Positions 1-64,000 of a DNA stretch of 64,000 nt are shown here, piece after piece. Within the stretch, counting starts at the first letter, position 1, and each line of letters starts with the position of its first letter. Source of the DNA: an uncultured Candidatus Saccharibacteria bacterium. Its GTDB lineage: Bacteria > Patescibacteriota > Saccharimonadia > Saccharimonadales > JACDBH01. The notes under the pieces were generated by a model that saw only the letters and a program-made list of their open reading frames with translations, had not been told where the DNA came from and did not search any database. Location: positions 6,190 to 70,189 of the forward strand of contig CAZXYN010000004.1 in the NCBI GenBank assembly GCA_964644965.1, written 5' to 3'. A program made the translations under genes and the position numbers.

Positions 1-332
1 CACGCAGATGTACCACCAATAACCCACATTTTGTTGTCGAAGACAACTGATGTGTGACCCTGGCGGCCAGACCAAGGAGCATAGAAAGTTGGATCCGGCT
101 CTGGTCCTCCGTCATCTATACTCCCAGCAAGCTGCGTCCAATCCACGCCGTTCTGAGGAGTGGTTGCCGGATCCCAGTTAACGGTGGGCTGAGTAGGCTG
201 GCCAGATATGTTGAGGTTGAGTGGGTTCGATGGGGCGGCGTTGGCGGCAGGCACTACCAGTGATGAGAATAAAAATACTGACGTCAGCAGGAATACTACG
301 TACTTGTTCCTAAGCGAGAAGTGGTGCTTCAC
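1..332 (-). CDS. Secreted Kelch-repeat protein, N-terminal part only (the gene runs off the window start)
   Basis: This is not in the ORF track because no stop falls inside the window. The minus frame from GTG at 332..330 reads (M)KHHFSLRNKYVVFLLTSVFLFSSLVVPAANA, a signal peptide, and continues to ...GRQGHTSVVFDNKMWVIGGTSA, a Kelch-blade-like motif. The frame stays open to position 1. Confidence 0.5.
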   Translation of the reverse strand, partial: MKHHFSLRNKYVVFLLTSVFLFSSLVVPAANAAPSNPLNLNISGQPTQPTVNWDPATTPQNGVDWTQLAGSIDDGGPEPDPTFYAPWSGRQGHTSVVFDNKMWVIGGTSA

Positions 333-437
333 GTTTTACCTTTTGCCAAAACCTTTGTTTTAGAATAATGAGCTTAATTGCTTACGCTTATTAGGTACAA
401 ATTAAACCACAATCATAAATATGTCAAGGTCTAACAC

Positions 438-548
438 CTACAGGCTCTGTACGAAATCCTGGCCAATACTGCTGCGCACAAACACTACCAACGCGACAGA
501 CAAGACCAGCAAAGTCAGCAAAAGTACAAACTTCTTGCGTTCAGACAT
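438..548 (-). CDS. 36-aa single-pass membrane peptide, translationally coupled to the sortase
   Basis: I translated this myself as MSERKKFVLLLTLLVLSVALVVFVRSSIGQDFVQSL. Its ATG overlaps the sortase stop (TAATG). It is below the ORF-track size cutoff. Confidence 0.3.
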   Translation of the reverse strand: MSERKKFVLLLTLLVLSVALVVFVRSSIGQDFVQSL

Positions 549-1132
549 TATTCGACACCCTCCAGGTTAGCCACAATCACCAGCCGCTGCTTTATTGACC
601 ATAGCGGATGGCAAGTATACAGCGTCAGCCGTTTGTCATCACTCGGGTCTTCTATATACACGTCCTCGGGATTGACAATTTTGGTCTCGGTAACCTTGTA
701 GTTATATAGTTTGCCGTCGTAAACCATGATAACCGGATCGCCCGGGCTCACCTTGTCCAAATGATAAAACACCGCCGGATCCTTATAGGTAAACCTGTGT
801 CCAGCCAGAACCGTGTTGCTGCCTTTGTCCGGGGTACTGCTGCGAGGAATATGCCAGACACCTTTGTTGATTAGCTTCTCGTTGTCGCCAAACCAGATTT
901 TTTCATCCAGATTGATTTTTGGTATAACGACATGGTCAAGATCACGGCTGATAGCCGCTCTATCTTCGGGAGTGTCAAGCTTTTGCGGTTCGGAAAACAC
1001 CTGGCCGGCATAAAAAGTAACCTGCGGCAAAAACGGCGTAATGATTACATAGGCATTGAGCAGAATAATGGCAATTAGCATCAGACGGTTTATCACCCGT
1101 ATGTGCCTGTCAAACCAACTCTTTTTAATCAC
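548..1132 (-). CDS. Sortase (cysteine transpeptidase)
   Basis: The protein has an N-terminal TM anchor, a VLAGHR motif (catalytic His) and an LTLYTCHP motif (the TLxTC catalytic Cys signature). Confidence 0.85.
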   Translation of the reverse strand: MIKKSWFDRHIRVINRLMLIAIILLNAYVIITPFLPQVTFYAGQVFSEPQKLDTPEDRAAISRDLDHVVIPKINLDEKIWFGDNEKLINKGVWHIPRSSTPDKGSNTVLAGHRFTYKDPAVFYHLDKVSPGDPVIMVYDGKLYNYKVTETKIVNPEDVYIEDPSDDKRLTLYTCHPLWSIKQRLVIVANLEGVE

Positions 1133-1151
1133 ACCATGTATTGTACTGTAC

Positions 1152-1664
1152 TTAGGCTGAAATTATCATGATCATTGCCATAACCAACATGGCAAAATCT
1201 TCGACAAAGCTGATTTTGCTAAGCGGCAGGCGGATGACCGTACCTAGACAAGCGCATTTCATGACCGATTTGCGCCGCAGCTCCTTGATAACACCAATAC
1301 TTGCAGTTGCCGTAATCAGAATCGTCGCAATATTGAGCCAGATATTGTTGCCCAGCAACAGATAACCCACACCAATTGCCAGCTCGACAAAAGGGAACAC
1401 CCAACCCCAGAACCTAAAACGTTTGGCGATAATGTCATAGCCACGGTATGTCAGCACAAACATCTCCAGGTTTACAAGTTTGAACACACCAAAGGTTATA
1501 AAAAACACGCCCATAAAATGAGCCATGAACCCCATGATGTTCCAATCACGCAAGTACGCAAGCCCCAGGCTGGCTAGCAAGATACTGGCGAGAACAGCCG
1601 CAAACTTTAGGTATTCGCGCGGCGATTCCATTGGCTCTATGTGGTTGTGATGATCGTGGTTCAT
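1152..1664 (-). CDS. MauE/DoxX-like polytopic membrane protein with a His-rich N-terminus
   Basis: The likely start is the internal ATG at 1664 (MNHDHHNHIEPMES...), 1 nt after the regulator's stop; the ORF-track start at 1721 would overlap the upstream gene. The protein has 4-5 TM segments and a KCACLG motif resembling the CGCFG motif of the MauE family. Confidence 0.6.
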   Translation of the reverse strand: MNHDHHNHIEPMESPREYLKFAAVLASILLASLGLAYLRDWNIMGFMAHFMGVFFITFGVFKLVNLEMFVLTYRGYDIIAKRFRFWGWVFPFVELAIGVGYLLLGNNIWLNIATILITATASIGVIKELRRKSVMKCACLGTVIRLPLSKISFVEDFAMLVMAMIMIISA

Positions 1665-1665
1665 G

Positions 1666-1956
1666 CTACTTGCCCCGGATGTTATGTAGGTCATACAGTG
1701 CCAGCAATTCTTTCTGAGCACGCTCCTGACGCTTTGTTACGCCAGATTCCATATCAGCCTTTATGTGCGTATTGATGTGGTGGTCTATGACCAGCTTGTT
1801 CAAGCTAGCCACTGCACGCTGAATAGCCAGATTCTGGGTCAGTATATCCATGCAGTAGGCATCTTCGGCGATCATCTTCTGCAAACCCTCGATTTGACCG
1901 GCAATAATTTTGCTACGATGCCGCACACGCTGATGATAATTATATTTCACCCCCAT
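1666..1956 (-). CDS. CsoR/RcnR-family (DUF156) metal-sensing transcriptional repressor
   Basis: This 96-aa protein contains ...SKIIAGQIEGLQKMIAEDAYCMDILTQNLAIQRAV...VIDHHINTHI. The ligand positions are C35, H60 and H64, which is the RcnR-type pattern (His rather than Cys at position 64). Confidence 0.85.
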   Translation of the reverse strand: MGVKYNYHQRVRHRSKIIAGQIEGLQKMIAEDAYCMDILTQNLAIQRAVASLNKLVIDHHINTHIKADMESGVTKRQERAQKELLALYDLHNIRGK

Positions 1957-1960
1957 ATCT

Positions 1961-1979
1961 TATACCCCCAGGGGGTATA
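1961..1979. promoter_or_regulatory. Perfect 19-bp palindrome TATACCCCCAGGGGGTATA, the likely CsoR/RcnR operator
   Basis: It lies 4 nt upstream of the regulator's ATG. A G/C tract flanked by an AT-rich inverted repeat is the known operator architecture of this family. Confidence 0.7.
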
Positions 1980-2048
1980 AGGCAAATGTCCTAAGATCGG
2001 TGTCGTCACTAACTTTTGCTTGCAAGCCTTTAGAAAATTGCAAGCCGA

Positions 2049-3101
2049 CTACACACTCAAGTGAGCTAGAAGTTCGTCGGTGGACTGGCAGTTCATGAGG
2101 ATTTCGCGCAGTTCTTTGGCACCGTCAAAGCCGCTAATGTAGATTTTGCAGAATTTGTTGAGCGTATGAATTGGCCGCTCGCCCTGCTCCCAGGTATCAG
2201 CGAACAACTGCACATGTTTGCGGTAGAGCGCAACCTTGTCCTCTTTTGGAACCGTTTCCCACGGAGACTCCAGTGCAAACACATACGGGTCATGAAACAC
2301 ACCGCGGCCAATCATAATACCGTCCAGATTATACTTACTGACTAGCTCCTCACCCTGATGCCGGGTCAGCACATCACCGTTGCCGATGATTTTGGTACGT
2401 GGCGAGATACGATCACGAAGTTTGACGACTTCGGGTGCCAGCTCCCAGTGTGCAGGCACCTTGCTCATTTCCTTACGCGTCCGCCAGTGCAGTGTCAGCA
2501 TATCTAGTTCATGCTCCAGCAGGAATTCAATCCAACCCAAATCAATCTCGCTGAATCCAATACGGGTTTTGACAGACACCGGCATCCGCTGGACAGCGGA
2601 CTCTGCTCCACGGATCGTGGCTTCGATAATCTCCTTGGCCAGCGGGCGATTCTGGATTAACGCACTGCAAGCACCGTTCTTGACTTCACTCTTTGCTGGA
2701 CAACCCATATTCAGATCAATCCCAACGAACCCGCACACACACCGTCCTGCCTGTTTTCTGGCAGAGCTCGAGCTGTGATGCACGGGACAACTCGGGAGCC
2801 CAAGTTCTTTTTGTATTGTACCGTCGGCAATCTGCCGAGCGATTGCTTCAAAGTTCTCTGGTTTCAGCCCCCACAGCTGAGCAATCAGCGGACCTTCTGT
2901 TGCAACAAACTGCAGTTTTTTCATAAGCTTTGGGCGACCGGGCGACATCAGGCCGTCAACATTTACAAATTCCGTAAAATAAATGTCGGGCCCTTCGTCT
3001 GAGTGATTATAAAGATCATGGATAATTTGGCGGAAAACCGTATCCGTCACATCATCCATCGGCGCCAATATAAACAGAGTTTCTTGCGTTCTATCAGGCA
3101 T
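2049..3101 (-). CDS. dus: tRNA-dihydrouridine synthase (Dus family)
   Basis: Motifs are LAPMDDVTDTVFRQI and GIDLNMGCPAK (catalytic Cys region), with a TIM-barrel flavoenzyme pattern. An unusual Ser/Cys-rich insertion sits just before the GCP motif. Confidence 0.85.
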   Translation of the reverse strand: MPDRTQETLFILAPMDDVTDTVFRQIIHDLYNHSDEGPDIYFTEFVNVDGLMSPGRPKLMKKLQFVATEGPLIAQLWGLKPENFEAIARQIADGTIQKELGLPSCPVHHSSSSARKQAGRCVCGFVGIDLNMGCPAKSEVKNGACSALIQNRPLAKEIIEATIRGAESAVQRMPVSVKTRIGFSEIDLGWIEFLLEHELDMLTLHWRTRKEMSKVPAHWELAPEVVKLRDRISPRTKIIGNGDVLTRHQGEELVSKYNLDGIMIGRGVFHDPYVFALESPWETVPKEDKVALYRKHVQLFADTWEQGERPIHTLNKFCKIYISGFDGAKELREILMNCQSTDELLAHLSV

Positions 3102-3103
3102 AC

Positions 3104-3952
3104 TTACTGTCGCATGTCATCCTGAATTTGGAGCATATCGCCAAGTGGAACTTTTAGAGTAATCACATCTGTACTAGGTTCAAGTTCTGGATAAACTTGA
3201 AACAAAACCTCGTGACGAGGCTGCCATGTACTGATTCTATAGTCTTGTTCGTCGGAAGCAGCCGTAAGTGCAGTAACGCCTTCGTACGAACGCAGAACTT
3301 CTGGATTATTAGAAGCATAGGAGCCAAACGAAACAAGCTGCCTCCCTGCATCAGGGGCAATGCTTTCGATTCTAGCGCTCAGGCCTTGCGGTGTTTTACG
3401 ACCAGGCCCAGTGAGATTTCTGTAATCATGGTCGTAGGGCTCTTCTAGACACGCACCTAGGTCGGCAATTGCATCTGCGGCATAAACTACACTACCAGGG
3501 TTGAATTCTGTACCATCATTAATACTAGCTATCACGTCGCTAATTACTGCTTTACGCCCTTTAGCAACAGCCAGGAATAAAGCTGTTACTTTTTCTGCTG
3601 ATTCAGCAATATGTAGCTTTTTTCTTTCAGTTTTGTCTATAGCATCTCGCTCAGCTTGTTTTCTTGCTTCTATTAGCTCACGAATAGCTTCGCGGCCTAT
3701 GGCTTTTTCTGTAGGATAGACTGGTTTTACTGGATTTTTTTGAGTATAAGCCTCTACCCCACTCTTGGTAGCAGGAAAAGTGTAATAGCCTAGCAAATCG
3801 TCAAGAAAGGGCCTGTGGTAACGCTTTGCACGCCAATCCATAAGATTTAGCACTGCGTCAGTATTTATAACTGGTAGTGTCTCTGGCGTAGGAACATCGT
3901 GTCGAAACTTACCTAGAGAACCTTCGCTTGGCTTATAGTTACGTCTAGACAT
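3104..3952 (-). CDS. Hypothetical protein (282 aa)
   Basis: This is a long ORF tightly packed against its neighbours (3-nt gaps). I recognise no motif. Confidence 0.6.
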   Translation of the reverse strand: MSRRNYKPSEGSLGKFRHDVPTPETLPVINTDAVLNLMDWRAKRYHRPFLDDLLGYYTFPATKSGVEAYTQKNPVKPVYPTEKAIGREAIRELIEARKQAERDAIDKTERKKLHIAESAEKVTALFLAVAKGRKAVISDVIASINDGTEFNPGSVVYAADAIADLGACLEEPYDHDYRNLTGPGRKTPQGLSARIESIAPDAGRQLVSFGSYASNNPEVLRSYEGVTALTAASDEQDYRISTWQPRHEVLFQVYPELEPSTDVITLKVPLGDMLQIQDDMRQ

Positions 3953-3955
3953 AGT

Positions 3956-4246
3956 CTAGTAGCCTTTTGTGTAGCCTTTACCAGACTTGCTTATTCCCAT
4001 GTGCGCACAGCCGCCAGCTATACCACAATCTCCACAAATTGCAGGTGGGGTGGTAGATTCTTTTGGCTCCTCTGCGTAGTTAACGGCTGGAGTAGCGTCA
4101 GTAGGTTCATCGTGTTGTATTTCTGAATGAAAAAAATCAGGCTGTTCAGTATCCTTGCCTGAATAGGCAGGCTGATTACCGTGACCAGGACTATAGTTTG
4201 GAACTATGTCGCCTTCTGGTGTTTCTAAGAAGTTTGGATTTGTCAT
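3956..4246 (-). CDS. Hypothetical acidic protein with a C-terminal Cys cluster (96 aa)
   Basis: The ORF is preceded by a near-consensus promoter. The C-terminus reads ICGDCGIAGGCAH. Confidence 0.5.
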   Translation of the reverse strand: MTNPNFLETPEGDIVPNYSPGHGNQPAYSGKDTEQPDFFHSEIQHDEPTDATPAVNYAEEPKESTTPPAICGDCGIAGGCAHMGISKSGKGYTKGY

Positions 4247-4252
4247 AACTCC

Positions 4253-4281
4253 ATTATATCACACTTATGCTAATTTGTCCA
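4253..4281 (-). promoter_or_regulatory. Sigma70-type promoter TGGACA-17-TATAAT, only 6 nt from the ATG (leaderless mRNA predicted)
   Basis: The minus strand reads TGGACAaattagcataagtgtgaTATAATggagttATG. Confidence 0.6.
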
Positions 4282-4310
4282 CATCTTGAGACAGCCACCC
4301 CTGTCATAAC

Positions 4311-4376
4311 AAAAACTTGCAAAAACCACCCCTGTAAAAGGCCAGGCCTTTTACAGATAGGTTGTTTGCAATTTTT
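4311..4376. repeat. REP-like extended palindrome (core CTGTAAAAGGCCAGGCCTTTTACAG at 4332-4356)
   Basis: The same core recurs at 49513, 50195 and 51524. The flanks AAAAACTTGCAAAAACC and GGTTGTTTGCAATTTTT are also inverted. It lies just downstream of the 969-aa gene. Confidence 0.8.
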
Positions 4377-4397
4377 GCTCGTGCCGTGATTAATCTG

Positions 4398-7307
4398 TTA
4401 GGTTGCTCGGTATACCCGCGTCCGAGTCACTCGCCAGACGCAAATACTGACGACGATTAGGGTGCTGGCAGCAAGGATATATGGAGTGAGTGAAGTACCC
4501 GTATCAGCAAGGCTACTGCTGCCTAAGACAGCTAAGCCCACTGGATCTTTAATCTGACCGGTCACGGGGTCAAGGTCAAGACTGCCGTTGTCAGTGATTA
4601 CGTAGGTCAGCCTCAGAGCTGGCTGGCCAGCGTAGGTGGTCTGAGTAATAGTGGCACCCGTGATATCAGAATAAGTGCTCTCTATAGGGTTGTACTTTCT
4701 AGCTTTGACTTCGTCTGGCTCCAGGTTGGTCATAAAAGTCAGGCTGACTTCGTTATCAGTTTCCGTGGTAGTAAAGCAGAAATCTACCAGACCAAGGGGG
4801 TAGTGATAGGCGCTGTCTTGAGTAGTAAGGCTGCTTTCCTTAGCGGTGGATGAGCAGTTAATTTCAGTGCCTGCGGGAGTTTCTAGCCGGATGGGTTTGC
4901 CGTTTTCCGAGCTTGCGAGGCTGGCGGTGTTAGGATCCTGCTCTGGGTCAGGAATAGGTATGGTTGTACCGGGTAAAGTACCAGTGTATATGGCGATATT
5001 ATTGATGGGCAGAGCAAAGATGTCGCCAATGTCGTAAAAAGCATCTTCAATGGTAGCCATGTCATTTTCAGGATAAGTAACCACGAGTGCCCGGATGGTG
5101 GTCTGCTCATCAACCGGACCGTTCACGGCGAATGGTAGGGTCAATGGGTAACTCTCTCCCGGAGAAAGGTCTGGTATGAGCATGCTGCAGTAATACCCTA
5201 CCCCCAAATGATAGGCAAAGGCGGGCATGCCCCCTAATTCTCCTGTGTAATCATAACAGGCGTAGGTTTCTCCGTCGCTATACATTCCGTTATCTTCGTC
5301 ATAGGGAACAGCCAGTTCCATACTGTCAGGGACAACTATAATAAGTTCGACGCTATCTTCCTCATAGTTAATGTCATTACTAACGTTGGTGGTCGTAAAT
5401 GTGTATCTGGCTTCCTGACCCTGTATGAGACCTGGAGGTGCTAGGGTGATGCCCAGGCCAAGGTCAACTGATTCGGGACATGTGCCGGTGGTAAATGTAG
5501 CATCACTGCCATAGCCCGTACCAAGACCATTTGAGGCATAGGCTCGGTAATGATAGGTTGTTTCACAGCCTAGCCCATTTAAGGAGACGAGCTGAATACC
5601 CTGCTCATAGCTGTCAGCATCATAATTACCCCAGGTGTAATCCGTATTCGCGCCAAACTGCACACCGGCAGATGACAACGTGCCACCTGAGTCTATAATA
5701 TCGATCTCGACAATAGCTGATTTATCAGATATTGTAACGACGCCACCGGTGACCACCTGCGGCAAACTACAGCCGTGGCCGCTATCATTGATCGTCCAGT
5801 TGTATGTATCGATAATGTATTGGCGCTGAACAGCACTAGTGCAGTAGGCTTTGCCATATGCGTCAAGTCTAACGCCGTTTTGGAGGTTTTGTTCTGACCA
5901 ACCGTCTAGAATAGCATCATACGTTTCAGAACTTATGCCAGAGTCACCGAGCATGTATGATGCATCTGTAACACTAGTCATATCCCAATCAGATATATCC
6001 TGATTGAATGAATAGGCACTCTCGAACGTTCTACTCATGCTGGTCACACTACTAACGTCCCAGCTGGAAATGTCTTGGTTAAAATCTGTTGTTTCCCTGA
6101 ACATGCTTGTTATATTAGTCACACTACTAACGTCCCAACTGGAAATGTCTTGGTTAAATGGAGAACGTTCGAACATTCCGTCCATAAGAGTCGCACTGCT
6201 GACATCCCAACCGGAAATGTCTTGGTTAAAAGCGTTGTTGCGCCTAAACATCCACCTAAATGTCGTGACATTGCTAACATCCCAATCAGAGATGTCCTGA
6301 TCAAAGACCAAGGCACTGTTAAACATATGTGCCATGCTGGTTACGCTACCGACCTCCCATTTGGAAATGTCTTGATTAAATGAATCTGCTACCTCAAACA
6401 TGGATGACATATTTGTAACAGCTGACGTGTCCCACTCGTCAAGTGGCTGGTTAAAGCTGGCAGCTCCTTGAAACATGCCAGACATATTCTTAACCTCAGA
6501 CACATTCCAATCATTAAGCGGCTGGTTGAAGCTAGTTGCATACACGAACATTTGTGACATACTCGTCACTGCCGACACGTCCCACTCGTCAAGTGGCTGG
6601 TTGAACGAATCAGCACCATCGAACATTCGGTTCATAGATGTAACTTTGCTGACATCCCAGCCGTTGAGCGAATAATTGAAGGAGTCGGCTTCTCTAAACA
6701 TAAAACCCATGCTTGTGACGTTACTAACATCCCAGTCGGAAATGTCTTGATTGAATGACCGTGCAAGCGTGAACATAGCATACAGATCAGTAACGTTACT
6801 TAGATCAGGATTATCAGAGGCGGTTAGCTGCATGTTGGCGGCTCCGAAGAATGCCTTGTGCATAGTTGTCCACTGAGTGTCACCCCATTGCTGAACCTCC
6901 AGAAGCTTGAGTTTGTCATGATCGTCGTTGAAGTAAACGCGGCGGAATGTGCCGTCTATAACCACGCTGTAGGTGCCGGGCGAGTCGTAGCTGCAAGTGT
7001 AATTACCTGTCCGGCCGGTGGCTTCAAACACACCATCGTTATTACAGTCGACACTGTAATTGTAGCCGGCACCGGTCGTCGGGATCATAAACTGGTTGTT
7101 AGCGCTGCTGCCGGCATTATCGGTCTTTACCAACATTACAAATACATCGTTACCGTGCGGGCCGTTGTAAGGACCGGAGGCGTAGGTTAGACCTCCCACC
7201 AGCGTATATAATAAAGCAGCACCAATAACCGACAAACCAAGTAATATCTTGGTACGAGATAGCCGTTTGGTTTTGGCTTTTTGTACTTTTGTATTGAACA
7301 GCTTCAT
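4398..7307 (-). CDS. BspA/DUF285-type leucine-rich-repeat surface protein with a LADTG sortase sorting signal
   Basis: It has an N-terminal signal/TM segment and about 11 repeats of the form FNQDISxWDVSxVTxMxxMF. The C-terminus is LADTG followed by a hydrophobic stretch and an RVTRTRVYRAT tail. Confidence 0.85.
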   Translation of the reverse strand: MKLFNTKVQKAKTKRLSRTKILLGLSVIGAALLYTLVGGLTYASGPYNGPHGNDVFVMLVKTDNAGSSANNQFMIPTTGAGYNYSVDCNNDGVFEATGRTGNYTCSYDSPGTYSVVIDGTFRRVYFNDDHDKLKLLEVQQWGDTQWTTMHKAFFGAANMQLTASDNPDLSNVTDLYAMFTLARSFNQDISDWDVSNVTSMGFMFREADSFNYSLNGWDVSKVTSMNRMFDGADSFNQPLDEWDVSAVTSMSQMFVYATSFNQPLNDWNVSEVKNMSGMFQGAASFNQPLDEWDTSAVTNMSSMFEVADSFNQDISKWEVGSVTSMAHMFNSALVFDQDISDWDVSNVTTFRWMFRRNNAFNQDISGWDVSSATLMDGMFERSPFNQDISSWDVSSVTNITSMFRETTDFNQDISSWDVSSVTSMSRTFESAYSFNQDISDWDMTSVTDASYMLGDSGISSETYDAILDGWSEQNLQNGVRLDAYGKAYCTSAVQRQYIIDTYNWTINDSGHGCSLPQVVTGGVVTISDKSAIVEIDIIDSGGTLSSAGVQFGANTDYTWGNYDADSYEQGIQLVSLNGLGCETTYHYRAYASNGLGTGYGSDATFTTGTCPESVDLGLGITLAPPGLIQGQEARYTFTTTNVSNDINYEEDSVELIIVVPDSMELAVPYDEDNGMYSDGETYACYDYTGELGGMPAFAYHLGVGYYCSMLIPDLSPGESYPLTLPFAVNGPVDEQTTIRALVVTYPENDMATIEDAFYDIGDIFALPINNIAIYTGTLPGTTIPIPDPEQDPNTASLASSENGKPIRLETPAGTEINCSSTAKESSLTTQDSAYHYPLGLVDFCFTTTETDNEVSLTFMTNLEPDEVKARKYNPIESTYSDITGATITQTTYAGQPALRLTYVITDNGSLDLDPVTGQIKDPVGLAVLGSSSLADTGTSLTPYILAASTLIVVSICVWRVTRTRVYRAT
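5935..6830 (-). repeat. About 11 tandem repeats of roughly 75 bp encoding the DUF285/LRR units
   Basis: The repeated DNA phrase gtcccaxxxggaaatgtcttggttaaa and the corresponding protein repeats are both visible. The boundaries are approximate. Confidence 0.7.
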
Positions 7308-7473
7308 AAGATACTGCTTTTGTTTTCCCTATCTTTGTCTCTTGAAAAGTTCGGACTGGAGAAGTTTCCAATCTTTGGCTTCTATAATCCACCTAAATAT
7401 ATACGAAAACGCTTATGATTGCAAATACGGCAACTGCAACTCAGGGGAGAGCAGCCGCGCCTGCAAAGAGCGA

Positions 7474-7557
7474 GTACTCACGTGCAAGAGGGTAAGCAAG
7501 CGCCACGGGCTGAGCTTAAAGAGCTCACCCGTAAAGCGCCCTCTTGCACGTGAGTAC
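7474..7557. terminator. Long hairpin (19-bp perfect stem GTACTCACGTGCAAGAGGG, 46-nt structured loop), possibly the terminator of the ABC operon
   Basis: The arms at 7474-7492 and 7539-7557 are exact reverse complements, and the loop contains a second imperfect hairpin. It starts 7 nt after the permease stop. There is no clear U-tract. Confidence 0.35.
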
Positions 7558-7563
7558 GAGCGG

Positions 7564-8718
7564 CTACTCCCAGCTAAACACCTTGAAAGCAACGATATAG
7601 ATGACCACCGTCCAGACCGCCATAACGAGCAGCTGTGGACCGATATCTATGAGTGAAGCGTTTTCAGTAATCACCATTCGGACAGAATCGACTACCGGCG
7701 TGAGAGGGATGAACTTGGTGATGTTCTGTAGCAACTCTGGCATCAGGAAAGTCGGGAAAAACACACCAGATAGGAACATCATCGGCAAGGTTGCAATCTG
7801 CGCCAGAGGTGCTGCCTGGTTCTCGTTCTTGGCCCAGCCACCTATAGCTAGACCAATCCCAAATAGCATCGTAACTCCTAGTAGAATAACGACGATTAGG
7901 TTCAGATAGCTGCCACGCATATTGAGATCAAAGAATATTACCGCTGACACAAACATCAGGGCTGCCGCAAGCAGACCTATGAAGCCGTTGCTTAAGACAT
8001 TGCCTACAAAGTATTGCCAGACTTTGAGGGTTGTCGTCTGGTAGCGGCGCAGAACGCCGCGCTGCTTGAGACGCGGGAACACCGTAGTCGGGCCGAAAAT
8101 ACCTAGACTAAGCAGAGTAAAGCCCAAGATACCCGAGAAGGTGTAATCGAACTGGGTCAGACCCTGGGTAGCAGTAGATTCGGCTTTGACCGTAAACGGC
8201 TCGACGGTTGGTACCAGCTCTTGGTTGACTTCTTTGAGTATGTCACCCAGAACCGATGCCATGGTTGCACCGGCAGATTGGTTATTCTGGTCGTATGACA
8301 CCAGGAGTTCGCCACTTGGGTAGCTTTCGCCGGGCTGCACCTGGCCAAACTCTGCCGGCAAGATGATGGTTGCTTCGATCTGTCCACGGTTCATTTTTTC
8401 CTTGGCCTGGTCAAGCGTGGTGACTTCTTGATCGACCTTGAATGGGCTTTCGGCTTTTGCCTCATCATTCTTCTTGTCTTCGTCGCTTGGGAAAACTCTG
8501 GCAGCAAACTCATTAGCAAATTCATTATCGGCTTCATTAATAACCGCTACACGGAAAGACACTGTGTTGTTGCCACTGAAGATCGAACCGAATACGACTA
8601 GAAAGATAAGTGGAAAGGCAAAGACAAAGAAAATGCCGACCTTGTCGCGGAACAGCCGTTTGACGTCTATTCTGGCAAAGGTAAATACTGGCAGGAGTGA
8701 TTTTTTGAAATTATTCAT
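7564..8718 (-). CDS. ABC-2 type transporter permease
   Basis: The protein has an N-terminal TM segment, a large extracytoplasmic loop and a C-terminal 5-TM bundle. It lies immediately downstream of the ATPase. Confidence 0.8.
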   Translation of the reverse strand: MNNFKKSLLPVFTFARIDVKRLFRDKVGIFFVFAFPLIFLVVFGSIFSGNNTVSFRVAVINEADNEFANEFAARVFPSDEDKKNDEAKAESPFKVDQEVTTLDQAKEKMNRGQIEATIILPAEFGQVQPGESYPSGELLVSYDQNNQSAGATMASVLGDILKEVNQELVPTVEPFTVKAESTATQGLTQFDYTFSGILGFTLLSLGIFGPTTVFPRLKQRGVLRRYQTTTLKVWQYFVGNVLSNGFIGLLAAALMFVSAVIFFDLNMRGSYLNLIVVILLGVTMLFGIGLAIGGWAKNENQAAPLAQIATLPMMFLSGVFFPTFLMPELLQNITKFIPLTPVVDSVRMVITENASLIDIGPQLLVMAVWTVVIYIVAFKVFSWE

Positions 8719-8723
8719 GCTGT

Positions 8724-9482
8724 TTAGTCCCTCAGTGCCTTTCCGGTCAGGTCAATAAATACATCCTCGAGATTGGCCTGCTCAACGTGCTGTGATTTTT
8801 TGAAGCCCTTCTTGAGCAGATTCTTTACCAGGTTCTTAGGTGTATCAAGAGCGATAATCTCGCCGTTGTCCATAACTGCAACCCGGTCACAGAGTAGCTC
8901 GGCTTCGTCCATGTAGTGAGTCGTCATGATGACTGTCACACCACGTTTCTGAACATCACGAATAAGATCCCACAGATTGCGGCGAGCCTGCGGATCAAGC
9001 CCAGTTGTAGGCTCGTCCAAGAAGAATACCTTTGGTCCGTGCACGAGGGCTGCTGCAATACTAAAACGTTGTCGCTGGCCACCAGAGAGTTGCTCTGGAT
9101 AGCTGCCGGCTTTTTCTTCTAGCTGAACGCTTCTTAAAAATTCCATGGCGTCTACTTTTTCGCCGTAGCAGGATGAGAAGAAGTCAATCAGTTCGGTTAG
9201 TTTGGTTTTTTCTTCGAAGTTTGGGGTTTGCGGCTGAACACCGATGAGTGACTTGATTTTGTCCGGGCTGCTAGCAACATCTATACCATCAAGCGTAGCT
9301 GTGCCGCCATCGATTGGCCGCATAGTCTCTAGCATTTCGAGCGTAGTGGTCTTGCCGGCGCCATTTGGGCCAAGGATTCCGAATATTTCGCCTTCGGCTA
9401 CATCAAAACTGATGCCTCTGACGACCGTCTTACGACCGTACTTTTTGGTTAGTCCATCGACTTTTACGATTGATTTGGCCAT
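8724..9482 (-). CDS. ABC transporter ATP-binding protein
   Basis: Walker A is GPNGAGKTT, the signature motif is LSGGQRQR, and Walker B is FFLDEPT. Confidence 0.92.
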   Translation of the reverse strand: MAKSIVKVDGLTKKYGRKTVVRGISFDVAEGEIFGILGPNGAGKTTTLEMLETMRPIDGGTATLDGIDVASSPDKIKSLIGVQPQTPNFEEKTKLTELIDFFSSCYGEKVDAMEFLRSVQLEEKAGSYPEQLSGGQRQRFSIAAALVHGPKVFFLDEPTTGLDPQARRNLWDLIRDVQKRGVTVIMTTHYMDEAELLCDRVAVMDNGEIIALDTPKNLVKNLLKKGFKKSQHVEQANLEDVFIDLTGKALRD

Positions 9483-9581
9483 TAGTGCTCCCTTTTGTTA
9501 TCTATAGTATAACGTCTCGTGCTAGTGTCTTCAATACAAAACCCCTCTGTTATGAGGGGTTTTGTATTGCGATTTTTCCGC

Positions 9582-10127
9582 CTAAGACTGTGGCTGACTA
9601 CACTCTTGGCCTTCTGGGTTCTGCTTCACGAATTCGTTGATAGCAGTGACAACTTGACCGTCGTCTTTGAGGTTTTCCCAGAAAGTAATTTGGCTGCGGT
9701 TAATGACCATGAGATCGTCTGGTCCATGGAGTTCACAACCGAGCTTGGCAAGGCTAATGTCTTGCTGTGCTTCTGCACCCGCGTTTGCGTCAGGCTGTAC
9801 CTGCTCGTTCACGCGTAGGTAATAGATATTGTCGAGTGTTACGTATTCACGGTTTAGATCATTGATTTTACCGAAGTAAACCTGACCGCCTTCTAAGAAT
9901 ACTGCCTGGTACTTATCAGTTTCTACAAAATCGCTCTCTGGTGTTCTGCCAGATGTAGCGATTGTGAATATGAGTGCTCCTAAGAGTAGTGCACTAGACA
10001 CGAGTAAAAATACTGATACGATGTTCAACCATTTGCCGCGAGGCTTCTTGCCGCCTGAATGAGCAGGACGTCCTGGAGCTGGTGCGGTTGCGGCCGGTTG
10101 CTGACCACTGCGGTTTGCGAATTCCAT
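9582..10127 (-). CDS. Hypothetical membrane-anchored protein (181 aa)
   Basis: It has a basic N-terminus, one TM segment and an extracytoplasmic domain. A GGTGGAAGAGGG RBS lies upstream. Confidence 0.6.
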   Translation of the reverse strand: MEFANRSGQQPAATAPAPGRPAHSGGKKPRGKWLNIVSVFLLVSSALLLGALIFTIATSGRTPESDFVETDKYQAVFLEGGQVYFGKINDLNREYVTLDNIYYLRVNEQVQPDANAGAEAQQDISLAKLGCELHGPDDLMVINRSQITFWENLKDDGQVVTAINEFVKQNPEGQECSQPQS

Positions 10128-10306
10128 AAACCCTCTTCCACCTTCTTATTTTAGTTAGATTACTACAAAGAATATAGTAGCGAAAAAACAACATAAGCGC
10201 AATACACTTCTGTGCCTCTTTGTTTGTTGTGTATTTTTATGGTAATTATTAACTTCTTTCACCCCTGTTAATTTGAATAAACTCAGTTGAAAGGTGTTTT
10301 CATCTA

Positions 10307-10336
10307 TTGACAAACAAAATCTCTACAGCGTACGAT
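10307..10336 (+). promoter_or_regulatory. Promoter TTGACA-18-TACGAT for the 65-aa gene
   Basis: The sequence reads TTGACAaacaaaatctctacagcgTACGAT. A GAGGGAG RBS follows before the ATG at 10374. Confidence 0.5.
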
Positions 10337-10373
10337 TGGGGTACCATTAGTTAAGAGAGGGAGTCATAAGCAG

Positions 10374-10571
10374 ATGGCATACAAGCACACAAACTCAAAG
10401 GGTGTAACTTACTACCTAAACTCAAAGGCTGTTGTTCTTCGAGGCGGTAAAGAGCAGACTATTTACTACTTCAGCAAGGATCAGCGCCCAGAGGCAACTG
10501 ACCTACCAGCTGGCTTCTCTGTAAACGAGAACCCACGTAACGGCTTCCTGACCGTAAAACGAAACGCCTAA
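10374..10571 (+). CDS. Small conserved hypothetical protein (65 aa)
   Basis: It has a good RBS, its own promoter and a strong terminator. The sequence is MAYKHTNSKGVTYYLNSK... Confidence 0.6.
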   Translation: MAYKHTNSKGVTYYLNSKAVVLRGGKEQTIYYFSKDQRPEATDLPAGFSVNENPRNGFLTVKRNA

Positions 10572-10589
10572 GTTTCTCACCCTAGGATT

Positions 10590-10620
10590 AAAAAACACCC
10601 TCATGACGAGGGTGTTTTTT
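10590..10620. terminator. Bidirectional intrinsic terminator
   Basis: The sequence AAAAAACACCCTCatgacGAGGGTGTTTTTT has a 7-bp GC-rich stem flanked by A and T runs. It sits between convergent genes. Confidence 0.85.
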
Positions 10621-11245
10621 AATGGTTTTTGAGCTGCCGTTTGATGATTTGCTCGCTGCTCAGATGCAGCACAAACAAGAATAGGCTAAAACACGCGGCA
10701 ACCAGACTCCAGCCGGCCAAATCCGGCGACCAGGTCGGCGAGGCAAAGTCGAATTTATAGAGATCCTCTGGTATGACAGCTTCTTCGGCGACCTCTGCAC
10801 CGTGCGAGTCTAGATATTCCCTGATGCAAGGTAGTCGATTGCTGCCCGAGAACCCAGTTGGAATCCGTTGCTCACAATAGTCTTGGGCAGCGCTGTAAAG
10901 ATCTTGGTTGCTGATTTTTTTGAGCTTGGCCTGCTCGGCTTCTACAAGCCGTTCATATCTGTACTTGAGCTGGATTGGTGGCCGAATGGCATTCTCGCCA
11001 GCGGCGAGGTCGGTGTTCATGTGCCCATAAACATACTCGCGCAAATTTCTTAGGGCTGATTCGACATCACCATTTTGCTCGTCAGCCGTAAAAACTGCCT
11101 GGCGGAGTTCAATCATATTCTGGTTATTGGCCCGCAAGGAGAAGGCATGAACAACAAAAAAGAAAACCGCCAGTGCTAGAAAAGTCCAAACAGGAACAGC
11201 CCGTAGACGGGTAAGCCAGTGGTGGAGCGTTCGTTTGTAGGACAT
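10619..11245 (-). CDS. Hypothetical membrane protein (N- and C-terminal TM segments)
   Basis: This is a 208-aa ORF with TM segments at both ends. Confidence 0.6.
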   Translation of the reverse strand: MSYKRTLHHWLTRLRAVPVWTFLALAVFFFVVHAFSLRANNQNMIELRQAVFTADEQNGDVESALRNLREYVYGHMNTDLAAGENAIRPPIQLKYRYERLVEAEQAKLKKISNQDLYSAAQDYCEQRIPTGFSGSNRLPCIREYLDSHGAEVAEEAVIPEDLYKFDFASPTWSPDLAGWSLVAACFSLFLFVLHLSSEQIIKRQLKNH

Positions 11246-11360
11246 GTATCTAGATTACTCTTCTTTTTGCTGCCGTCACAAGCATCAATTTTCTAGTGAC
11301 AGTATAAATATTTTTATTAGTTTTTGTGTTAATTTACTCCTGTCAGTGTACCATAGTTGT

Positions 11361-12668
11361 ATGCATATTTTCTTTTCTGGCATTGGTGGCACCGGTATTG
11401 GGCCGCTTGCCTTGATCGCCAAACAAGCAGGCTACGATGTCAGTGGCTCTGACAAGCAAGACAGTCAGTACATTCAATATCTGAAAAAACACGGCATTCC
11501 TGATATTTATATCGGCCAGACCAAAGAAGCAATTGCCTTTACACACAAACGAAAGCCGATTGATTGGTATGTGTTCTCGTCTGCTGTGACCAAAGAAAAC
11601 CCAGATCATCCAGAATTACAATTCGTAGCCGAAAACGGCATAAAAAACAGCAAACGAGATCTGTTGCTTAACTACATCATCAAAGACAAGCAGCTCAAAT
11701 TGATTGCAGTTGCTGGCACACACGGCAAAACAACCACAACCGCCATGATGATTTGGCTGATGCGGTCACTCGGCATTTCACCTAGCCACTCTGTTGGTGC
11801 AAAGATTGATTTCGGTGAAATGGGTTCATATGAGCCAAAGAGCGAATACTTTGTGCTCGAAGCCGATGAATTTGACCGCAACTTTCTAAGCTTTTCGCCG
11901 TACATGTCGCTCATTAGCGGTATAGCCTATGACCACCACGAAATCTACCCGACTGAGGAGTCATATAGACAGGCTTTTCGTGAATTCTTGGGCAAAAGTG
12001 CCTGGCGACTCTTGTGGCAATCTGACTTCAAAAAACTAGGTGGCGATGTAGACGATTCGTATGTACAAATAGATGATGATGCGCCCGAAATTGCCCAGAT
12101 TACACTGCCTGGTACAGTCAATCGCCGTAACGCTTGGCTGGTGATTAAAGCTGTGCAACACATCACAAAAGAGCCCGCTGACAAGCTAATTGCCATTATG
12201 AATAAGTTCCCTGGCGTATCGCGCCGAATGGAACAAATCAAACCTCATCTATACACGGATTACGCTCACACCGTAGAGAAAATTGTTGGTGCTGTAGATA
12301 TTGGCCAAGAAGTCGCTAGAACCGAGAACCGAGAACTAGTTGTCGTCTATGAGCCGCTGACCAACCGTCGCATGCACCACACTGCAGCCCTTCACCGCGA
12401 TGTATTTAACGGTGTTAGCAAGCTCTATTGGGTGCCAAGCTACCTGGCGCGTGAGGATCCAGACCAAGTGGTGCTGGCGCCAATAGAACTTATCGCCAAT
12501 CTGAACCCAGATATGCAGTCGCGAGCCGAAGCTGCCGAGCTCAATAAACAGCTGAAAAAATCAATCAAGCACCATATAAAACACGGGGGACTGGTGCTGT
12601 GCCTGAGTGGCGGCGGCGGCGGAAGTCTGGACGAATGGTTACGAAAAGAGTTTTCGGGCTGGTTCTAG
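11361..12668 (+). CDS. murC: Mur ligase family protein (UDP-N-acetylmuramate--L-alanine ligase-like)
   Basis: The likely start is the ATG at 11361 (MHIFFSGIGGTGIGPLALIAKQAGYDVSGSD), because the ORF-track N-terminal extension looks non-coding. The ATP-binding motif is AVAGTHGKTTTTAMM. Confidence 0.7.
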   Translation: MHIFFSGIGGTGIGPLALIAKQAGYDVSGSDKQDSQYIQYLKKHGIPDIYIGQTKEAIAFTHKRKPIDWYVFSSAVTKENPDHPELQFVAENGIKNSKRDLLLNYIIKDKQLKLIAVAGTHGKTTTTAMMIWLMRSLGISPSHSVGAKIDFGEMGSYEPKSEYFVLEADEFDRNFLSFSPYMSLISGIAYDHHEIYPTEESYRQAFREFLGKSAWRLLWQSDFKKLGGDVDDSYVQIDDDAPEIAQITLPGTVNRRNAWLVIKAVQHITKEPADKLIAIMNKFPGVSRRMEQIKPHLYTDYAHTVEKIVGAVDIGQEVARTENRELVVVYEPLTNRRMHHTAALHRDVFNGVSKLYWVPSYLAREDPDQVVLAPIELIANLNPDMQSRAEAAELNKQLKKSIKHHIKHGGLVLCLSGGGGGSLDEWLRKEFSGWF

Positions 12669-14125
12669 AGAATGTTTGTCAGCAGTAGGATTGCCACAAT
12701 ACCCAACGCAATTCCCCATGTTGATGGGCTGCTAACCTGCTGAACCAGCTGCGCCTTGATGTAGTCTGTGTCTTGCAGTACTTGGCTGATTTTGGTTGGG
12801 CGTGTTGGCGCTGACTCAATTGGCGGCAAGACAGACTGAGGAGTAGCCGCGGCATTGTTTGCAGCTGCAAAGGTTACAGCCAGCTGAGCAGCTGTCTGAG
12901 CCTGAGCTGCCTCACGAGCTAGGCGTTCTTGCTGCTGTTCTCGTTGGAAGGCTTCGCCGTATTCGGCTGCTGGTTTTTCGACAAGCCGACCAGTCTTTTC
13001 GTCTATCTCGATTCGGTGCCAGGCACTAGTTTCATAACGATGTCCCTCTGGCGCAGTTAGAGCCTCCTCTGTTATTGGGCGTTCTTCGACTGGTAATGAT
13101 GGCTGCTCTGGTGTTTGCTTAACGGCTTCGATTGCAACAGATGGGTAGCTTGGAGCAGCCTCTTGGACGGTTTGCGGCTGAGCAGCCTCAATAGATAGAT
13201 CTTCTTTACGCTTAAGTGCTGCTGTGTATCTGTTGTGATCAATCATTCGGCGTAACTCATCTTGGGCTCGCTGGAGGGCGTTTTGGCGCTTCTTTGAGAT
13301 CTCTTGCTCTGACTGATACTCGGTATTCAGCCTGTCGATTGCCTGTTCGTGACTGGCAATAGCCTGAGCTGAACGCTTTTCGGCTGATTTTCTAGCACCG
13401 CGGCGTCCGAGCCACCAGCCAGCTAATCCTCCACTAACAACACCTCGACTTAGACCTCGTTTTTCGGCACGATGAGCTCGGCGATGAGCTTCTTTTTCGT
13501 TGATAACTGGCTCTTCTGGCTCTAGATTTACGGCTCGCCATTCGCTTGGATTAAACATCTGAGCTTGTTCGTAACCAGTCATGATTCTGTCTGGCATTGG
13601 CACGGTCTGAGGGGCTGGTCGGTCTATCTCTGACTGTTCTTGTGGCAGCTGCTCAATGTGAGAGGTAGCTTCTACGGCTTCAGCTGGCGTTGGCTCCAAT
13701 GTTTCGACATAGGCCTCAATTGGCTGCATTATGTCCGCCTGATAGTCTTCAGCGGCTTCAAGGACTGTCTCAGCGACAAGTTCTACCTGCTCTGGCTCAT
13801 CATCTTCTGTGTGATCGATAATAAGTTCGCCCAAGAACTCATTCTCCCGAGGTACTTCGGGTAGTTCTAAGGCTTCCTCAGACAAATTCTGTTTGGATTC
13901 TTTGTCCAACTGTTTCTGGGTAGAATCTGCTTCTTTTTGACGCTTTTCTTGGGCATGGAAAGGTTTGGTTCGCTTTTCGTGCTTTGGCTGCCCGCCAGAT
14001 TCTGACTTCTCTACAGGTAGTGGAAATCGCTTGGTTCGTTTCTTCTTTTTCTTGGGTGTGTCTGACTCTCCAGTCTCATCTGGTTTTTGCTTTTTCTCAA
14101 ATGGATCTGGAGTATAGAATTCCAT
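12665..14125 (-). CDS. Hypothetical highly charged protein with a C-terminal TM anchor (486 aa)
   Basis: The sequence is low-complexity and rich in K, E and Q. It ends in the hydrophobic stretch WGIALGIVAILLLTNIL. Confidence 0.6.
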   Translation of the reverse strand: MEFYTPDPFEKKQKPDETGESDTPKKKKKRTKRFPLPVEKSESGGQPKHEKRTKPFHAQEKRQKEADSTQKQLDKESKQNLSEEALELPEVPRENEFLGELIIDHTEDDEPEQVELVAETVLEAAEDYQADIMQPIEAYVETLEPTPAEAVEATSHIEQLPQEQSEIDRPAPQTVPMPDRIMTGYEQAQMFNPSEWRAVNLEPEEPVINEKEAHRRAHRAEKRGLSRGVVSGGLAGWWLGRRGARKSAEKRSAQAIASHEQAIDRLNTEYQSEQEISKKRQNALQRAQDELRRMIDHNRYTAALKRKEDLSIEAAQPQTVQEAAPSYPSVAIEAVKQTPEQPSLPVEERPITEEALTAPEGHRYETSAWHRIEIDEKTGRLVEKPAAEYGEAFQREQQQERLAREAAQAQTAAQLAVTFAAANNAAATPQSVLPPIESAPTRPTKISQVLQDTDYIKAQLVQQVSSPSTWGIALGIVAILLLTNIL

Positions 14126-14201
14126 CAGGTCACCTTTAACCTGTATACTATACCACTTTTATAATCTAAAAACAATACCTTAACAGTGGTCAGGTAAACT
14201 G

Positions 14202-14534
14202 TTAGCCCATGAAAGCAAAGTATGCCGCACCGGCAAGCGCAGCTACAACCAATAATACGAGCACAATAACAGGTAGTGCACTCTTCTTTTTGGCTGGTTC
14301 TACGGGAGCCGCCACGGTTGCTGCTGGCTCTACCGGGGCTGGAATTGGCTCTGTAGTTGGCTCTGCTGCTGGAACTGCTTCACTGGCAGGAGCTGGGGCT
14401 TCTGGTGCAGGTGTTGGCTCTACAGCTGAAGCGGGCTCACTAGCAGGTGCTGGAGCTGTTGGCTCCACTGGAGTCGTAGCTACAGGATCTTGAGTTACTG
14501 GTTGTTCTTCGGTTGATTTGTTTTCTGGATCCAT
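14202..14534 (-). CDS. Pro/Ala-rich tail-anchored protein (110 aa)
   Basis: It has PAPA-type repeats followed by the TM segment LPVIVLVLLVVAALAGAAYFAF. Confidence 0.5.
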   Translation of the reverse strand: MDPENKSTEEQPVTQDPVATTPVEPTAPAPASEPASAVEPTPAPEAPAPASEAVPAAEPTTEPIPAPVEPAATVAAPVEPAKKKSALPVIVLVLLVVAALAGAAYFAFMG

Positions 14535-14662
14535 AGCGGAGGCATCCTTTTCTTAAATTACTCTTTTATATTGGCGTCGAATCCATTGTACAGCATAAGC
14601 GTGTTATCTTGAAAGCCATGCCAGTTGCAGACTTCTAACTGGTATACTGGGTAACAATAATC

Positions 14663-15493
14663 ATGTTGATACGATTCGCGCAGCGACTGTTTGTTCTGAC
14701 GCTAGGAGCAGGCATTATTTACCTCACTGTCAGGTACTTTTTTCCGTTTTTTGATAACCAAGTACCACAAGCCTTAGCATTACTTGCAACTTATATCTTC
14801 ACGGCCTACCTATTCATACCAGCTGTCATTCGATTTGTCCGCTTGTTCTGGGCACCAAATCACATACCTCTGTACTGCGTCACCCCTGATGGATTTGCCA
14901 GTGATCCGATAAACATCGGCGTAATCGGCGACCGCAATCAGCTCAAAAGAGCCATGGAAAAAGCCGGCTGGTTCACAGCCGACAGGCGTACTCTACTTAC
15001 AATTCTTAGACTTGGACGTTCAATCCTACTAAGACAGCCATACCAAACAGCACCGTTTAGTAGCCTATACCTATTTGGTCGCAAACAAGATATTGGTTTC
15101 CAGAAACCGTTCAAAGATAATCCGTCATACCGCCACCATGTTAGGTTTTGGGCCTGCAACATCGAAACACCAGAAGACTTTCATGAGGATGTAAATTTCT
15201 GGCAGCGGTTTCACCGTCCTAGCGTAGACAAGGTTTCACGCCAACTCTGGGTCGGCGCCGCATCAAAAGATGTCGGGATTGTTCCTATCAAACACAACGC
15301 CCAGCTGACCCATATGATCCACCCCGACACCAATGCCGAGCGCGAGCTGATTGTCCACGACCTACGCATGAGCCACTCGGTGGCAAAGACCATTACCGAA
15401 CGCGTCCACAGTGGCCTGTCACTTCCTAACCGAGCCCTCCGAGGCGTCCTAGAAGCCGACGGCAAGGTGAAGATTTGTATATTAAAAGATTAA
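14663..15493 (+). CDS. LssY-like C-terminal-domain membrane protein
   Basis: It has two N-terminal TM segments. The stretch DPINIGVIGDRNQLKRAMEKAGWFTADRRT resembles the LssY_C family. Confidence 0.65.
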   Translation: MLIRFAQRLFVLTLGAGIIYLTVRYFFPFFDNQVPQALALLATYIFTAYLFIPAVIRFVRLFWAPNHIPLYCVTPDGFASDPINIGVIGDRNQLKRAMEKAGWFTADRRTLLTILRLGRSILLRQPYQTAPFSSLYLFGRKQDIGFQKPFKDNPSYRHHVRFWACNIETPEDFHEDVNFWQRFHRPSVDKVSRQLWVGAASKDVGIVPIKHNAQLTHMIHPDTNAERELIVHDLRMSHSVAKTITERVHSGLSLPNRALRGVLEADGKVKICILKD

Positions 15494-15500
15494 AAGCCGT

Positions 15501-15720
15501 GTTCTTTCAATAAAGAACCAAATTACTACTTCTCCTTGTTGAGAAGTAGCCAAGAAACACTGGGCCAACTTCTGACTTGATGTATCTGTTAGTGCAAACC
15601 AGGCTCGCTGCGGAACTCACCAAAAACAATCCACTGGATTATTTTTGGCTCAAACAGTCCTCGCGCCCAAGGGCACCTCGTTTGCACAACATCTACTCAG
15701 GTCAAAAGCCGATGCCCAGG
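15501..15720 (+). ncRNA. Candidate structured RNA, paralogue of the 39.1-kb RNA (the strand call is tentative)
   Basis: The 5' module GTTCTTTcaatAAAGAAC-caaatta-CTACTTCTCcttgttGAGAAGTAG is about 80% identical to 39208-39275. It is followed by an imperfect hairpin of about 160 nt (arms 15560-15599 and 15680-15720). Confidence 0.4.
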
Positions 15721-15745
15721 ATCAAATAATGTAAGCGAAATTAAT

Positions 15746-15864
15746 AAAAAAGCTCCCCATAGGGAGCAAAGCCCCGTAGTAGACTTTCGAGTTTGCCTGC
15801 CCTATTGGGCAGGCATAGTCCGCCATAAGCGGAGTCTCGAAAGCTCACTACAGGGCAAAGCAAT
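15746..15864 (-). ncRNA. Orphan sRNA of about 120 nt, bounded by a consensus promoter and an intrinsic terminator
   Basis: A 21-bp closing helix (GCCCUGUAGUGAGCUUUCGAG / CUCGAAAGUCUACUACGGGGC) encloses two hairpins. The RNA ends in GCUCCCuaugGGGAGC followed by U6. Confidence 0.55.
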
Positions 15865-15870
15865 AAGTCA

Positions 15871-15899
15871 ATTATACTACTTATGCTTAAAAATGTCAA
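15871..15899 (-). promoter_or_regulatory. Consensus promoter TTGACA-17-TATAAT
   Basis: The minus strand reads TTGACAtttttaagcataagtagTATAAT. No ORF lies downstream. Confidence 0.7.
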
Positions 15900-15991
15900 T
15901 TCAGTTTTGTAGGTCGGATTTATTCCGAGCTCAAAACTTCCTTATTCAGGAAGGAGCAGCCCGACAAAATGTATTCCATTTTGCCGGCGCG

Positions 15992-16019
15992 ATGAGGAAA
16001 CCTATCTCGGTTTCCTCAT
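15992..16019 (-). terminator. Hairpin after the 675-aa gene
   Basis: The sequence ATGAGGAAACCgagataGGTTTCCTCAT forms an 11-bp stem 3 nt after the stop. It has no U-tract. Confidence 0.4.
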
Positions 16020-16022
16020 TAC

Positions 16023-18050
16023 CTAGTAATAATACCAGCGCGAAATGCCAGCAGTATCGGTAGTATCTATGATTTTCCGCGGCTCCCCGCCCTGAATATT
16101 CATAACGTAATCTGCCGTCTCGACACCGTCGGCCACGCGATAGACAATGTAGTTCTTGTTGAGCCAGTACAGTGGCATCTTGAGCCCGCCGCGCTCGACA
16201 AGCATCTTTTCCTCACCCTGATCATTGTCTCTGGCAATCAGCACACCTTTGCCGTCTCGGTCATCAACCCATAGGCTGAATGTTTTGTCCTGATTGTCTA
16301 AGTACATGTGGTTTGTCTGTGATGCTGGTGGGCTTGTTTCGGCAGCCAGTGGCGAGCCGATTACGAACTCGTACCACTTGTCGTTGTCGCCAGCGAAGTA
16401 CAGAGTGTCGTATGAGCTTCTGATGATTGAATAGACCTCTTTGTCTAGGATTGTTTGGATATTTGAGCCATCTGGATCGCTAACATACATAGCGGCATTG
16501 ACCTCCTGAAAGACATTTGACGGTGCATAATAGACGCGGTCGTTGGCCATCATGACATCATTGAATGAGTTTGAGCCAGCCAGCTCCTTGGTGTCTGAAT
16601 GATCCTCGTTATTGAAGCTCATCAGGCGGTGGCGCTTGGGATCGGTACCGCTGGCACCAGCAGCTATCTTTACATAAATCAGCCGGCCTGATCTTGACCA
16701 ACCTACTACTTGAATCTGCTCTGATTGGTCTATGCGCACCAAATCACCGTTGTCTGTGTCTAGGATGTAGAGGGTACTGAGCAAATAGCCGCTTTGGTTG
16801 CGAGTATTTTCACGGGTGGCTACGTAAGCAGCGAAGTTTTTGCTAGGATGAGGTACTAGAGCTATATCATCACGTTCGTAGCCAGAGCCACCGACAATTC
16901 GACGTTCGTTTTTGCCATCTACGTCTACGGTGTAGACATCATATTTGCCAGATCGTTTTGAGACAAAGGTGTGTTTGCGGGCTGGCACCATTTCGATGCT
17001 CTGTGTCTCCTTGTTATTGACTGTAATATTGATGGTTTCGTTACGGTAGTCAGCAGCGGTGATGGCAACACTAACCTGAGCGCTGTCATCGAGTTCGGCT
17101 GTATCAAGAGCTAGAACAAGCTTGCCGTCTTCGTCTGAGCTGGCGTTTCCTTCGCCCGAGGTGGCTTCTGCCTTGGCAATTGGCTTGCCGCTAAAGGCAT
17201 CACGAATCAAGAATGTGTACTGCGAGCCGACTGGTGTCACCTGGTACTCGCCCAGCGGATTGCTGCCCCAGCCGACAGTAATTGTACGATCCTGTGATGC
17301 AAAGGCACGTTTTTCGATACGCAGGGTTGTCTCGCCTAGGCGAACCTTTTGGAGCCGAGCGACGCCTGCGCTATCTGTTTGAGCTGAGGCATTAGCGGCC
17401 GTAACTTTGACGTTTTTGAGTGGCTGCAAGGTGCTGCTATCTAGTACTGTCAGTTCGATGGTTGAGCGGACTTGAGCGGTGTTAAGAATAAAGTAGCGAG
17501 TCGTTGGAATCAAGGCTAGAGCTAGCATCAGCGCCGTGGCGCCACCCAAGATTCCCCAGCGACTCTTTGGGTTGCGCCAGAGTTTTCTGATAAATAGGCT
17601 TATTTCGCTCTCTGGGTTTTTTGTTTTTCCAGCTGAGTGTTTGGTAGATTGCTCGTCAGGTTCGTCAATATCTAGCTCTTCTTCAACCATGATATCGTCT
17701 ATAACTTCGTCGACTTCTGCGTCATCGGCTTCGCCTTTTACCTCTGGTGCTGGCTGCTCCTCAACTACAGGGTTCTCGGTAGACTCAATCACCGGGTCAG
17801 TTTCTATCTCTAGCGCCACGCCGGTTACTGGTTCAACTACCTCCTCTATCGGCAGTTCGGGCGCATCTGGTATTTCGGATGTTTCGGAAAGTGCAGTGTT
17901 ATTTGAAACTTCGGCTGCTTCTTCTTCGATATCATTTACGACATCGTCGCTCAAAATATCATCAGAATTGTCAAAAGATATCTGCTCATCAGCCGCCGAG
18001 ACGCCGTCTTTGGAGTCAGAAAATTTAGAAGAGTCTTTTGAACTGCTCAT
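16023..18050 (-). CDS. Membrane-anchored protein with an acidic N-terminal tail, a CarboxypepD_reg-like domain and a TolB/PD40-like beta-propeller
   Basis: The N-terminus is rich in D and E, followed by one TM segment. PD40-like blades are visible (SGKYDVYTVDVDGKNERRI, SGRLIYV...). Confidence 0.65.
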   Translation of the reverse strand: MSSSKDSSKFSDSKDGVSAADEQISFDNSDDILSDDVVNDIEEEAAEVSNNTALSETSEIPDAPELPIEEVVEPVTGVALEIETDPVIESTENPVVEEQPAPEVKGEADDAEVDEVIDDIMVEEELDIDEPDEQSTKHSAGKTKNPESEISLFIRKLWRNPKSRWGILGGATALMLALALIPTTRYFILNTAQVRSTIELTVLDSSTLQPLKNVKVTAANASAQTDSAGVARLQKVRLGETTLRIEKRAFASQDRTITVGWGSNPLGEYQVTPVGSQYTFLIRDAFSGKPIAKAEATSGEGNASSDEDGKLVLALDTAELDDSAQVSVAITAADYRNETINITVNNKETQSIEMVPARKHTFVSKRSGKYDVYTVDVDGKNERRIVGGSGYERDDIALVPHPSKNFAAYVATRENTRNQSGYLLSTLYILDTDNGDLVRIDQSEQIQVVGWSRSGRLIYVKIAAGASGTDPKRHRLMSFNNEDHSDTKELAGSNSFNDVMMANDRVYYAPSNVFQEVNAAMYVSDPDGSNIQTILDKEVYSIIRSSYDTLYFAGDNDKWYEFVIGSPLAAETSPPASQTNHMYLDNQDKTFSLWVDDRDGKGVLIARDNDQGEEKMLVERGGLKMPLYWLNKNYIVYRVADGVETADYVMNIQGGEPRKIIDTTDTAGISRWYYY

Positions 18051-18095
18051 ATCTGTATAAGCATAACAGAAAAGCGCCTAAACCTGTACCTGTTG

Positions 18096-18536
18096 CTAGC
18101 GCTTCTTTTTGGTAGTTTTCTTGCGTCGTTGGTTTGGTGCTGATTTCTTTTTGGTGGTTTTGCGAGCCGATGATTTGCTAGTTGTCTTGGCTTTTTTGGC
18201 AGTTGTTGCAGTTTTGGCTGCTGGTTTTGGTGCAGGCCTGCTTTCTTCTTCTACGGTTTCTTTCAAGAGTTTGAATAATAACCAGCCGCCAATTGCGATG
18301 ACTACGACTATGATTCCAATCCACAGAGTTGATAGGCCATCGGCAGCTACTGTCGCAACGCCTTCTGCTGGCTGACCGGTTTCCTGAACACTCAATGATT
18401 CGGTTTGCTCATTGAGCGCTTCTGATGGTGCTGTAGATTGAAAATCGGCTGCGTTAGATGCGCCTTCTGTAGAGGTTGCTCCTTGAGGGTTTGATGTTGG
18501 TATTGTTGATTGTGTGCGATTAAGTTCGTTGTCCAA
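18096..18536 (-). CDS. Hypothetical single-pass membrane protein with a Lys-rich cytoplasmic tail
   Basis: This is a 146-aa ORF with the TM segment LWIGIIVVVIAIGGWLLF and a KKTTKKKR tail. The start codon is TTG. Confidence 0.5.
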   Translation of the reverse strand: MDNELNRTQSTIPTSNPQGATSTEGASNAADFQSTAPSEALNEQTESLSVQETGQPAEGVATVAADGLSTLWIGIIVVVIAIGGWLLFKLLKETVEEESRPAPKPAAKTATTAKKAKTTSKSSARKTTKKKSAPNQRRKKTTKKKR

Positions 18537-18589
18537 AGCTAAAACCTTTTTCGTTTGTTTACTGATTGCTTACGCTTATGCTAACACAT

Positions 18590-19006
18590 TTAGTCGGTGA
18601 CTGTCAGCATACCAGTGTGCAAGTGGTTGAGGTGATCGTGGAAACCCCATTCTCCTGCGGTAGTCACATTCAACTGTAGGCTTTCGCCTGGCTCGATTGT
18701 GTCAGCATTTAGCTCCGGGTTGTCCTGGTGAGTTGGATGGCTATCTGATGAGAATTGAAGATCGTCACTGCTGTCATTTCGAACGGTGATTGTACCACCT
18801 ACGCTAACCGTGTAATCGCTTGGTTCAAATCCTGAATCAGTGTAGACAATTATTGTTTCGCTAGCTGCTGGCTCTTGACTTGTTACTGTCTCTTGTTGCG
18901 GCGGCAAATCTTCTGTCTCTGTAGAGTCAGATGTCATATTGACTATCAGAACTACCATAGTAGCTATAACCATAATTCCAAGTAGCCCTAGTAATAATTT
19001 TTTCAT
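18590..19006 (-). CDS. Secreted cupredoxin-fold-like protein
   Basis: The likely start is the ATG at 19006 (MKKLLLGLLG...), which forms an ATGA overlap with the upstream stop. The region TITVRNDSSDDLQF...GEWGFHDHLNHLHTGMLTV resembles a cupredoxin, but no Cys ligand is present. Confidence 0.55.
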   Translation of the reverse strand: MKKLLLGLLGIMVIATMVVLIVNMTSDSTETEDLPPQQETVTSQEPAASETIIVYTDSGFEPSDYTVSVGGTITVRNDSSDDLQFSSDSHPTHQDNPELNADTIEPGESLQLNVTTAGEWGFHDHLNHLHTGMLTVTD

Positions 19007-19650
19007 GATGTTTTCTTGCCTCCGTTTAGTCTTAGCCAATAAATCACCGCGATACTTGTAAGCAAGCTAATTGTATAGAAGATCCAAATGGTTTGAAACC
19101 AGCCGCTCTGCAAATGTGTGCCGAGCTGGAAGCCGTGGATGATAATTGCGAACATTGCTACGTCGCTGGCGTAGCCAATAAATTTCCACCAAGATTTATC
19201 CGAGAACCAGTGGCGCAGCTCAAAAAGCAAGAAAACAATTAAGCTCAGTGTGCCTAGCATTGCCGCCCAAGCCAGACTAGGAGCAACGTAATTTTCTAGA
19301 TAGCTATCTGGTGGCAAACCAAAACCATCGCTCCAAAGTTGAACTATAAGTAGACCAGGATGCATCAAAATTAATACGAGCACAACAATGCTCGTAAGCT
19401 CAAAATATCGAGCGCTGACTGCACTAGGCAGACCCGAAAGTCCTCGGAGTGCCGCTACAATGTAATGCCCCCACATTAGCCCAAATGCAACCAAACCAAA
19501 CAGCGGGAATAATCTGTATGCGCCGAGCCGTGAAAAGTTCCAGTCTAGATACTGTGCCCAGACCACAAATGACAGTGTGGTGGTTATTATACCGAGTCCC
19601 CAGGCAATTATCTGGAGTGTCTTGGCATCAAGCTGCAAGTGCTTTTTCAT
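19003..19650 (-). CDS. Polytopic membrane protein (6 TM segments with conserved His residues; possibly a haem-binding or ferric-reductase-like TM domain)
   Basis: The hydropathy pattern supports 6 TM segments, with His residues in TM2 and TM5. It is coupled to the cupredoxin-like gene. The functional guess is weak. Confidence 0.55.
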   Translation of the reverse strand: MKKHLQLDAKTLQIIAWGLGIITTTLSFVVWAQYLDWNFSRLGAYRLFPLFGLVAFGLMWGHYIVAALRGLSGLPSAVSARYFELTSIVVLVLILMHPGLLIVQLWSDGFGLPPDSYLENYVAPSLAWAAMLGTLSLIVFLLFELRHWFSDKSWWKFIGYASDVAMFAIIIHGFQLGTHLQSGWFQTIWIFYTISLLTSIAVIYWLRLNGGKKTS

Positions 19651-19655
19651 AGCCC

Positions 19656-20285
19656 TTAGGTAATTGCCTGGATGGCAGCCATGACTTCTCGTGCGATAAA
19701 GCTATGCCCTGCATCATTAGGATGCAAGCCATCCGCTAGCATATTTTTGCTTGTTGTACGTCTTAGGAATTCATCATGAATTGGCACAAAAGGTACTTGT
19801 TTGTTCTCGGCTGATTGTTTGATGGTGTCTTCGAATAGGTTTATACGGTTGTTTTTCCACTGTTTACCGCTAGAGCTGTAAACCCATGGGTCGGTCTCTG
19901 ATTCTTTGACAGCCGTTAGACCTACGCAAATAACCCGCGGTGATATCTTGAGCGCCATGTCAATGACGTCATCATAGACCTCCTGAAAATCATAGACCTC
20001 TGTAGTAACACGGTTTTTTCTAAGAATTGCGTCGTTGATGCCTACGGCAATTACGATACACTCGTCGTCGTCAGAAACTCGCCTGGTTTCGATTTCTGAA
20101 TTTAGCCGATCGCGAACACCAAAGACAGTGTCGCCAGCGATACCGAGGTTATAAACCGACGTCCAGGGACTGCTTAGATTGGCTAGGGCAATCCTCTTGT
20201 AGGTAGTAGCGATGTGATTTACCCAACCGCCTTTGCTATCAAAATACCCATGAGCAATGCTATCACCGAAAACCAAAATCCTCAT
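19656..20285 (-). CDS. SGNH/GDSL hydrolase
   Basis: The motifs are ILVFGDSIAHGY (block I) and ADGLHPNDAGH (block V). Confidence 0.8.
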   Translation of the reverse strand: MRILVFGDSIAHGYFDSKGGWVNHIATTYKRIALANLSSPWTSVYNLGIAGDTVFGVRDRLNSEIETRRVSDDDECIVIAVGINDAILRKNRVTTEVYDFQEVYDDVIDMALKISPRVICVGLTAVKESETDPWVYSSSGKQWKNNRINLFEDTIKQSAENKQVPFVPIHDEFLRRTTSKNMLADGLHPNDAGHSFIAREVMAAIQAIT

Positions 20286-20304
20286 ACTACTAGTTTAGCA
20301 GAGA

Positions 20305-22071
20305 TTATGATTCTTCGACTTCGAGCTTGATGCTCAGATCCTTGAGCAGTGATTCTTCTGGCACAGATGGTGAGTTCATCATCAGATCGACGCCAGAGCC
20401 ATTCTTTGGGAATGCCACAACTTCACGGATGTTATCCTCGCCAGTTAGAACCATGAATAATCTGTCTAGACCGAACGCACAGCCGGCGTGTGGCGGTGCA
20501 CCAAACTTGAAAGCCTGCAGCATAGCACCGAACTTTTCTTCTACATATTCTTTATCAAAACCGAGTGTGTTAAATACTTCGTACATGACATCCGGATTGT
20601 GGTTTCTCACCGCACCAGAACAGATCTCGTAGCCGTTTGCTACCATGTCGTACTGGTCAGCCATGATTGACAGCTTGTCCTCACTATTTAGCGATTCTAG
20701 ACCGCCTTTTGGCATAGAAAATGGGTTGTGCCCAAAATCAAGCTTGTTAGCTTTCTCATCCCACTCGTAAAACGGAAAATCAACAATCCAAGCCAAGGCG
20801 ACTTGCTCAGGATCCTTGAGTTCAAAATGGTCAGCGAACTCGCTCCTAAGACGACCTAGGACTTTGTTGGCAATTGGTCGCTTGTCGGCCGCAAAGAAGA
20901 TTCCATCGCCATCCTGCGCACCATTTTTGTGCAGTATCGTCTGAAGCTCTTCCCGGCTAAAGAATTTGGTAATTGGTGATTGTGCCTGGCCGCCTTCAAC
21001 CATGATATAAGCTAGCCCGCCAGCACCTTCTTGCTTGGCAATCTCTGTAAATGTATCTATTTGGGAACGACTTAATGACGAAGCGCCTTTGACGCAGATT
21101 GTCTTAACGCTTCCGCCAGATTCAATTGCACCAGAAAACACCCCAAAGCCGCAGCCCCGAAGCTCGTCAGTCAGGTCAACCAGCTCCATTCCAAAACGAA
21201 GGTCGGGCTTGTCAGAACCAAATCGATCCATCGCTTCCTGATAAGTAATGCGTGGAACCTCTTCTGAAACCAATTGTTTGCCGCCAAAATTCTTGACCAA
21301 ATCAACAATCAGCGGTTCCATCGTACGCCTAACCTCTTCGCCGTCTTCTACAAAAGACATTTCTAGATCAAGCTGATAAAAGTCGCCGTACAGGCGGTCT
21401 GCCCGCGGGTCTTCGTCGCGGAAACAAGTTGCAATCTGATAGTAGCGATGTACGCCGCCCACCATCAGCAGCTGCTTGAATTGTTGTGGAGCCTGGGGCA
21501 AGGCATATACCAAACCAGGATGCACCCGTGAAGGCACCACAAAGTCACGAGCACCCTCCGGGCTAGAATTGGCTAGAATTGGCGTAGTAACTTCGGTAAA
21601 ATCTTGTTCGCTCATAAACTGGCGAATCTCTGCGTAGTAATCAGCTCGTTTCTTAAGTGTCTGCTGCATTTTTGGACGACGCAGGTCTAAGTAGCGATAA
21701 CGAAGGCGGTTTTCTTCACTAATGTTCTGACTAGTATTTACCTGGATTGGCAATGGTTCTGACCGGTTCAAAATTTCCAGCTCAGTCACAACAAGCTCTA
21801 CCGAACCGGTTTCGATATTCGGGTTTTTGAGGTGTTCTTCACGCTGCTTTAGCTCACCACTGGCTCTGATAACAAATTCATCACGTAATTCTTGGCCGAT
21901 TCCAAAAGCCGCCTCAGATTCTGGATGAATTGTTAGCTGCAAAATACCAGCGTGATCGCGAATATCAATAAAAATCACACCGCCATGATCGCGGCGTGCA
22001 TGAACCCAGCCACTGACAGATATGGTTTGGTTAACTTGGTTTGGTGCATCGGTTGTAAAAACACGGTTCAT
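20305..22071 (-). CDS. aspS: Aspartate--tRNA ligase
   Basis: This 588-aa protein carries the class II motifs FRDEDPRADR and GAPPHAGCAFGLDRL. Confidence 0.95.
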   Translation of the reverse strand: MNRVFTTDAPNQVNQTISVSGWVHARRDHGGVIFIDIRDHAGILQLTIHPESEAAFGIGQELRDEFVIRASGELKQREEHLKNPNIETGSVELVVTELEILNRSEPLPIQVNTSQNISEENRLRYRYLDLRRPKMQQTLKKRADYYAEIRQFMSEQDFTEVTTPILANSSPEGARDFVVPSRVHPGLVYALPQAPQQFKQLLMVGGVHRYYQIATCFRDEDPRADRLYGDFYQLDLEMSFVEDGEEVRRTMEPLIVDLVKNFGGKQLVSEEVPRITYQEAMDRFGSDKPDLRFGMELVDLTDELRGCGFGVFSGAIESGGSVKTICVKGASSLSRSQIDTFTEIAKQEGAGGLAYIMVEGGQAQSPITKFFSREELQTILHKNGAQDGDGIFFAADKRPIANKVLGRLRSEFADHFELKDPEQVALAWIVDFPFYEWDEKANKLDFGHNPFSMPKGGLESLNSEDKLSIMADQYDMVANGYEICSGAVRNHNPDVMYEVFNTLGFDKEYVEEKFGAMLQAFKFGAPPHAGCAFGLDRLFMVLTGEDNIREVVAFPKNGSGVDLMMNSPSVPEESLLKDLSIKLEVEES

Positions 22072-22118
22072 ACAGGGGTAATTCTATCACACCACCGCTG
22101 ATTTCATAAGTTTTCGAG

Positions 22119-23126
22119 TTAGTCGGCGATTTTCATTTGCTTGCGCACAACTTTGGCGCGAGCCTCGGCGACATCGCGCATACTGTCATATTTGTCGAAT
22201 TCGTCTATGATTGGTTTGCCGAGGACTTGCTCAACAACGTCTTCTATCGTCACCAGGCCAGTTATCTCGGCAAAGCTGTTTACGACCAAGAAAAGATGCT
22301 GTTTGGTGCGAATGAACGCCTGCAGGACGTGATCAAGCTCGCGGTCTTCGTTCACGAAATGTATTGGCTTATGCATTAATTCTGACACGCGTGAATGACT
22401 TTTTACATCTATTAAATCTTTGATATATAGAATTCCTACCGCCTTATCGCCATCAGACATAAATACCGGGAAGCGAGAATGGCCGCTTTTGTGTAGCTCA
22501 TCAAGCAACACCGGACTGAGAACATCGTCATCACGAACACTTTTGACTACACTGCGAGGCGTCATGATATCGTGAACTGATTTGTCACCAAAAGTCAGGG
22601 CGTGTTTGACGATTCTGAGCTCTTCGCTGGATAAATCAGTATCCGTAACCTGAACAGCTCCTATCATATGAGACAGCTCGCTTCTGGTTATAGTAACTGG
22701 AAGTTCTGCTACAAATCTATCAAACACTCTACCCAGTGGTAGCATGACGAATTTCAGCTGATGAGCAACAAATAGTAATACGGTTGAAGTATTGGCGAGC
22801 AGCCACGTACCGACAGGACGCAGATATAACTCACCGAGCACAATAAAGGCCACAAATAGAATTGTTGCGCCCAGCAGCCAAGCCAAAACTCCCCAGAGTA
22901 TGTAAGCCAGTAAAACTAACGAGCCACTGACAGCTAGTGACCGGAATAACTCGATTGTTAGAAGTACAGCCGAACCACGAGCCTTAAGTGGATAGAGCTT
23001 CTTCGATACCGCATCACCTTTGCGTGCCCAATATCGCAGGTGCGAAGTCGATAAACTCTTTAGACTCAATGACATTGCAGTAAGTAGGATGGACAGAATC
23101 ATCCCGATAAGCAGTAGAAGTATCAT
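22119..23126 (-). CDS. CNNM (DUF21) and CBS-pair membrane protein (HlyC/CorC-type)
   Basis: It has an N-terminal 4-TM domain followed by tandem CBS motifs (VHDIMTPR..., ITGLVTIEDVVEQV). Confidence 0.8.
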   Translation of the reverse strand: MILLLLIGMILSILLTAMSLSLKSLSTSHLRYWARKGDAVSKKLYPLKARGSAVLLTIELFRSLAVSGSLVLLAYILWGVLAWLLGATILFVAFIVLGELYLRPVGTWLLANTSTVLLFVAHQLKFVMLPLGRVFDRFVAELPVTITRSELSHMIGAVQVTDTDLSSEELRIVKHALTFGDKSVHDIMTPRSVVKSVRDDDVLSPVLLDELHKSGHSRFPVFMSDGDKAVGILYIKDLIDVKSHSRVSELMHKPIHFVNEDRELDHVLQAFIRTKQHLFLVVNSFAEITGLVTIEDVVEQVLGKPIIDEFDKYDSMRDVAEARAKVVRKQMKIAD

Positions 23127-23232
23127 AAAAATATTGTATCACCTGTATTAAGTGAAACCTGCAAGTTATAGAACTGTAGCCAAAAATTCGGTATTATATA
23201 AGCACAGATAAATATACTGGAGAGGGAGCTAA

Positions 23233-23934
23233 ATGAATCTTAAGACTATACTAATTGCCGTTGGCTTAATTCTGGGTGTTGTTAGCTTTTTAATCTTTAC
23301 CAAGCCAGCTGACAATACAACCACCGCTACTCCATCTGAACATACTGTTGGCGCTGGGACTAGCGGTGTCACTTTGGTAGAATATGGCGATTTCCAATGC
23401 CCTGCTTGTGGGCAATACTTCCCTATTTTGCAGCAGGTCAAACAAAAGTACGGCGATGAAATAACCTTCCAATTCCGCCACTTTCCGCTTGAGACTATTC
23501 ACACCAATGCCCGGGCTGCATCACGTGCTGCCGAAGCCGCGGGACTCCAAGGTAAGTTCTGGGAAATGCATGACCATCTATTTGCCTATCAGTCCGAGTG
23601 GTCAGGTACAAACGACCCAATCAGTGTATTCGAGAACTATGCACGTACAATTGGCGTAGAAGACATCGACAAGTTCAGTGAAGATTATCGAAGTTCCACA
23701 GTTAATGAGATTATCAACGCCGACCTTCAGGCTGGGAGAGATTTGGGTGCCCAATCAACACCTACTTTCATCCTAAACGGCAAATTGTTAAACCCAAGCC
23801 CAAGCGCTTCGGTTGAGGCTTTCTCGGCTATTATTGATGAGGCAATCGCCGGCATGAATGATGGAGATCAGTCGGGTGACTCTGGCGACACTCAACCAGC
23901 TGATGACACTGCAACAAAACCAGAAGAGGAATAA
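23233..23934 (+). CDS. DsbA-family thiol:disulfide oxidoreductase, membrane-anchored
   Basis: The protein has an N-terminal TM segment. The active site is YGDFQCPACGQYFP, a CxxC motif. Confidence 0.8.
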   Translation: MNLKTILIAVGLILGVVSFLIFTKPADNTTTATPSEHTVGAGTSGVTLVEYGDFQCPACGQYFPILQQVKQKYGDEITFQFRHFPLETIHTNARAASRAAEAAGLQGKFWEMHDHLFAYQSEWSGTNDPISVFENYARTIGVEDIDKFSEDYRSSTVNEIINADLQAGRDLGAQSTPTFILNGKLLNPSPSASVEAFSAIIDEAIAGMNDGDQSGDSGDTQPADDTATKPEEE

Positions 23935-23939
23935 ACAAC

Positions 23940-23965
23940 AAAAAGCCAATCTATTTGGCTTTTTA
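23940..23965. terminator. Intrinsic terminator
   Basis: The sequence AAAAAGCCAAtctatTTGGCTTTTT lies 6 nt after the DsbA-like stop. Confidence 0.7.
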
Positions 23966-24273
23966 GAATCTGTTTACATCTGCCCGTGCAATTAGCACGC
24001 CTTCCTCTCACACTAGAGGGGCTTAGTAATTGATAAATTGTTGCCAGGGCGCCCGTTTGACACGCACCTGAACGCTGGTTGGTCGAGTTTTCACGACCTT
24101 GACCTTGATTGGCATGATATTAACCTTAACTATGCGACAACCATCCCTAAAAGATCTCGTTTCTTTCTAGCGATGAATTGTTTTTAAATTTTTGTTTTCC
24201 ATTGCAGCTCGCACCTGCTATTGGATACGTTATTACTATAGACCACGCTTGTGCTTATTGCAAATATTTTTGG

Positions 24274-24774
24274 TTACTTTTTTGGCTTTTTATCACCATG
24301 TTCACCAAATGGGTTGAATCTGTTAGCAAACTCTGCGGCGGCTTGTTCGCCAGGAATGCTGCGGCGTTTGGTAAGTGAATGCTGAACGCTTGCTTGGACT
24401 TTTTGGATAAGAGCGCTGTTCTCCTCTGTTTTTGGTATACGGCTAAACTCGGCTGCCAGCGCCTCAAGCTCGATATCACTGAGCTGCTCAACATCTATGA
24501 ACGTATGCCGAGCCTTAGTCACCCGGAGCAGTTCATCGAGTTTGAGCTGCATAGCCCGACCGTCTCTGTTCTGAGTACTCTGGATCAAGAACACCATCAA
24601 AAAAGTGACTATGGTTGTACCGGTGTTAATTATCAGCTGCCAAGTATCAGAAAAATCAAACAACGGTCCAGAGATCGCCCATATACCAATAACCAAAAAG
24701 GCCAGGCAAAATGCCCAGGCGCTGCCGGCGATATTTGATACGCTGGTAGCAATTTTTCGAAATCTCTCTTTCAT
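24274..24774 (-). CDS. Low-affinity iron permease family protein
   Basis: The sequence FSDTWQLIINTGTTIVTFLMVFLIQSTQNRDGRAMQLKLDELL matches my recollection of this family. Confidence 0.7.
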   Translation of the reverse strand: MKERFRKIATSVSNIAGSAWAFCLAFLVIGIWAISGPLFDFSDTWQLIINTGTTIVTFLMVFLIQSTQNRDGRAMQLKLDELLRVTKARHTFIDVEQLSDIELEALAAEFSRIPKTEENSALIQKVQASVQHSLTKRRSIPGEQAAAEFANRFNPFGEHGDKKPKK

Positions 24775-24851
24775 AGCCGCTTTGACCTCCAGGGCATATA
24801 GCTTATGCTATTAACAATACTACATGCAGACGATATTAAGGAACTACTAAG

Positions 24852-26546
24852 ATGCATCATATGTTCGAGGAGCTGACACTAGTCATTGTTATCGCTGTTG
24901 CGGTCAGTCTTGTCATGCGTTCGCTCAAGCAACCACTTATGATCGGACATATCATTACCGGTATTCTGGTAGGTCCAGCCGTTTTTGGGCTAGTTACTTC
25001 TACAGAAACCATCGAGATATTTGCTGAGTTTGGTATCGCCCTCCTATTGTTTATCATCGGTCTGGGGCTCAACTTGCGGGTCATCAAGGACATCGGGAAG
25101 GTCGCCCTGTTTGCTAGTCTAGCTCAAGTCTTGTTTGTTGGTGGCGCAGCCTACGCTGCCGCCATAGTTATCGGCTACCCGCCGACTGTGGCGTTCTACA
25201 TCGCCCTTGCTTTGTCGCTGTCTAGCACGATTATCGTACTCAAACTGTTATCTGATAAGAAAGAGCAGTCTCGCCTGTATGCCAAGGTGTCGATCGGTTT
25301 CTTGATTGTCCAAGATTTCCTGGCAACAATCGCTGTTCTATTAGTATCATCCAGTAGTTCTGGTCAGATAACCTTACAAGAATTGGTACCGCTGGTAACC
25401 AAAGGCGGCGCACTACTAGGTGGGCTGATTATCATCCGCTACCTGGTACTACCTCGGCTCAATGTAATGATAGGAAAGAGCCAGGAATTCTTGTTTCTTT
25501 TTGCTATCGGCTGGGCGCTTGGTGTCGCTGCTCTAGCAAGATCAACTGGTTTCTCGCTAGAGATTGGGGCGCTGCTGGCAGGTATTACAATTGCATCTAT
25601 GCCGTATGCCACCGAAGTTGCGTCCAGACTAAAACCACTGCGTGATTTTTTCATCGTGCTGCACTTCGTGATGCTTGGTTCGCTACTTAACCTGGCCGTA
25701 ATAGAGAGCTCCCCAGGACGAACAATACTATTCTCACTGATTGTTCTGATCGTAAATCCGATAGCAGTGCTGATTATCATGGGGCTCATGGGCTACACCA
25801 AAAAGAACAGCTTCAAGGCAGGAATCGCCATGACTCAGGTTGGTGAATTCTCGCTAATATTATTGGCGGCGGCAAATTTCTACGGCTACATCGACAACGA
25901 AGTCGTGTCATTGATTACATTTGTAGCCCTGCTAACTATTGCAGCATCGACCTACATGATTATTTACTCCGATCAGCTGTACGCCGTTTTTGAAAAATAC
26001 CTCAGATTATTTGAACGCCGCAAGGCCAAGGATGAGCACGAACGTCGCAAGCGCTACGATCTAGTGTTGTTTGGCTATCAGCGTGGTGGGCATGAGTTTT
26101 TGCCTGTTTTCCGCAAACTCGACAAGAAATTCGTGGTAGTAGATTACGATCCATCGGTGATAGATTTTCTAGAACAGCGCGATGTCGAATACATGTACGG
26201 TGACGCCACCGACGCTGATCTATTAGAAGAATTGAACCTACGCCACAGTAAACTAATAGTATCGACAATTACAGATCTGGCTACCAACAAAGGTCTAGCT
26301 GGCTGGCTCAATATCAATAACCCCTATGCAGTTTTTATCTCAACTGCTGATAGTGCCGAAGAAGCCGCCGAGCTGTACAACCAGGGCGCCTCGTACGTCA
26401 TGCTACCACACTACATCGGCTCTGAAAAAATCAGCTCATTTATAAGGCAAAGCGATCTTAAAAAATCTTCGTTCAAAGAATACCGCGAAAAACACCTGCA
26501 ATATTTGCAGACACATCAGGAATTGTTCGTAGCCGGCGAAACATAG
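24852..26546 (+). CDS. CPA2 cation:proton antiporter with a C-terminal RCK/TrkA-N domain
   Basis: About 12 TM segments are followed by a Rossmann-like VLFGYQRGGHEF domain. Confidence 0.85.
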   Translation: MHHMFEELTLVIVIAVAVSLVMRSLKQPLMIGHIITGILVGPAVFGLVTSTETIEIFAEFGIALLLFIIGLGLNLRVIKDIGKVALFASLAQVLFVGGAAYAAAIVIGYPPTVAFYIALALSLSSTIIVLKLLSDKKEQSRLYAKVSIGFLIVQDFLATIAVLLVSSSSSGQITLQELVPLVTKGGALLGGLIIIRYLVLPRLNVMIGKSQEFLFLFAIGWALGVAALARSTGFSLEIGALLAGITIASMPYATEVASRLKPLRDFFIVLHFVMLGSLLNLAVIESSPGRTILFSLIVLIVNPIAVLIIMGLMGYTKKNSFKAGIAMTQVGEFSLILLAAANFYGYIDNEVVSLITFVALLTIAASTYMIIYSDQLYAVFEKYLRLFERRKAKDEHERRKRYDLVLFGYQRGGHEFLPVFRKLDKKFVVVDYDPSVIDFLEQRDVEYMYGDATDADLLEELNLRHSKLIVSTITDLATNKGLAGWLNINNPYAVFISTADSAEEAAELYNQGASYVMLPHYIGSEKISSFIRQSDLKKSSFKEYREKHLQYLQTHQELFVAGET

Positions 26547-27127
26547 AGCCAGTTTGTGCGCACATAAGCCTCTAGACTCGAGAATAAATCATTTTCTTGG
26601 TTACCCTGCATAATGGCTCGTCTGATTGATCTAGATGAGATATGACGGCGCTTTGTTTCTACCGTAAAGCCTTCCGGCTGTAGCTTGACGAGCATCTCCT
26701 GGATTGCTACCTGCTCTAACTCACTCCTGACACCCACAACAAGCTTGAACTGAGTTAGCAGCTGCTCATACCCTGGCCACTGCTCACGAGCCTCTTCGGA
26801 GCTAAGCATCGCAAGTACATCTGACCCAACCAGCATATGAAGTGACGCATCGCCAAACTTCGCCCTCAGTCTGGGTACAGTCTTCTGCATGCTGAATTGT
26901 TTGTCCGGAAGTTCTAGTACTTGTAGCTTCTGATACGGACGTAGCGCTAGACGAAGCATGGCTACTCGGTGTGCATAGTGAGTGACCCCAGATTTACGGC
27001 GTGGCATAGCTTCTGGAATAAAATACACCGTGTCCAAATCTGCGGTTTCGATTGAGCGCAGCGCAAAGGCAACATGTCCGGCGTGTACCGGATCAAATGT
27101 GCCAGAGAATATGCCAATTCTTGTCAT
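26516..27127 (-). CDS. nadD: Nicotinate-nucleotide adenylyltransferase
   Basis: The motif is IGIFSGTFDPVHAGHV (nucleotidyltransferase HxGH). The 3' end overlaps the convergent antiporter gene by 31 nt. Confidence 0.8.
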   Translation of the reverse strand: MTRIGIFSGTFDPVHAGHVAFALRSIETADLDTVYFIPEAMPRRKSGVTHYAHRVAMLRLALRPYQKLQVLELPDKQFSMQKTVPRLRAKFGDASLHMLVGSDVLAMLSSEEAREQWPGYEQLLTQFKLVVGVRSELEQVAIQEMLVKLQPEGFTVETKRRHISSRSIRRAIMQGNQENDLFSSLEAYVRTNWLYVSPATNNS

Positions 27128-27247
27128 AAATTTTCAAACGTTCCAATTCTCAATTCACATTCAAATTCCAATGACTCAATTTTTAAACAGTTTGCATCAT
27201 TGCAGTATTGATATATTGAATGAAAATTAGAAATTGAAAATTGAAAA

Positions 27248-27418
27248 CTACACATCTTGGGGCAATCCCTCACAACACTTACTTTTGTAGTGGCATTGTG
27301 GACATTCGAAATGCCCGTGCACCGGAACGATTGGATAAAATTCACAATTATCACAGTAAAATTCAGCAGAACGTTCCTTCTGCACTTGCTCCAAAATCTG
27401 CTGCTCTTCGTTGGTCAT
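27248..27418 (-). CDS. Unannotated 56-aa Cys-rich zinc-ribbon mini-protein
   Basis: I translated this myself as MTNEEQQILEQVQKERSAEFYCDNCEFYPIVPVHGHFECPQCHYKSKCCEGLPQDV, which contains two CxxC pairs. It is below the ORF-track cutoff. It starts 9 nt after the upstream stop. Confidence 0.45.
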   Translation of the reverse strand: MTNEEQQILEQVQKERSAEFYCDNCEFYPIVPVHGHFECPQCHYKSKCCEGLPQDV

Positions 27419-27427
27419 ACTCACATT

Positions 27428-27631
27428 TTACCTTGATACAGTGGTTTCACAAGCCGGACAGGAGATGGTTGTTGGCGTCAGAACAGCATCAACTAATTGC
27501 TTACAAAAAGGACAGGTCACGCACGGCATACGGGTTGGATCATCGGCTGCAATTCGATCATGATCGATACCACATAGTCCGTCACATTGTGATTTCTGAT
27601 GTTCGTATTGTTCGGTGGTTAGATGGCTCAT
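27428..27631 (-). CDS. 67-aa zinc-ribbon mini-protein
   Basis: It carries the motifs CDGLC, CVTCPFC and CPAC. It overlaps the upstream gene by 4 nt. Confidence 0.55.
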   Translation of the reverse strand: MSHLTTEQYEHQKSQCDGLCGIDHDRIAADDPTRMPCVTCPFCKQLVDAVLTPTTISCPACETTVSR

Positions 27632-29070
27632 TTTGATTTGCCCGTTGTCTGCTTTGATTCAAAAGCATCACAGTTTCCGCAGTACTTATTTACCCTGCTC
27701 TTATTATAAGCGTAGATGATGGACTTTGAACCACACTTACAGCTGCGCTCTTTGTCCTTAACCAATGTATCACCCGGCTTGGCGCCAACTTTTTCTGCCA
27801 GTCTCTTGCCGTCGGCGCTAAATGGATTCACGCTCTCAAGACCACAGCTACCACCACTGCAAAAACCACCACCCGGAGCCTGTCTCTCTACTTCTTGCAT
27901 CAGTGAGAATGCTTCTTCATACGCACCTTGCATTTGCAGCTGATTGACCTGGTGTAGACCCTTGGCAGTACGTTCATCAAACATCTGCTCAGCAACACCT
28001 AGGTCCTGCCTGGCTATATCAAGCAGTAGTTTTTTCACAAAATCTTCGACATGCACTGGTGCTTTTCGCTTGTCAAAACCTTCCTCTGCTAAATCCAGAA
28101 CGAAAGAAGCGACTGTGTCAGCTGTGTCAGCTAGTCCTTCCTGTCGAACTAACGCATCTGCCCTGAAATTTTCATAGTCTTTCTCATATCCGTCTGGTAC
28201 GACTTCACCCATAAAGATATTTGTGCACCATTCTTCACCTGCTACTTCATCGAGCTGACGGGCAAAGTCCATCAAATCATCATCTACAAGCAGCTGATTG
28301 CCATGAAGCTCGGTCTTGTCCATGTGAACAGTCTCGACACCACGTCGTCTGAGCGTCTCTTGGATTACCCAGTGGCTTATGTATATGCCCGGCAGGCCAA
28401 TCTGTTCCTGCAGTCTATCGCCTGTATCTTGATCAAAGCGCATATCGCGGATCATGACCTTTTCAATCTCTGGCACATAGCCGTCATAACCTCTGTGAGG
28501 CTTACCTTCGCTCATATCATATCGATAATCATTGATAGCTTTGTCAGTACATTCAGAAATTGTTCTGATACCAAACTGCGCCATGGCAAATGAGCCAATT
28601 TTGCGGATAATTCGAGGGGTCTCGTCTTCTACCCGTTCGTTCACCCGCCGTACTACTTCCTCGTGGCTACCACCAATCGGACGGAGCGCGTTCTCTGTCA
28701 TCTGACGGATAGACAAGCCATGTGAATAAAAATCACCAGTCTCCTCATCAAAATAATGCCGAGTAGCCGGGAAATATTCTGGACGCTTCTTGCGAAACCA
28801 TTCTGCTGTCAAACGGCGACAATCAAGCCGCAGACCTTCGAGCCGCTCGGAATATTCCTCGCTGTTTGCGCCAAATATATCCCGCGCTTCCACAACTCTC
28901 TCGGCAGTAGAAAGCGCATCCAGAGCAAGGGGCAGCTCCGCATCATGGCCCGATTCATGTAACTGTTCACGCCTGCGCACAAGCTGCCAAGCTTCACTAC
29001 GAACTTGCTCGCGTTCTGCTGCAAGCTCAGGGATTGTATCAACAGAGATATAATTGGTGGCTTCGGACAC
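27628..29070 (-). CDS. Hypothetical 480-aa protein with a C-terminal Cys4 zinc ribbon; first gene behind the riboswitch-like leader
   Basis: The start codon is GTG. The C-terminus reads CKCGSKS...YCGNCDAF. I recognise no family. Confidence 0.7.
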   Translation of the reverse strand: MSEATNYISVDTIPELAAEREQVRSEAWQLVRRREQLHESGHDAELPLALDALSTAERVVEARDIFGANSEEYSERLEGLRLDCRRLTAEWFRKKRPEYFPATRHYFDEETGDFYSHGLSIRQMTENALRPIGGSHEEVVRRVNERVEDETPRIIRKIGSFAMAQFGIRTISECTDKAINDYRYDMSEGKPHRGYDGYVPEIEKVMIRDMRFDQDTGDRLQEQIGLPGIYISHWVIQETLRRRGVETVHMDKTELHGNQLLVDDDLMDFARQLDEVAGEEWCTNIFMGEVVPDGYEKDYENFRADALVRQEGLADTADTVASFVLDLAEEGFDKRKAPVHVEDFVKKLLLDIARQDLGVAEQMFDERTAKGLHQVNQLQMQGAYEEAFSLMQEVERQAPGGGFCSGGSCGLESVNPFSADGKRLAEKVGAKPGDTLVKDKERSCKCGSKSIIYAYNKSRVNKYCGNCDAFESKQTTGKSK

Positions 29071-29072
29071 TT

Positions 29073-29101
29073 AAAAACCCTCTGCTTCCGCGAGCAGAGG
29101 G
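29073..29101 (-). terminator. Attenuator (expression platform): CCCUCUGCU-cgcgga-AGCAGAGGG followed by U5, ending 2 nt before the GTG start
   Basis: The minus strand reads CCCTCTGCTcgcggaAGCAGAGGGTTTTTaaGTG. The only Shine-Dalgarno candidate (GAGGG) forms the 3' arm of the stem. Confidence 0.7.
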
Positions 29102-29103
29102 TT

Positions 29104-29270
29104 AGTCCATCCCAGCCTTACGAGTTGCCGTGATGGTTTTTGCTCCTGCTCGGGAGACCCCGGTAGTAGAACAAGTTCACTACGGGGCTTGCTTTAATGC
29201 TGTGTCGGGCTATAACCGTAGCGGCACTGCGGAGGAATTTCACCTCACTTCCAGCTTGTTTGTTAATACT
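29104..29270 (-). promoter_or_regulatory. Cobalamin-riboswitch-like aptamer
   Basis: The minus strand contains AAGCUGGAAGUGAGGUGAAAUUCCUCCGCAGUGCCGCUACGGU, which matches the conserved core GGGAAxxxGGUGxxAAxUCCxxxGCxGxCCCGCxACUGU. It also contains CCCGAGCAGGAGC, which resembles the B12 box CCCGAxGCCAGGAGAC. This is a by-eye match only. Confidence 0.5.
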
Positions 29271-29459
29271 TAAGAGTATAGCCCAATTAGCACCACACTA
29301 GATATAGTGTTTTTTACCTCGTTTGTACCCCAGGAGTTGTGCTGTCTGTACTCTGGTAGCTCTGCTACAAGCAGCTATTTGGCCGGTGTATCTTAATACA
29401 CCGAGTGTTTGAGATATTACGCATCTAAAATCTAGAGACATAATTTGCCGTATATTATC

Positions 29460-29489
29460 ATTATACCATAATGCTTAAGCTTTTGTCAA
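29460..29489 (-). promoter_or_regulatory. Promoter TTGACA-18-TATAAT, upstream of the riboswitch leader
   Basis: The minus strand reads TTGACAaaagcttaagcattatggTATAAT, immediately after the stop of the 222-aa gene. Confidence 0.55.
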
Positions 29490-29490
29490 G

Positions 29491-30159
29491 CTAGCGGACA
29501 CTGAAGCTCTTAAGCGCACCAACGAGTATACTGTCGTCTGGCCTAATATTGTGATCCTCGTAGTAGAAAAAGAAACTATGCGTTCCGGCGCTACCTGTCA
29601 TTTTGGTAGCAATACCACTGCCCTCTGTGCCGGTGCCAATGGTCTGATTAGCCTCAATTGGATCGCATATGAAGAGTATGTTCTCCCACTTGGCTTCAAC
29701 AGGTGCATTGCCATTAGATTTTTGTGCAAAGTCTATACAGTTGCCTGATAGATTTCCGAGCTGAAGCTTTTTGTCGTTTGGTCTGATTGGCTGCAAGCGA
29801 GTAATCTTATACGACTGCGGTAATGTATCTATGTGCAACAGAAGCCTTCGTTCGTTGCCACCCTTTTTTGACGAATGCCATTCGTAGTAGTTTGCAGCTC
29901 TTGTCTGTACGCGATTTGTTTGCGCCCAGTCATCTGGTAGCTCAAGCGAAAATAACGGCTCGTTGATGAGAATTTTGTTGCTGTCGTTTTCTTTTACCTC
30001 TGTTACTATCGGCACGGTAGTTTTCTTGTCAGTACCGGTTGACAGATCCTTGTGCAGAATAAACGCCACCGCAATCAGGGACAAACCAAGCAACACCGAC
30101 GCGTGCAAAAACACTTTCGGATTACTTTTTCGTTTTGGCTTCTTCCCATGTTGATACAT
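29491..30159 (-). CDS. Hypothetical membrane-anchored protein (222 aa)
   Basis: It has a basic N-terminus, one TM segment and an extracytoplasmic domain. Confidence 0.6.
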   Translation of the reverse strand: MYQHGKKPKRKSNPKVFLHASVLLGLSLIAVAFILHKDLSTGTDKKTTVPIVTEVKENDSNKILINEPLFSLELPDDWAQTNRVQTRAANYYEWHSSKKGGNERRLLLHIDTLPQSYKITRLQPIRPNDKKLQLGNLSGNCIDFAQKSNGNAPVEAKWENILFICDPIEANQTIGTGTEGSGIATKMTGSAGTHSFFFYYEDHNIRPDDSILVGALKSFSVR

Positions 30160-30209
30160 GCTTATGCTTTATTTTAACGCAGGATTGCATGAGGTGCTAA
30201 CACTTATGG

Positions 30210-31019
30210 CTAGTCGAGCATGCCCGTAGCTATCAGCACCAGAATCAGTACCCCAAAACCAATGCGGTAATAGGCAAACGGCTTGAAGTCATGTTTTGAC
30301 ACATAGCGGAGCAACCAACCCACAACGATCAGGGCAGTAATAAATGAAGCCACGCTGCCGGCGACTAACGCAGCCATGCCACCGGAGACCGAAGAAATAT
30401 CATCTGTTAATAGCTTATAAATACCAGCTACAAGTAGTATCGGAATCCCTAGATAGAAAGAAAAAGTTGTCGCCGTAACGCGGTCTAGCCCAGTCAGCAG
30501 CCCTCCCATGATTGTGGCGCCCGATCGTGACACCCCAGGAATTAGAGCAATAATTTGATAGCAGCCGACGAGTATGGCCTGTTTTGTGGTGAGCGTGTCC
30601 AGCTGGGCATCTTTTTTGGCTGGCGGTACTTTGACGTATGCTTCTATCAGCCACATAACAATACCGCCAATAATCAGAGCCAGTGCTACGGTCAGTGATA
30701 TGGCGTAGGTATCGAGTGTCGCATCGAATAACAGACCCGTGAGCCCCGCTGGTATCGTAGCAATAACCCATACAAACCAAAATCTCCGGGCTTTTTTGTC
30801 GCCATTTATGAGTCCTTTGACCAGCCCTAACAGATGCTGGCGATAAAACCACATGACTGCCGCAATCGCACCCATCTGGATGACAACCGTAAACATTCGA
30901 CTAGCGTCATAGAAATCTAGGGCGTCAGCCGCAACGATTAAGTGTCCGGTGCTAGAGATTGGCAGAAATTCTGTCAGCCCTTCGACTATTCCTAGTATGA
31001 TAGCGTTTAAAATTTCCAT
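30210..31019 (-). CDS. uppP: Undecaprenyl-diphosphatase
   Basis: The motif is GLTEFLPISSTGHL, and the protein has a BacA-like 8-TM layout. Confidence 0.9.
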   Translation of the reverse strand: MEILNAIILGIVEGLTEFLPISSTGHLIVAADALDFYDASRMFTVVIQMGAIAAVMWFYRQHLLGLVKGLINGDKKARRFWFVWVIATIPAGLTGLLFDATLDTYAISLTVALALIIGGIVMWLIEAYVKVPPAKKDAQLDTLTTKQAILVGCYQIIALIPGVSRSGATIMGGLLTGLDRVTATTFSFYLGIPILLVAGIYKLLTDDISSVSGGMAALVAGSVASFITALIVVGWLLRYVSKHDFKPFAYYRIGFGVLILVLIATGMLD

Positions 31020-31062
31020 TATTCCTCCTAGTGTAGCGAAACTTTTTGGCTCTACCTAGCCT

Positions 31063-34000
31063 TTATTCATCCTTGTGGATGCCGTATGGCGAGTGGTCTT
31101 TTGATGATTTGTGACGCTTTTTGAGCACGAACAATGTTACGGTAGAGCCGATTAACAATAGTAGGCTTGCCCACCAGATTGGTCGATTGATGACTGTTTT
31201 TACAATTCTAGTTACTGCCGAACCAAGCCCACGATTGTCACTGGCTGCTTCGGCCTGAGGTTTCGACTCCTCTTTTGTCTCTTCTATTGGAGCCGTTATT
31301 GGAAGTGGATCCGGTTCTACCGTGCCATCGCCCTCAGGCAGCGGTGGTGCTGGCGTGCTACGAACACCAAACAGCCCAAACACTGAGAAGCCCGATGTTT
31401 GGCAGCTGACAATCCTGGCTGTGGCATTCACTTGGCAACCTGTTAATTGCTGCCAAGCTGTGCCGTCGTGTCTAAATATTGCTAGGCTTGATACGTCAAA
31501 ACCAGCAGCATCGTCTGAGCTGTAGCTGATCGATACTGTCAGAACACCGTTGAAACTAGTAGTCAAGACATTACCTGCCTTTATGGCTTTAAGGTCATAA
31601 ATATGGCTACCGACAAGTACTCTGCCAGTTGGCTGGCCAATGCCGCTGAGGGCTGGAGCCGGAGACAGCTGCTTGACCTGAATATCGGTCGCTTCGTCTA
31701 CCGCGCCAGCTGGGACTTGGACCTGCAAGGCGGCCGAGCCGCTATTCAGACTTGCCTGACCGCCACCCACACCAACCGATGCGTGAGCCTGGTTCATGAT
31801 AGCCGCGTTACCAGAACATGCCGTTGTCGTGAAGCTGCCAATGCCGCTGATGGCTTCGTTGTCAAGCTGGTCAATGCTGGCGACTCTAAACTGGAATGTG
31901 CTACACGGTGGCAAATTCTGTAGCAGAACGCTGTGTGTTGTTACCCGTGGGCTGGTGTTACTCTCTACCGTTGTCTCGCTGAACGAACTCCCTACCCCGT
32001 ACAGAACCCGTGACGAAGCTATCTCATTGGTCTTCCAGGTGATAACTGCACCGGCGCTACCTGGTGTTGCCGAGATCATAGTTATAACTGGCGGCGTATT
32101 GTCGATGGATACCGATGAGCTGACCCAGGCGGATTTGTTACCAAGATTATCAACCGCCCGAACCCGGAAGTACCAGGTGCCAAAATCTAGCTCAGCTACA
32201 TGCGTAAATGTTGGATCGTTGGTTGTCCCAGCAGTAACACCACTGGAGAAATTGCTAACACTAGACCACTGGATTTCGTAAGCTGGGTCGTCCAGCCCTA
32301 CTCCTGCGTCATTACTAGCCGTCCATGTCCAGGTTGGGGTTGAGTCCTTGGTTGGAGTGTTAGTCTCTAGATCGGCTGGCAAGCTTGGCGCAGTGGCGTC
32401 AATCTCGACCGTTCCGTAGGCAGACCAGGCCGATGCATTGCCAGCATCATCTTCTGCATTTACCCGGAAGTACCAGGTGCCGTCAGACAGGTTGCTCGAA
32501 TGAGTAAAGCTTTCGCTGTCATGAGTCTGAGTAGTGACACCAGCTATAAAGTTGCTGTCCTGCGACCAGGCAATGTTGTACGGCTCAGGTCCAAAACCAA
32601 AACCAGAGTCAGAACTCGGTGTCCAAGTCCAGGTTGGGGTTCTGTCGCTGGTTGGAGTCGGAGTAGTACTTGGTGTACCTGGCGCTGATGGCGCATCGGT
32701 GTCGACGTAGACAGCACCGTTGCCAGACCAGCCAGACTGGTTGCCAACATCGTCAACCGCCCGAACCCGGAAGTACCAGTTACCCTCTGGTAGACTGCTG
32801 CCGTGGGTGAAGTCAGCACTGTTAGAGGTGTTGCTGCTAATTCCAGATATGAAATCTCCGTCCTGCGACCACTGCACTTCGTAAGCTGGATTATCTAGTC
32901 CGACGCCGCTGTCGGTGCTAGCCGTCCAAGTCCAGGTTGGGGTGTCGTCGTTGGTTGATGCACTTCCAGTGCTTGGTGTGCCCGGTACTGTCGGAGCGCC
33001 AGAATCTACGATTACTTCGCCGCTGGCACTCCAGGCAGAGGTGTTGTCTATATCATCGCTAGCTCGGACTCGGAAATACCAAGTGCCGTCAGACAGGTTA
33101 GAAACGTGAGTAAAATTATTGCTGTTGGTCGTGCCAGAACTTATGCCGCTAGCGAAGCTGCTGCTCTGTGACCATTGGACACTGTAGGTAGGGTCGCCTA
33201 ATCCAACGCCGCTGTCGGTGCTAGCCGTCCAAGTCCAGGTAGGAGTCTGGTCGTTGGTTGGCGAGGTTGTGCTAGGCAGACCTGGCACATCCGGAGCAGT
33301 GGCATCAATCACCACATTGACTGTCGTAGAAAAGGCAGATTGATTCGCAACCACATCCTCAGCGCGGATTCTGACATACCAAGTGCCGTCGTCAAGATTA
33401 TCATTGTGAGTAAAGCTGTTGGTGTTTGCAGAGTCAGAGAATACTCCCGACTCAAATGCATCATCTTCTGACCACTCGATGTAGTAGGCAGGATTAGCCA
33501 GGCCTGAGCCGCTGTCAGTACTTGCCGTCCATGTCCAGGTTGGGGATTGATCACTAGTTGGACTAGGTGTAGTTACTGATCCAGGTACACTTGGAGCTGT
33601 TGTGTCTATTAGCACACTGCCGATTGAGGAGTAGAGCGAAAATGTGTTTGTCTCATCCTCTGCCCTAAGTCGGAAGTACCAGATGCCGTCGGCTAGACTA
33701 CCTGGCTGAGTGAAGGCATTTGTAGCGCTGGTGTCGGTCGAAACACCACTCAGGAAGCTGTTGTCCTGCGACCATTCGACATGATACGGCGGGCTAGCGA
33801 GCCCTGCATCTGCTGTGCTGGCTGTCCAGTTCCAGGTCGGCGTAGTGTCAGTTGTCGGTGTAGTGGTTGTAGGCGAGCCTGGAATTGTTGGGCCGGCGGT
33901 AGATACGAGTACACTGCCTGTAGCTGCATAGGCAGAGGTGTTGTTTAGACCGTCTACTGCCCTAACCCGGAAGTACCAGGTGCCGTCGGCCAGGTCGTCA

Positions 34001-37000
34001 GTGTGCGTAAAACCATTGGTGTTTACGGTGTCAGAGAATACTCCGCTGCCAAAGGTGTTGTCTAGTGACCACTGCAAGTCATAGGCAGGATTACGCAAAC
34101 CCACGCCGTTATCGGTACTAGCAACCCATGCCCAGGTTGGGGTGTTGTCGTTGGTTGGAGTCGGCGTACTCGGTGTGCCTGGCACACTCGGCGCAGTGTC
34201 GTCTACTTCTACACTGGCAATTGACGAGTTAGCTGATTCGTTATTCACTTGGTCAATCGCCCTAACTCGAATATACCAAGTGCCGTCGGCCAGACTTGCA
34301 CCGTGGGTGTAGCTATTAGTTGTACTGGTTGATGATTGGACACCAGACGATAGGTCGCTGACCGTCGACCACTCGACAATATATGAGTTTGTCGCTAGCC
34401 CCGAACCGGCTCCGTCAGAGCTGGCAGTCCAAGTCCAGGTTGGGGTATCGTCGTTAGTTGGTGTGGTGGTCGATGGTGTACCCGGAGTCGTTGGTGCAGT
34501 GGCATCGACAAACACACTGCCAGTACCACTGTAGGCAGAAATATTACTGACATCATCCACTGCCCGAACTCGGAAATACCAGGTGCCGTCTGCCAACGGA
34601 TCTGGATGGGTAAAGCTATTATTAGTAATCGTGTCGGTGGTAACGCCAGACAAGAAATCAATATCCTCAGACCACTCGATCATATATGGATCATCAGCAA
34701 GTCCAACACCAGCGTCAGTACTGGCTGTCCAGGTCCAGGTTGGCGTATTGTCCGCCGTTGGTGTGGTGGTCGATGGTGTACCCGGAGTCGTTGGTGGATT
34801 GATATCTACAATCTTGCTGCCTTGATTTGACCAGGCTGATTGATTGCCGACTGCATCCACCGCCGCAATTCGAACATACCAGGTTCCATCAATCAGCTCA
34901 TCGCTATGGGTGAAGCTATTGGTAGTGCTGGTATCTGTTGAAACGCCACTTACGAAAGTATTGTCCTCTGACCACTCAACTACGTAAGCATTGGTTGCTA
35001 GCCCAACTCCACTGTCTGTACTGGCTGTCCAGGTCCAGGTTGGCGTGTCGTCGTTCACGGGGTCAGAAGTGGTTGGGTCGCCTGGAACAGTTGGCGCCGT
35101 GGTGTCGATATTTACCTCGCCATTAGCAGAGTAGCTAGAAGTGTTGTCGGCAGCATCGGTAGCTCGAACTCGGAAATACCATACATCCTCTGCAAGCGGC
35201 ACCGAGTGCGTAAAGCTATTGGTACTAGTCGTGTCGGTGCCATCAACTGAGCTAAATGTCTCATCAGTTGACCACTCAATTTCATAAGGGGTTGCCGCTA
35301 ATCCAACACCAGTGTCATCTGGAACTGGCCAGGTCCAGGTTGGGGTAGTGTCATTGGTAGGCGTAGTGGTAGATGGGGCATCAGGAGTATCTGGGGCGAC
35401 CGTATCAATTGTGACAGAGCCAGCCGTAGAGTAGGCCGACTGATTCGATAGCGTATCGCGAGCATTTATACGAATATACCAGGTGCCGTCTGCCAGTGGT
35501 CCAGGATGTGTAAATGTAGTCGAAGCTACAGAGGTACTTCCACCAATACTAGAGAAGTTAGAGGTATTCGACCATTGGACAAAATACGGGGTTGGCGTCA
35601 GCCCGACACCAGTATCAATGCTTGGATCCCAGTTCCAGGTAGGCGTGTTGTCGTTGGTTGGGTTGGTAGAATACGGCTGACCTGGCAGTGACGGCGGCGT
35701 GGTGTCAATCAACACACTGCCGTTTGCCGACCAAGCCGATAGGTTTCCCAGCGCATCGGCTGCCCGTACCCTAAAGTACCACGTATTGTCCGCCAAAGTT
35801 GTTGGATGCGGATAGGTGTTAGTTGCCGAAGTATCAGACGAAACACCGCTAGAGAAGCTTGAATCAAGCGACCACTGCACAGTGTATGGCACCGCAGCCA
35901 GGCCAGCACCGCTGTCTGTTGGTGGTGACCAGCTCCAGGTCGGCTGATTAAAGTTAGTAGGCGATGACGTGTATGGTGCCAGAGGTGTTGTCGGACCGGT
36001 GGTGTCAATCAGATGGACTGCACTAACCTGCCAGTTTGAGTTATTTCCTAACGTATCAGCAGCCCGGACACGGAAGTACCAGTTGCCGTCGTTCAGGTTA
36101 CTGCCATGTGTGAAGCTTGTATTATCGGTGGTTGCCGAGCTGACACCACTGAGAAAAGTGTTGTCTATTGACCACTGCAACGTATAAGTTGGGGAGCCGA
36201 GGCCTGCGCCGACATCACTACTCGCACTCCAGGTCCAGGTTGGTCTTTTCTCTGTCTGCGAACTTGCCGTCGATGGCACGCCAGGATCTGTTGGCGGTGT
36301 TACGTCCAGCTGGAATGCAACCGCGCCACCGTTAGCGGTTGCGTAACTAGACTCGCGTGGCGTGCTATAGTTATCAATTCCCTTTACCCGCCAATAGTAG
36401 CTGGCCGTAGCCAGCGACATGCCGTCTGACCCTGCTATGTAAGTATCATCAGAAACGTTCTGACCAACCGTGTAAGTACGAGTCCCTTGATCACCAATAT
36501 CAGAAATATAATCTACTTCTGGTGATGAAAAATCACTATTATCATCAATCTGTATCTGGAAACGCATATCATCAGCGTTGTTTTGATCAAACAATTCAAA
36601 CGACAGCGTTGGCGTGCTGTCACCGACAAAACCGCCGCCGACAAAGCTAGCCGTACCGAGGTTGGTTGGTGTCTCTGGAGGGACATTTATTGTCCAGTTG
36701 ATGTTGTTACCAGAGTCAGTGATGTTGGTGTCTGTAATATCGACCGGGCTGGCATTGACGTTGTTACTGTCCATGACATCCAGGTAGCTAATGGTCTCTG
36801 TCCCAGATGGATTAATGTTCCAGTGCTGTCCATCAACACTTGAGCGGAGTGACAATAGCTCTCCAACCGCACCGTTAAGTGTCAGTTGATTTGTAACCAC
36901 GGTTGTTGAGCCTGCGGCGAATTCAAGTGTGGCTGCACTAGCAACCTGCTTTGTTAGGTTATAAAAAGTTGTCGAACTCTTAATCCGCTGATCACCGCCA

Positions 37001-38925
37001 TTTAACGTGACAGTGCCACTTCTACCCTGGAAAACACCACCGTTGTTGTCGAGATTGCCGGCAATATTAAGTGCATAGTTACTAGAAGTTACATCAAATA
37101 TACCGCTGTTAATAACAAGGTCACCGTTTATGTTGGCTGCAGCACTCAGGCTGATTCGGTTCAGCGTGAGTGCCGGCATTTCTCCAGATACAAGCTTGCC
37201 GATTTCCATACCAGTAAGCACGCGGCTATAGATGCGGACATCGTCAATTAGCCCCTCAAAATCATCGCTGCTGTCCGTACCAATTCGGTTAATAAGTCCA
37301 GCACCATTTAGCAGAGTCTCTGACCCACCCTGACTTACCCCGTTGATGTACAGAGCTAGCGCATGAGTCGCACCAATGTCGGTCTGAGTAATACAAAAAT
37401 GCTTCCAACCGCCGTAGACCGAGGTAACTGTCCATGATGCCATCTGGCCGCCAGCCTGTTCATAAGCTCTAACCTCTGTACCACCATAAACCGCCAGCGC
37501 GTACTGGCCAGGCGTATCGGCGCCCAAAATTACGCCACTTCCCGAGGTCATATTTGCCCAGGCACACCAAGTCGCATTGTCCGGGATTGTCTGATCGTCA
37601 AATGACAGATAGTCTCCGCTACCATCAAATTCTAGACTGTTATCGTTGGTAAATGTCGAGCTTGGCACATCTGTCGATGCCACTACATCACCGTTGTAAT
37701 CAGCGTTTTTGTCGTAGCCAGATACATCGGCCGCGACCGATCCTGATGGCTCATCAAACGGCCAGTGAGCAAAAGTACTGTCATTTTGTATCAGATTGAA
37801 ATAATTATTGCCGGTTTTCAGTCCAGTCGTATCGCCCACCGCCGTCACGAGAACTGTTCCCGAATCGGTGTCGTTAGTAAAACCGCTGATTGTCTGCGAG
37901 TTTCTAAGCTGCAATGTACCATCGTTGTTGAAAGCTCCGCCATCATTCATCGCCAAGTTATAGCCAACCAGATTTAGCCGAGCACCGCTGTCGATAGTCA
38001 GCTCACCGAGCGCAATATTGGCAGAGGCGACTGGCTGATTTGGTGAGTCAGCAATCTCGACATGTGAATAATTATCAGGAACCGCACCGGTGTTCCAGTT
38101 GGCAGCAGTCTCGAAGTCTGACGAAGTTACACCAGTCCAGGTGCTAGTCGGATGACCGCCGTTGGCCATGTCATCCACTTCTGTATTTAGCAGCTCACGA
38201 TTGTAGATCCTGACTTCGTCCATATTGCCAGCAAACGATCGGTTGAGTGCCGAGTTGTTACCCATGATTATGTTGTAAGTATCGTCAGATACCCGCGTGC
38301 CGACACCGGATGTGTCGGTCGTGAAGGCCACCTGCTCGACACCATCGATGAATAGCTTCACACCGCTGGAATCACTGGTGCCATCCCAGGTAACAGCCAC
38401 ATGCGCCCAAGCATCAGTTGGCAAAGTTGCAGTGGTGACTTTATTCAGTGCAGAGCTAGTAAAATTAGCGTAGAAATGCAATGCGCCGTTGTCGACGTAG
38501 AACGACCAGCCGTTAGTAGAGTTGGTCTTGTCGATAATACGGCCCTGAGCACTTTCGCCAGCGTAAGATGTCGGGTAAATCCAAGCACTGGCGCTGAATG
38601 TCGCCATGTCGTCAATCGGGTCAGCACTAGTAACGTTGATGGCGTTGTTGGTGTTGCCAAATGTCAGACTCTTGCCATTGCCATAATTGGTTGGTGGCGT
38701 GTTAACAGAGTACTGTGGCAGCACTGTACCAGACGGTGAACCCGTTCGGCCATCACCAGACCAGTCGACCTTTGAATCGGCAGCAAAGTTTTCTTCGAAC
38801 TTCCAGTAGCCTACTAGACTGTCTGTACTTGGTGTGGCACCTGAGCGCAATATTCCAAACAACAGCGGAGCTGCCAGTAAAATACTGGTGGAAAGTAATG
38901 CTAAAACTACACGTTTCTGTCTCAA
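31063..38925 (-). CDS. Giant (2620 aa) tail-anchored surface protein: signal peptide, two LamG/ConA-like lectin domains, a beta-helix-like region, 14 tandem Ig/FN3-like domains of about 100 aa, an FN3-like domain and a C-terminal TM segment
   Basis: LamG hallmarks are DEVRIYNRELL and DDVRIYSRVL. The repeat signature is PTWTW..S.D.GVGL...Y.V.WS......G....T....FTH...L.DGTWYFRVRA.D..GN.S.WS. The C-terminus is IWWASLLLLIGSTVTLFVLKKRHK. The start codon is TTG, preceded by a GGAGG RBS. Confidence 0.85.
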   Translation of the reverse strand: MRQKRVVLALLSTSILLAAPLLFGILRSGATPSTDSLVGYWKFEENFAADSKVDWSGDGRTGSPSGTVLPQYSVNTPPTNYGNGKSLTFGNTNNAINVTSADPIDDMATFSASAWIYPTSYAGESAQGRIIDKTNSTNGWSFYVDNGALHFYANFTSSALNKVTTATLPTDAWAHVAVTWDGTSDSSGVKLFIDGVEQVAFTTDTSGVGTRVSDDTYNIIMGNNSALNRSFAGNMDEVRIYNRELLNTEVDDMANGGHPTSTWTGVTSSDFETAANWNTGAVPDNYSHVEIADSPNQPVASANIALGELTIDSGARLNLVGYNLAMNDGGAFNNDGTLQLRNSQTISGFTNDTDSGTVLVTAVGDTTGLKTGNNYFNLIQNDSTFAHWPFDEPSGSVAADVSGYDKNADYNGDVVASTDVPSSTFTNDNSLEFDGSGDYLSFDDQTIPDNATWCAWANMTSGSGVILGADTPGQYALAVYGGTEVRAYEQAGGQMASWTVTSVYGGWKHFCITQTDIGATHALALYINGVSQGGSETLLNGAGLINRIGTDSSDDFEGLIDDVRIYSRVLTGMEIGKLVSGEMPALTLNRISLSAAANINGDLVINSGIFDVTSSNYALNIAGNLDNNGGVFQGRSGTVTLNGGDQRIKSSTTFYNLTKQVASAATLEFAAGSTTVVTNQLTLNGAVGELLSLRSSVDGQHWNINPSGTETISYLDVMDSNNVNASPVDITDTNITDSGNNINWTINVPPETPTNLGTASFVGGGFVGDSTPTLSFELFDQNNADDMRFQIQIDDNSDFSSPEVDYISDIGDQGTRTYTVGQNVSDDTYIAGSDGMSLATASYYWRVKGIDNYSTPRESSYATANGGAVAFQLDVTPPTDPGVPSTASSQTEKRPTWTWSASSDVGAGLGSPTYTLQWSIDNTFLSGVSSATTDNTSFTHGSNLNDGNWYFRVRAADTLGNNSNWQVSAVHLIDTTGPTTPLAPYTSSPTNFNQPTWSWSPPTDSGAGLAAVPYTVQWSLDSSFSSGVSSDTSATNTYPHPTTLADNTWYFRVRAADALGNLSAWSANGSVLIDTTPPSLPGQPYSTNPTNDNTPTWNWDPSIDTGVGLTPTPYFVQWSNTSNFSSIGGSTSVASTTFTHPGPLADGTWYIRINARDTLSNQSAYSTAGSVTIDTVAPDTPDAPSTTTPTNDTTPTWTWPVPDDTGVGLAATPYEIEWSTDETFSSVDGTDTTSTNSFTHSVPLAEDVWYFRVRATDAADNTSSYSANGEVNIDTTAPTVPGDPTTSDPVNDDTPTWTWTASTDSGVGLATNAYVVEWSEDNTFVSGVSTDTSTTNSFTHSDELIDGTWYVRIAAVDAVGNQSAWSNQGSKIVDINPPTTPGTPSTTTPTADNTPTWTWTASTDAGVGLADDPYMIEWSEDIDFLSGVTTDTITNNSFTHPDPLADGTWYFRVRAVDDVSNISAYSGTGSVFVDATAPTTPGTPSTTTPTNDDTPTWTWTASSDGAGSGLATNSYIVEWSTVSDLSSGVQSSTSTTNSYTHGASLADGTWYIRVRAIDQVNNESANSSIASVEVDDTAPSVPGTPSTPTPTNDNTPTWAWVASTDNGVGLRNPAYDLQWSLDNTFGSGVFSDTVNTNGFTHTDDLADGTWYFRVRAVDGLNNTSAYAATGSVLVSTAGPTIPGSPTTTTPTTDTTPTWNWTASTADAGLASPPYHVEWSQDNSFLSGVSTDTSATNAFTQPGSLADGIWYFRLRAEDETNTFSLYSSIGSVLIDTTAPSVPGSVTTPSPTSDQSPTWTWTASTDSGSGLANPAYYIEWSEDDAFESGVFSDSANTNSFTHNDNLDDGTWYVRIRAEDVVANQSAFSTTVNVVIDATAPDVPGLPSTTSPTNDQTPTWTWTASTDSGVGLGDPTYSVQWSQSSSFASGISSGTTNSNNFTHVSNLSDGTWYFRVRASDDIDNTSAWSASGEVIVDSGAPTVPGTPSTGSASTNDDTPTWTWTASTDSGVGLDNPAYEVQWSQDGDFISGISSNTSNSADFTHGSSLPEGNWYFRVRAVDDVGNQSGWSGNGAVYVDTDAPSAPGTPSTTPTPTSDRTPTWTWTPSSDSGFGFGPEPYNIAWSQDSNFIAGVTTQTHDSESFTHSSNLSDGTWYFRVNAEDDAGNASAWSAYGTVEIDATAPSLPADLETNTPTKDSTPTWTWTASNDAGVGLDDPAYEIQWSSVSNFSSGVTAGTTNDPTFTHVAELDFGTWYFRVRAVDNLGNKSAWVSSSVSIDNTPPVITMISATPGSAGAVITWKTNEIASSRVLYGVGSSFSETTVESNTSPRVTTHSVLLQNLPPCSTFQFRVASIDQLDNEAISGIGSFTTTACSGNAAIMNQAHASVGVGGGQASLNSGSAALQVQVPAGAVDEATDIQVKQLSPAPALSGIGQPTGRVLVGSHIYDLKAIKAGNVLTTSFNGVLTVSISYSSDDAAGFDVSSLAIFRHDGTAWQQLTGCQVNATARIVSCQTSGFSVFGLFGVRSTPAPPLPEGDGTVEPDPLPITAPIEETKEESKPQAEAASDNRGLGSAVTRIVKTVINRPIWWASLLLLIGSTVTLFVLKKRHKSSKDHSPYGIHKDE
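32100..36310 (-). repeat. Tandem array of 14 diverged coding repeats of roughly 300 bp
   Basis: I counted 14 WY(F/V/I)R(V/I/L) cores in the translation, between DVTPPTDPG (about 36310) and NTPPVITM (about 32100). The DNA phrases ccaggtccaggttgg and cggaagtaccaggtgccgtc recur with this period. Confidence 0.8.
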
Positions 38926-39064
38926 GTGTCCTCCAAGTCAAACGCTTATGACTATTGTACTCCTTTTGGGTGCCTATTCATATCTGTTAACTAGGGCTTT
39001 TTTGCTTGGTTTTGAGCGGTTTTACACAGCCTGATTTTTGTCATAAAGCTAACAGGGGTGAATA

Positions 39065-39093
39065 TTGACTACCCTTGCCAAGTGTGATATAAT
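39065..39093 (+). promoter_or_regulatory. Consensus promoter TTGACT-17-TATAAT, divergent from the giant gene
   Basis: The sequence reads TTGACTacccttgccaagtgtgaTATAAT. No ORF lies downstream. Confidence 0.65.
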
Positions 39094-39099
39094 AAGAGG

Positions 39100-39512
39100 A
39101 TAGGCCAAATACAAAAACCCACACCTTCCTAGTTAAAATAGGTTTCTTCCAATGAAGAACCAAATTACTTCTTGCAACCATCCGCTGCATAGCGGAAGCA
39201 AGTTATTATTCTTTAAATAAAGAATCAAATTACTACTTTTCTTGCCGGAAGAAAAGTAGCCAAAAGACCTCGGGCCAAAATGTTTTCTTAACTTGGTTTG
39301 TTGTTAATAAACACAATACGCTGGGGCGGACTCCCTACGGTCGGCCCACAAAGTTTAATACTAGAGTTTGTGGACAGCGCCTTGCTCTCTATTAGTGTTT
39401 TTAACTAACAACCAAATTAGGAAACATTTTGAAGCCCACTTAAGACCATGGACACCCGCCTAGGCGGGTGGATTGTTTAAGTCGCCACGGCCTTGGCCGT
39501 GGCTTCTATTTT
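39100..39512 (+). ncRNA. Candidate structured RNA of about 410 nt (unknown class)
   Basis: It begins at the predicted TSS after the promoter. It contains two tandem copies of the TTCTTY..RAAGAA-YCAAATTA-hairpin module (39143-39205 and 39208-39275). These are followed by a hairpin of about 33 bp and 160 nt (39277-39314 / 39395-39430). It ends in two GC-rich perfect hairpins, CACCCGCCtaGGCGGGTG and GCCACGGCCttGGCCGTGGC, and then UUCUAUUUU. Confidence 0.5.
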
Positions 39513-39920
39513 GGTTCCGGCTTTTCAAAATCCGATTTGTCGGTCTGGCAGGGTGAAGTCGCCTTTTGCGAGGACTATTTGCCACTGATTACGGGCTGCC
39601 AGTGGCAGTCCAGTTATAACAATATCGCCCCGATTAGGGCGTAGCCATGGCTCTCGGGTCTGGGCATCAAATTGGCTCCTGATTGGACTTTGTCAACACT
39701 ACAACTAATAGCCGAGGACTGTTTGACGGAGTTGCTTCCCAAATAGCAGGCAACTCCTAGTTCCGCAGGCTGTTGTCTTTCTTGACAGAAGTATAGTCAA
39801 GAAGTGCTGCGGCCCGGTGGTTTTGCGCCACTTTTGACACCAAAAGCTGGCGGCCTTTGGTTCTTTGGCCGGAGAAAGAACATAAAATATATGGCTCTAT
39901 ACCGAAAGAAGCCGAATCTA

Positions 39921-40640
39921 CTATTCGCCGACAATAATCAAAATATCAGCATCAGGGAACGTCTCGCCTGCCGGCAAACGCGAGATTTCTGCATTCAAAT
40001 CTTTTGCAATTTCCTGGACTTTTTCGTCATAACGATCGGTTACGTTCACAATTGTGACACCCTTGTAATCAGACCTTGTAGATTTGTCGCGGCTAACAAC
40101 ATCGATATCTTTGATGCGCTTCAGCAAGTCCTCGACAGATTCAACCGGCTCAGTGCCTGAACTACCTTGGCGCACAAAAACTTTGGCGTCTGGTGGCGTA
40201 TAACTGCCAGAATGCACAATTCGCTGCTCACTTGGCCGATACAGCACAGCCTTGCCTGCTTTGTAATACAGCAGTACTTTGTCGCCGTTTTTGGCTTGTT
40301 CGAGGAACGGCTGCTCGACTTTTTCTTTGTCTATTACGCTCAACACAGCAGGGTTTCCATCGCCACTAATACTAAGCTCTTTGTTGACCTGAACCACGAT
40401 TTTGTCATTGGTGAGCTCTGCCGAACCTGAGCGAATTAACAGAGATAATCCTCCGATTATTATCATAATTACTACCAGCCCAATCAGCGCTCGCAACTTG
40501 TGTGATTTTGCCCACGAAGAAGCCAGCTGGAGAGTTGCCTTTGTATACACCCAAATACTCGGCTTGATTTCTGACGCCTGTGGTTCAACCTTTTTTTCAG
40601 CTGGTTTCGTGGTCTTCTTAGTTGCCTTTTTTGTAGCCAT
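39921..40640 (-). CDS. Membrane-anchored LytR_C-domain-like protein
   Basis: It has a Lys-rich N-terminus and one TM segment. The C-terminal stretch VFVRQGSSGTEPVE...VTIVNVTDRYDEKVQEIAKDL...ADILIIVG resembles LytR_C. Confidence 0.55.
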   Translation of the reverse strand: MATKKATKKTTKPAEKKVEPQASEIKPSIWVYTKATLQLASSWAKSHKLRALIGLVVIMIIIGGLSLLIRSGSAELTNDKIVVQVNKELSISGDGNPAVLSVIDKEKVEQPFLEQAKNGDKVLLYYKAGKAVLYRPSEQRIVHSGSYTPPDAKVFVRQGSSGTEPVESVEDLLKRIKDIDVVSRDKSTRSDYKGVTIVNVTDRYDEKVQEIAKDLNAEISRLPAGETFPDADILIIVGE

Positions 40641-40660
40641 TATTGTCTATTATACCGTTC

Positions 40661-43600
40661 CTACTCTACGATCCAGTAGTTGAGAATATAAGTCGTGTTT
40701 GGCTCTAGATTATCGATTGACTCAAGCTTAAAGTCGCTGAGCGAGATCGAATCTGAATCAACATATATTGTGGACTTTACGGCTGCAGCATTTGCCGGGC
40801 TCAGCATGACCCTAGGAACACCATCAAAGCTCTGCGCAAAGTTAATCTGTGCCAGATATTCCGCGCTCAAGACAGCGGTTGCTCCAGTGGTAAGCCTCAC
40901 CGTACCAGAGCTATCATTGCCACTGATCGTGATTGTAACGTCACTGGCAGTGATGCTACTACCAAGTACTGCGATCGGCTGGGTACCGGCAGTCTTGATG
41001 TGACCTGTGATGGTCAGATTCTTGGTAATTATTCGGTTGGCGACTGTCAGGGTATTGCCAACGCTCAAGTTCCCAACCACCGTCAGGTTTTGGATGGTTG
41101 CTTGCCCAGAGATATTTAGGTTTACAAATTCACCGTTGCTTAATTGTGATTGTATACCACTAACCGATGATATCAGACCGCTGGTCTGCCCAGAAACACT
41201 CGATAGCTGACCAGATATATTCAGGATCGATACGTCCTGAGATAGATTCTTTTGTACTGCCACGTTTAGTGTTGCGGCATTTTGCTGGACCTGCACATCC
41301 AGTTGCTGGACGCTCTTCGTTAGCAGTGAGGTCAGCAGATTGTACTTCACGCCCGATAGCTCACCACTAGAATACTCGGCCAGCATTGGGTTAACTGCTT
41401 CTACTTCTTCGGCGATAAATCCAAGCTCATGCCCGCCCATGGTTGGATCTTTCCAGTCGTACTCTACTGGCCGGAGCTGTCGTAGAGTCGTTAGATCAAG
41501 GCTCAGATTGCTGATGTTTTCTTTGTATTTTCGTAGCGAAGTACAGTGACCCAGGGCAAACCCAAAGATTCCAGGAGTAGCAGACCTACAAGCTCCCGTG
41601 GCACTGACTCCGGATGTGCCACCGTAGTGTACATTCGATGAACCAGCAGCCACTACACCGCTATTACCAAAGACACCGCCGGCTGCAAAAACTCCCGAGT
41701 TAGTAATTGAAAACGCAGCCGTACCAGTGTTATAAGATCCCCAGTTGTTCGAAATCGCAAAATGGAGCTGGGCATCGCCCCACCCACCAGTCATCGTCGA
41801 GTACATCAGAGCACCGCTGTGAGCATCCAGTGTACCTCCGTAGTTAGTGTCTGTCATTATCTGGAGACTGTTCCTGCCCAAATGTGTTGCATTGATTGCA
41901 GCTCCGGAACCAAGCGCAAGACCCTCATTTGCCTGCAACGTGCTACCACTTATGGCATTTGCCGTAGCAATACTGCCAAATCCAGATGCAATCGACCCGC
42001 TGGTGACTGCCCCGAGTCCCGTAATTTTAGAATATGACCCGGCAGTAAGGTTGGTATTACTTACCGAGTTACTTGCCAGTGTCAATACACCGGTGCTAGA
42101 TATCGTTGCCGCGCCACTTAGCGCCCGTGTCACCCACTGCGAACCGTCTGCTACCAGAATATTACCCGACGAAGCCGTTGTGGTTCCTAGTGTTGCACCG
42201 TTTATTTTGGCTACTGTTGCACTGCTGGTTGTCCCTGACAGGTCACCACCAACCGAAGTTGAGGTGATACAGTTAGCCCATGACCCAGCTTCATAACAAC
42301 GGAATTTACCAGCATTAGAGTTGTAGTACAGACCGCCGTTCACACCGCTTGGGTCACCGCTGTTGGTCTTAGTATCTAGGACCAGGAGCGTGCCGGTAGT
42401 ATCAGATGTACCAACCGCCAACTGCCCATTAACCGTCATAGCCCCCGCCAGGTAGCTGGCATCGGTGCTTTCACTGTAGATAGCCCAGTCACCAGATGGC
42501 TGGGCATAGACGTTGTTGGCTAGCCAAAGACCAATCTGGTTGGTGGTACGGGCTGGGTTCTGGTTAGAGATGGCGACGCCGACCGAGTTGGTGATGGTGC
42601 CACCAGAACTAACGGTTGGGGCTTCGACCAGGACACTGAGGTAGCGGGTAACGGTTGAGGAGGCACTGACGAAGCCAGTCGACTGCAAACCAACCGCAAT
42701 GTTGAGGGTGCCAGCACCGGTATAGGACACTTCACCCCGGCCACCAACTAACCAGGCACTGCCTAGGTTGGCACTGGCTGAACTGGCAAAGTTTCTGAAG
42801 CCTGTGTACTGGGCAGACGAGATACTGCCTGGGCTGGCGGTAACCGACGTGTTCATACCGTAGATAGCACCAGTAGTGGCGGTGGACGTAGTGGTAACCG
42901 CCAGGGTCTGACCACTGGCGTTGACGGCTGAACTGACGTCTAAGGTACCTGAATAGGTACCAGCACCGGTGCTACTGATAGCTAGACGAGTGGTGCCGCT
43001 GGTTTCTAGGTTCAGGCCGTAGGCGTCGTTGGTACCGATGGTCATAGGGGCGGTGAAGCTGTTGCCGCCTTGGACAAAGACCGCGCCAGCACCGGTGGTG
43101 TTACAGGCAGCGAGCTGATTAGAGGTATTGCGGCAGACTAGGATTGCAGTGTCTGCCGTACCCAGTGTGCCGACTGAAAGTGTTCCGTTTATAACTGCAT
43201 CGTTGCTTACGGTGAGAGCCGTACCACTTGCCCCAAAAGTTGTTGGTCCATTAAAGATATTGATGTCGGTAGTGCCAGCCTGGTAGATACCGTAGCCGGT
43301 GCCGACTCCGCTGACGCTTTGGGGATGTATGTACAGGCCATAGGCATTGGTGATGGCGCCAGCGCTTACAATCGGTGATAGCGCCGATAATCCAAAGGCA
43401 CTATTGATTGTTCCGCTGCCTGTATTCATGATTTGAGCCGTGAACCCCTCTGCCTCGTTAATCGTGCCGCTGCCGCTGTTGGTGACACGGCCGCCTGCCC
43501 CGACTGCAGTGCCGAGTGATGCACTACCGCTATATGTTACGTCGCCGCCTATGCCTGCTAGTATGGTGTCTCCGTTGACATTGGCGGATGAGGACATTAC

Positions 43601-46600
43601 ATTTCCTTGTACTCCAACGTAGAATGCAGGTCCTACTGGAGGAGAGGCTGGATTTACATCCAGATGGCCGGAGATCAGGCTTACTCCTGATGTGGAGTCA
43701 GTGATACCGCTTACCCCTAGACCGCCGTTGTTGATGGCTGTGTTGCCATTGATATTTGTGTTACCGCTGGCGTCAATTGTTAGCCGGGTTATGTTGTTGG
43801 TTATGAGATTAAGGTCACCGTTGTTGATAGTACCTAAGCTCATGGCAGTGGTGCCACCGAGGTTGTTACCGCCCTGGAGGATGTCGCCGGAGCCGCCACC
43901 GCCACCACAGTTGGCTAGGTTAACCAGACAGAAGGTGTCGTTGCCGGTTACTGCCGGAATAGTAAAGGTACGGTTGGCGCTCAGGGTGTCCATGAGTATA
44001 GTGCCGGTGAAGCTATTGTTAGCAAAGAACAGATTGCCAGAGGAGTTGAAGCCAGAGAGGGCTGTGCCGGAGTTGTTTTGCATTTGCAGCAAATCAGCGG
44101 TCTGACCCGAGTTACCACGAATCACCATGCCAAGCGTACCATTAGCGTCAGTGGTCACGTTGATTCGAGCACCTAGATCTTGCGGATTGTTGTTCGAGAA
44201 CGACACACGCCGACCTTCATTACTGCCGTAAACGCGTATTGCTGTTGCATTTGAAGATTGTATGAAGACTCCTCTGCTGCCACCGCCGGCGGTGCCACCC
44301 GTTACATACACATCACCAGTACCTTGTATCATCGTATTACTCGCTGCACCTGTAGAAGATATGACGAAATTATTTTGATTAGTGGTTAAGTGTGTCTGGC
44401 CACCATTGGAGTTGTAAAGACTGGTTACAGTAGTATTCTCGACAAGCCGAATACCTTGCGCAGAACCCTGTGCGGTTTGGACAATTTCAAGCCTTGCCTG
44501 TGGCGAGCTTGTGCCTAGCCCCACCCTTTGGTTAGTAGTATCAACATTGAACACATTGCCCGTACCCGCAGCATTTAGCACCTGGAAGGCAGTGGTAGAG
44601 TTGGTCGTGTTCTGGAACAGGGCTGCACCGCCATCAGCTACCATCATTACACCAGTGCCATTATCTTGCAGCTGTAGTATGTTGCCGGTAGACGTGCCAC
44701 TGTTGACGATAAGCCCGATGGCCGTACCGGAAACAGCGTTTACATGCAGCCGAGCACCAGGGCTTGCAGCGCCAATGCCGACGTTGCCGACGTTGTTAAC
44801 AGCCATAAAATCGTTCGTAGACGAACCGTTCGCCCTGATCCCAAAGATATCATGCGTCTGTCCACTACCTGCCTGTACAATCACCCTGTAGTTTGACGCA
44901 TTGCTGCCTGCTATCGCTCTAAAGAAACTTTCATTATATTGCCGGTCTGCTACTGAAAATTCTCCGCTTAACCTACCGGCAACCTGGAAGTTTTGATCGT
45001 ATATTCGGATCTGGTTAGCTCCAGTACTGGCTGTGCTTCGATTCAGGTATACGTGATCAGATGTCGGGTAAATGTTTAGGCCATAATTTGCGCCCGTAGC
45101 CGGAGCAATAGTAAGCACATTGGTGGCTATCTTGAGTTCAGTGCCGCGAATCCTGACATTGCCGTTGATATCCAGTGTTTCCGAAGGTGCTGCCGTGCCA
45201 ATACCAACATTCCCGGTAGATAAATTAAATGTCATAATATCGCCCGCTCCTGATGGGGCGTTGATTTTTAGCAGATCGCCGCTTACGGCCTGGAGGCGTC
45301 CCTCTAAGTTACCGAAACGCTGCAAGCTTATCTGCTTGTCGCCTGATCCGGTTACTAAGATGCCTTCACTCGCCGTGTCAGAGCGAATCGTGAGCATTTT
45401 GGTCGGGTTGGTTTCGTTGATGCCGATGCTTCCTGCTGAATACAGTGAACCTACCCCTAGCTTGGCATTTGGAGTAGTGCTGATTGATGTACCAGCGGTT
45501 GAGAGCCTGAACTGCCCAAAGCCCGTAGCCCCGGCAGTTGGATAGTACCCAAAGTCACCCCAAGCAACATCACGCCCATTAAAGCGTATGTTGCCCGAAT
45601 TATCGTTCACACCCAGTCCGTTTGTAGCAGTATGATCACCAATGAACACTGTTACAGCGCCACTTGGTGCCCGCAACCAGTTAGTGGTAGGTGACGAACC
45701 TCCTGTGGAGCTGCTGGTTGCCGCTGTTGCCTGGAGCATCGCGCCGTTAGCCCCCACTACCGATAATCTAGAGGCTGGTGTTGTAATACCAATACCAACA
45801 TTGCCGCTGCCAAGGATTATCATCTTGGTGCTAAGGTTACGGAGTGTGGCTCCGGTTGCTCCGGCATCGGAGGTCTGGAATAAGATATCTCCACCAGCCA
45901 AGTTACCCGTGCTACGTCCAGAGGCGATAGCAATGTTGCTGCCCTGTATGTCAGTGCCTAAACCGCCAGTTGTCTGGATTGTTACTAATGAATCTGGCGT
46001 TGCACTATTCACCCCCCGGCCTATAAAGACATTTCTAGTACCGTAGGTTTGATCACCACCAATCACTACCTGCCTGCTCGCGGTTGTTGCAGCTTGGCCG
46101 CCGATAGCCATTGAGCCATAGTGACCAGCACCAACTATCGCCTGGTCACCAATTACAACCGAACCATTGCCTTGCAAAGCTTGTGCCAGATAGCCAATAG
46201 ATATACTGCCGCCGCCCGTTGCGGAGGCACCACTACCTAAAGCTATAGCTAAATTCCCGGTGGCGGAGGCACCATCTCCAATCGCTATCGCTTGTGCTGA
46301 ATTTGCAGTTGTATTATGTCCTATGGCTGTAGAGCTATTTCCTGATGCAGTCGCACTATGCCCTACTGCTAGGGAAGAAGATCCGCTGGCAACGGCGCCT
46401 AAACCAAATTTTTGAGACTCGTTTCCTGTCCCAGGCACGCTGAGAGTTGCCCCGTTGCTACCCTGGAGTACACCGGCAGTTGTTAGGGTAAAGTAAGTGG
46501 TATTGTTGGTCTCAAGATTCAATGCATAGTTGTCATTGGTACCAATGGTCATGGCGCCGCCAAAGCTGTTACCACCCTGCAGGATATCACCCATGCCACC

Positions 46601-47350
46601 AAGACCCGTACAGTTGCCGCTGGTCAGACAAATCGTACCGTCCGCATTCGGCAATGTTATGGTTCTGTTGGCGGTTGGGTCGGTAATGGCAAGTGTGGTG
46701 GTAAAACTATCGTCAGTAGCCCCCTGGAATGCCAACGGAGACGCACCCAGTAGCTGGGACGTAACTGTCAGGCGGTCAGAGGTAGCATTGCCAATAGTAG
46801 CATTGCCACCGATGCTCAGCGAACCGCCTGCCGTGATGCTACCAGTAATATCAATATCACCAGTCTGGGCCACGCTCGGGCTAAGCTGTAGGAAATCGCT
46901 GGCATCCAGCCCGTCCAACCGATCGGCATTGAACGCGTATGGGCTAGCTGTCAGCTGGATACGCGGCGACATCTCGCCGTCTGGGTCGGAGTTAAACGTA
47001 ATACCTAAGAAGATGTTATCGGTGTTAAAGTCCACACTCCCAGGCAGCGCCGTCGAGCTCCCGAGGTTATGATGAAAAATACCATCAGTTACATCTATGT
47101 TAACCGTCTCTGACCAGGTAGAGCTACCGCCGCTAGATAGTGTGTAGAGCTGAAACACAAATTGATAATTACCATCAGCGACATTCAGCCCTTGATCATC
47201 AGTCATCTTCCCTTGGAAATTGATGGTTTTGTTTATACCAGGCGCTGCTTGAGTCATCATTGTTTTTTGCACAACGAATAATATTGCAAATACCCCTATG
47301 GCTGCGAGTATTGCAAGAAGTGTATATTGACGTGTGCCAATTCTACCCAA
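40661..47350 (-). CDS. Giant (2229 aa) N-terminally anchored tail-fibre-like protein with a Gly-rich beta-helix/fibre region and an internal Peptidase_S74 (endosialidase chaperone) domain
   Basis: An N-terminal TM segment is followed by the module INFQGKMTDDQGLNVADGNYQFVFQLY...SPYAFNADRLDGLDASDFLQ. The module ILQGGNSFGG..MTIGTNDNYALNLETNN occurs three times. The S74 match is TSLRKYKENISNLSLDLTTLRQLRPVEYDWKD...HELGFIAEEVEAVNPML...GVKYNLLTSLL. The start codon is TTG. Confidence 0.85.
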   Translation of the reverse strand: MGRIGTRQYTLLAILAAIGVFAILFVVQKTMMTQAAPGINKTINFQGKMTDDQGLNVADGNYQFVFQLYTLSSGGSSTWSETVNIDVTDGIFHHNLGSSTALPGSVDFNTDNIFLGITFNSDPDGEMSPRIQLTASPYAFNADRLDGLDASDFLQLSPSVAQTGDIDITGSITAGGSLSIGGNATIGNATSDRLTVTSQLLGASPLAFQGATDDSFTTTLAITDPTANRTITLPNADGTICLTSGNCTGLGGMGDILQGGNSFGGAMTIGTNDNYALNLETNNTTYFTLTTAGVLQGSNGATLSVPGTGNESQKFGLGAVASGSSSLAVGHSATASGNSSTAIGHNTTANSAQAIAIGDGASATGNLAIALGSGASATGGGSISIGYLAQALQGNGSVVIGDQAIVGAGHYGSMAIGGQAATTASRQVVIGGDQTYGTRNVFIGRGVNSATPDSLVTIQTTGGLGTDIQGSNIAIASGRSTGNLAGGDILFQTSDAGATGATLRNLSTKMIILGSGNVGIGITTPASRLSVVGANGAMLQATAATSSSTGGSSPTTNWLRAPSGAVTVFIGDHTATNGLGVNDNSGNIRFNGRDVAWGDFGYYPTAGATGFGQFRLSTAGTSISTTPNAKLGVGSLYSAGSIGINETNPTKMLTIRSDTASEGILVTGSGDKQISLQRFGNLEGRLQAVSGDLLKINAPSGAGDIMTFNLSTGNVGIGTAAPSETLDINGNVRIRGTELKIATNVLTIAPATGANYGLNIYPTSDHVYLNRSTASTGANQIRIYDQNFQVAGRLSGEFSVADRQYNESFFRAIAGSNASNYRVIVQAGSGQTHDIFGIRANGSSTNDFMAVNNVGNVGIGAASPGARLHVNAVSGTAIGLIVNSGTSTGNILQLQDNGTGVMMVADGGAALFQNTTNSTTAFQVLNAAGTGNVFNVDTTNQRVGLGTSSPQARLEIVQTAQGSAQGIRLVENTTVTSLYNSNGGQTHLTTNQNNFVISSTGAASNTMIQGTGDVYVTGGTAGGGSRGVFIQSSNATAIRVYGSNEGRRVSFSNNNPQDLGARINVTTDANGTLGMVIRGNSGQTADLLQMQNNSGTALSGFNSSGNLFFANNSFTGTILMDTLSANRTFTIPAVTGNDTFCLVNLANCGGGGGSGDILQGGNNLGGTTAMSLGTINNGDLNLITNNITRLTIDASGNTNINGNTAINNGGLGVSGITDSTSGVSLISGHLDVNPASPPVGPAFYVGVQGNVMSSSANVNGDTILAGIGGDVTYSGSASLGTAVGAGGRVTNSGSGTINEAEGFTAQIMNTGSGTINSAFGLSALSPIVSAGAITNAYGLYIHPQSVSGVGTGYGIYQAGTTDINIFNGPTTFGASGTALTVSNDAVINGTLSVGTLGTADTAILVCRNTSNQLAACNTTGAGAVFVQGGNSFTAPMTIGTNDAYGLNLETSGTTRLAISSTGAGTYSGTLDVSSAVNASGQTLAVTTTSTATTGAIYGMNTSVTASPGSISSAQYTGFRNFASSASANLGSAWLVGGRGEVSYTGAGTLNIAVGLQSTGFVSASSTVTRYLSVLVEAPTVSSGGTITNSVGVAISNQNPARTTNQIGLWLANNVYAQPSGDWAIYSESTDASYLAGAMTVNGQLAVGTSDTTGTLLVLDTKTNSGDPSGVNGGLYYNSNAGKFRCYEAGSWANCITSTSVGGDLSGTTSSATVAKINGATLGTTTASSGNILVADGSQWVTRALSGAATISSTGVLTLASNSVSNTNLTAGSYSKITGLGAVTSGSIASGFGSIATANAISGSTLQANEGLALGSGAAINATHLGRNSLQIMTDTNYGGTLDAHSGALMYSTMTGGWGDAQLHFAISNNWGSYNTGTAAFSITNSGVFAAGGVFGNSGVVAAGSSNVHYGGTSGVSATGACRSATPGIFGFALGHCTSLRKYKENISNLSLDLTTLRQLRPVEYDWKDPTMGGHELGFIAEEVEAVNPMLAEYSSGELSGVKYNLLTSLLTKSVQQLDVQVQQNAATLNVAVQKNLSQDVSILNISGQLSSVSGQTSGLISSVSGIQSQLSNGEFVNLNISGQATIQNLTVVGNLSVGNTLTVANRIITKNLTITGHIKTAGTQPIAVLGSSITASDVTITISGNDSSGTVRLTTGATAVLSAEYLAQINFAQSFDGVPRVMLSPANAAAVKSTIYVDSDSISLSDFKLESIDNLEPNTTYILNYWIVE

Positions 47351-47453
47351 TGCGAGAGTCCCTATGCAAAATTACTACTTATGTTTATTGTAGCAAACAT
47401 AAGCCGAATACAACAGATAATGACTCTCTGTTGTGGAAGACTTTTTAGGCCAA

Positions 47454-48371
47454 TTAGTTACGCGTAACTGGTCTTTTTCGGTATAAAATGAACATATAGA
47501 GTACAATTGCAGAACTAATAAGAATTAGCACGCCCACACCTACTTTACCAAGATACCAGTAGTGTGTGGTTGTTATAGTAGTCTGCTCTTTGCCGTCAAA
47601 TCGCCATTCTGTCTTGAGTGTATACCGACCTGGCAGCCATGGCTGGCTCACAGACTGGAATGGAGTGTCATATATTCGGTAAGTATCGGGCAATATGTAG
47701 CCTGATGCTTCGTTGATTACGCCACGTGACACTATAGAATTAAACGGCCCCGTGAGCGTAGTTGTGCCCCTTGGTACGACATGGGTATTGCCTACGTTAT
47801 GAAACCTTAGATCTGCACTACTTGGTAGGCTTACGAGCGAGTTGTTCGCTTTTATGCTGTCTAATTCTAGTTCGAGCGTCTCTCCACCGTATTTTTTGAG
47901 CAGAACAAGGGTACTGGCAGCTGGAAGCGTCTCTACGCTCTCGGTATTTAATTGTCCGACTTTTGTAGACGAAACAACAACAGCGCCGTAATGCCCACCA
48001 GGACTCAGCGAATCTTCGTTTTTAATGGTCACCCTAACTTCCTCTGTCTTTCCTGGCTCTAGTCTGACCTGAGTTTTATCAAGACTCATCCACTTACTGA
48101 GTCCATAGGTAGTTGTTTCTTGGCCAGTGCGCCCTAGGAACGCCACACCACCAGATTCGTCCAGCGCGCCAAAATCAAGCGTCGATAGCTTAAATTCGGT
48201 CGCCAACTCCGTAGTGTTGGCAATTGTTACACTAAAACTCACTTGCTCGTCGGACTCACGAAGCTCTACCTCTTGTATGGCTGGGGCAATGCCGATTCCA
48301 CTGGCCGCGAAAACCGATGGACTTATCGTCAAGAACACTAATCCTAAGACCAGCGCTAGCTTACGCTTCAC
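47454..48371 (-). CDS. DUF916/DUF3324-like (CscA-type) cell-surface protein with a C-terminal TM anchor, paralogue 2
   Basis: The likely start is GTG at 48371 ((M)KRKLALVLGLVFLTISPSVFA, a signal peptide), which overlaps the upstream stop by 11 nt; the ORF-track start at 48446 would overlap by 86 nt. Motifs are GGHYGAVVV, GRYTLKTEW and the C-terminal TM segment VGVLILISSAIVLYMFILY. Confidence 0.75.
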   Translation of the reverse strand: MKRKLALVLGLVFLTISPSVFAASGIGIAPAIQEVELRESDEQVSFSVTIANTTELATEFKLSTLDFGALDESGGVAFLGRTGQETTTYGLSKWMSLDKTQVRLEPGKTEEVRVTIKNEDSLSPGGHYGAVVVSSTKVGQLNTESVETLPAASTLVLLKKYGGETLELELDSIKANNSLVSLPSSADLRFHNVGNTHVVPRGTTTLTGPFNSIVSRGVINEASGYILPDTYRIYDTPFQSVSQPWLPGRYTLKTEWRFDGKEQTTITTTHYWYLGKVGVGVLILISSAIVLYMFILYRKRPVTRN

Positions 48372-49446
48372 CCGTAGGTTCCTTTGGTTTAGCTGGTTTC
48401 TTCTTTGGTAGCTTCTTTTTGCCCAAACCGAACAAATTACGAGCAATCATATAGATACCGGCTAGCAGAATGGTCGCTAATATTAATCCAAAGAATATAA
48501 TTCGCCATGGTATAACCCAGAATGTCAGCACCGCCTCTATTGGCACATCCTTTTCTCCGTCATCATAGGCCATGAGTAGCGTCGCCTTGTACTTACCGAA
48601 TCTTAGCTTGCCCAAGTTAGACAAATCCCAATTGAGCTTAGTCTTGGGTGTACCATCGCTGTTTGTAACAACTTTGCCATTTTCCTCTATAACTTCGTAG
48701 ACTGGAAAACCGTCTGACCAACTAGCTCGGAAAATTCTAGACGAGTCGGGCAAGATGTTACCACGAGCATCGTTAACGTCAAGCACAGCAATTTCCTCAT
48801 TGCCTTTGGTGATAAAAATACTACCAGATGGAATTAAGTGGATGTTACCACTATTTTTGAGACTGACTTCAAACTCTGCTGGCAGGAATTCGTAGACTGA
48901 TCTACCAACCTTAAACTCATTTATTTCTACCTTACGTAGAGCATACGGCACTTTTACGTCTAGTAGCACCAGTATGGCCGTGCCACCCTCGAGACTTGCA
49001 CCCTGGTCAGTTGCATCAGTGGCCTGTGCACGCGTGAAAGTAACAGCGTAGTAATAGCCCAAGCCCGCTTCTGGTGGCACATCTATTGTCATCACGATCG
49101 TCTGCCAGACATTCGGTTCCGCCACAAACTGATCCTGCGAGAAGCTAACCCAGTCAAAATAATCATCACCTGGCTCACGGTCTGCTAGCCGCGGCTGTCC
49201 GCTATCATTATTGGCTCCAAACTTTAGCAGACCCACCTGCAAGTTTTCTGTCGCTGTACCACTGTTTTTTATTCGCAGTTCTGTAGTGACAGTAGTGCCT
49301 GGATCGGTAGATATGTTAATCGGCAGCGGCGAAGTAGTAAGGTTCAGAGAGCCATCATCTGATTGAGCCTGAGCTGACCCAAATGGATATAGGCCAGCAA
49401 TCACAATCAGGCCGGCTAGTATCAGTAGGATTCCCCTCTTTACCAT
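48361..49446 (-). CDS. DUF916/DUF3324-like (CscA-type) cell-surface protein with a C-terminal TM anchor, paralogue 1
   Basis: A signal peptide is followed by LNLTTSPLPINISTDPGTTVTTELRIKNSG, then GLGYYYAVTF, then FGKYKATLLMAY. A C-terminal TM segment and a KKK tail close the protein. The family call comes from pattern memory. Confidence 0.75.
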   Translation of the reverse strand: MVKRGILLILAGLIVIAGLYPFGSAQAQSDDGSLNLTTSPLPINISTDPGTTVTTELRIKNSGTATENLQVGLLKFGANNDSGQPRLADREPGDDYFDWVSFSQDQFVAEPNVWQTIVMTIDVPPEAGLGYYYAVTFTRAQATDATDQGASLEGGTAILVLLDVKVPYALRKVEINEFKVGRSVYEFLPAEFEVSLKNSGNIHLIPSGSIFITKGNEEIAVLDVNDARGNILPDSSRIFRASWSDGFPVYEVIEENGKVVTNSDGTPKTKLNWDLSNLGKLRFGKYKATLLMAYDDGEKDVPIEAVLTFWVIPWRIIFFGLILATILLAGIYMIARNLFGLGKKKLPKKKPAKPKEPTGEA

Positions 49447-49504
49447 CTTATGCTTAATTATAGCAGTTCAGGCACTTTATGCCCGAAACCATCAACCACA
49501 TCCC

Positions 49505-50245
49505 AAATTTTCAAAGGCCAGGCCTTTTACAGATGAGAAAATTACAAGTTTGCCAATTCGTGCTTGAGTTCGCCCAACATATTTCTGTTTTCTTCGTAGT
49601 CAGATACAAACTCCAGGTAAGCCTCTCGGCTGGCGTGTTGCTGTATCACCCTTTTGGTTTGAAGCCATTCTGGTTCGCTCGCATTGCGTATATGACTAAT
49701 GCTTGAGTATGGAAATCTTTTCCAGCTACGAGGATTAAGGTGTATATACCTTGAAACGTGCAATAAATAGGCATCCCTACTGATAATCGCTGCTTTGAAT
49801 CTATTCTCAAACAAAGGACCCGTACGCTCGTATTTGTGGTTGAAGTACGTCGAATAAGCCACCATGACGCTTTTCATTAACTGAGACAAAGTTCCCTGCG
49901 TTGCTTGATAAAACAACAGATGAAAATGATTATCCATCAAGCAATAAGTCAGAAGCTCCAGATCACCTCTGTAATGTGGATAGGTATAGTTTTGTTTATT
50001 GGTTACGGGTTTGATCGACAGGTGTCTGGACAGAAGGTATAGGAAATAATCCTTATCTGCAGCTTCGCGGAAGATAAGTCCCTTTGCTGCACCCCTGGCA
50101 TAGACATGATAATAGCTGTCCCCGGTGTCAAAACGTACTGTATTCCTCGACGGCATAGGCAAATTATAGAGAAATCGACAAAACTTGTAAATCACCTATC
50201 TGTAAAAGGCCAGGCCTTTTACAGATAGGGTTTTTGCAAGTTTTT
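49505..50245 (-). mobile_element. RAYT unit: REP-associated tyrosine transposase gene bracketed by REP palindromes
   Basis: The REP core AAAGGCCAGGCCTTT lies at 49513-49527, immediately 3' of the gene. The full 35-bp palindrome CCTATCTGTAAAAGGCCAGGCCTTTTACAGATAGG lies at 50195-50229, 5' of the gene. Confidence 0.8.
49542..50156 (-). CDS. REP-associated tyrosine transposase (RAYT; IS200/Y1-transposase-like)
   Basis: The likely start is the ATG at 50156 (MPSRNTVRF...). The HUH motif is LMDNHFHLLF, followed by TGPLFENRFKAAIISRDAYLLHVSRYIHLNP, which carries the catalytic Tyr. Confidence 0.85.
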   Translation of the reverse strand: MPSRNTVRFDTGDSYYHVYARGAAKGLIFREAADKDYFLYLLSRHLSIKPVTNKQNYTYPHYRGDLELLTYCLMDNHFHLLFYQATQGTLSQLMKSVMVAYSTYFNHKYERTGPLFENRFKAAIISRDAYLLHVSRYIHLNPRSWKRFPYSSISHIRNASEPEWLQTKRVIQQHASREAYLEFVSDYEENRNMLGELKHELANL

Positions 50246-50279
50246 ATATGGTGTATAAAAGCTCCTGCGAAGCGAGCTC

Positions 50280-51326
50280 CTAGAAGGAGCCAGCACCGAT
50301 GATAGTCCAGGTGTCAGTATAATCAATACCGGCCGGTGTCATAGTGTTAATAGAAGCCTTGCCGCGCAGAGTCAAAACATCACCATTGGCAGTGCCGTTA
50401 GCTGAAGCAATCTGTCGATAGGCTGTATCTAGGCCGGAGCCGTTGTTATCAGCACCAGTTCCAGCATAAGCAGGCACAACAGTCACTGCTCCACCACCAC
50501 CAGCATCAGTTGCCTGTACCCCAAGCACGTAGCCCTCTGTATTGGTCGCCAGAGACGCCGCAGAACCAGGAGTTGTAGAGTTAATCGTCTTACCAGCAGC
50601 CGCAGAGTTTAGACCAGTGTTAGAGTCACGAGCCCACGCAACCCACCCCTGTGTGGCGTTGGTCGTGATAGTTACGGTTCGCGGGGTTGTCTGTACTACA
50701 GCTGCAGAGTCGAGGTTTGTTACGAAGCTTGTGCTGTTAGCGTCCAGCACGAAGTTAAATGATGGTGGCACAATAGCGTTTACAATAATTTGGTCATCAG
50801 CAATGGTTCGCACACCAATCACGGTGTTATCAATTTGCGCATCACCTGATGTTTGGGTCTCGACAGTTAATGAGTAAATTCCAGAGGTTGGGTTGGTGAC
50901 AGGATCATTGGTAGCTGTCCGGTCGATGTCTACACAGTAAGTGGTAGTGGCAAATAAGTTAGTAACGCCAGTAATTGTGATGTTCTTAGAGCTAGCAGTG
51001 TTGCTACCTGTGGCAACGAGTGTACCTGGTAAGCTAGTGGCGCCACAACTACTGGCAGTTGCAGTCAAGCCACTAGTAGCGATAGTGTAAGCATCTGGGA
51101 ATCCAATCCGCACTTTTGCCTCAGTACCGACGTTGCCCGATGGCACTGTGAAGGTGAGTCGGAAGGTGCTAGCAGAGGTCGCGCGCATGCGATTAAAGCG
51201 AATTGATGTGCCAGTCAAACCAGCCGCATCGATCCTGAAACCACTAGTTATCAAGATTGTTAACACCACAAACAGCAATGCCCCAAAGAGCCGAATTTTC
51301 TGAATGGTGTTTATTTTATCTGTCAC
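50280..51326 (-). CDS. Secreted WxL-like surface protein, paralogue A (348 aa)
   Basis: It has a signal peptide. The internal stretch TVTITTNATQGWVAWARDS and the C-terminal IDYTDTWTIIGAGSF resemble the two WxL motifs of Firmicute CscB/C proteins. It is about 85% identical to paralogue B. The start codon is GTG. Confidence 0.75.
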   Translation of the reverse strand: MTDKINTIQKIRLFGALLFVVLTILITSGFRIDAAGLTGTSIRFNRMRATSASTFRLTFTVPSGNVGTEAKVRIGFPDAYTIATSGLTATASSCGATSLPGTLVATGSNTASSKNITITGVTNLFATTTYCVDIDRTATNDPVTNPTSGIYSLTVETQTSGDAQIDNTVIGVRTIADDQIIVNAIVPPSFNFVLDANSTSFVTNLDSAAVVQTTPRTVTITTNATQGWVAWARDSNTGLNSAAAGKTINSTTPGSAASLATNTEGYVLGVQATDAGGGGAVTVVPAYAGTGADNNGSGLDTAYRQIASANGTANGDVLTLRGKASINTMTPAGIDYTDTWTIIGAGSF

Positions 51327-51367
51327 GTTCGTATCATCGAACCTTTTTTGTTTTAGAATTTGCTCTA

Positions 51368-51396
51368 AGCATAAGAAAAAAAGCCAAAACTGTCAA
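51368..51396 (-). promoter_or_regulatory. Promoter TTGACA-17-TATGCT for paralogue A
   Basis: The minus strand reads TTGACAgttttggctttttttctTATGCT. Confidence 0.5.
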
Positions 51397-51506
51397 TAGA
51401 GGTAGCCCAGATAACCCCCAAACCTGTGTATAACTCTGAAACAGCCTTTTCATAACCAACATCAAGCACTTTTTCCTGGCCAAGACTACCTGCTGCTATA
51501 CAGCAG

Positions 51507-51573
51507 GTAAAAGTGTAAAACCTCTATCTGTAAAAGGCCTGGCCTTTTACAGATAGGACTTTCGCAAGTTTTT
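51507..51573. repeat. REP copy (core CTATCTGTAAAAGGCCTGGCCTTTTACAGATAG at 51524-51556)
   Basis: This is a 33-bp perfect palindrome with the family flank CGCAAGTTTTT. It lies downstream of paralogue B. Confidence 0.8.
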
Positions 51574-51788
51574 GTATTACCACTGTTAAGTGGCTTTTTT
51601 GAGCCAAGGGTAATCCCCGTCAAGATGGGGTCTCCATTTAGGAGGCGTATAAACAGGTTCTGCTTATCAGAGACGAGTTTTCAAGCGATTTCGCAGACAG
51701 GAACTACCATAATCAAGCGGTGATTTTGGGAGCACAGGTATCCGCCTGAGATGTGCCACCAAAATTAGCGCGCGCTATAGATTGGCTC

Positions 51789-52820
51789 CTAGAAGGAGCC
51801 AGCACCAATAATGGTCCAGGTGTCCGTGTAATCAACACCCGCCGGCGTCATAGTAGTAATCCCAGCCTTACCCCGCAGAGTCAAAACATCACCATTGGCA
51901 GTGCCGTTAGCGCTGGCGATTTGCCGATAAGTTCCATCAAGTCCAGAGCCATTATCATCACCTGCACCGCCTGCATATGCCGCCGTTATGGTTAGCGATC
52001 CGCCACCGCCTGCATCTGTTCCGGTCACACCCAAGACATAGCCTTCTGTGCCTGGCGTCAGCGTAGCGCCAGTGCCCGGAGTGGTTGACGCCACCGTATG
52101 TCCAGCCGCAGCAGATGTCAGCCCAGTGTTAGAGTCACGAGCCCAAGCAATCCAACCCTGTGTGGCGTTGGTCGTGATAGTTACGGTTCGCGGGGTTGTC
52201 ATGATAATGTCGCCAGTATCAAGATTACTGACAAAGCTAGTACTGTTAGCGTCTAGTACGAAGTTAAAGCTTGGCGGCACAATCGCACTAACCACGATTT
52301 GATCGTCAGCAATTACCCGTACACCAATAACACTGTAGTCAATCTGGACATCTCCCGACGTCTGGGTCTCGACATTCAGCGAATATATTCCGGAGGTTGG
52401 GTTGGTAACAGGATCGTTGGTAGCTGTTCGGTCGATATCTACGCAGTAGGTAGTAGTGGCTGATAGATTGGTCACCCCAGTGATTGTAATATTCTTTGAG
52501 CTGGCGGTGTTACTTCCTGTGGCAGCTAGTGTGCCTGGCAAGCTAGTGGCGCCACAACTACTGGCAGTTGCCGTCAAACCAGTGGTAGCAACGGTGTAAG
52601 CATCCGGGAATCCAATCCGAACCTTGGCTTCTGTTCCTACATTTCCGGATGGCACCGTGAAGGTAAGTCGAAAAGTGCTGGCTGTTGATGCCCGCATGCG
52701 ATTAAAGCGAATTGATGTGCCAGTCAAACCAGCGGCTTCAATCTGCACACCGCTGCTTGATAACACCACTGTGAAGGCAAATAAAATTACCCCTAGTAAT
52801 CGAAATCTACGTTCCCGCAA
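51789..52820 (-). CDS. Secreted WxL-like surface protein, paralogue B (343 aa)
   Basis: The start codon is TTG, preceded by an AAGGAG RBS. The domain layout matches paralogue A, and the C-terminus is VDYTDTWTIIGAGSF. Confidence 0.75.
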   Translation of the reverse strand: MRERRFRLLGVILFAFTVVLSSSGVQIEAAGLTGTSIRFNRMRASTASTFRLTFTVPSGNVGTEAKVRIGFPDAYTVATTGLTATASSCGATSLPGTLAATGSNTASSKNITITGVTNLSATTTYCVDIDRTATNDPVTNPTSGIYSLNVETQTSGDVQIDYSVIGVRVIADDQIVVSAIVPPSFNFVLDANSTSFVSNLDTGDIIMTTPRTVTITTNATQGWIAWARDSNTGLTSAAAGHTVASTTPGTGATLTPGTEGYVLGVTGTDAGGGGSLTITAAYAGGAGDDNGSGLDGTYRQIASANGTANGDVLTLRGKAGITTMTPAGVDYTDTWTIIGAGSF

Positions 52821-52879
52821 GTTGTCTCCTTGTCTACACGTGCGTCACCCAAGATACGGGTACACAACGACTTACAATA

Positions 52880-52908
52880 AGCATAAGTGTAGAACAGCGT
52901 AACGTCAA
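52880..52908 (-). promoter_or_regulatory. Promoter TTGACG-17-TATGCT for paralogue B
   Basis: The minus strand reads TTGACGttacgctgttctacactTATGCT. Confidence 0.5.
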
Positions 52909-52929
52909 TCACTTTTCACTGTTTTTTAT

Positions 52930-53988
52930 CTAGAAAGCAGCCGTCGCTACAAGCGTGTAGGTATCAACATAGTCCGGCGCTGCTGGCGTAGTACCCGATG
53001 TCTTGATCTTGAGCAAGAACGAAGCTCGGCCATCATACAGAGGTCCAGACGATGTCAAAAGTTGCCGAAATTGCCCGTCAACCGCGCCAGTCACATCACT
53101 AGCCCCGTTAAACGGCGATGGCACACTGAGCGGTCCGCCCGATGATTCGCTAGCGGAACTGTTCTGAGCGCCAACGCCTTCGTTTAGCACCGATAGGTCG
53201 CCTGTCACAGCATTGATAGTGTGACCGGTCGTTGCACTCAGTAGACCACTGTTGTCAGACACAATATAGACAAATGCACCGCTCTCGGCATTGCTCTCGA
53301 TATCTACCCAAATCTGATCACTGCTGTCGGTCACACTGTCGGGGTTGATACTACCAAAATCAAGCAAGTATGGCGGCGCGGTTTCTGTATCTGTACTGGC
53401 GATGTCTATATCAAACACCACCGAAACTTGCGATGTAGCCGCCGTTGCCTCTGGCCCAAAACCTGTCTCAGAGAATTCACCCTGACGAGCCTTTACCTTA
53501 ACTTCATAAGTAGTATCGGTAGACAACCCAATCACGTTCATGCCCGAGCCACCACCCCAAGCCGTGTAGTCACGAAAATCCTCTGGTCCAAGCGCCGACC
53601 CGACAGTACTATCAGACTGGACGTACTGAGTTGTCACAAAGTTGTCATCGCTGATTGCCACCGCATAAGTAGTGTCGCTTGGGTTGCCGCTTGTATCAAT
53701 AATCAGCTGAAGTTTGTTGTACCAATCAGATGGATTCTGCCAAGTAGGAGCACCAGGTAACGCCGCCAACCTAGAGCCTAGTAGTCCTGGGCGCAGACCG
53801 TAATTTGCACTGGTGGTACTGTCGCCGCTCAAGTCACCAGCGATTCCCTCCAGCGAATAATTACTGGTACCAGTAGTGCCACCACCAGCCCCAAATCCAT
53901 AATCATTCAGCTGGTAGTTGCTGGTGCCCGGTAACGCCGCAAAAAGCATTACTCCACCACCTACCAATAATCCCGCTATTGCTTTCAT
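52930..53988 (-). CDS. Secreted protein with SNY-repeat N-terminus, an FN3-like domain and a WxL-like C-terminal domain (352 aa)
   Basis: The N-terminus contains SNYQLNDYGFG, SNYSLEG and ANYGLRPG. The FN3-like stretch is PGAPTW...YEVKVKARQGEFSE. The C-terminal domain aligns with paralogues A and B and ends PDYVDTYTLVATAAF. Confidence 0.7.
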   Translation of the reverse strand: MKAIAGLLVGGGVMLFAALPGTSNYQLNDYGFGAGGGTTGTSNYSLEGIAGDLSGDSTTSANYGLRPGLLGSRLAALPGAPTWQNPSDWYNKLQLIIDTSGNPSDTTYAVAISDDNFVTTQYVQSDSTVGSALGPEDFRDYTAWGGGSGMNVIGLSTDTTYEVKVKARQGEFSETGFGPEATAATSQVSVVFDIDIASTDTETAPPYLLDFGSINPDSVTDSSDQIWVDIESNAESGAFVYIVSDNSGLLSATTGHTINAVTGDLSVLNEGVGAQNSSASESSGGPLSVPSPFNGASDVTGAVDGQFRQLLTSSGPLYDGRASFLLKIKTSGTTPAAPDYVDTYTLVATAAF

Positions 53989-54020
53989 CTTAGAATAATT
54001 GTATCACTCTAACCTGTTTT

Positions 54021-54602
54021 TTACTGCCAATGAAAATCCGCAAGCAAAGCCTTGGCCTCTGCATTCAAATCGCCTTCTGGTGCCTGCAAAGTATAGGCCA
54101 GCATGGCTAGCTTGCCATCGTAGGTCGCGAAGGCCGTCAGCTCGCTGCCATCGGCCTTTTCGAAAGTCACAAAACTATTGTTGCCAGCCGTCACCGCACC
54201 TTCGTGGTAAAGCGCAGGACTTGTGTGTCGAAATTTGTAAGAAGACTCTTCGCTCATGCCACCTGCTGGCAAATCCTTAATCGTAATCACGAATATTCTG
54301 CGCCCAGTCACATCACTCCTAGCTACCCTATAAACCTCTAGCGCAGTAGTGTCTTGTTGACTTATATCGCTAACTGTATCGAGTGATGCATCGTATATCA
54401 GACTAAAGTGTTTAGCTGTAATCGTGTTGGTCTTGGCTTGTTCCTCGATCCGCTCATCTTGTAGCGAATGTTTAACTATCGTGCCAGTTGATGGCTGGTT
54501 CATGAAGGCCAGCGCAATACTAAACAAAACCATACCAACAAGGCTCCAAAACAAAATCTTGTAGCGAAGTTTATAGCGATACGGTTTCCGTTTGTAAGCC
54601 AT
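54021..54602 (-). CDS. Hypothetical membrane-anchored protein (193 aa)
   Basis: It has a basic N-terminus and one TM segment. It is tightly linked to the cluster. Confidence 0.6.
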   Translation of the reverse strand: MAYKRKPYRYKLRYKILFWSLVGMVLFSIALAFMNQPSTGTIVKHSLQDERIEEQAKTNTITAKHFSLIYDASLDTVSDISQQDTTALEVYRVARSDVTGRRIFVITIKDLPAGGMSEESSYKFRHTSPALYHEGAVTAGNNSFVTFEKADGSELTAFATYDGKLAMLAYTLQAPEGDLNAEAKALLADFHWQ

Positions 54603-54712
54603 TGTTATGCTTATTCTAACCTAGTTTTTGGCTGGGTGACACTAGCCTACCAAGAGACTCATGTGTTGACCATAATTATGCACCTGAACAACAACATCCC
54701 TATACTATCATG

Positions 54713-54741
54713 CACTTTGCAGGGCCTGGCCTTGCAAAGTG
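54713..54741 (-). terminator. REP-related hairpin CACTTTGCAGGGCCtGGCCTTGCAAAGTG, possibly a terminator
   Basis: It has 14-nt arms with one mismatch and the same GGCC(A/T)GGCC centre as the REP family. It lies 14 nt after the stop of the PKD-like gene. There is no U-tract on the minus strand. Confidence 0.35.
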
Positions 54742-54754
54742 GTTTGGTAGGTTT

Positions 54755-55831
54755 TTAGACCGGGTGTTGGCGGCGGTTTTTGCGGCGATACCAGGCGCTG
54801 GCTACGCTCTCGCCGCGGCGCTCGCCTAGCCAGAAACATATACCCATCAGCAGCACAATTCCGTAGACCGACCAGACTAGTTTGAGAATGCCAGAAAACA
54901 GATTGATGGTACCGAGCGGGCTGGCATCGTTTGGTCTGACTAATGCCCCGCTGATGATGTTTGGATCGTTCATGATGCTAATTAGCTGTAGCGACGCGCT
55001 GTAACCGCGGCTGTCGACAATTCGGACTGTGACGGTGTAGAATTCGCGGTCTTCTTTTTGAGTGGTGTAGATGTGTTCGACGGTAAATTTGTCGCCAGTG
55101 ACATCCGTAATAACATCGCTGTAGCCATCACCCCAAACTGCGTAGACGGTGTATGGATTATTGCCGCCAAAGATTTTGAAATCCCAGCTAATCTTTTGAC
55201 CACTATAGGCTGCCTTGAAGAAGTATTCGGTGGCTAAATAAAACGGTGTCTGGGTGTCTGGGCGACCGCCCGGCTGATAGCCTGGACTACCTGGGTTGCT
55301 AGGCTTACTGGTGCTGCCATCGCCCGGAGATTCTATATCAGGAGTGTCGTAATACACGGTTACTATGGCCGAAGCTGGGCCTTCGTTGTCGGCAATGTTG
55401 TAAGTCCTTGCCCTCAGGTCGTTGCGACCAGCAAACAGATCAGTAGTGATAGAAAATGTGCCGCCAGGCGTACACAGTGCAGCGCCAGAGAAAATTTCAT
55501 TGCGGAACAGTTTAACGTAGTAGCCCGCCTCACAGGTACCGCTGACAGGCACTGATGAATCAGTAAAACGATCATTTTGTTCGGGACTCAATATAACAGC
55601 GGCCTGGATCGGTGGGCTGCCATTGGCCACCGCTGTGACAGTAACATCGGCCGCACGTACCGAAAGTGTGGTTGTCGTCAGCACCATGCCCACCATCAAA
55701 AGCAGTACCCCGAGCAGTGGATACGAAGTATGACTCTTATGTAGCTTTTTGCCGGTATGTGTCCGGTGGGTCAGCTTGAGCCGGGAGTATTTTATGACTG
55801 GTTGTTCGGACATTTTTATTTTTCCACGCAT
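54755..55831 (-). CDS. Membrane protein with Ig-like and PKD-like extracellular domains and a C-terminal TM segment
   Basis: It has an N-terminal TM segment. The stretch YTVYAVWGDGYSDVITDV...EHIYT...YTVTVRIVDSRGYSASL resembles a PKD domain. An alternative start is the ATG at 55813. Confidence 0.6.
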   Translation of the reverse strand: MRGKIKMSEQPVIKYSRLKLTHRTHTGKKLHKSHTSYPLLGVLLLMVGMVLTTTTLSVRAADVTVTAVANGSPPIQAAVILSPEQNDRFTDSSVPVSGTCEAGYYVKLFRNEIFSGAALCTPGGTFSITTDLFAGRNDLRARTYNIADNEGPASAIVTVYYDTPDIESPGDGSTSKPSNPGSPGYQPGGRPDTQTPFYLATEYFFKAAYSGQKISWDFKIFGGNNPYTVYAVWGDGYSDVITDVTGDKFTVEHIYTTQKEDREFYTVTVRIVDSRGYSASLQLISIMNDPNIISGALVRPNDASPLGTINLFSGILKLVWSVYGIVLLMGICFWLGERRGESVASAWYRRKNRRQHPV

Positions 55832-56042
55832 TCCACACCGTCAAACCTGCCATATTGCAGAGCAATATGCCTGTTTGCCTCTTGGCTCCTTTGTTATTTG
55901 TCTGCTTGTGAGTCGCAGTCACCGTACATTAGTACGGCTCCTTCGCGATTCGCACAGCCAAATCAAAAACGAGCTCAAGTGTGGAATCCGTGTTGGTTAC
56001 GGACAGGTCTATTTAACCATGACTGGTTTTAGACGGCAAGGT

Positions 56043-58898
56043 CTAGACTAGACGGCGAGCGTAAAAGCGCTGCAGCGGTACGGATAGTATCATTCCCAGC
56101 AGGGCTACGAGGCTCCAGACAGGAGAGATTAGCCAGCCTACAACTACCATTAGGGCTACTGTGGCTACTAGCCATACAAGAAATTGCTTGGTGTTAACCT
56201 TGAGCCGTAGATACTCGGCACCCAGATAGTAGTATGGGAAGACCGTGACAACTAGCAGCGTACTTGAGATCAGACCAAAGATCAGCACCACCATAAGGCC
56301 TTCCCAGAATGGGCTGGTGAGAGCTAGTGGAATCAATGAAACAACCGCCGTAACAGATGTGGCAAACAGAGGACGGAAACGTTCACGTAGCGCCTCAACT
56401 GCCGAGTCGACAACACCCATGCCTTGTTTGCGAGCTTGGTTGGCGTAGTCGGTCAGCAGAATCGTGTTCTTGATGCTGAGTCCGAGTAGTGCAAAGAAGC
56501 CAAGCATCGCAAAGAAGCTGAATACATTGCCAGTGATATCAAGACCTAGTGCGATACCAAATATACTGAACGGAATCGCCAGGAAGATCAGTAGCGGCTG
56601 CAACAAGCTCCTGAACTGAATGGCCAGCAACACATACATGACAGCCAGCAGGATTGGGAAAGCGATAGCCAGAGCATAGAATGACTCTTGATTTTCGGCC
56701 TCTTGGCCAATATCTATTTGGATTGCATCATCTGGCAAGCCGTAGGTTGCAAGCTTGTCTGCATCGAATTCTTCCCTAACCGCAGTCTCGGCTTGCAGCA
56801 CTAACGCTGATAAGTTGCTGCTATCAAAACCCGCGCCAACAGTAACAATCAGCTGGCCGTCATCACGAATAAACTGATTTGGGCTAGATATGGTGATGTT
56901 CTGATACTGTACTTCGTCGCCGTTAGCACTAACCAGTGGTGTCGATTCCATAAATTTACTTATGTCTTCGGCCGCAGCAAAAGCCGCTTCTCTGTCATCT
57001 GCCGCAATCTGAACCACAAAGCTTGATGACGGTGGGCCAATATCTGCCTGACCAACAGATGCATTGAAGCCGGCATTCGTTAAATCGTTCTCTAGATTTT
57101 CGGCAAGCTCTGGTGAGCGGATTTCACGCTCATGATACGAAATAATCTTGATTTGCTGGGTGGCTGATTGCTCGGTACCAGTTCCATAGTACGAACCTTG
57201 GATGAAGTTTGCCTCTAGTGTCTCGGCTGTAACCTCGTCTGCCTGAGCAGCTCTTTCCTGGGCCTGCTCAATTGTCAGACCTGGCTCAAAGTTGAGGTTA
57301 ACTATCAAGCCGTTAGTGTCCTTGGTAGCCGGGAAAATGTTGAATGGAACGTTTCGGGCAATTAGCCCACCAGCCGTAACGAAAGCTATTCCGATAAACA
57401 CTGCCGTCAGCCCTACCGTAAATAGTCGCTTGTCCGAATGTCGTGCCCAAATCATTGGCCGTGTTACAAAACGCGCTAGCTTGTCCTCGAAGCCCGCAGC
57501 TACCTCGGTAACGCCTTTTTTGCCCATCTGCTTTTTGCCTAGTAGTAGATAGCGAGCAAAGAACGGTATGAATATCAGTGCCACCAACAAACTGATAAGT
57601 AGTCCGGAAATGACCGTGACTGGTATAGCGCGGATGAACGTGCCAAGTATGCCGGACACAAATAGCAATGGAGCGAAGCTTAGACTAGCCGTGAGCGTTG
57701 CCGCCACCATAGCCCGGCTGACTTTGCGCGTAGCTTCCTTGACTGCTTTTCGCCGATCCTTGTGCTTGTGCCGAGCAGCATCGATAGCCTCGACCATAAT
57801 AATGGTATCGTCGACAATCAGTGCCAGTGCCAAGATAAGTGCGAATAGCGTGATGACATTAAGCGTGTAGCCTATAACATGCAGGAACCCGAGTGTCATT
57901 GCCACGACTGTAATCATCGAAATAACTGTGATCAGAGAAGCTCTGACAGCAATCACGATTGAGCCAACAACCAACACCGCCAGTAAGCCCTCTAGTAAGG
58001 AGCGCTGGAGCTCAGAAATTTGCTCCTCGATTGATGGCGCAAAGCTAGCGCTAATTTTGGCATTGTAGCCGCTAAATTCTTCTAAGTTATGCAGCTCGCT
58101 TAGAGTAGCTTCGATTTCTTCGTCTAGTTTGATAATATCTGGGTTTTCTACCGCCGAAACACCGATGATTACTGATTCGTGATAGGCGGTAACATCGTCT
58201 TCGCGTAGGCCAAACCTATCAAAACTTCTCTGCACGCTAACCAGCTGGTTGGTCGCTGGGTTTAATGTCTGCTCGAATGGACTTTTTACGAACACTTCCG
58301 CGACATTTGCTAGGTCTTTTTCGTTCAGCCAAGCGGCAGCCGTCTCGGCTTTGTCTGCTAGTTCTGCGGTGGTCACATTGTCATTCTCTGCGAAGAACGA
58401 AATCGCTACATCGAGCTTCTCGGCTTCGCCTCCAGTAGCACCAAAGTAAGGAACATTGAACTGAGCATTGGCGTTCTCCGGCAGTACCCCGCTCTCCTGA
58501 ATTGTTTTCTCTAGCTCAGCGGCAGATTCTTTCGCGTCTACCCCTTCATCGTATGTGATGAAGACATTGAAGAAGTTGCCGGCGCTTGTCGATTGGACCG
58601 AGCTGACACCTTCTTGGTCTTGTGCGGCTTCGACGATTGGGGCTGCCACTTGCGAATCAACTTGCTCGGGATCGTTTACAAAATAAATGCCACTTACAAT
58701 GGCTACAGGAAAATCAACAGATGGAAAACCCTCTCGCTTCATGAGAGTGGTATAGCTAAGTGCTCCAAATAGAGTCAGTGCAATCCACAGGAATGCTGTC
58801 AGTAGTGGTTTGTCGAAGAAAAATACCGAGACCTTGCCAAGTAACTTGTCCTTGGGTTCCACCTCTTTTTTCACAGACTTCTTGCGCCCTTTTGCCAT
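56043..58898 (-). CDS. RND-superfamily efflux permease (AcrB-like)
   Basis: This 951-aa protein has a 12-TM layout with two large loops. The N-terminus FFFDKPLLTAFLWIALTLFGALSY... is typical of AcrB-family proteins. Confidence 0.8.
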   Translation of the reverse strand: MAKGRKKSVKKEVEPKDKLLGKVSVFFFDKPLLTAFLWIALTLFGALSYTTLMKREGFPSVDFPVAIVSGIYFVNDPEQVDSQVAAPIVEAAQDQEGVSSVQSTSAGNFFNVFITYDEGVDAKESAAELEKTIQESGVLPENANAQFNVPYFGATGGEAEKLDVAISFFAENDNVTTAELADKAETAAAWLNEKDLANVAEVFVKSPFEQTLNPATNQLVSVQRSFDRFGLREDDVTAYHESVIIGVSAVENPDIIKLDEEIEATLSELHNLEEFSGYNAKISASFAPSIEEQISELQRSLLEGLLAVLVVGSIVIAVRASLITVISMITVVAMTLGFLHVIGYTLNVITLFALILALALIVDDTIIMVEAIDAARHKHKDRRKAVKEATRKVSRAMVAATLTASLSFAPLLFVSGILGTFIRAIPVTVISGLLISLLVALIFIPFFARYLLLGKKQMGKKGVTEVAAGFEDKLARFVTRPMIWARHSDKRLFTVGLTAVFIGIAFVTAGGLIARNVPFNIFPATKDTNGLIVNLNFEPGLTIEQAQERAAQADEVTAETLEANFIQGSYYGTGTEQSATQQIKIISYHEREIRSPELAENLENDLTNAGFNASVGQADIGPPSSSFVVQIAADDREAAFAAAEDISKFMESTPLVSANGDEVQYQNITISSPNQFIRDDGQLIVTVGAGFDSSNLSALVLQAETAVREEFDADKLATYGLPDDAIQIDIGQEAENQESFYALAIAFPILLAVMYVLLAIQFRSLLQPLLIFLAIPFSIFGIALGLDITGNVFSFFAMLGFFALLGLSIKNTILLTDYANQARKQGMGVVDSAVEALRERFRPLFATSVTAVVSLIPLALTSPFWEGLMVVLIFGLISSTLLVVTVFPYYYLGAEYLRLKVNTKQFLVWLVATVALMVVVGWLISPVWSLVALLGMILSVPLQRFYARRLV

Positions 58899-58986
58899 TG
58901 CTTTCCCTCTTTTCTACCGCTTAGCATAACAGAAAAATTGGCAATATAGCCAGAAGATGACAGAGTAATTTTTACAAACGGTTGTT

Positions 58987-59349
58987 CTATTCAATTACTT
59001 CGTTGGCGTAATCACCAAGTTCGTGAATAATCTCTAGCATGGGACTAGTAATGAGTGGCTCTGTTTGTTCTACCAACAGAATGACTCCGCTGCCCAACCG
59101 GCGAAACCGGACCTGATGAGGATGATCCAGCAGACTCCAGATATCGTATTCCTCGTCGTCTTCACCATTTGTCTTTACAACTTGAAGATGCTTTCCCCAG
59201 TTTGGCATATACGTGAACCCGTTCATATCATCGCTAATATAAAGATCAGGTACTCCTAGCTCTGAACCCGAAGTGATAATCGTATTTACAGAGTCTACAG
59301 TTTTTACTGCATGATCGTAGAACTCCGTGTTATTCAAAATAACTTTCAT
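58987..59349 (-). CDS. Hypothetical cytoplasmic protein (120 aa)
   Basis: The ORF has a leaderless-type promoter. Confidence 0.55.
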   Translation of the reverse strand: MKVILNNTEFYDHAVKTVDSVNTIITSGSELGVPDLYISDDMNGFTYMPNWGKHLQVVKTNGEDDEEYDIWSLLDHPHQVRFRRLGSGVILLVEQTEPLITSPMLEIIHELGDYANEVIE

Positions 59350-59355
59350 GTGCTA

Positions 59356-59384
59356 ATTATATAATTTATTATCAACTTTGTAAA
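59356..59384 (-). promoter_or_regulatory. Promoter TTTACA-17-TATAAT, 6 nt from the ATG (leaderless)
   Basis: The minus strand reads TTTACAaagttgataataaattaTATAATtagcacATG. Confidence 0.55.
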
Positions 59385-59431
59385 TATTTTCTACTGTTTA
59401 CCCCTGTGAACGTGTGCTAAGATTAGAGCCT

Positions 59432-60493
59432 ATGGAATACTTATCAGATCTGCACAAACAAACAACTGAGGAGACTACTGCTTGCCTAGCAAAATTTTTC
59501 GATAGCTCGATCAAGCAGGCTGATGATATCAGTAGTTCCTACGGAAGACTGTGGCGCCACATGCAGACCGTTGTTATGCACGGCGGCAAACGGCTTCGTC
59601 CCTACTTAACTGTAGTTGGTTCTGGTGACTATTCTGACATAAGTATTAGCAAAATTATTCCGATAGCAGCAGCTCAGGAACTACTACACACTGCATTACT
59701 GATGCACGATGATGTGATTGACCGCGATGACAAACGACATGGCGTCGACAATCTAAACGGGCTGTACAAGAAAGATTATGTAAGTGCTACTGAGCCAGAT
59801 AGAACACATTATGCGTACAGTACAGCTATCTTGGCCGGGGATTTGCTGATTGCCGCTGCGCACAAGCTAATCAATCAAAGTAGCTTTGCTGCAGAGCAAA
59901 AACAAGCCGCTCTGGCTCAGCTATATCAGAGTATTTTCGAAGTAGCTGGTGGCGAACTAATGGATGTAGAGGCAAGTTTTCTAGATACAGACGAACTCCA
60001 CGCACTACCAATAGCCGAACACAAAACCGCCAGCTATTCGTTTGTTGGACCGCTTGTTACGGGAGCACTTCTGACTCAAAAGCCCGCCGAGTATCAACAG
60101 AACCTGCGTGAGTTTGCACTGAACCTGGGCGTAGCCTTCCAGCTACAAGATGACCTGCTAGGAGTTTTTGGTGACGAAGATATAACAGGTAAATCAACTG
60201 TAAACGACATCAAGGAAGCAAAACGGACTTTGATAATAGAGGAATACCTGGCTAGCTCTGGCTTTGATAAGAAATTGTATAATCTGTTATTCGGCAACGC
60301 TAGCGCGTCCAATGAGGACATCACAAAGCTAAAGGCATCTATTGAGCGCTCTGGTGCTCGGCAGAAAACCGAAGAGACGATTGCCAGCTACGCCGACAAA
60401 GCGCAAACTGCATTGCAATCTATAGACAGTCAAAACCCCGCGCGAATCGAGCTCACGCAATTCGTTGACAAGCTTTTGCTTAGACAACAATAG
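59432..60493 (+). CDS. Polyprenyl diphosphate synthase (trans-isoprenyl, IspA/GGPPS family)
   Basis: The first Asp-rich motif is LLMHDDVIDRDD and the second is FQLQDDLLGVFGD. The ATG at 59432 is preferred over the GTG at 59414. Confidence 0.85.
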   Translation: MEYLSDLHKQTTEETTACLAKFFDSSIKQADDISSSYGRLWRHMQTVVMHGGKRLRPYLTVVGSGDYSDISISKIIPIAAAQELLHTALLMHDDVIDRDDKRHGVDNLNGLYKKDYVSATEPDRTHYAYSTAILAGDLLIAAAHKLINQSSFAAEQKQAALAQLYQSIFEVAGGELMDVEASFLDTDELHALPIAEHKTASYSFVGPLVTGALLTQKPAEYQQNLREFALNLGVAFQLQDDLLGVFGDEDITGKSTVNDIKEAKRTLIIEEYLASSGFDKKLYNLLFGNASASNEDITKLKASIERSGARQKTEETIASYADKAQTALQSIDSQNPARIELTQFVDKLLLRQQ

Positions 60494-60495
60494 CA

Positions 60496-60672
60496 CTAGA
60501 TTACGAAGTCCTGGCTCTTGGAATAGCCTCGTGATCGCATGGCACGTTTGAGAGCACGCTCTCTGCGAATCCGTAATTGACGAGCCCTACGGCTCCAATC
60601 GCTACTCATTTCTTTATAAAACTCCTGAAATGCTGCATCACCTGACGTACTAGCATGTAGTGTGTTTTTCAT
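60496..60672 (-). CDS. Unannotated 58-aa basic protein
   Basis: I translated this myself as MKNTLHASTSGDAAFQEFYKEMSSDWSRRARQLRIRRERALKRAMRSRGYSKSQDFVI. An AGGAG RBS lies 6 nt upstream. Confidence 0.4.
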   Translation of the reverse strand: MKNTLHASTSGDAAFQEFYKEMSSDWSRRARQLRIRRERALKRAMRSRGYSKSQDFVI

Positions 60673-60883
60673 GTTTTACTCCTACGTTACATTGACATGA
60701 TTTATCTACCGCTTGGTCGTTAACCCCCTTCCTGGGACTAGTTAACCGCAGCTTCACTAATAAGTCTGTTAGCTTTATCAACCAATGAGTGTGATTAAAC
60801 ACATAGAAAGAGACAGAACCCTACCCGTTCAAGATGGGTTAGCCACAGTAAGAATTTATAAACTACTCCGAGTTATTTGAGAT

Positions 60884-61120
60884 CTAGCGTTGGTGCTCTT
60901 CGCGGTCCAGAACTTCGTCTACGACTTTTTCGTCGGCTTTGTCCTGACTTGTCATGGTTTTGTCTTCTAGGACGAGTGTGATTATTAATGTAATCACCCA
61001 AGAGATTAAGACTGCAAGCAGGAAGAATAATAGAAAACTATATCCCTTGCGCTTGGCGATCATAGCCGGCCAAAGTGCCAAACAAATCCACGCAACGACT
61101 CCCAATATGATAAAAAACAT
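60884..61120 (-). CDS. Small two-TM membrane protein (78 aa)
   Basis: It has two hydrophobic helices and an acidic tail. Confidence 0.5.
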   Translation of the reverse strand: MFFIILGVVAWICLALWPAMIAKRKGYSFLLFFLLAVLISWVITLIITLVLEDKTMTSQDKADEKVVDEVLDREEHQR

Positions 61121-61187
61121 TACCCCTCCTTAATTTATTCGAGACTGCATGAATTATAGCAGGATTCTGCAGTAGATTTTAGGCAAT

Positions 61188-62390
61188 TTACACCGCGCGG
61201 ACTCGTGCCTTATGCAACTTCAAATATTCTGCTGTTGATTCTGTAAAATGCTCGCCAGCCATAGAAAAACTCGGTTCATCCCCAATATATGTCACGTTGA
61301 CATCGCCTTCTGAAATATAGATTTTCCTAAGATCAAATAAAGATTTCAGGAAATATTCACCGGCCTTCTGATTTTCGTTTGTCGCATATTCTAGCTTTGC
61401 CTCGTCAAAATAAACGATTCCAAACTCAAACATTTTGTCGTGGTTAGCGCAAAGCCACAAGCCATTGTCACCAGCAACAATACGAGCTTTCTTATCGTCT
61501 ACTGAGTAGTCAGGGTTATTCTTGATATCAGTGACTCTCTCGATGTGAGATCCGATGATAAGGTGTTCCATATCGCAGCCGCAAAGATAGCAGTACTTTG
61601 ATCCAAATTTCTTGAGTAGATTGAAGTGAAATTTTGGTGTGTCTCTTAGTGCAACTTCTGGCTGGTCTAGATCCACGTCTTGGTTGCTTTGCTCGTCAAT
61701 GAGTTCACCAAAATTAACGTTCGCGGCTGCTAGTATTTCTCGTTGTTTTTCCGAAAGGCTAGTTGAGCCACTGTCGAGCACCGGATAGAACTCTATTGGT
61801 CTGTCCGTCAATCTAGAAAGTGTCAGACATAGGACGAATGATTCCATGCCGTTGGCGCCAAATGTCTTGCCGTAGAACGAGAGCTGGTCGTCGTCATCGC
61901 TAAAATACGATGAGTTGTTGTGCGTGTTGCGGCCGCTTGTTTTCAGTCGGTATTGACGCAGATCTTCATAGCTAGTAAATGGACTAATATCTTCCAGTTG
62001 CAATTTTTCTACATTAATCACGTCGATACCAAGTGTCATAAAGCAGCGATAAAACATCCTAATGTAGTTCGTCTTGTCATTGTGATTGGGGTCAATCAAA
62101 TATATTGCCAGTCTTTTCTGCGAAATCTCTTCGTCGTAAAAAGCATTGTAGGCGGGAGAAATAAACTGCATTAGTCGAGCGTTGCGAGAATCGTTGTGCG
62201 GATTCGAGAAACAGACATAGGTTATATGGTCGTCGTTTATGACCTTGATATACCGGCCGTTCCGGCGCTGCTCTTGCTGCACGCTGAACTGATCACTTCC
62301 ATACAATCGAAGACAAACGTCTCTGAGCACTTCATTACTCAAATCTTGCTTAAGTTCTTGGTTTTCGTCGGGCAATATTATAGTAATCAT
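61188..62390 (-). CDS. Restriction endonuclease candidate with a C-terminal HNH nuclease domain
   Basis: The motif is CYLCGCDMEHLIIGSHIERV...NGLWLCANHDKMFEFG (HNH). It has a 4-nt ATGA overlap with the methyltransferase gene. Confidence 0.7.
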   Translation of the reverse strand: MITIILPDENQELKQDLSNEVLRDVCLRLYGSDQFSVQQEQRRNGRYIKVINDDHITYVCFSNPHNDSRNARLMQFISPAYNAFYDEEISQKRLAIYLIDPNHNDKTNYIRMFYRCFMTLGIDVINVEKLQLEDISPFTSYEDLRQYRLKTSGRNTHNNSSYFSDDDDQLSFYGKTFGANGMESFVLCLTLSRLTDRPIEFYPVLDSGSTSLSEKQREILAAANVNFGELIDEQSNQDVDLDQPEVALRDTPKFHFNLLKKFGSKYCYLCGCDMEHLIIGSHIERVTDIKNNPDYSVDDKKARIVAGDNGLWLCANHDKMFEFGIVYFDEAKLEYATNENQKAGEYFLKSLFDLRKIYISEGDVNVTYIGDEPSFSMAGEHFTESTAEYLKLHKARVRAV

Positions 62391-64000
62391 TTCTTTATAT
62401 CCTTATCATAATTCATTACGATAATTTCTTGTCTATTTTTGCGAGCTTTGCCGCTATAGACAACTACTTTGTAATTATTTTTCTTTATCCAGGCTGCCAG
62501 CAGCTTGTTTGGCGTTCCGTTGTGAGACAACACATTAGACAACATAAACTTAACACCTTTTTTATTGAGCCCGTCTAGATAATCCAGTAATCGAAGCTCT
62601 TCGTCCTCGCCCCAACCATTGAATCCGCGTTTGCCGTCATTGTAGCTTCCTAGCGTCACGAGGTATGGTGGGTCACAATAAACAAATGTTTCTTGGTCTA
62701 TATATTCATCCATTTCTATAAAATCTCGTGACAGCAGTATGAGATTTTGCTCCTTGAGCCGGCGACAAAAACTTACCAGTTTCTCCAGAATGTTATCGTT
62801 AAATTCGGCTGGGCCAACTGGATTATTGTAGTCGTAGTTTGAGTTGAACCTTATCTGTTGGTTGAACCCGTAGAGAATTAGCAGATACAACATCCTGGGA
62901 TCACGTTTCGAAAGCTCGGTGGAGTTATATTTGTCGCGCAACTTAACGTAGGCTTCTTTGCCATTTTTACTCAAGTCGTAGCGCTTTTGCATCTTTTGAA
63001 CATAGCGAATGATTTCCGAGGTTTCTTTGTCCCTGAATGTCTCCAGGAGTTCTACGACCTTGTGATTAAATTCGTTGTAGATGGACTGCTTGGCATCAAT
63101 ATTTATACCCACGTTATAGCCGCCGCCAAACATATCAACAAAGCGCTCAATCTGATTTGGCAAATACTGTCTTATGAAATCGACCATGTCATATTTGCCG
63201 CCAATATAGTTAAGCGGCGAAGCATACAGTGCCTGGTGGTAATCCTTTTTTTCTATGAAAAACAAATATTCCGAATGGTCGTCTTGGTCAGGAGTATGGT
63301 GATTCTTGTAATGTTTGTAAGGAATCTTTACCAGCTCATAGGTTTCTGGCTTGCCGTAGCGTTTAAGCACTTTTTCGATGAATTTACTAGACATTAAACC
63401 GGCCGAACTATAGCTGAGTATTATGTACTTGAACTCTGCCTTGGCAATGATTCGCTCAAATTCCACATACACATCACCGCTTCTAGAAAACAGCGATGAT
63501 GTCTCGCTAGTGTTACGCAGCCCACCCTTGCCCTTTATTTCCGGTGCATCATAGTGTGCAATTGTTTCGAGCAAATGGTACTGAACAGAGTATTGATTCT
63601 TTGTGTAGGGCGGATCTAGATATAGAATGTCGCCGCTTATTTCGAATATTAGTTCCTCGGCTCTTTTGTTGTGCACCTCAGCTTCAAAAAGTGACTTCTT
63701 GTTTGCTTCTTGTTCTAGTCTTATGAACTTCATGGTCTTTACAGCCCTTGGATCCCACGTTTTTAGGTAGGCACCATATACGCCTGCCACATTCGATACC
63801 TTCGACACTGATTCTAATAAACAAGCGAGTAGATAGTAATATTCACCATCATCTACTTTTTCCGTATTTCGCCAAACTTCTAGCTTCGTCCGTATGTAAT
63901 CAATTCTCTGGGCATTCTCTTCCGAAAAGTACATTCGCTCACTACCGCCAAGTGAGTAGTTCTGATAGATGAACCCTTTCTCGCCAATTTCTTCTTGGTT
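62387..64000 (-). CDS. Tandem double-domain Dam-like (D12 class) N6-adenine DNA methyltransferase, 5'-truncated by the window edge
   Basis: There are two DPPY motifs, LYLDPPYTKNQY and VYCDPPYLVTLG, with the AdoMet region NYIGGKY...FVDMFGGGYNVG between them. The frame stays open upstream of the ATG at 63934 to position 64000 (NQEEIGEKGFIYQNYSLGGSER-MYF...). Confidence 0.8.
   Translation of the reverse strand, partial: NQEEIGEKGFIYQNYSLGGSERMYFSEENAQRIDYIRTKLEVWRNTEKVDDGEYYYLLACLLESVSKVSNVAGVYGAYLKTWDPRAVKTMKFIRLEQEANKKSLFEAEVHNKRAEELIFEISGDILYLDPPYTKNQYSVQYHLLETIAHYDAPEIKGKGGLRNTSETSSLFSRSGDVYVEFERIIAKAEFKYIILSYSSAGLMSSKFIEKVLKRYGKPETYELVKIPYKHYKNHHTPDQDDHSEYLFFIEKKDYHQALYASPLNYIGGKYDMVDFIRQYLPNQIERFVDMFGGGYNVGINIDAKQSIYNEFNHKVVELLETFRDKETSEIIRYVQKMQKRYDLSKNGKEAYVKLRDKYNSTELSKRDPRMLYLLILYGFNQQIRFNSNYDYNNPVGPAEFNDNILEKLVSFCRRLKEQNLILLSRDFIEMDEYIDQETFVYCDPPYLVTLGSYNDGKRGFNGWGEDEELRLLDYLDGLNKKGVKFMLSNVLSHNGTPNKLLAAWIKKNNYKVVVYSGKARKNRQEIIVMNYDKDIKK

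Follow-up and report, generated by a model that had tools for sequence, protein, structure and literature searches.

Structured elements of the window

The window, the 64-kb stretch of “Candidatus Saccharibacteria” DNA analyzed here, contains a family of structured elements of ~230 nt in total, each composed of two short hairpins, which make up a module, and one long hairpin of ~160 nt. The preliminary description had read these elements in one orientation, hereafter the described strand, and had counted two copies. Both lie where they had been placed, at 15.5 and 39.2 kb, but the window holds four modules rather than two: the 39.1- to 39.3-kb locus consists of two tandem modules, and a third complete element occupies the minus strand from 39884 to 39660 (Table 1). 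The pattern AAAGAAYCAAATTACTACTT, with up to 3 mismatches, is found at 15512, 39154, and 39219, always on the + strand, and in none of 100 shuffles. Except for the upstream units of tandem pairs, the module is always accompanied by a long hairpin.

At 15.5 kb, the stop codon of the LssY_C gene ends at 15493 and the stem of hairpin 1 lies 8 nt further on, in agreement with the spacing noted earlier for an LssY-like gene. A promoter scan likewise bore out that the + strand has no promoter upstream of this element. RNAfold predicts the two short hairpins and the long hairpin on the + strand with an energy of -78.3 kcal/mol (z = -6.1; the fold of the 39.2-kb copy has z = -8.4), and the two small internal hairpins that had been quoted both lie inside the long one. 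On the - strand, the linker between the short hairpins belongs to the U-rich tract that follows hairpin 2, with AATTTGGTTC reported as the tail, and a consensus promoter faces the long hairpin and, beyond it, the module and the LssY stop codon. Between this promoter and the element lie two further hairpins. Sequences homologous to the small GC hairpin occur downstream of the promoter in the related loci L078, L080, and L085, and the 85-nt hairpin has been inserted with duplication of a 5-bp target (CAAAG, at 15767-15771 and 15856-15860), as judged from the contiguous sequence at the same place in these three loci. The 85-nt hairpin falls in the same - strand transcription unit as the 15.5-kb element.

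The second locus begins with a promoter-like site in a flank that is conserved in a relative without the elements (L191, whose homology to the window resumes at 39094), and this site is directed at the 3′ end of a 239-amino-acid gene. Hairpin 2 is longer in the degenerate upstream module that follows. The module of the third element (CM score of 27.2 bits, E = 4e-4) begins 37 nt past the stop codon of the 239-amino-acid gene (39921), the apex motif of its long hairpin, GGAACU...UCAAACAGUCC, is read at about 39764 to 39716, and the stand-alone copy of the apical motif is located just outside this element, an arrangement also seen in L005.

Table 1. Coordinates of the features at the two element-bearing loci of the window
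Feature	Position	Strand	Remarks
Module hairpin 1	15501..15518	-	GUUCUUU-CAAU-AAAGAAC on + strand; fold; CM match, 84.5 bits; last hairpin on the proposed functional (-) strand
3′-end stretch expected under the opposite-strand model	15525-15516	-	UAAUUUGGUU
Single-stranded linker	15519..15525	-	CAAAUUA (+ strand), UAAUUUG (- strand); invariant columns
Module hairpin 2	15526..15549	-	Structure kept, sequence free; 7/10 pairs changed on both sides
Long hairpin, type A	15560..15719	-	Closing stem CUGGGC/GCCCAG
Apex of this long hairpin	15612-15617, 15650-15660		GGAACU, inner hairpin, then UCAAACAGUCC
Small GC hairpin GCUCCCUAUGGGGAGC followed by U6	15746..15767	-	Terminator-like in the window
85-nt hairpin and second CAAAG copy	15772..15860	-	Insertion, outside the family; 3 A.C versus 1 G.T mismatches on + strand
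Sigma-70-type promoter	15871..15899	-	TTGACA-17-TATAAT, 12/12 (consensus scan)
Promoter-like site	39065..39093	+	TTGACT-17-TGnTATAAT, 11/12
Degenerate upstream module, tandem	39144..39199	-	CM, 28.9 bits, E = 1.4e-4; pattern with 2 mismatches
Module, 39.2-kb copy	39205..39276	-	Hairpin 1, 39208-39225; hairpin 2, 39233-39259; CM, 84.7 bits
Long hairpin, type B	39272..39437		Folds of -78 and -73 kcal/mol; 2 A.C versus 1 G.T mismatches
GC-rich hairpin and U-rich tail	39484..39513	+	Terminator-like; between the two elements
Stand-alone apical motif copy	39571..39611	+	- strand reads GGACU-(hairpin)-GCAAAUAGUCC
Long hairpin, third element, type A	39660..39817	+ (proposed functional)	Described strand is the - strand; 39817 to 39660
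Module, third element	39811..39884	+	Hairpin 1, 39881 to 39860; hairpin 2, 39853 to 39826

Comparison of the 15.5- and 39.2-kb copies largely agrees with what had been seen by eye. The stretches 15501-15565 and 39208-39275, said to be about 80% identical, share 55 of 70 aligned columns (79%), and the long hairpins, said to be equally long, measure a similar 160 and 166 nt. In an optimal global alignment these two hairpins are 53% identical, which is close to the shuffle control of 50 +/- 2% (run on the 39.8-kb comparison), so that they are essentially unrelated in sequence. The claim of unrelated long hairpins holds for the arms but not for the closing stem (CUGGGC...GAUGCCCAG) and the apical motif, which are conserved in the family. 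The 39.8-kb element is a true sibling of the 15.5-kb copy, having in common with it the closing stem and the apical motif GGAACU-(hairpin)-UCAAACAGUCC. Apices are of at least two types, A (15.5 and 39.8 kb) and B (39.2 kb). The type B apex has a core of ~100 nt, GGACUCCCUACRGUCGGCCC ... CCUUGCUCUCUAUU, that is common to the 39.2-kb copy and the related locus L048, with 88% identity over 40 nt.

Distribution and structural conservation

A search for further copies of the module, as suggested in the preliminary description, found additional ones. Within the data searched, homologues occur in Saccharibacteria assemblies only and adjoin unrelated genes, among them those for ribosomal protein S9, a histidine kinase, Zincin_1, and hypothetical proteins. 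A scan of genome contigs with TTCTTN{3,6}AAGAANCAAATTACT yielded 58 stretches, 4 of them real and all from “Candidatus Saccharibacteria” MAGs; the metagenome scan yielded 7 stretches (1 real), and the viral-contig scan returned 10 candidate stretches, none of them counted as a homologue. Copy number is low, with three pattern matches in one MAG and one in another, and elements occupy orthologous sites even where the proteins encoded on either side are only 59-76% identical between genomes. The concern that the module might be a generic terminator or promoter motif was partly justified, since the other strand of the module resembles a terminator and the gene contexts are unrelated. The module is not generic, however: it was found in this lineage alone and, outside the upstream units of tandem pairs, never without the long hairpin.

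Known RNA families do not account for the element. With Rfam 15 at the gathering threshold, the whole window gave the AdoCbl-II riboswitch alone, which is elsewhere in the window; a permissive search of both strands of 15400-16050 and 38900-39950 gave weak, chance-level matches and no family, and thirteen related loci gave no match. Neither tRNA nor tmRNA was detected in the window, nor was rRNA in the window or the thirteen loci (Rfam). Scanning viral contigs for the apex motif gave 103 stretches; the 45 ranking highest in inner-region stability all lack the inner hairpin and look like chance matches. A literature search on intergenic repeats or structured RNAs of Saccharibacteria or Patescibacteria found nothing relevant.

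Several specific candidates were rejected. The arms are not evidently copied from phage in the manner of RNA interference or spacers (the 50,697 phage records gave no blastn match) or from another part of the genome (no second arm match in ~200 kb of related DNA). Retron, omega-RNA, bridge-RNA, and group II intron readings find no supporting Rfam match, and no reverse transcriptase, TnpB/IscB, or recombinase gene adjoins any copy. For 6S RNA, there was no match even at E <= 10, and in the predicted folds the stem is continuous and the apex branched, with no central bubble. Several copies contain a mini-ORF over hairpin 1 (AUG UUC UUU CAA UAA, encoding MFFQ and a stop codon) but without a ribosome-binding site; it was rejected as coding because it is absent or of another length in L005, the 39.8-kb copy, the copy at 39209, and L078.

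Base pairs of the module are kept by compensatory change beyond shuffled and slid controls. The module columns are 97.7% paired (85% in shuffles), 8 of 16 pairs are changed on both sides, and the covariation score of 0.336 (0.143 in shuffles) was reached in 0 of 500 shuffles, while slid registers score at most 0.118. Within hairpin 1, one pair is U-A or C-G in a ratio of 8 to 4 among the copies, and the sequences show a G-C to A-U change of the closing pair. The long hairpins cannot be meaningfully aligned, a joint alignment giving about 53-56% identity versus 50% in the shuffle control, and were therefore analyzed by per-copy folds, abstract shapes, and an arm-versus-arm mismatch test. One abstract shape, with two small hairpins and one long one, is common to ten copies drawn from at least 6 assemblies, and the arms of different copies have no common sequence beyond a closing stem of 5-6 bp. 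Fold z-scores are -7 to -14 in 9 of the 10 copies, the exception being the 39.8-kb copy (about -2 to -2.6). With its architecture kept and its helices diverged yet compensated, the family is real, as its resemblance to a functional RNA family had suggested.

Strand preference of the long hairpins

Counting A.C against G.U mismatches is a simple way to revise a choice of strand that was made by eye. Across 7 independent copies of type A/C, the outer-stem transition mismatches number 31 A.C and 3 G.U on the described strand (binomial p = 8e-7), a count that involves no energy model. The opposite strand is thus the one selected to fold. Consistently, it has the lower fold energy in 8/8 type A/C copies, by 6-23 kcal/mol: the 15.5-kb long hairpin, with 4 A.C and 1 G.T outer-stem mismatches on the + strand, folds at -101 kcal/mol on the - strand versus -78 on the + strand, and that of the third element at -86 versus -70 kcal/mol on the described strand. 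Since the 15.5- and 39.8-kb copies are on opposite chromosome strands and show the same bias, the bias is not a replication-strand effect. Type B copies have a weak strand bias (6 versus 2). It follows from reading the element on the opposite strand that what had been called a 5′ module is the 3′ end. A tolerance of G.T on one strand would equally fit a single-stranded DNA intermediate.

A putative barrier to convergent transcription and its alternatives

It is tempting to assume, at a probability of roughly 40%, that the family is a structured RNA element, specific to this lineage and recombining, that acts as a block to convergent transcription. On the opposite strand, the element reads, from 5′ to 3′, the long hairpin with its conserved closing stem and an apex of GAGGACUGUUUGA-(hairpin)-AGUUCC, a U-rich linker, hairpin 2, UAAUUUGGUUCUUU, and hairpin 1. 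RNA polymerase, having started at a conserved outward promoter (15899-15871; 39065-93) or in a convergent gene, would near the neighboring gene from its 3′ side, transcribe the long hairpin, and halt at the module, which as a 3′ end resembles an intrinsic terminator and lies 0-40 nt from the stop codon of the other-strand gene. By halting the polymerase, the module would keep antisense transcription out of the gene. We infer from consensus scans that the element is probably transcribed and that the module may terminate, and selection could act on the blocking of convergent transcription. Copies swap module, stem, and apex through recombination or nested insertion.

On the opposite strand, hairpin 2 with its U-rich tail matches the intrinsic-terminator consensus (a G-C-containing stem of 5 bp or more, then a U-rich tract) at two sites of the window (15550-15525 and 39260-39232) as well as in L080 (10900-10875) and L085 (3387-3361). 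In most copies, a distance of 0-40 nt separates the module from the stop codon or terminator of a co-oriented gene, and at both window loci the element is placed between a gene and a conserved promoter directed at that gene. In 7 of 8 informative type A/C copies, the long-hairpin side is turned toward a convergent gene or toward a promoter that points at the element: the promoter scan found such promoters with 12/12 matches in the window, L080, and L085, with 10/12 immediately upstream in L005, and with 11/12 at the promoter-like site 39065-93, and convergent genes are present in L048 and L192. The promoters also persist without the element, in relatives where it is degenerate (L078 and L087) or absent (L191). 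Like intrinsic terminators, including bidirectional ones between convergent genes, the opposite strand combines a hairpin with a U-rich tract and is located between convergent transcription units; in contrast to them, the U-tract is broken and takes part in a second hairpin of conserved sequence, the 160-nt hairpin, whose apex is conserved, comes first, and one module sequence recurs across several loci and genomes.

Some observations fit such a barrier less well. An element of 230 nt with a conserved apex and a sequence-conserved hairpin 1 exceeds what a terminator needs, which the model leaves without explanation, and the broken-up U-tract (UAAUUUGG) makes a weak terminator by E. coli rules. 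The canonical hairpin with U6 (15767-15746) between the 12/12 promoter and the long hairpin may stop most transcripts early. The 39.8-kb copy is without a promoter of its own and lies behind the terminator-like hairpin 39484-39513, the 39.2-kb copy is in sense orientation behind the promoter-like site 39065-93, and co-oriented genes lie downstream in L050 and L005.

In a broader and more tentative formulation, the elements may form an undescribed modular class of structured RNA in Saccharibacteria/CPR, in which a long double-stranded hairpin with a conserved apical motif for protein binding would be linked to a fixed two-hairpin 3′ module. Its members could be dedicated gene-end barriers, in fixed orientation, to convergent or antisense transcription, or a protein-binding noncoding RNA family that spreads and reshuffles like a mobile element.

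Somewhat unlikely, in our judgment, is that the copies are stand-alone genes of trans-acting noncoding RNAs of ~230-370 nt on the opposite strand, located at gene ends incidentally. The long hairpin and apical motif would then be a protein-binding platform and the module a mere terminator, perhaps with a chaperone-binding site in the U-rich single strand between its two hairpins. The strand evidence suits such RNAs as well as it suits a barrier, and so do the promoters upstream in the window, L080, L085 (12/12), and L005 (10/12). The apical motif GGAACU-(hairpin)-UCAAACAGUCC is kept while stems are replaced, and in L005 its start has changed from GG to GA and its end from CC to UC, preserving the pairing. 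A small number of copies (three pattern matches in the assembly of one MAG) and their retention at orthologous loci across 59-76% protein identity also point this way. The promoters, however, are conserved where the element is degenerate or absent, so they are not “for” the element: the syntenic 12/12 promoter is present in L080, L085, L078, and L087, although in L078 and L087 the element is degenerate, and in L191, where the element block is missing, the homologue of the promoter region lies ~22 nt from the gene end (837 nt in the window) and contains a TTGAAA-17-TATAAT match, read by eye and unscanned. A terminator-like hairpin intervenes between promoter and long hairpin in the window and L078, and L048 and the 39.8-kb copy have no promoter at all. 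Since the element is missing at the orthologous loci of the close relatives L078 and L191, it is dispensable, and stems of 40-70 bp are unusual for bacterial trans-acting RNAs.

We consider it unlikely that the family is a hairpin repeat of intergenic DNA that is selfish or mobile, like those of the MITE, REPIN, BOX, or ERIC kind, and is maintained through a strand-specific single-stranded DNA step, e.g., by a Y1 (HUH) transposase, with RNA effects as by-products. Copies are dispersed beside unrelated genes and look reshuffled: the 15.5-kb module is nearly identical to that of L048 although their long hairpins differ, L062 has stems of the L050 type and an apex of the L005 type, and L080 and L085 have outer stems in common and differ in the apex. 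A tandem module in L050 is absent from its orthologue L062, half-copies exist (e.g., around 4030-4075 in L050), and the entire 837-nt block is absent from L191. The adjoining 85-nt hairpin inserted with a 5-bp duplication, and contigs of several assemblies break at or close to elements. A putative RAYT-like Y1 transposase gene (Y1_Tnp/REP_Tyr_transpos-like) is located in the same window (49542-50195), and such enzymes work on a single strand of hairpin DNA, an activity that could likewise yield the G.T versus A.C bias. Against mobility, the copies within a genome are not near-identical save for L040/L050, and every stem is unique, the opposite of MITE/REPIN families, which conserve their ends. 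No terminal inverted repeat was found for the main element, nor a target duplication at the junctions of module plus long hairpin that were compared with L191, and two orthologous loci have kept it over large divergence with compensated stems, indicating purifying selection on structure. Low copy number also argues against a spreading repeat.

Like the pneumococcal BOX and RUP, enterobacterial ERIC/IRU, and Neisseria Correia elements, the present ones are dispersed, intergenic, located at gene ends, and lineage-restricted, with swappable or repeated modules, long RNA hairpins when transcribed, and possible terminator activity. Copies in those families number in the tens to hundreds, are near-identical, and have conserved arms, whereas here the copies are few, the arms unique, only the closing stem, apex motif, and 55-nt module conserved, and the orientation to the adjoining gene almost fixed. 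MITEs are defined by conserved terminal inverted repeats and many near-identical copies; the former are absent here beyond the closing stem of 5-6 bp, and the latter are represented by L040/L050 alone. REP/REPIN elements with their RAYT (Y1) transposase are likewise extragenic hairpins at gene 3′ ends of which the enzyme recognizes one strand. REPs, however, measure 20-40 nt and are conserved in sequence, unlike elements of 230 nt with free stem sequence, and the RAYT-like gene of the window is bordered by its own, different palindromic repeats (D11/D12, CUGUAAAAGGCC/GGCCUUUUACAG), unrelated to the module or the long hairpins.

The preliminary description had suggested that the element may be an RNA derived from the 3′ untranslated region (3′ UTR) of the upstream LssY-like gene. 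Such a + strand RNA, whether a processed small RNA or an exonuclease-protecting 3′ hairpin, we now regard as improbable. The module begins 0-12 nt past a stop codon in the 15.5-kb copy, L080, L085, and L192, so that gene transcripts must enter it; no canonical + strand terminator separates the LssY gene from the element, sense terminator-like hairpins follow the element in L192 (read by eye) and at 39641-39626, and the + strand still folds strongly (-78 kcal/mol, z = -6). Location directly after a stop codon without a promoter on that strand is also what 3′-UTR-derived small RNAs display. Because folding is selected on the opposite strand, with mismatches of 31 to 3 and lower energies in 8/8 copies, a 3′-UTR RNA of the upstream gene is not supported. 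Moreover, neighboring genes are unrelated, and, unlike such small RNAs, some copies follow a complete terminator (the L048 module starts 4 nt after a canonical one) or have no co-oriented gene upstream (39.2 kb).

Least probable is a boxA-like Nus-factor antitermination signal on the described strand, through which RNA polymerase would traverse the structured, untranslated region much as it does rRNA leaders and CRISPR arrays. In the lambda nut site, boxA is followed by a spacer and then a hairpin. The module resembles this layout, with GUUCUUU identical to the first seven bases of the gammaproteobacterial boxA consensus GYTCTTTAANA (PMC5725501), and boxA elements shield long untranslated transcripts against Rho termination (PMC7665894). 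By eye, GUUCUUUCAAUA of the window copy agrees with this gammaproteobacterial consensus at 8/10 specified positions (10/10 with one C skipped), and (A/G)UG ahead of hairpin 1 is conserved in 9/12 copies. However, the motif is base-paired and covarying within hairpin 1, its seventh base changing from U to C together with the partner in 4/12 copies, so that selection would be on pairing and not on a boxA sequence; the 3′ half, AANA, is not conserved (L080, L005, and L085), and the strand bias favors the other strand.

Saccharibacteria are tiny epibiotic bacteria with genomes of about 1 Mb and little spare DNA. To our knowledge, almost nothing is known of their noncoding RNAs or of how their transcription ends. 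Here, a 230-nt intergenic element without an Rfam counterpart is found at several loci, its structure kept by compensatory change on one strand. In practical terms, several assemblies have contig breaks where the elements lie. If they are trans-acting RNAs or mobile hairpins, they would constitute a new family in a hard-to-culture phylum; if they are directional barriers, they would show how a minimal genome with strong outward promoters guards its genes from antisense transcription.

Structure of the element and its copies

The fold proposed in the preliminary description for 15501-15719 was borne out (-78.3 kcal/mol, z = -6.1), with a module of two small hairpins and a linker followed by a long hairpin; the gene upstream has an LssY_C domain. 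A second copy had been claimed in which the module is kept and the long hairpin replaced, and both parts of this claim stand: identity between the first 65 nt and 39208-39275 is 79%, while the long hairpins at 15.5 and 39.2 kb are 53% identical, against 50% when the sequences of the 39.8 kb comparison were shuffled as a control. The 20-mer singled out as a probe for further copies recurs at three window sites with ≤3 mismatches and at none in 100 shuffles.

A search of the window with a covariance model built from six copies found four modules. That of the third element starts 37 nt past the stop codon of the gene for a 239-aa protein, and this element is the real counterpart of the 15.5 kb copy, both having the closing stem C[U/C]GGGC ... 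GAUGCCCAG and the apical motif GGAACU-[variable hairpin]-UCAAACAGUCCUCG (type A). At 39.2 kb the apex is of another kind (type B), with a ~100-nt core (GGACUCCCUACRGUCGGCCC ... CCUUGCUCUCUAUU) that also occurs in L048 (L numbers denote loci from related Saccharibacteria genomes or metagenome assemblies).

The element structure is real. Across 13 module hits aligned to the covariance model, paired cells reach 97.7% (85% in shuffles), 8 of 16 base pairs are changed on both sides, and the covariation score is 0.336, compared with 0.143 in shuffles (reached by 0 of 500) and ≤0.118 in slid registers. The sequence of hairpin 1 hardly varies, with one covarying pair (U-A to C-G, 8 to 4), and that of hairpin 2 varies freely. 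An abstract shape of two small hairpins and one long one, the apex often branched, is common to ten full copies, which have fold z-scores of -7 to -14, except for the 39.8 kb copy (about -2 to -2.6).

Coordinates of the element and of other features in the window
Feature	Position	Strand	Detail	Basis
Module	15498-15566	+		covariance model
Hairpin 1	15501-15518		GUUCUUU-CAAU-AAAGAAC	fold
First linker	between hairpins 1 and 2		CAAAUUA	
Hairpin 2	15526-15549			fold
Second linker	after hairpin 2		CCAAGAAACA	
Long hairpin	15560-15719		160 nt; two small hairpins inside	fold
Module, degenerate	39144-39199	+	in tandem with 39205-39276	covariance model
Module	39205-39276	+		covariance model
Module of third element	39884-39811	-		covariance model
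Long hairpin of third element	39817->39660	-	after module	
Terminator-like hairpin 2 and tail	15550-15525; 39260-39232	opposite		consensus scan
LssY-like gene	14663-15493			
Promoter	15899-15871	opposite	TTGACA-17-TATAAT	12/12 match
Small hairpin	15767-15746		UUUGCUCCCUAUGGGGCAAA; U6	
85-nt hairpin	15772-15860		duplication CAAAG	
58-nt stretch	15949-16006		GGAGCAGCCCGACAAAAUG...CAUUUUGCCGGCGCGAUGAG	
Promoter-like site	39065-93		TTGACT-17-TGnTATAAT	
239-aa gene	39921-40640	-		
AdoCbl-II aptamer	29192-29268	-	39.1 bits (gathering score 36.5)	
480-aa gene	27628-29070			
Giant surface-type proteins	31063-38925 and 40661-47350	-		
Giant surface-type protein	4398-7307			
Y1 transposase gene	49542-50195	-	region 49513-50249	
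Palindrome, further copies	4313-4381; 51509-51577			

The second and third elements share a 1-kb gap that has the 2229-aa/239-aa gene pair on one side and the 2620-aa gene on the other. The giant surface-type proteins comprise the 2620-aa protein (Laminin_G_3 and Big_13 domains, internal repeat period of 300 nt), the 2229-aa protein (Peptidase_S74 and YadA_head domains) and a DUF285 protein of 969 aa that contains 75-nt repeats. A 480-aa gene without a Pfam match is preceded in the window by an AdoCbl-II (cobalamin) riboswitch aptamer.

Folding strand and orientation towards neighboring genes

In all eight type A or C copies, fold energy is lower on the strand opposite to the one first described (opposite/described, kcal/mol: -101/-78, -86/-70, -92/-78, -103/-84, -86/-68, -97.5/-80, -81/-75, -95/-81). 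Because base composition inflates such differences, a mismatch test without an energy model was run, in which each 5' arm was aligned to the reverse complement of its 3' arm and mismatches were classified. On the strand first described, transition mismatches in seven independent copies are A.C in 31 cases and G.T in 3 (p = 8e-7); type B copies lean the same way (6 versus 2), as does the 85-nt hairpin beside the 15.5 kb element (3 versus 1). Since the 15.5 and 39.8 kb copies occupy opposite chromosome strands, the bias tracks the element and not replication direction, and together with the fold energies it identifies the complement as the folding strand. The bias could reflect RNA; a single-stranded DNA intermediate is less likely.

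Read on this strand, the module becomes the 3' end, with hairpin 2 followed by UAAUUUGGUUCUUU, a tract whose second half is paired in hairpin 1. By consensus scan, hairpin 2 and its tail are terminator-like at both window loci and in L080 and L085. On its module side, the element in most copies directly adjoins the stop codon or terminator of an other-strand gene, and these genes are unrelated (LssY-like, 239-aa hypothetical protein, histidine kinase, ribosomal protein S9, Zincin_1). A perfect promoter is aimed at the 15.5 kb element and recurs in L080, L085, L078 and L087, whether the element is intact or not. The promoter-like site at the second locus is aimed at the 239-aa gene and lies within a flank that L191 conserves; there, the homologous stretch is ~22 nt from the gene end, and a TTGAAA-17-TATAAT match was read by eye. 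L005 has a 10/12 promoter directly ahead of the element on the functional strand, and in L048 and L192 convergent genes face the long-hairpin side. At both window loci the element thus separates a gene from a conserved promoter aimed at its 3' end, with the terminator-like end on the gene side.

Five genomes keep the perfect promoter and the small hairpin after it, on the strand antisense to the LssY-like gene. The pair may represent a very small sRNA or an independent antisense promoter. Just downstream of this promoter, the 85-nt hairpin is an insertion with a 5-bp target duplication; its site is uninterrupted in the orthologous L080, L078 and L085, and no second copy was found among the related sequences compared. 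The 58-nt stretch past the CarboxypepD_reg gene is apparently one more conserved element, either structured or repeated: it is present in L080, L083 and L087 and is 95% identical to L082 10892-10949, where it is inverted and the LssY-like protein is only 72% identical.

Distribution and orthologous loci

Among 185,579 species-representative genomes, 58 stretches matched the pattern and four contained a whole module, all in “Ca. Saccharibacteria” MAGs (three in JALHOM01, one in CAZXJN01); a metagenome scan added one more. No convincing copy was found in viral contigs and a phage collection. Modules as diverged as those of L080, L085 and L192 escape exact patterns; within the reach of these searches, the element seems confined to a Saccharibacteria clade. 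Within one MAG, modules are nearly identical and long hairpins can be wholly different (L005 versus L040 and L050). The JALHOM01 MAG also carries an NYN-domain (RNase-like) gene between two UUUUUCAUCAGUUAUCCUUCGCUGGCCAGCGAAAGCCGG copies (L005 4600-5600, - strand), followed by runs of ACUCAUA-type direct repeats (iteron-like), and L050 (4340-4420) has half an L005-type long hairpin beside its own element.

Syntenic loci were found through orthologs of the LssY-like and 239-aa proteins. In L085 and L080 (75 and 76% LssY-like protein identity), module and long hairpin lie directly past the stop codon, with homologous outer stems; L085 has a type A apex and L080 a different one. Degenerate versions occupy this locus in L078, L084 and L087, and none was found there in L082, L083 and L086. 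At the second locus, the type A element of L192 (59% identity to the 239-aa protein) begins at the stop codon. The entire block is absent from L191, where window homology ends at 39932 and restarts at 39094, leaving a gap of 22 nt versus 837 nt in the window.

Logan contigs of two metagenome runs are identical to the window, and one (L002) stops at 15718, the end of the long hairpin. Independent assemblies also break inside or adjoining elements, or just past the LssY-like gene, in L040, L062, L084 and L086, consistent with disruption by long inverted repeats or repeated modules.

Possible function of the element

The element is similar to the modular structured repeats generally known from intergenic DNA (BOX, ERIC, Correia, REP/BIME) in where it lies, in being modular and in its hairpin RNA. 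It fails membership tests for MITEs and REPINs, and an Rfam search of both strands gave no match. Elsewhere in the window, a RAYT-like Y1 (HUH) transposase gene (36 bits to Pfam Y1_Tnp; 37.8 bits to NCBIfam REP_Tyr_transpos, under the model cut-off of 80), with HFH and YIHLNP motifs visible in its translation, has the palindrome CUGUAAAAGGCC(A/U)GGCCUUUUACAG on either side, apparently a REP/REPIN-RAYT system of a Saccharibacteria genome.

From its observed structure, strand and positions, and from transcription and termination predicted from sequence, we tentatively read the element, with a probability of about 0.4, as structured opposite-strand RNA that acts in cis and in an orientation-specific way as a barrier to convergent transcription. 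A barrier does not account for the conservation of the apex motif or of the hairpin 1 sequence, for the need for a 160-nt hairpin or for the canonical hairpin with U6 already standing between promoter and long hairpin in the window. For these reasons two rivals stay serious: a trans-acting ncRNA family, itself doubtful, and a selfish hairpin repeat, which is somewhat improbable. Mosaic copies, tandem and half copies, presence or absence between relatives, contig breaks, the inserted 85-nt hairpin nearby and the Y1 transposase speak for the repeat; arms unique to each copy, low copy number and orthologous copies kept across large divergence with compensated stems speak against mobility. The + strand RNA derived from the 3' UTR of the LssY-like gene, as first proposed, is unlikely given the folding strand. 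A boxA-like signal is very unlikely. The idea has the appeal that untranslated transcripts are protected by boxA (PMC7665894), and GUUCUUUCAAUA fits 8 of 10 positions of the gamma-proteobacterial consensus GYTCTTTAANA (PMC5725501), but the motif is paired and covarying, lacks conservation in its 3' half and is on the disfavored strand. If the element is a barrier, its structured opposite-strand RNA would block convergent transcription entering the neighboring gene.

Follow-up and report, generated by a model that had tools for sequence, protein, structure and literature searches.

A dispersed palindromic, MITE-like element of Patescibacteria as the probable body of a small transcript and a neighbor of a cobalamin riboswitch in a Saccharibacteria genome

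On the minus strand of the 64-kb stretch of DNA analyzed here (64,000 nucleotides, referred to as the window), positions 15899 to 15746 hold a consensus promoter, a strongly folded noncoding segment, and a GC hairpin followed by six T residues, and part of the folded segment recurs in the leader that carries a cobalamin riboswitch. The locus raises the question of whether the folded segment is an orphan small RNA and whether its likeness to the riboswitch leader reflects a regulatory connection between the two. The answer that we consider highly probable, taken as a whole, has three parts. First, the sequence suggests a small clade-restricted transcription unit at 15899-15746 (minus strand), in which the promoter natively meets a short GC hairpin within about 12 nt. 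Second, the folded segment is a copy of a family of MITE-like palindromic insertion elements that resemble the Rickettsia palindromic elements (RPEs) and behave as selfish DNA. Third, this element is tolerated in variable RNA helices, such as RNase P P12 and a riboswitch linker, and as in-frame inserts of about 11 codons in the surface loops of essential proteins.

The promoter, of the sigma-70 type, consisted of a -35 hexamer, TTGACA (15899-15894), a 17-nt spacer, and a -10 hexamer, TATAAT (15876-15871), and was the sole 12/12 promoter match between positions 14500 and 17000. The putative start of the host transcript, TGACTTATTG (15870-15861, minus strand), was identical in the orthologous loci L005 and L129. 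At the other end of the unit, the hairpin GCTCCC-TATG-GGGAGC (15767-15752, minus strand) formed the predicted terminator stem, with the T6 tract (15751-15746) directly after its 6-bp GC stem. The unit was flanked by convergent genes, namely, a gene upstream for a 675-amino-acid CarboxypepD_reg/DUF5050 protein (16023-18050, minus strand) and a facing gene for an LssY_C protein (14663-15493, plus strand). Homologues of the 675-amino-acid protein were found in Candidatus Saccharibacteria/Saccharimonadales, and the facing gene pair was syntenic in relatives. TTGACA-17-TATAAT was present at the orthologous loci L003, L005, L008, L037, and L129, and TTGACA-17-TATACT was present in L130, giving six loci with the promoter. 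Because it is conserved in relatives in which the neighboring protein is only 56 to 66% identical, the predicted promoter is very probably active.

The hairpin was likewise native to the locus, with the homologous GCTCCCTWTGGGG in L003, L005, L129, and other relatives. The U6 tract after it was also found in L129; an A-run occupied this place in L003, L005, L008, and L037. Since the hairpin is followed by U6 in both the window genome and L129, it would act as an intrinsic terminator, and the U6 tract in L129 implies that the ancestral unit was, as far as can be read from the DNA, a strong promoter with a terminator hairpin close behind it, with an RNA of about 35 nt. The promoter-plus-hairpin pattern had one match in the JGI metagenomes (L129), the host unit was absent from L132, and the native unit of about 35 nt is confined to a narrow clade. 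Some relatives probably transcribe onward into another structured region, in which the motif GAGGACUGUUUGA...GAGUUCCRCAG was common with window positions 15660 to 15605; this region had no match in Rfam. A permissive Rfam scan of the L008 intergenic region yielded no credible family, and its weak miRNA-precursor matches were far below gathering scores. In the closest relative, P0002, the contigs stop directly after the gene.

The segment between the start and the terminator accounted for most of the predicted structure. In the fold of the RNA from 15866 to 15744, an 11-bp basal helix was separated by a one-nucleotide irregularity from a 9-bp inner helix, both helices enclosed two hairpins, and the terminator followed. 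Its minimum free energy was -70 kcal/mol, versus -35.6 ± 3.7 kcal/mol for dinucleotide shuffles (z = -9.4), and 0 of 200 shuffles folded as well. The promoter, a 21-bp closing helix around two hairpins, and a terminal hairpin followed by U6 had all been described in an earlier note on this DNA, and all were recovered here, the closing helix being resolved into its basal and inner parts. The fold, the inverted repeat, and a match to a two-arm pattern together delimited an inserted palindromic element of 84 nt, the long form, at 15772-15855 (minus strand). Within it, the basal arms were CCCTGTAGTGA and TCTACTACGGGG, the inner stem was formed by GCTTTCGAG and CTCGAAAGT, and hairpins 1 and 2 lay at 15833-15819 and 15815-15794, respectively. 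The terminal inverted repeats of this copy comprised arms of 21 nt (15856-15836 and 15791-15771).

Direct repeats of CTTTG, with the 5' copy at 15860-15856 and the 3' copy at 15771-15767 (minus strand), bounded the element and were separated by 84 nt, so that the window read ...ATTG CTTTG (CCCTGTAGTGA...TCTACTACGGGG) CTTTG CTCCCTATGGGGAGC. Aligned to its relatives, the filled site was TATAATTGACTTATTGCTTTG(CCCTG...ACGGGG CTTTG)CTCCCTATGGGG. L005 and L129 contained the exact empty site, ATTGCTTTG/CTCCC, with a single CTTTG (...ATTG CTTTG CTCCCTTTGGGG; full stretch, TATAATTGACTTATTGCTTTGCTCCCTTTGGGG), which identified the repeat as a target-site duplication. The 84-nt Y-shaped part was absent from L003, L005, L008, L129, and L130, in all of which the promoter, the short conserved start, and the hairpin were kept. 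The orthologous loci without the element matched the window RNA only over its first ~12 nt and in the short hairpin. What had been called an orphan sRNA was upheld as a small transcription unit, with its conserved promoter and short hairpin, and set aside as an evolved sRNA domain, since the structured body of about 85 nt is an inserted repeat.

One more distant relative, L037, had a long form at the homologous position (CCCTTG/element/CTTGCTCGGTATGGG), for which L130 provided the matching empty site, CCCTTGCTCGCTATGGG. The elements of the window and L037 were identical at 75 of 85 positions (88%), and their flanks were ~57 to 60% identical. With the window and the distant L037 filled and closer relatives empty, either a target hot spot (CTTG or CTTTG before CTC) or repeated precise loss is required.

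A second copy, the 31-nt short form GCCCCGTAGTGA-ACTTGT-TCTACTACCGGGG, was found by the two-arm pattern at 29158-29188 (minus strand), in the leader, and also in the orthologue L029. The AdoCbl-II (cobalamin) riboswitch aptamer of this leader occupied 29192-29268 (minus strand; Rfam score of 39.1 bits against a gathering score of 36.5) and did not overlap the element, the hairpin of which began four nucleotides past the end of the aptamer model. Outside the element on its other side lay a native leader hairpin, TCTCCCGAGCAGGAGC (29142-29157, minus strand), in which CGAGCA and GA were invariant in six leaders. These six orthologous leaders were those upstream of homologues of the downstream 480-amino-acid protein. 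The element hairpin was identical in the window and L029 and was missing in the other four of the six (L134, L135, L136, and L137), where the leader read ...ACAGCAGTTAAG/TCTCCCGAGCAGGAGC..., i.e., ...ACAG(CAGTT)AAG/TCTCCCGAGCAGGAGC.... The L134 and L135 leaders, without the element, still scored above the AdoCbl-II gathering score. All six leaders contained the small hairpin CUCCCGAGCAGGAG, whether or not they carried the module.

In the 64-kb window, GCCCYGTAGTGA and TCTACTACSGGGS occurred only in these two copies, at 15856-15845 and 15783-15771 and at 29188-29177 and 29170-29158. The two copies agreed at 23 of 25 arm positions, and the two-arm pattern was matched in 0 of 100 shuffles. The homology to the leader asserted in the earlier note therefore held for the arms. 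It did not extend to the neighboring match of UUUGCUCCC-loop-GGGAGC with UCUCCC-loop-GGAGC, since CUCCCGAGCAGGAG is native to the leaders and GCUCCCUAUGGGG is native to the small-transcript locus in relatives without the module; because CUCCCGAGCAGGAG is native in all six leaders, its likeness to the small-transcript terminator stem is coincidental. The note had also allowed for an unrecognized shared module, which proved to be real and statistically solid, its nature being that of a mobile DNA palindrome and not of a dedicated RNA domain.

The statement that a known Rfam family might explain the small-transcript region was checked at both sites. At gathering thresholds, the whole window contained one family only, AdoCbl-II at 29268-29192. 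The best match in the small-transcript region was Phe_leader, whose 23 bits fell well short of its gathering score of 55; no family explains either site. Between 15500 and 16100, there was no cobalamin match even at an E value of ≤10, and the permissive scan gave nothing credible. Gathering and permissive searches with both sites and their relatives returned AdoCbl-II, RNase P, tRNAs, a group I intron, and DUF3800-II only, none of which corresponded to the hairpin. Rfam 15 contained no family for the long or the short form. In addition, a search of the full-text literature on CPR bacteria or Patescibacteria together with RNase P P12, palindromic elements, or MITEs, and on the arm sequences by themselves, found nothing relevant within the searchable library. 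Within that literature and Rfam 15, the element family appears to be undescribed so far.

Further copies, which the note had suggested looking for, were abundant outside the two in the window. When a single representative genome of each species was scanned with GCCCYGTAGTGA-N(1-61)-TCTACTACSGGG, at least 118 genome loci matched, against an estimate of about 4 chance matches. Among the matches listed, almost all belonged to Patescibacteria, with about nine contigs labeled otherwise, and the host lineages included Saccharibacteria, many Parcubacteria/Paceibacterota, and Doudna-, Kazan, Peri-, Magasanik-, Uhr-, Falkow-, and Kerfeldbacteria; several genomes had two to four loci each. The pattern had no matches in 2.9 M viral contigs, by which a phage vector was rejected. 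The family ranged from 29 to 85 nt among the matches listed, most copies being ~31 to 35 nt long. Interiors among these matches were 5 to 61 nt long, with short forms of 5 to 13 nt dominating and a second mode at 40 to 61 nt. The interiors of 40 to 61 nt contained a conserved inner stem of ~9 bp and one or two hairpins, and the stems covaried between copies.

The arm consensus was GCCCYGUAGUGA...UCUACUACSGGG, and the two 12-nt arms (24 nt in total) were identical across very distant CPR lineages. Such identity across deep CPR lineages is unusual for MITEs or selfish repeats and could hint at a conserved mobilizing or binding factor, a host function, or frequent exchange among CPR genomes. The arms were nearly always paired, with 142 pairs versus about 45 apparent solos, many of which were diverged pairs or longer forms of 123 to 141 nt. 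Additional diverged copies kept their pairing by double changes, e.g., GUAC/GUAC, GUAGC/GCUAC, and AUAGU/ACUAU, and 23 such compensated pairs were counted. Tandem arrays were found in L038 and L124, and inverted pairs were found in L066 and L087. In L054, L062, L083, and L128, one copy lay inside the first hairpin loop of a second, with L041 and L098 as the un-nested comparison. Some copies lay 18 to 120 nt from tRNA genes. When the sense and antisense strands were folded as RNA, the folds were equally good (mean difference, 0.4 kcal/mol), as expected of a DNA palindrome.

The positions of the copies relative to genes were equally indifferent to strand. Among the matches listed, the intergenic copies had no orientation preference with respect to the neighboring genes. 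About 33 of the 126 copies listed were inside ORFs of at least 100 amino acids, 16 in the sense and 17 in the antisense orientation. Equal folding and random orientation to genes together argue against selection on a particular transcript. In-frame copies in either orientation were found in RecA, LeuRS, and a UvrA-like ORF. The RecA of L115 contained, relative to Escherichia coli RecA (alignment with 3cmu), an 11-amino-acid insertion, KPRSELGSTTG, within the insert-spanning peptide ...FSFAKPRSELGSTTGGEIK..., and the LeuRS of L043 contained, relative to 3ziu, likewise a solved structure, a 10- to 11-amino-acid insert, PGSRTKFTTGR, which is the antisense reading of the element. In L065, a bona fide RNase P RNA (RNaseP_bact_a, 264 bits) had a long form as its P12 helix.

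Direct repeats of 4 nt or more flanked 30 of the 124 copies listed, whereas 2.8 were expected when flanks were shuffled between copies. Among the copies listed, they flanked 22 of 45 long forms and only 8 of 79 short forms. The duplications were 4 to 5 nt long and took the form NNNG/CCC...GGGG/NNNG, with CAAG, CTTG, TATG, CGGG, and others as the repeated sequence. In the roughly 0.9 Mb of loci sampled, no pair of arms bounded a gene, and no transposase partner or autonomous element was seen. The reading of the family as MITE-like follows from the flanking duplications, the exact empty sites found for two host RNAs that are unrelated to each other, the nesting and arrays, and the in-frame insertions in essential genes, and its spread was presumably by transposition.

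Under this MITE-like reading, the history of the locus is most probably as follows. The 84-nt noncoding element would have inserted between the start of the unit and its hairpin, duplicating the 5-nt target CTTTG. Transcription, as predicted, would start ~7 nt after TATAAT, proceed through the native leader (11 to 13 nt) and then the 84-nt element, and stop at the native GC hairpin and U6 tract. In the transcript, the terminal inverted repeats would form the long closing helix and the interior would give the two hairpins, producing a Y-shaped RNA of ~120 nt. The short-form copy at 29188-29158, with two arms and a 6-nt loop, would have inserted independently in the leader. The element would then be a neutral passenger in the small transcript, with no functional link to the riboswitch. 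Because the element is scattered through CPR genomes, including essential genes and RNase P RNA, the likeness between the riboswitch leader and the small transcript does not imply a regulatory link.

The alternative that survives best is that the hairpin is a functional RNA module, e.g., a site bound by a conserved CPR protein or a plug-in structural domain, which was recruited into the small transcript, the riboswitch leader, and RNase P P12, and through which the sRNA acts. This would agree with the strong conservation of the helix sequence across candidate phyla, the preservation of pairing by compensatory changes, the conserved three-way-junction architecture of the long form with its covarying inner stems, the sense orientation of the element in three structured RNAs, and the presence of the long form in the same transcript in L037. 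It is at odds with the equal frequency of either strand relative to genes and with the copies that lie inside ORFs and would be read in frame. Moreover, the flanking duplications and exact empty sites point to insertion at the DNA level, most orthologues of both host RNAs are without the hairpin, sense and antisense RNAs fold equally well, and inspection revealed no K-turn features (a 3-nt bulge and tandem G.A pairs). The functional-module reading is unlikely but is retained because of the deep arm identity, the lack of a transposase partner in the ~0.9 Mb, the few short-form duplications, and the common position of the element in the window and L037.

A single-strand hairpin repeat of the REP/RAYT or IS200/IS605 type, moved by a Y1 (HUH) transposase and not by cut-and-paste as for a MITE, is distinctly improbable. 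GTAG is present in both arms, the elements are small hairpins that sometimes form inverted pairs (L066 and L087) or arrays (L038), and no DDE partner was found, all of which such an element could share. However, the 4- to 5-nt flanking direct repeats are unexpected for Y1-transposase elements, about a quarter of the copies listed are inside ORFs whereas REPs are extragenic, and the GTAG is within the stem and not 5' of it.

The proposal of the earlier note that a piece of the cobalamin riboswitch was duplicated into a free-standing decoy or sponge sRNA in cross talk with the leader has a probability close to negligible: the two copies, the only ones in the window, match at nearly all arm positions, and the arms of one RNA could in principle pair with those of the other, but the module is outside the aptamer, is missing in four of six orthologous leaders that are still recognizable riboswitches and in most loci orthologous to the small transcript, and is found in at least 118 places across Patescibacteria in unrelated contexts, including protein genes on either strand; the small-transcript region has no similarity to any cobalamin model; and the intramolecular helix that holds each copy is very stable, so that pairing in trans is unlikely.

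Several further candidates were rejected outright. A K-turn module, as in archaeal RNase P P12, was rejected on inspection because the only irregularity of the consensus was GA facing UCU, which folds as one bulged U or as a 1x1 loop, with no tandem G.A. Loop E, hammerhead, and group II domain V motifs were rejected by inspection, there being no conserved junction nucleotides and the interior being variable in length. A tRNA or tmRNA origin, considered from the GGGGTTCAAGTCC-like 3' flanks in L048 and L099, was rejected when ARAGORN and Rfam found neither overlapping any copy. A DNA-uptake sequence was rejected because the arms are almost never single and just two copies occur in 64 kb.

With the MITE-like reading, the small transcript is largely explained away, and the tempting but wrong inference of an sRNA decoy tied to B12 sensing is removed. 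The broader claim is tentative: the copies may represent a previously undescribed family of mobile palindromes of ~30 to 85 nt that spans the whole CPR superphylum, with 12-nt arms identical over dozens of candidate phyla and with insertions in essential genes (in frame, in RecA, LeuRS, and a UvrA-like ORF), RNase P RNA, riboswitch leaders, and small transcripts of bacteria whose genomes are among the smallest; the invariance of the arms would imply a conserved mobilizing or binding factor and could also point to domestication as an RNA or DNA module. The case warns that an RNA structure of great stability and "textbook" appearance in a CPR genome can be an inserted repeat, and the element is a likely cause of contig breaks and of miscalled small ORFs or sRNAs in CPR metagenome-assembled genomes. 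It also marks recent genome dynamics in organisms regarded as streamlined and offers a lead to a putative mobilization system conserved across Patescibacteria and a natural experiment on insertion tolerance, the tolerant sites being the RecA C-terminal loop, the LeuRS N terminus, RNase P P12, and the linker after the riboswitch aptamer. The CPR-wide family merits a dedicated census.

Compared with known systems, the host unit resembles an orphan gene for a trans-acting sRNA in having a conserved consensus promoter and a hairpin with a U-run around a noncoding stretch between convergent genes. It differs in that its structured body is an insertion that is not conserved at the locus, the predicted ancestral RNA being only ~35 nt. 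REPs are hairpin repeats of ~30 to 40 nt with a typical GTAG tetranucleotide; they are extragenic by definition and are not known to carry target duplications. The CPR family is similar to REPs/BIMEs and to REPINs with RAYT in consisting of hairpin repeats of ~30 to 40 nt with GTAG that are sometimes paired or arrayed, and it is dissimilar in its location in ORFs and its flanking duplications. The Correia/NEMIS elements of Neisseria, the ERIC/IRU elements of enterobacteria, and the RUP and BOX elements of pneumococci are small MITEs with terminal inverted repeats, a target-site duplication, and no ORF, and their insertion in transcribed regions gives the host RNA a large additional hairpin. 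As a rule, such bacterial MITEs are confined to one genus or family and are associated with known IS families, and their duplication is usually TA or longer. The CPR family likewise has terminal inverted repeats, a target-site duplication, a small size, no ORF, and insertions in putatively transcribed regions, whereas its duplication is NNNG (often CAAG or CTTG) and its spread is superphylum-wide. RPEs are 100 to 150 bp long and abundant between genes as well as within protein-coding sequence, and PheT is reported to contain an RPE-7-like insert (PMC1779305). Both RPEs and the CPR family are short noncoding palindromic repeats dispersed in reduced bacterial genomes, protein genes included. The two are unrelated in sequence, and the CPR family is set apart by its shorter length of 29 to 85 nt, its arms identical over many CPR candidate phyla, and its flanking duplications of 4 to 5 nt.

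About 9 of the 118 contigs that bear the mobile palindromic hairpin element, among the matches listed, are labeled as belonging to non-CPR metagenome-assembled genomes. These labels comprise Bacteroidia/Bacteroidota (3 contigs), Gammaproteobacteria (3), Victivallales (1), Phycisphaerae (1), and Humimicrobiaceae (1); the loci are L015, L107, L125, L047, L103, L115, L077, L091, and L093, and one of them is a 195-kb Bacteroidia contig. Either these are mis-binned CPR contigs or the element has truly spread outside the CPR. On a Saccharibacteria contig, a group I intron (67 bits; L074, positions 4562-4795) was observed about 100 nt from a copy of the element.

A second repeat family was seen in the window, consisting of near-perfect palindromes of about 65 nt with the form AAAACTTGCAAA..CTGTAAAAGGCC|GGCCTTTTACAG..TTTGCAAGTTTT. 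According to the predicted ORF list, the copies at 4312-4376 and 51509-51571 are located between ORFs, and the copy at 50180-50244 overlaps the predicted start of the ORF at 49542-50195. Inverted-repeat analysis of the window revealed these palindromes, which have A-run and T-run flanks and resemble either bidirectional terminators of the shared type or a further palindromic element. The same analysis identified a perfect 19-bp stem, GTACTCACGTGCAAGAGGG / CCCTCTTGCACGTGAGTAC, enclosing 46 nt at 7474-7557; because it is located between two minus-strand genes and has GAGCG...GAGCG on either side, this stem may be another inserted palindrome.

Downstream of the U6 that ends the sRNA unit, a further structured stretch, GUGCAAAC...GAGGACUGUUUGA-hairpin-GAGUUCCGCAG...GUUUGCAC, occupies approximately 15595-15690 on the minus strand and has no match in Rfam. 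Its motif GAGGACUGUUUGA / GAGUUCCRCAG recurs in the corresponding regions of two orthologous loci, L008 and L037, and in L008 a long stem encloses the motif, with a U-run after it. In relatives, this stretch could represent the body of a longer noncoding RNA that is transcribed from the same promoter. Past the 675-aa gene, the intergenic DNA of relatives also contains one to three copies of a unit of about 40 nt, AAATTACCCTTGGCTCAAAAC..CACTTGACAGTGG (L003, 6095-6290; L005, 6075-6300; L008, 6065-6100), which is missing from the window. In the closest relative, P0002 (66% identity by its homolog of the 675-aa protein), contigs L138 and L139, two of three similar contigs, come from independent assemblies and stop about 35 nt past this gene; the ends may reflect an assembly break at repeats of this intergenic region.

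The AdoCbl-II riboswitch and the gene that follows it occupy 27628-29268 on the minus strand, and a terminator-like hairpin with a U-run directly adjoins the start codon. Two orthologous leaders, L136 (approximately 720-790) and L137 (approximately 700-830), carry cobalamin aptamers with large lineage-specific insertions within the aptamer, and both score under the Rfam gathering score. The encoded 480-aa protein is conserved in many Saccharimonadales (54-69% identity), has a Cys-rich C terminus, and appears to be soluble, as a Kyte-Doolittle scan detected no hydrophobic segment of 19 residues. The position of an AdoCbl-II riboswitch ahead of this conserved protein, which has no Pfam domain, suggests an uncharacterized B12-related function.

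Follow-up and report, generated by a model that had tools for sequence, protein, structure and literature searches.

The window analysed here is a stretch of 64,000 nucleotides of DNA from an uncultured Candidatus Saccharibacteria bacterium, an organism that is also represented in Logan runs SRR16797979-SRR16798009. Two minus-strand genes, a giant ORF (31063-38925) and an ORF of 239 aa (39921-40640), are separated in this window by a gap of 995 nt (38926-39920), i.e. longer than the 830 bp of non-coding DNA given in a preliminary description of the locus. This description had proposed a structured RNA of unknown class bounded by a promoter and a terminator; its features do sit where it had placed them, above chance expectation, and the observation stands once the lengths of the gap and of the main stem are corrected. 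The element, hereafter E1, comprises the following parts (bit scores are those of covariance model R1, which describes hp1-linker-hp2):

39065-39093, plus strand: sigma-70-type promoter TTGACT-17-TATAAT with an extended -10 (TG), 11 of 12 positions matched
39144-39202, plus strand: upstream partial module, with hp1a (TTCTTC-CAAT-GAAGAA), linker CCAAATTA and the compound hairpin CTTGC..TCCGCTG-CA-TAGCGGA..GCAAG (23.8 bits)
39144-39159, plus strand: hp1a
39171-39202, plus strand: compound hairpin, after linker CCAAATTA
39208-39271, plus strand: full 5' module, with hp1b, CAAATTA, hp2b and the A-rich linker CCAAAAGACCTC (86.5 bits)
39208-39225, plus strand: hp1b, followed by linker CAAATTA
39233-39259, plus strand: hp2b, a perfect hairpin of 11 bp
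39272-39437, plus strand: long imperfect hairpin (P1, about 40 bp, ~165 nt) around a type-A three-way-junction core
39453-39470 and 39484-39503, plus strand: GC-rich hairpins 1 and 2, each with a U-rich tail, predicted plus-strand terminators (whole unit 39453-39514)

As noted earlier, the promoter has no ORF behind it: the plus strand carries no gene from 39514 until 59414. Only seven promoter-like sites match at least 11 of 12 positions in the whole 64-kb window, and six of the seven are intergenic and correctly oriented, one of these six lying upstream of an AdoCbl-II riboswitch found by the Rfam scan of the window. Such sites being rare and, in six cases out of seven, intergenic and aimed at a gene or an RNA, the E1 promoter can be regarded as credible for this organism. 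Judging from the promoter's position, transcription of E1 would start near 39100. Downstream, the tandem two-hairpin modules described previously are real, but the second hairpin of the first module is unlike that of the second; the same TCCGCTGnAnAGCGGA module as in E1's upstream partial copy is also present in another Saccharibacteria contig (L031). The large imperfect hairpin and its branched core, a three-way junction with the conserved strings ACACAAUACGC, GGACUCCCUNCGGUCGGCC and CCUUGCUCUCUAUU, were also retrieved, the outer stem (about 37-43 bp) being longer than the ~33 bp first proposed. At the 3' end, the two reported GC-rich hairpins and U tract were found at 39453-39514, where two plus-strand sites combine a GC-rich stem-loop with a U-rich tract, and TTCTATTTTGG stands directly 3' of the second hairpin; the region holds five terminator-like sites versus 1.5 expected. 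Over a stretch of 416 nt, the fold of E1 has a z-score of -8.3 on the plus strand versus -6.0 on the minus strand. A small ORF of 22 aa starting at 39152 was discarded, as it is not conserved in other copies.

Structured sequence extends past 39512, owing to another element (E3) on the minus strand, and at least three copies of the modular element (E1, E2 and E3) exist in the 64-kb window:

15499-15727, plus strand: E2 (R1, 92.7 bits), starting 8 nt past the stop codon of an LssY_C gene
15501-15518, plus strand: hp1 of E2
15526-15550, plus strand: hp2 of E2
15560-15719, plus strand: long hairpin of E2, with a type-B core
39883-39651, minus strand: E3 (R1, 30.2 bits, E 6e-5), tail-to-tail with E1
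39881-39860, minus strand: hp1 of E3
39854-39825, minus strand: hp2 of E3
39817-39660, minus strand: long hairpin of E3
39769-39712, minus strand: type-B core of E3, CUGCGGAACU-hairpin-GUCAAACAGUCCUCG
39568-39641, minus strand: distal part of E3, a minus-strand terminator-like site (repeat D7)
39641-39626, minus strand: distal GC hairpin of E3, CGCCCTAATCGGGGCG and AUAUUGUUAU
39611-39568, minus strand: distal mini type-B-like helix of E3, GGACU-hairpin-AAAUAGUCCUCG

The order of parts in E2 is that of E1 (hp1, CAAATTA, hp2, A-rich linker, long hairpin with a branched core); the module copy that had been noticed at 15501 is genuine, as are the compensatory changes between copies. The head of E3 was found as a minus-strand R1 match at 39884-39805; the element begins 37 nt past the stop codon of the 239-aa gene, heading towards E1, and a syntenic type-B copy occupies the same place in L078. 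The entire 995-nt gap consequently consists of two elements placed tail-to-tail and about 180 nt of older sequence beside the giant gene. The initial proposal of a promoter-to-terminator structured RNA thus holds in that E1 is non-coding, bounded by a promoter and terminators, and highly structured, but E1 is not unique, since it belongs to a modular family with repeated occurrences.

Eight further copies were identified, all in other Saccharibacteria contigs, and homologues were found only there. A genome pattern scan gave 46 matches, of which only three were real, all in Saccharibacteria metagenome-assembled genomes (MAGs; L031, L037 and L038). Searching related genomes with a covariance model, as had been suggested, did recover homologues in Saccharibacteria: R1 retrieved E2 and the L031, L037 and L038 copies, and added E3 as a third copy in the window. 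More copies were sought in contigs encoding homologues of the two neighbouring proteins (those of the LssY_C protein likewise come from Saccharibacteria), which provided E7 (L055), E8 (L057), E9 (L066/L072), E10 (L062/L063) and E11 (L078), as well as a deletion remnant of the element (L053/L054).

A full element consists of one or more hp1 hairpins, hp2, an A-rich linker and a long hairpin, often followed by one or two GC hairpins. The hp1 hairpin is conserved in sequence (GTTCTTT-N4-AAAGAAC, with AT before and CAAA(T) after), whereas hp2 is a pyrimidine/purine hairpin conserved in structure and not in sequence. The long hairpin (150-170 nt) is imperfect, with a three-way-junction core; its stem ends, CTGGGCC...GATGCCCAG, are common to E1-E4 and E8, and a motif inside the stem, comprising a C.A opposition and a U.G pair, is conserved as well. 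The second GC hairpin of E1 (GCCACGGCC..GGCCGTGGC) is itself a conserved module of the family, the same hairpin being present after the elements in L066 and L055, and the GC hairpin GCCACGGC...GCCGTGGC lies 3' of E1, E7 and E9. Cores fall into at least three interchangeable types:

Type A (E1, E4, E8 and E9): ACACAAUACGC ... GGACUCCCUNCGGUCGGCC - variable hairpin - CGCACCUUGCUCUCUAUUGUGU
Type B (E2, E3, E5, E6, E10 and E11): CUGCGGAACU - variable hairpin - UCAAACAGUCCUCG
Type C (E7): a third version

The helix GGA(A)CU/AGUCC is common to types A and B, and the conserved stem ends occur on elements with unlike cores.

Base pairing is strongly maintained among these copies. In nine copies of the 5' module, 97% of cells are paired versus 84% in shuffles, and 8 of the 16 pairs are changed on both sides, a value reached by none of 500 shuffles. 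Similarly, RNAalifold predicted 72 pairs for the four full type-A copies, 20 of which show double changes; pairing reaches 95% versus 41-49% when partners are slid, these slid controls giving one to five double-changed pairs. The arms of the long stem are only 45-76% identical among copies (37-76% for the 5' arms), yet each copy forms 33-49 bp. Conversely, the type-A core is 90-95% conserved between genomes in which the stem arms are 65-76% identical, and its unpaired nucleotides are invariant. The covariation that the preliminary description had made a test of its proposal is therefore strong in the 5' module (8/16 pairs) as well as in the type-A element (20/72 pairs), and unusually clear for so few sequences; hairpin formation in single-stranded form is under selection. 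Covariation alone is however no proof of an RNA gene, and is compatible with a mobile repeat, because the spacers of REPINs also stay hairpins through common compensatory changes (PMC3116915); the present family would illustrate this point if its members are mobile.

No described RNA family was matched by the copies scanned. Rfam cmscan of the whole window at gathering thresholds assigned no family to the element on either strand, and only sub-threshold noise was obtained for 38900-39950 at E <= 10 on both strands and for six homologue-bearing loci at E <= 5. The earlier failure to match known RNA classes is thus borne out at gathering and permissive thresholds, and the element family is absent from Rfam 15 and previously undescribed. 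ARAGORN detected no tRNA or tmRNA, blastn against phages and plasmids gave no match, and full-text literature searches for small RNAs, structured RNAs or repeats of Saccharibacteria or CPR brought up nothing relevant. Scanning viral contigs for the hp1 pattern and for type-A and type-B core motifs gave either no match or chance matches in coding regions, and a metagenome scan gave one match, again by chance and coding. Several known element types were also considered and rejected. A retron would require a reverse transcriptase, and none was found by Pfam among window ORFs of at least 150 aa or among neighbours at other loci, the copies lying at the 3' ends of unrelated genes. Integron attC sites were discarded because of missing core sites and the lack of an adjacent partner protein, the latter also applying to IS200/IS605 omega-RNA and IS110 bridge RNA. 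A riboswitch or cis-regulatory leader does not fit the gene-free plus strand downstream of E1 nor the position of other copies at gene 3' ends. The combination of terminal inverted repeats and target-site duplication that defines MITEs was not found for E1 and E3.

The distribution of the elements differs markedly between close relatives. In L075, L077 and L079-82, the same two genes as around E1 and E3 are 150-183 nt apart, versus 995 nt here, with no element between them. Conservation at such empty sites covers the extended -10, TG included (TGATATAAT or TGGTATAAT), along with ~150 nt around it; L075 and L079, both lacking the element, retain the extended -10 of the E1 promoter. The extended -10 is therefore older than the element, and the insertion of E1 and E3 took place downstream of a promoter that already existed, on the near side of the convergent gene's stop codon. 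No direct repeat was found at the borders of E1 and E3 when filled and empty sites were compared, nor was a target-site duplication or transposase-end signature found for the elements.

At the LssY_C site, relatives hold a type-A, type-B or type-C element, a remnant, or nothing. L055 and L057 encode an identical LssY_C protein within identical flanks, yet carry a type-C and a type-A cassette, respectively; the two contigs share one sequence up to and including hp1-CAAATCC, diverge in the hp2 and long hairpin, and become identical once more at the downstream flank. In a single MAG, two near-identical copies (E5 and E6) occupy unrelated loci, following genes for a histidine kinase and for a zincin, and their small hp1-type hairpins differ in order and number. 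The family thus behaves as a mosaic of few modules in variable number and order: hp1-type hairpins occur one to four times in different orders, cores A, B and C are interchangeable, and GC hairpins are optional. Genes adjoining the elements are functionally unrelated. Three copies are present in the 64-kb window and none in some 20-kb syntenic stretches, and copies per genome may be few. Such presence/absence polymorphism, cassette exchange, module shuffling and decay are typical of intergenic repeats that are mosaic or mobile.

Judging from context, every copy would receive transcription at its hp1 end. At five independent loci besides that of E1, it would come from a co-oriented gene ending 8-40 nt upstream, with no terminator between the stop codon and the copy; it enters E4 after the rpsI terminators, and E1 from the promoter. 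Only E1 has a promoter of its own, the other copies starting 8-40 nt past the stop codon of an unrelated gene. Terminators of the GC-hairpin type stand at the far end of E1, E3, E9 and E11. Counts of G.U versus A.C pairs, used as an indication of strand, conflict between type A and types B/C. In the long stems of types B and C, the strand opposed to neighbouring-gene transcription has an excess of G.U pairs (40 versus 16; 36 versus 15 with the duplicate copy left out, binomial p = 0.005) and also lower energies. The type-A long stem is neutral, with a single G.U pair per strand and -37.8 kcal/mol on both in E1, whereas at the helix ends of the type-A core G.U pairs are conserved on the hp1-first strand. 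At the E1/E3 locus, the plus strand is better or equal for both elements. This asymmetry fits either selection acting on DNA in its single-stranded form or transcription that reaches some copies from the opposite side. For the copies at the LssY_C locus, antisense transcription from a conserved 12/12 promoter at 15899 (minus strand) was considered and rejected, as a terminator-like hairpin intervenes in most syntenic loci; a separate short RNA is the more likely product of this promoter.

Other palindromes, together with a transposase gene, were found elsewhere in the window:

49542-50195, minus strand: Y1 transposase ORF (Pfam Y1_Tnp, E 7.5e-9)
15773-15854: 82-nt palindrome (three-way junction, GTAG/CTAC ends) between the two copies of a 7-bp direct repeat (GCAAAGC)

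The best NCBIfam match of the transposase, below cut-off, is the REP-associated tyrosine transposase (RAYT), and the protein looks intact, with HUH (HFHLL) and YIHLNP motifs; a PDB sequence search with it returned nothing informative. This RAYT-like gene lies 10 kb from the element and is flanked by the REP palindrome ATCTGTAAAAGGCCTGGCCTTTTACAGAT, unrelated to any element module. The palindrome ATCTGTAAAAGGCC(T/A)GGCCTTTTACAGAT flanking the ORF also occurs at 4330-4358 and 51526-51554. As for the 82-nt palindrome, it is unrelated to the E1 family, has no counterpart at the same place in L055 and L057, and recurs in L058 with covarying stems. Given a Y1 gene with its REP palindromes and an inserted 82-nt palindrome, this lineage thus has active mobile hairpin elements.

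The best-supported, though still tentative, interpretation is that E1 is a transcribed copy of an undescribed modular, mosaic or mobile-like intergenic repeat of a Saccharibacteria subclade, comparable to BIMEs, BOX elements or REPINs and likely acting in cis, rather than a unique RNA gene. Elements have been gained, lost, exchanged and reshuffled, presumably through recombination between conserved modules or through transposition. In this genome, E1 and E3 lie tail-to-tail, with the older promoter on one side and the convergent 239-aa gene, stop codon first, on the other. From the sequence, we infer that the promoter would transcribe E1 into a structured non-coding RNA of ~410 nt ending at the element's own GC-hairpin terminators. 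Where these transcription units converge, E1 and E3 together may form a zone of termination or insulation that works in both directions, a cis effect being the most probable; the element would also give the transcripts stable 3' structures, the long stems being potentially good barriers or RNase III substrates. Several observations stand against this interpretation: copies per genome may be few, neither a target-site duplication nor a transposase-end signature was found, the REP beside the RAYT-like gene is unrelated in sequence to the elements, and the G.U counts of types B and C run against the strand expected from context. In addition, the type-A core is better conserved than the arms, including its unpaired positions, whereas REPINs and MITEs show the reverse, their ends being conserved and their spacer free. 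This conservation therefore points to a sequence-specific function of the core. A rather unlikely alternative is that E1 and its relatives are genuine functional RNAs, working in trans or with a bound protein, with the three-way-junction core as active part. The modular 5' hairpins and the terminators would be accessory, the patchy distribution would stem from paralogy of sibling RNA genes and recombination between them, and the exposed type-A loop CUCCCU is a candidate anti-Shine-Dalgarno-like seed. Besides the core (90-95% conserved, with invariant unpaired nucleotides) and the strong covariation, the dedicated near-consensus promoter and terminators of E1, its better fold on the plus strand (z = -8.3 versus -6.0) and the G.U pairs conserved at helix ends on this strand all argue for such RNAs. 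However, the promoter exists in E1 only and its extended -10 predates the element, the other copies simply follow stop codons of unrelated genes at 8-40 nt, close relatives lack the elements or keep them in decayed form, one and the same site holds different core types in different genomes, and the G.U asymmetry of types B and C favours the opposite strand.

Unlikely in our view is a purely DNA-level origin, in which REPIN- or MITE-like elements would move as single-stranded hairpins through the action of the Y1 or another transposase, RNA being incidental. The intact-looking HUH/Y1 transposase flanked by REP palindromes in the same window is consistent with it, as are hairpin-preserving compensatory changes together with conserved stem ends, known from REPINs (PMC3116915), a G.U/A.C asymmetry independent of transcription direction, and the empty sites, cassette swap and duplicate copies. 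Yet the REP beside the transposase is unrelated to the element ends, no target-site duplication or cleavage motif is common to all copies, a conserved core with invariant unpaired bases is unexpected in a REPIN spacer, copies are diverged rather than forming near-identical populations, and at every independent locus it is the hp1 end that meets incoming transcription, suggesting that the elements are linked to transcription. A very improbable reading takes the gap for a long 5' leader, or a regulatory region, that would be read on the minus strand and serve the giant surface-protein gene: the gap does lie directly upstream of this gene, and relatives do conserve the ~150 nt that immediately precede its start codon (38926 to about 39106), but conservation stops at about 39106, relatives with the same gene arrangement lack the elements, the same elements occur at loci without such a gene, and no minus-strand promoter is found upstream of the elements in the gap. 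Even more improbable is a 6S-like RNA, the architecture evoked in the preliminary description and suggested by a ~165-nt long imperfect hairpin behind a strong promoter. Indeed, no 6S match was obtained even at E <= 10 on either strand, the centre is a three-way junction of covarying helices rather than an open bubble, and several copies coexist in the window whereas the syntenic sites of close relatives have none.

Mosaic palindromic intergenic repeats are a known kind of sequence. The BIMEs of E. coli and the BOX elements of Streptococcus pneumoniae consist of hairpin modules in variable number and order, located between genes at gene ends and co-transcribed with their neighbours, with proposed effects on termination and mRNA stability. 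The present element is likewise modular, hairpin-forming and intergenic at gene ends; it differs from them in sequence, in its host phylum (CPR), in its much larger central hairpin with alternative conserved cores, in an apparently low copy number and in cassette exchange at a fixed site. Elements of the ERIC and Correia type are imperfect palindromes of 100-150 nt, with simple terminal inverted repeats and target duplications, whose transcription yields long RNA hairpins; they can bring or encounter promoters and alter the fate of neighbouring transcripts, e.g. through RNase III cleavage. For the present element, by contrast, no target duplication was found, and its interior is branched and conserved. 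Retron msr-msd RNAs also combine small 5' hairpins with a subsequent long, sequence-variable hairpin, but no reverse transcriptase adjoins any copy, and 6S RNA resembles E1 in being long, mostly double-stranded and behind a strong promoter. Close parallels also exist with REPINs and the REP-RAYT system (Bertels & Rainey 2011, PMC3116915), which are also extragenic, form a long hairpin from inverted conserved ends with interior pairing kept by compensatory changes, and are predicted to fold in single-stranded DNA or mRNA; the window likewise contains a RAYT-like gene and the REPs that flank it. The element does have such a hairpin, with conserved ends (CTGGGCC...GATGCCCAG in E1-E4 and E8) and compensatory changes, but its repeat is not the sequence that flanks the RAYT-like gene. 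Moreover, its copies are diverged, apart from the near-identical pair of one MAG, and apparently few, whereas REPINs form near-identical populations of tens to hundreds per genome, and its interior is a sequence-conserved three-way junction to which hp1, hp2 and GC hairpins are attached.

What is new here is the interchangeability of conserved three-way-junction cores, cassette exchange at a fixed site and the occurrence of such repeats in a CPR genome, where they lie beside a RAYT-like transposase. A 1-kb stretch made solely of structured non-coding modules was unexpected, since Saccharibacteria genomes are tightly packed into about 1 Mb. It is conceivable, though unlikely, that the elements represent a new CPR-specific class of large structured RNA, in which the exchangeable A/B/C core would be the functional unit (protein-binding, Shine-Dalgarno-mimicking or catalytic) and the hp1-CAAAT module the docking point for cassette exchange; this would amount to an RNA-gene cassette system, or to a new kind of mobile element using a single-stranded hairpin. 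If the cores are functional, a large RNA family would be added to a phylum with almost no characterised regulatory RNAs. If the elements are mobile, they would provide a new marker of genome dynamics and strain variation in these episymbionts, and would account for the fact that public assemblies repeatedly break within them.

The long stems of E2 (window 15560-15719) and of the family copies E5, E7 and E11 in other Saccharibacteria contigs (L038, L055, L078), that is, the outer helices of their imperfect hairpins, carry far more A.C oppositions than G.U pairs on the strand that the neighbouring genes would transcribe, so that the complementary strand folds better, by 10-23 kcal/mol. At the 5' edge of hp1, the small 5' hairpin of each element, an AUG (GUG in E2) is conserved in most copies (e.g. 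window 15499-15513; 39883-39795, minus strand). This codon starts a tiny ORF, AUG UUC UUN plus zero to two codons with the stop inside the loop, giving the peptides MFFQ*, MFF*, MFL* and MFLW*, and the version in E3 has 29 codons. Because a Shine-Dalgarno sequence is absent, this ORF may be owing to chance.

Logan contigs of several sequencing runs (L049, L050-L052, L064-L070) stop within elements, 67-225 nt beyond the neighbouring gene, which fits repeats or strain-level cassette variation breaking the assemblies.

Further features of the window.
15735-15899, minus: structured candidate RNA of approximately 120 nt, behind the promoter at 15899-15871
15899-15871, minus: perfect consensus promoter (12/12)
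15773-15854: palindromic three-way-junction element of 82 nt, ends tagged GTAG/CTAC
29192-29268, minus: AdoCbl-II riboswitch (Rfam, 39.1 bits)
29489-29461, minus: riboswitch promoter, 12/12 with extended -10
49542-50195, minus: HUH/Y1 transposase gene, IS200-like and RAYT-like
4330-4358, 49513-49534, 50198-50226, 51526-51554: REP-like palindrome ATCTGTAAAAGGCC(T/A)GGCCTTTTACAGAT

Behind its promoter, the candidate RNA would form a three-way junction followed by a terminator, GCTCCCTATGGGGAGC-T6 (z = -8.6). The 12/12 promoter and the GCUCCC..GGGGC hairpin are kept at the syntenic site in five other Saccharibacteria contigs (L053, L055, L057, L062, L066), and the region is a candidate for a short RNA whose transcription would converge with that of LssY_C. 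The 82-nt palindromic element, bordered by a 7-bp direct repeat, GCAAAGC (15766-15772 and 15855-15861), is missing from the corresponding place in L055 and L057, and a second copy (L058, 19632-19712) differs in its inner hairpins and shows covariation in its stems. The 82-nt element looks like a small mobile element. Close by, a repeated structured motif, e.g. CCACTGATAAGCAGCCACTTTTCGGC..AAGGGTAATTTGTT, lies 3' of the CarboxypepD_reg gene (window 15900-16022), with one to three tandem copies in relatives (L053, 11100-11400; L055, 11900-12230; downstream regions of L062 and L066).

The REP-like palindrome stands on both sides of the HUH/Y1 transposase gene and at two further intergenic sites, an arrangement resembling a REP/RAYT system within a Saccharibacteria genome. 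In L038 a perfect 44-nt palindrome (4131-4174), which includes TGTGACGGTCGTCACA and is repeated close by (about 4270-4300), resembles either an operator or a repeat.

The AdoCbl-II riboswitch lies downstream of its promoter and precedes an ORF of 480 aa that matches no Pfam family. Approximately 150 nt 5' of the giant surface-protein gene are kept across relatives (window 38926-39106; L075, 4756-4910; L079, 3085-3268). This region carries GTACAATAGTCATAAGCG immediately ahead of the ribosome-binding site, together with an extended -10 box directed away from the giant gene, toward the 3' end of the gene lying upstream.
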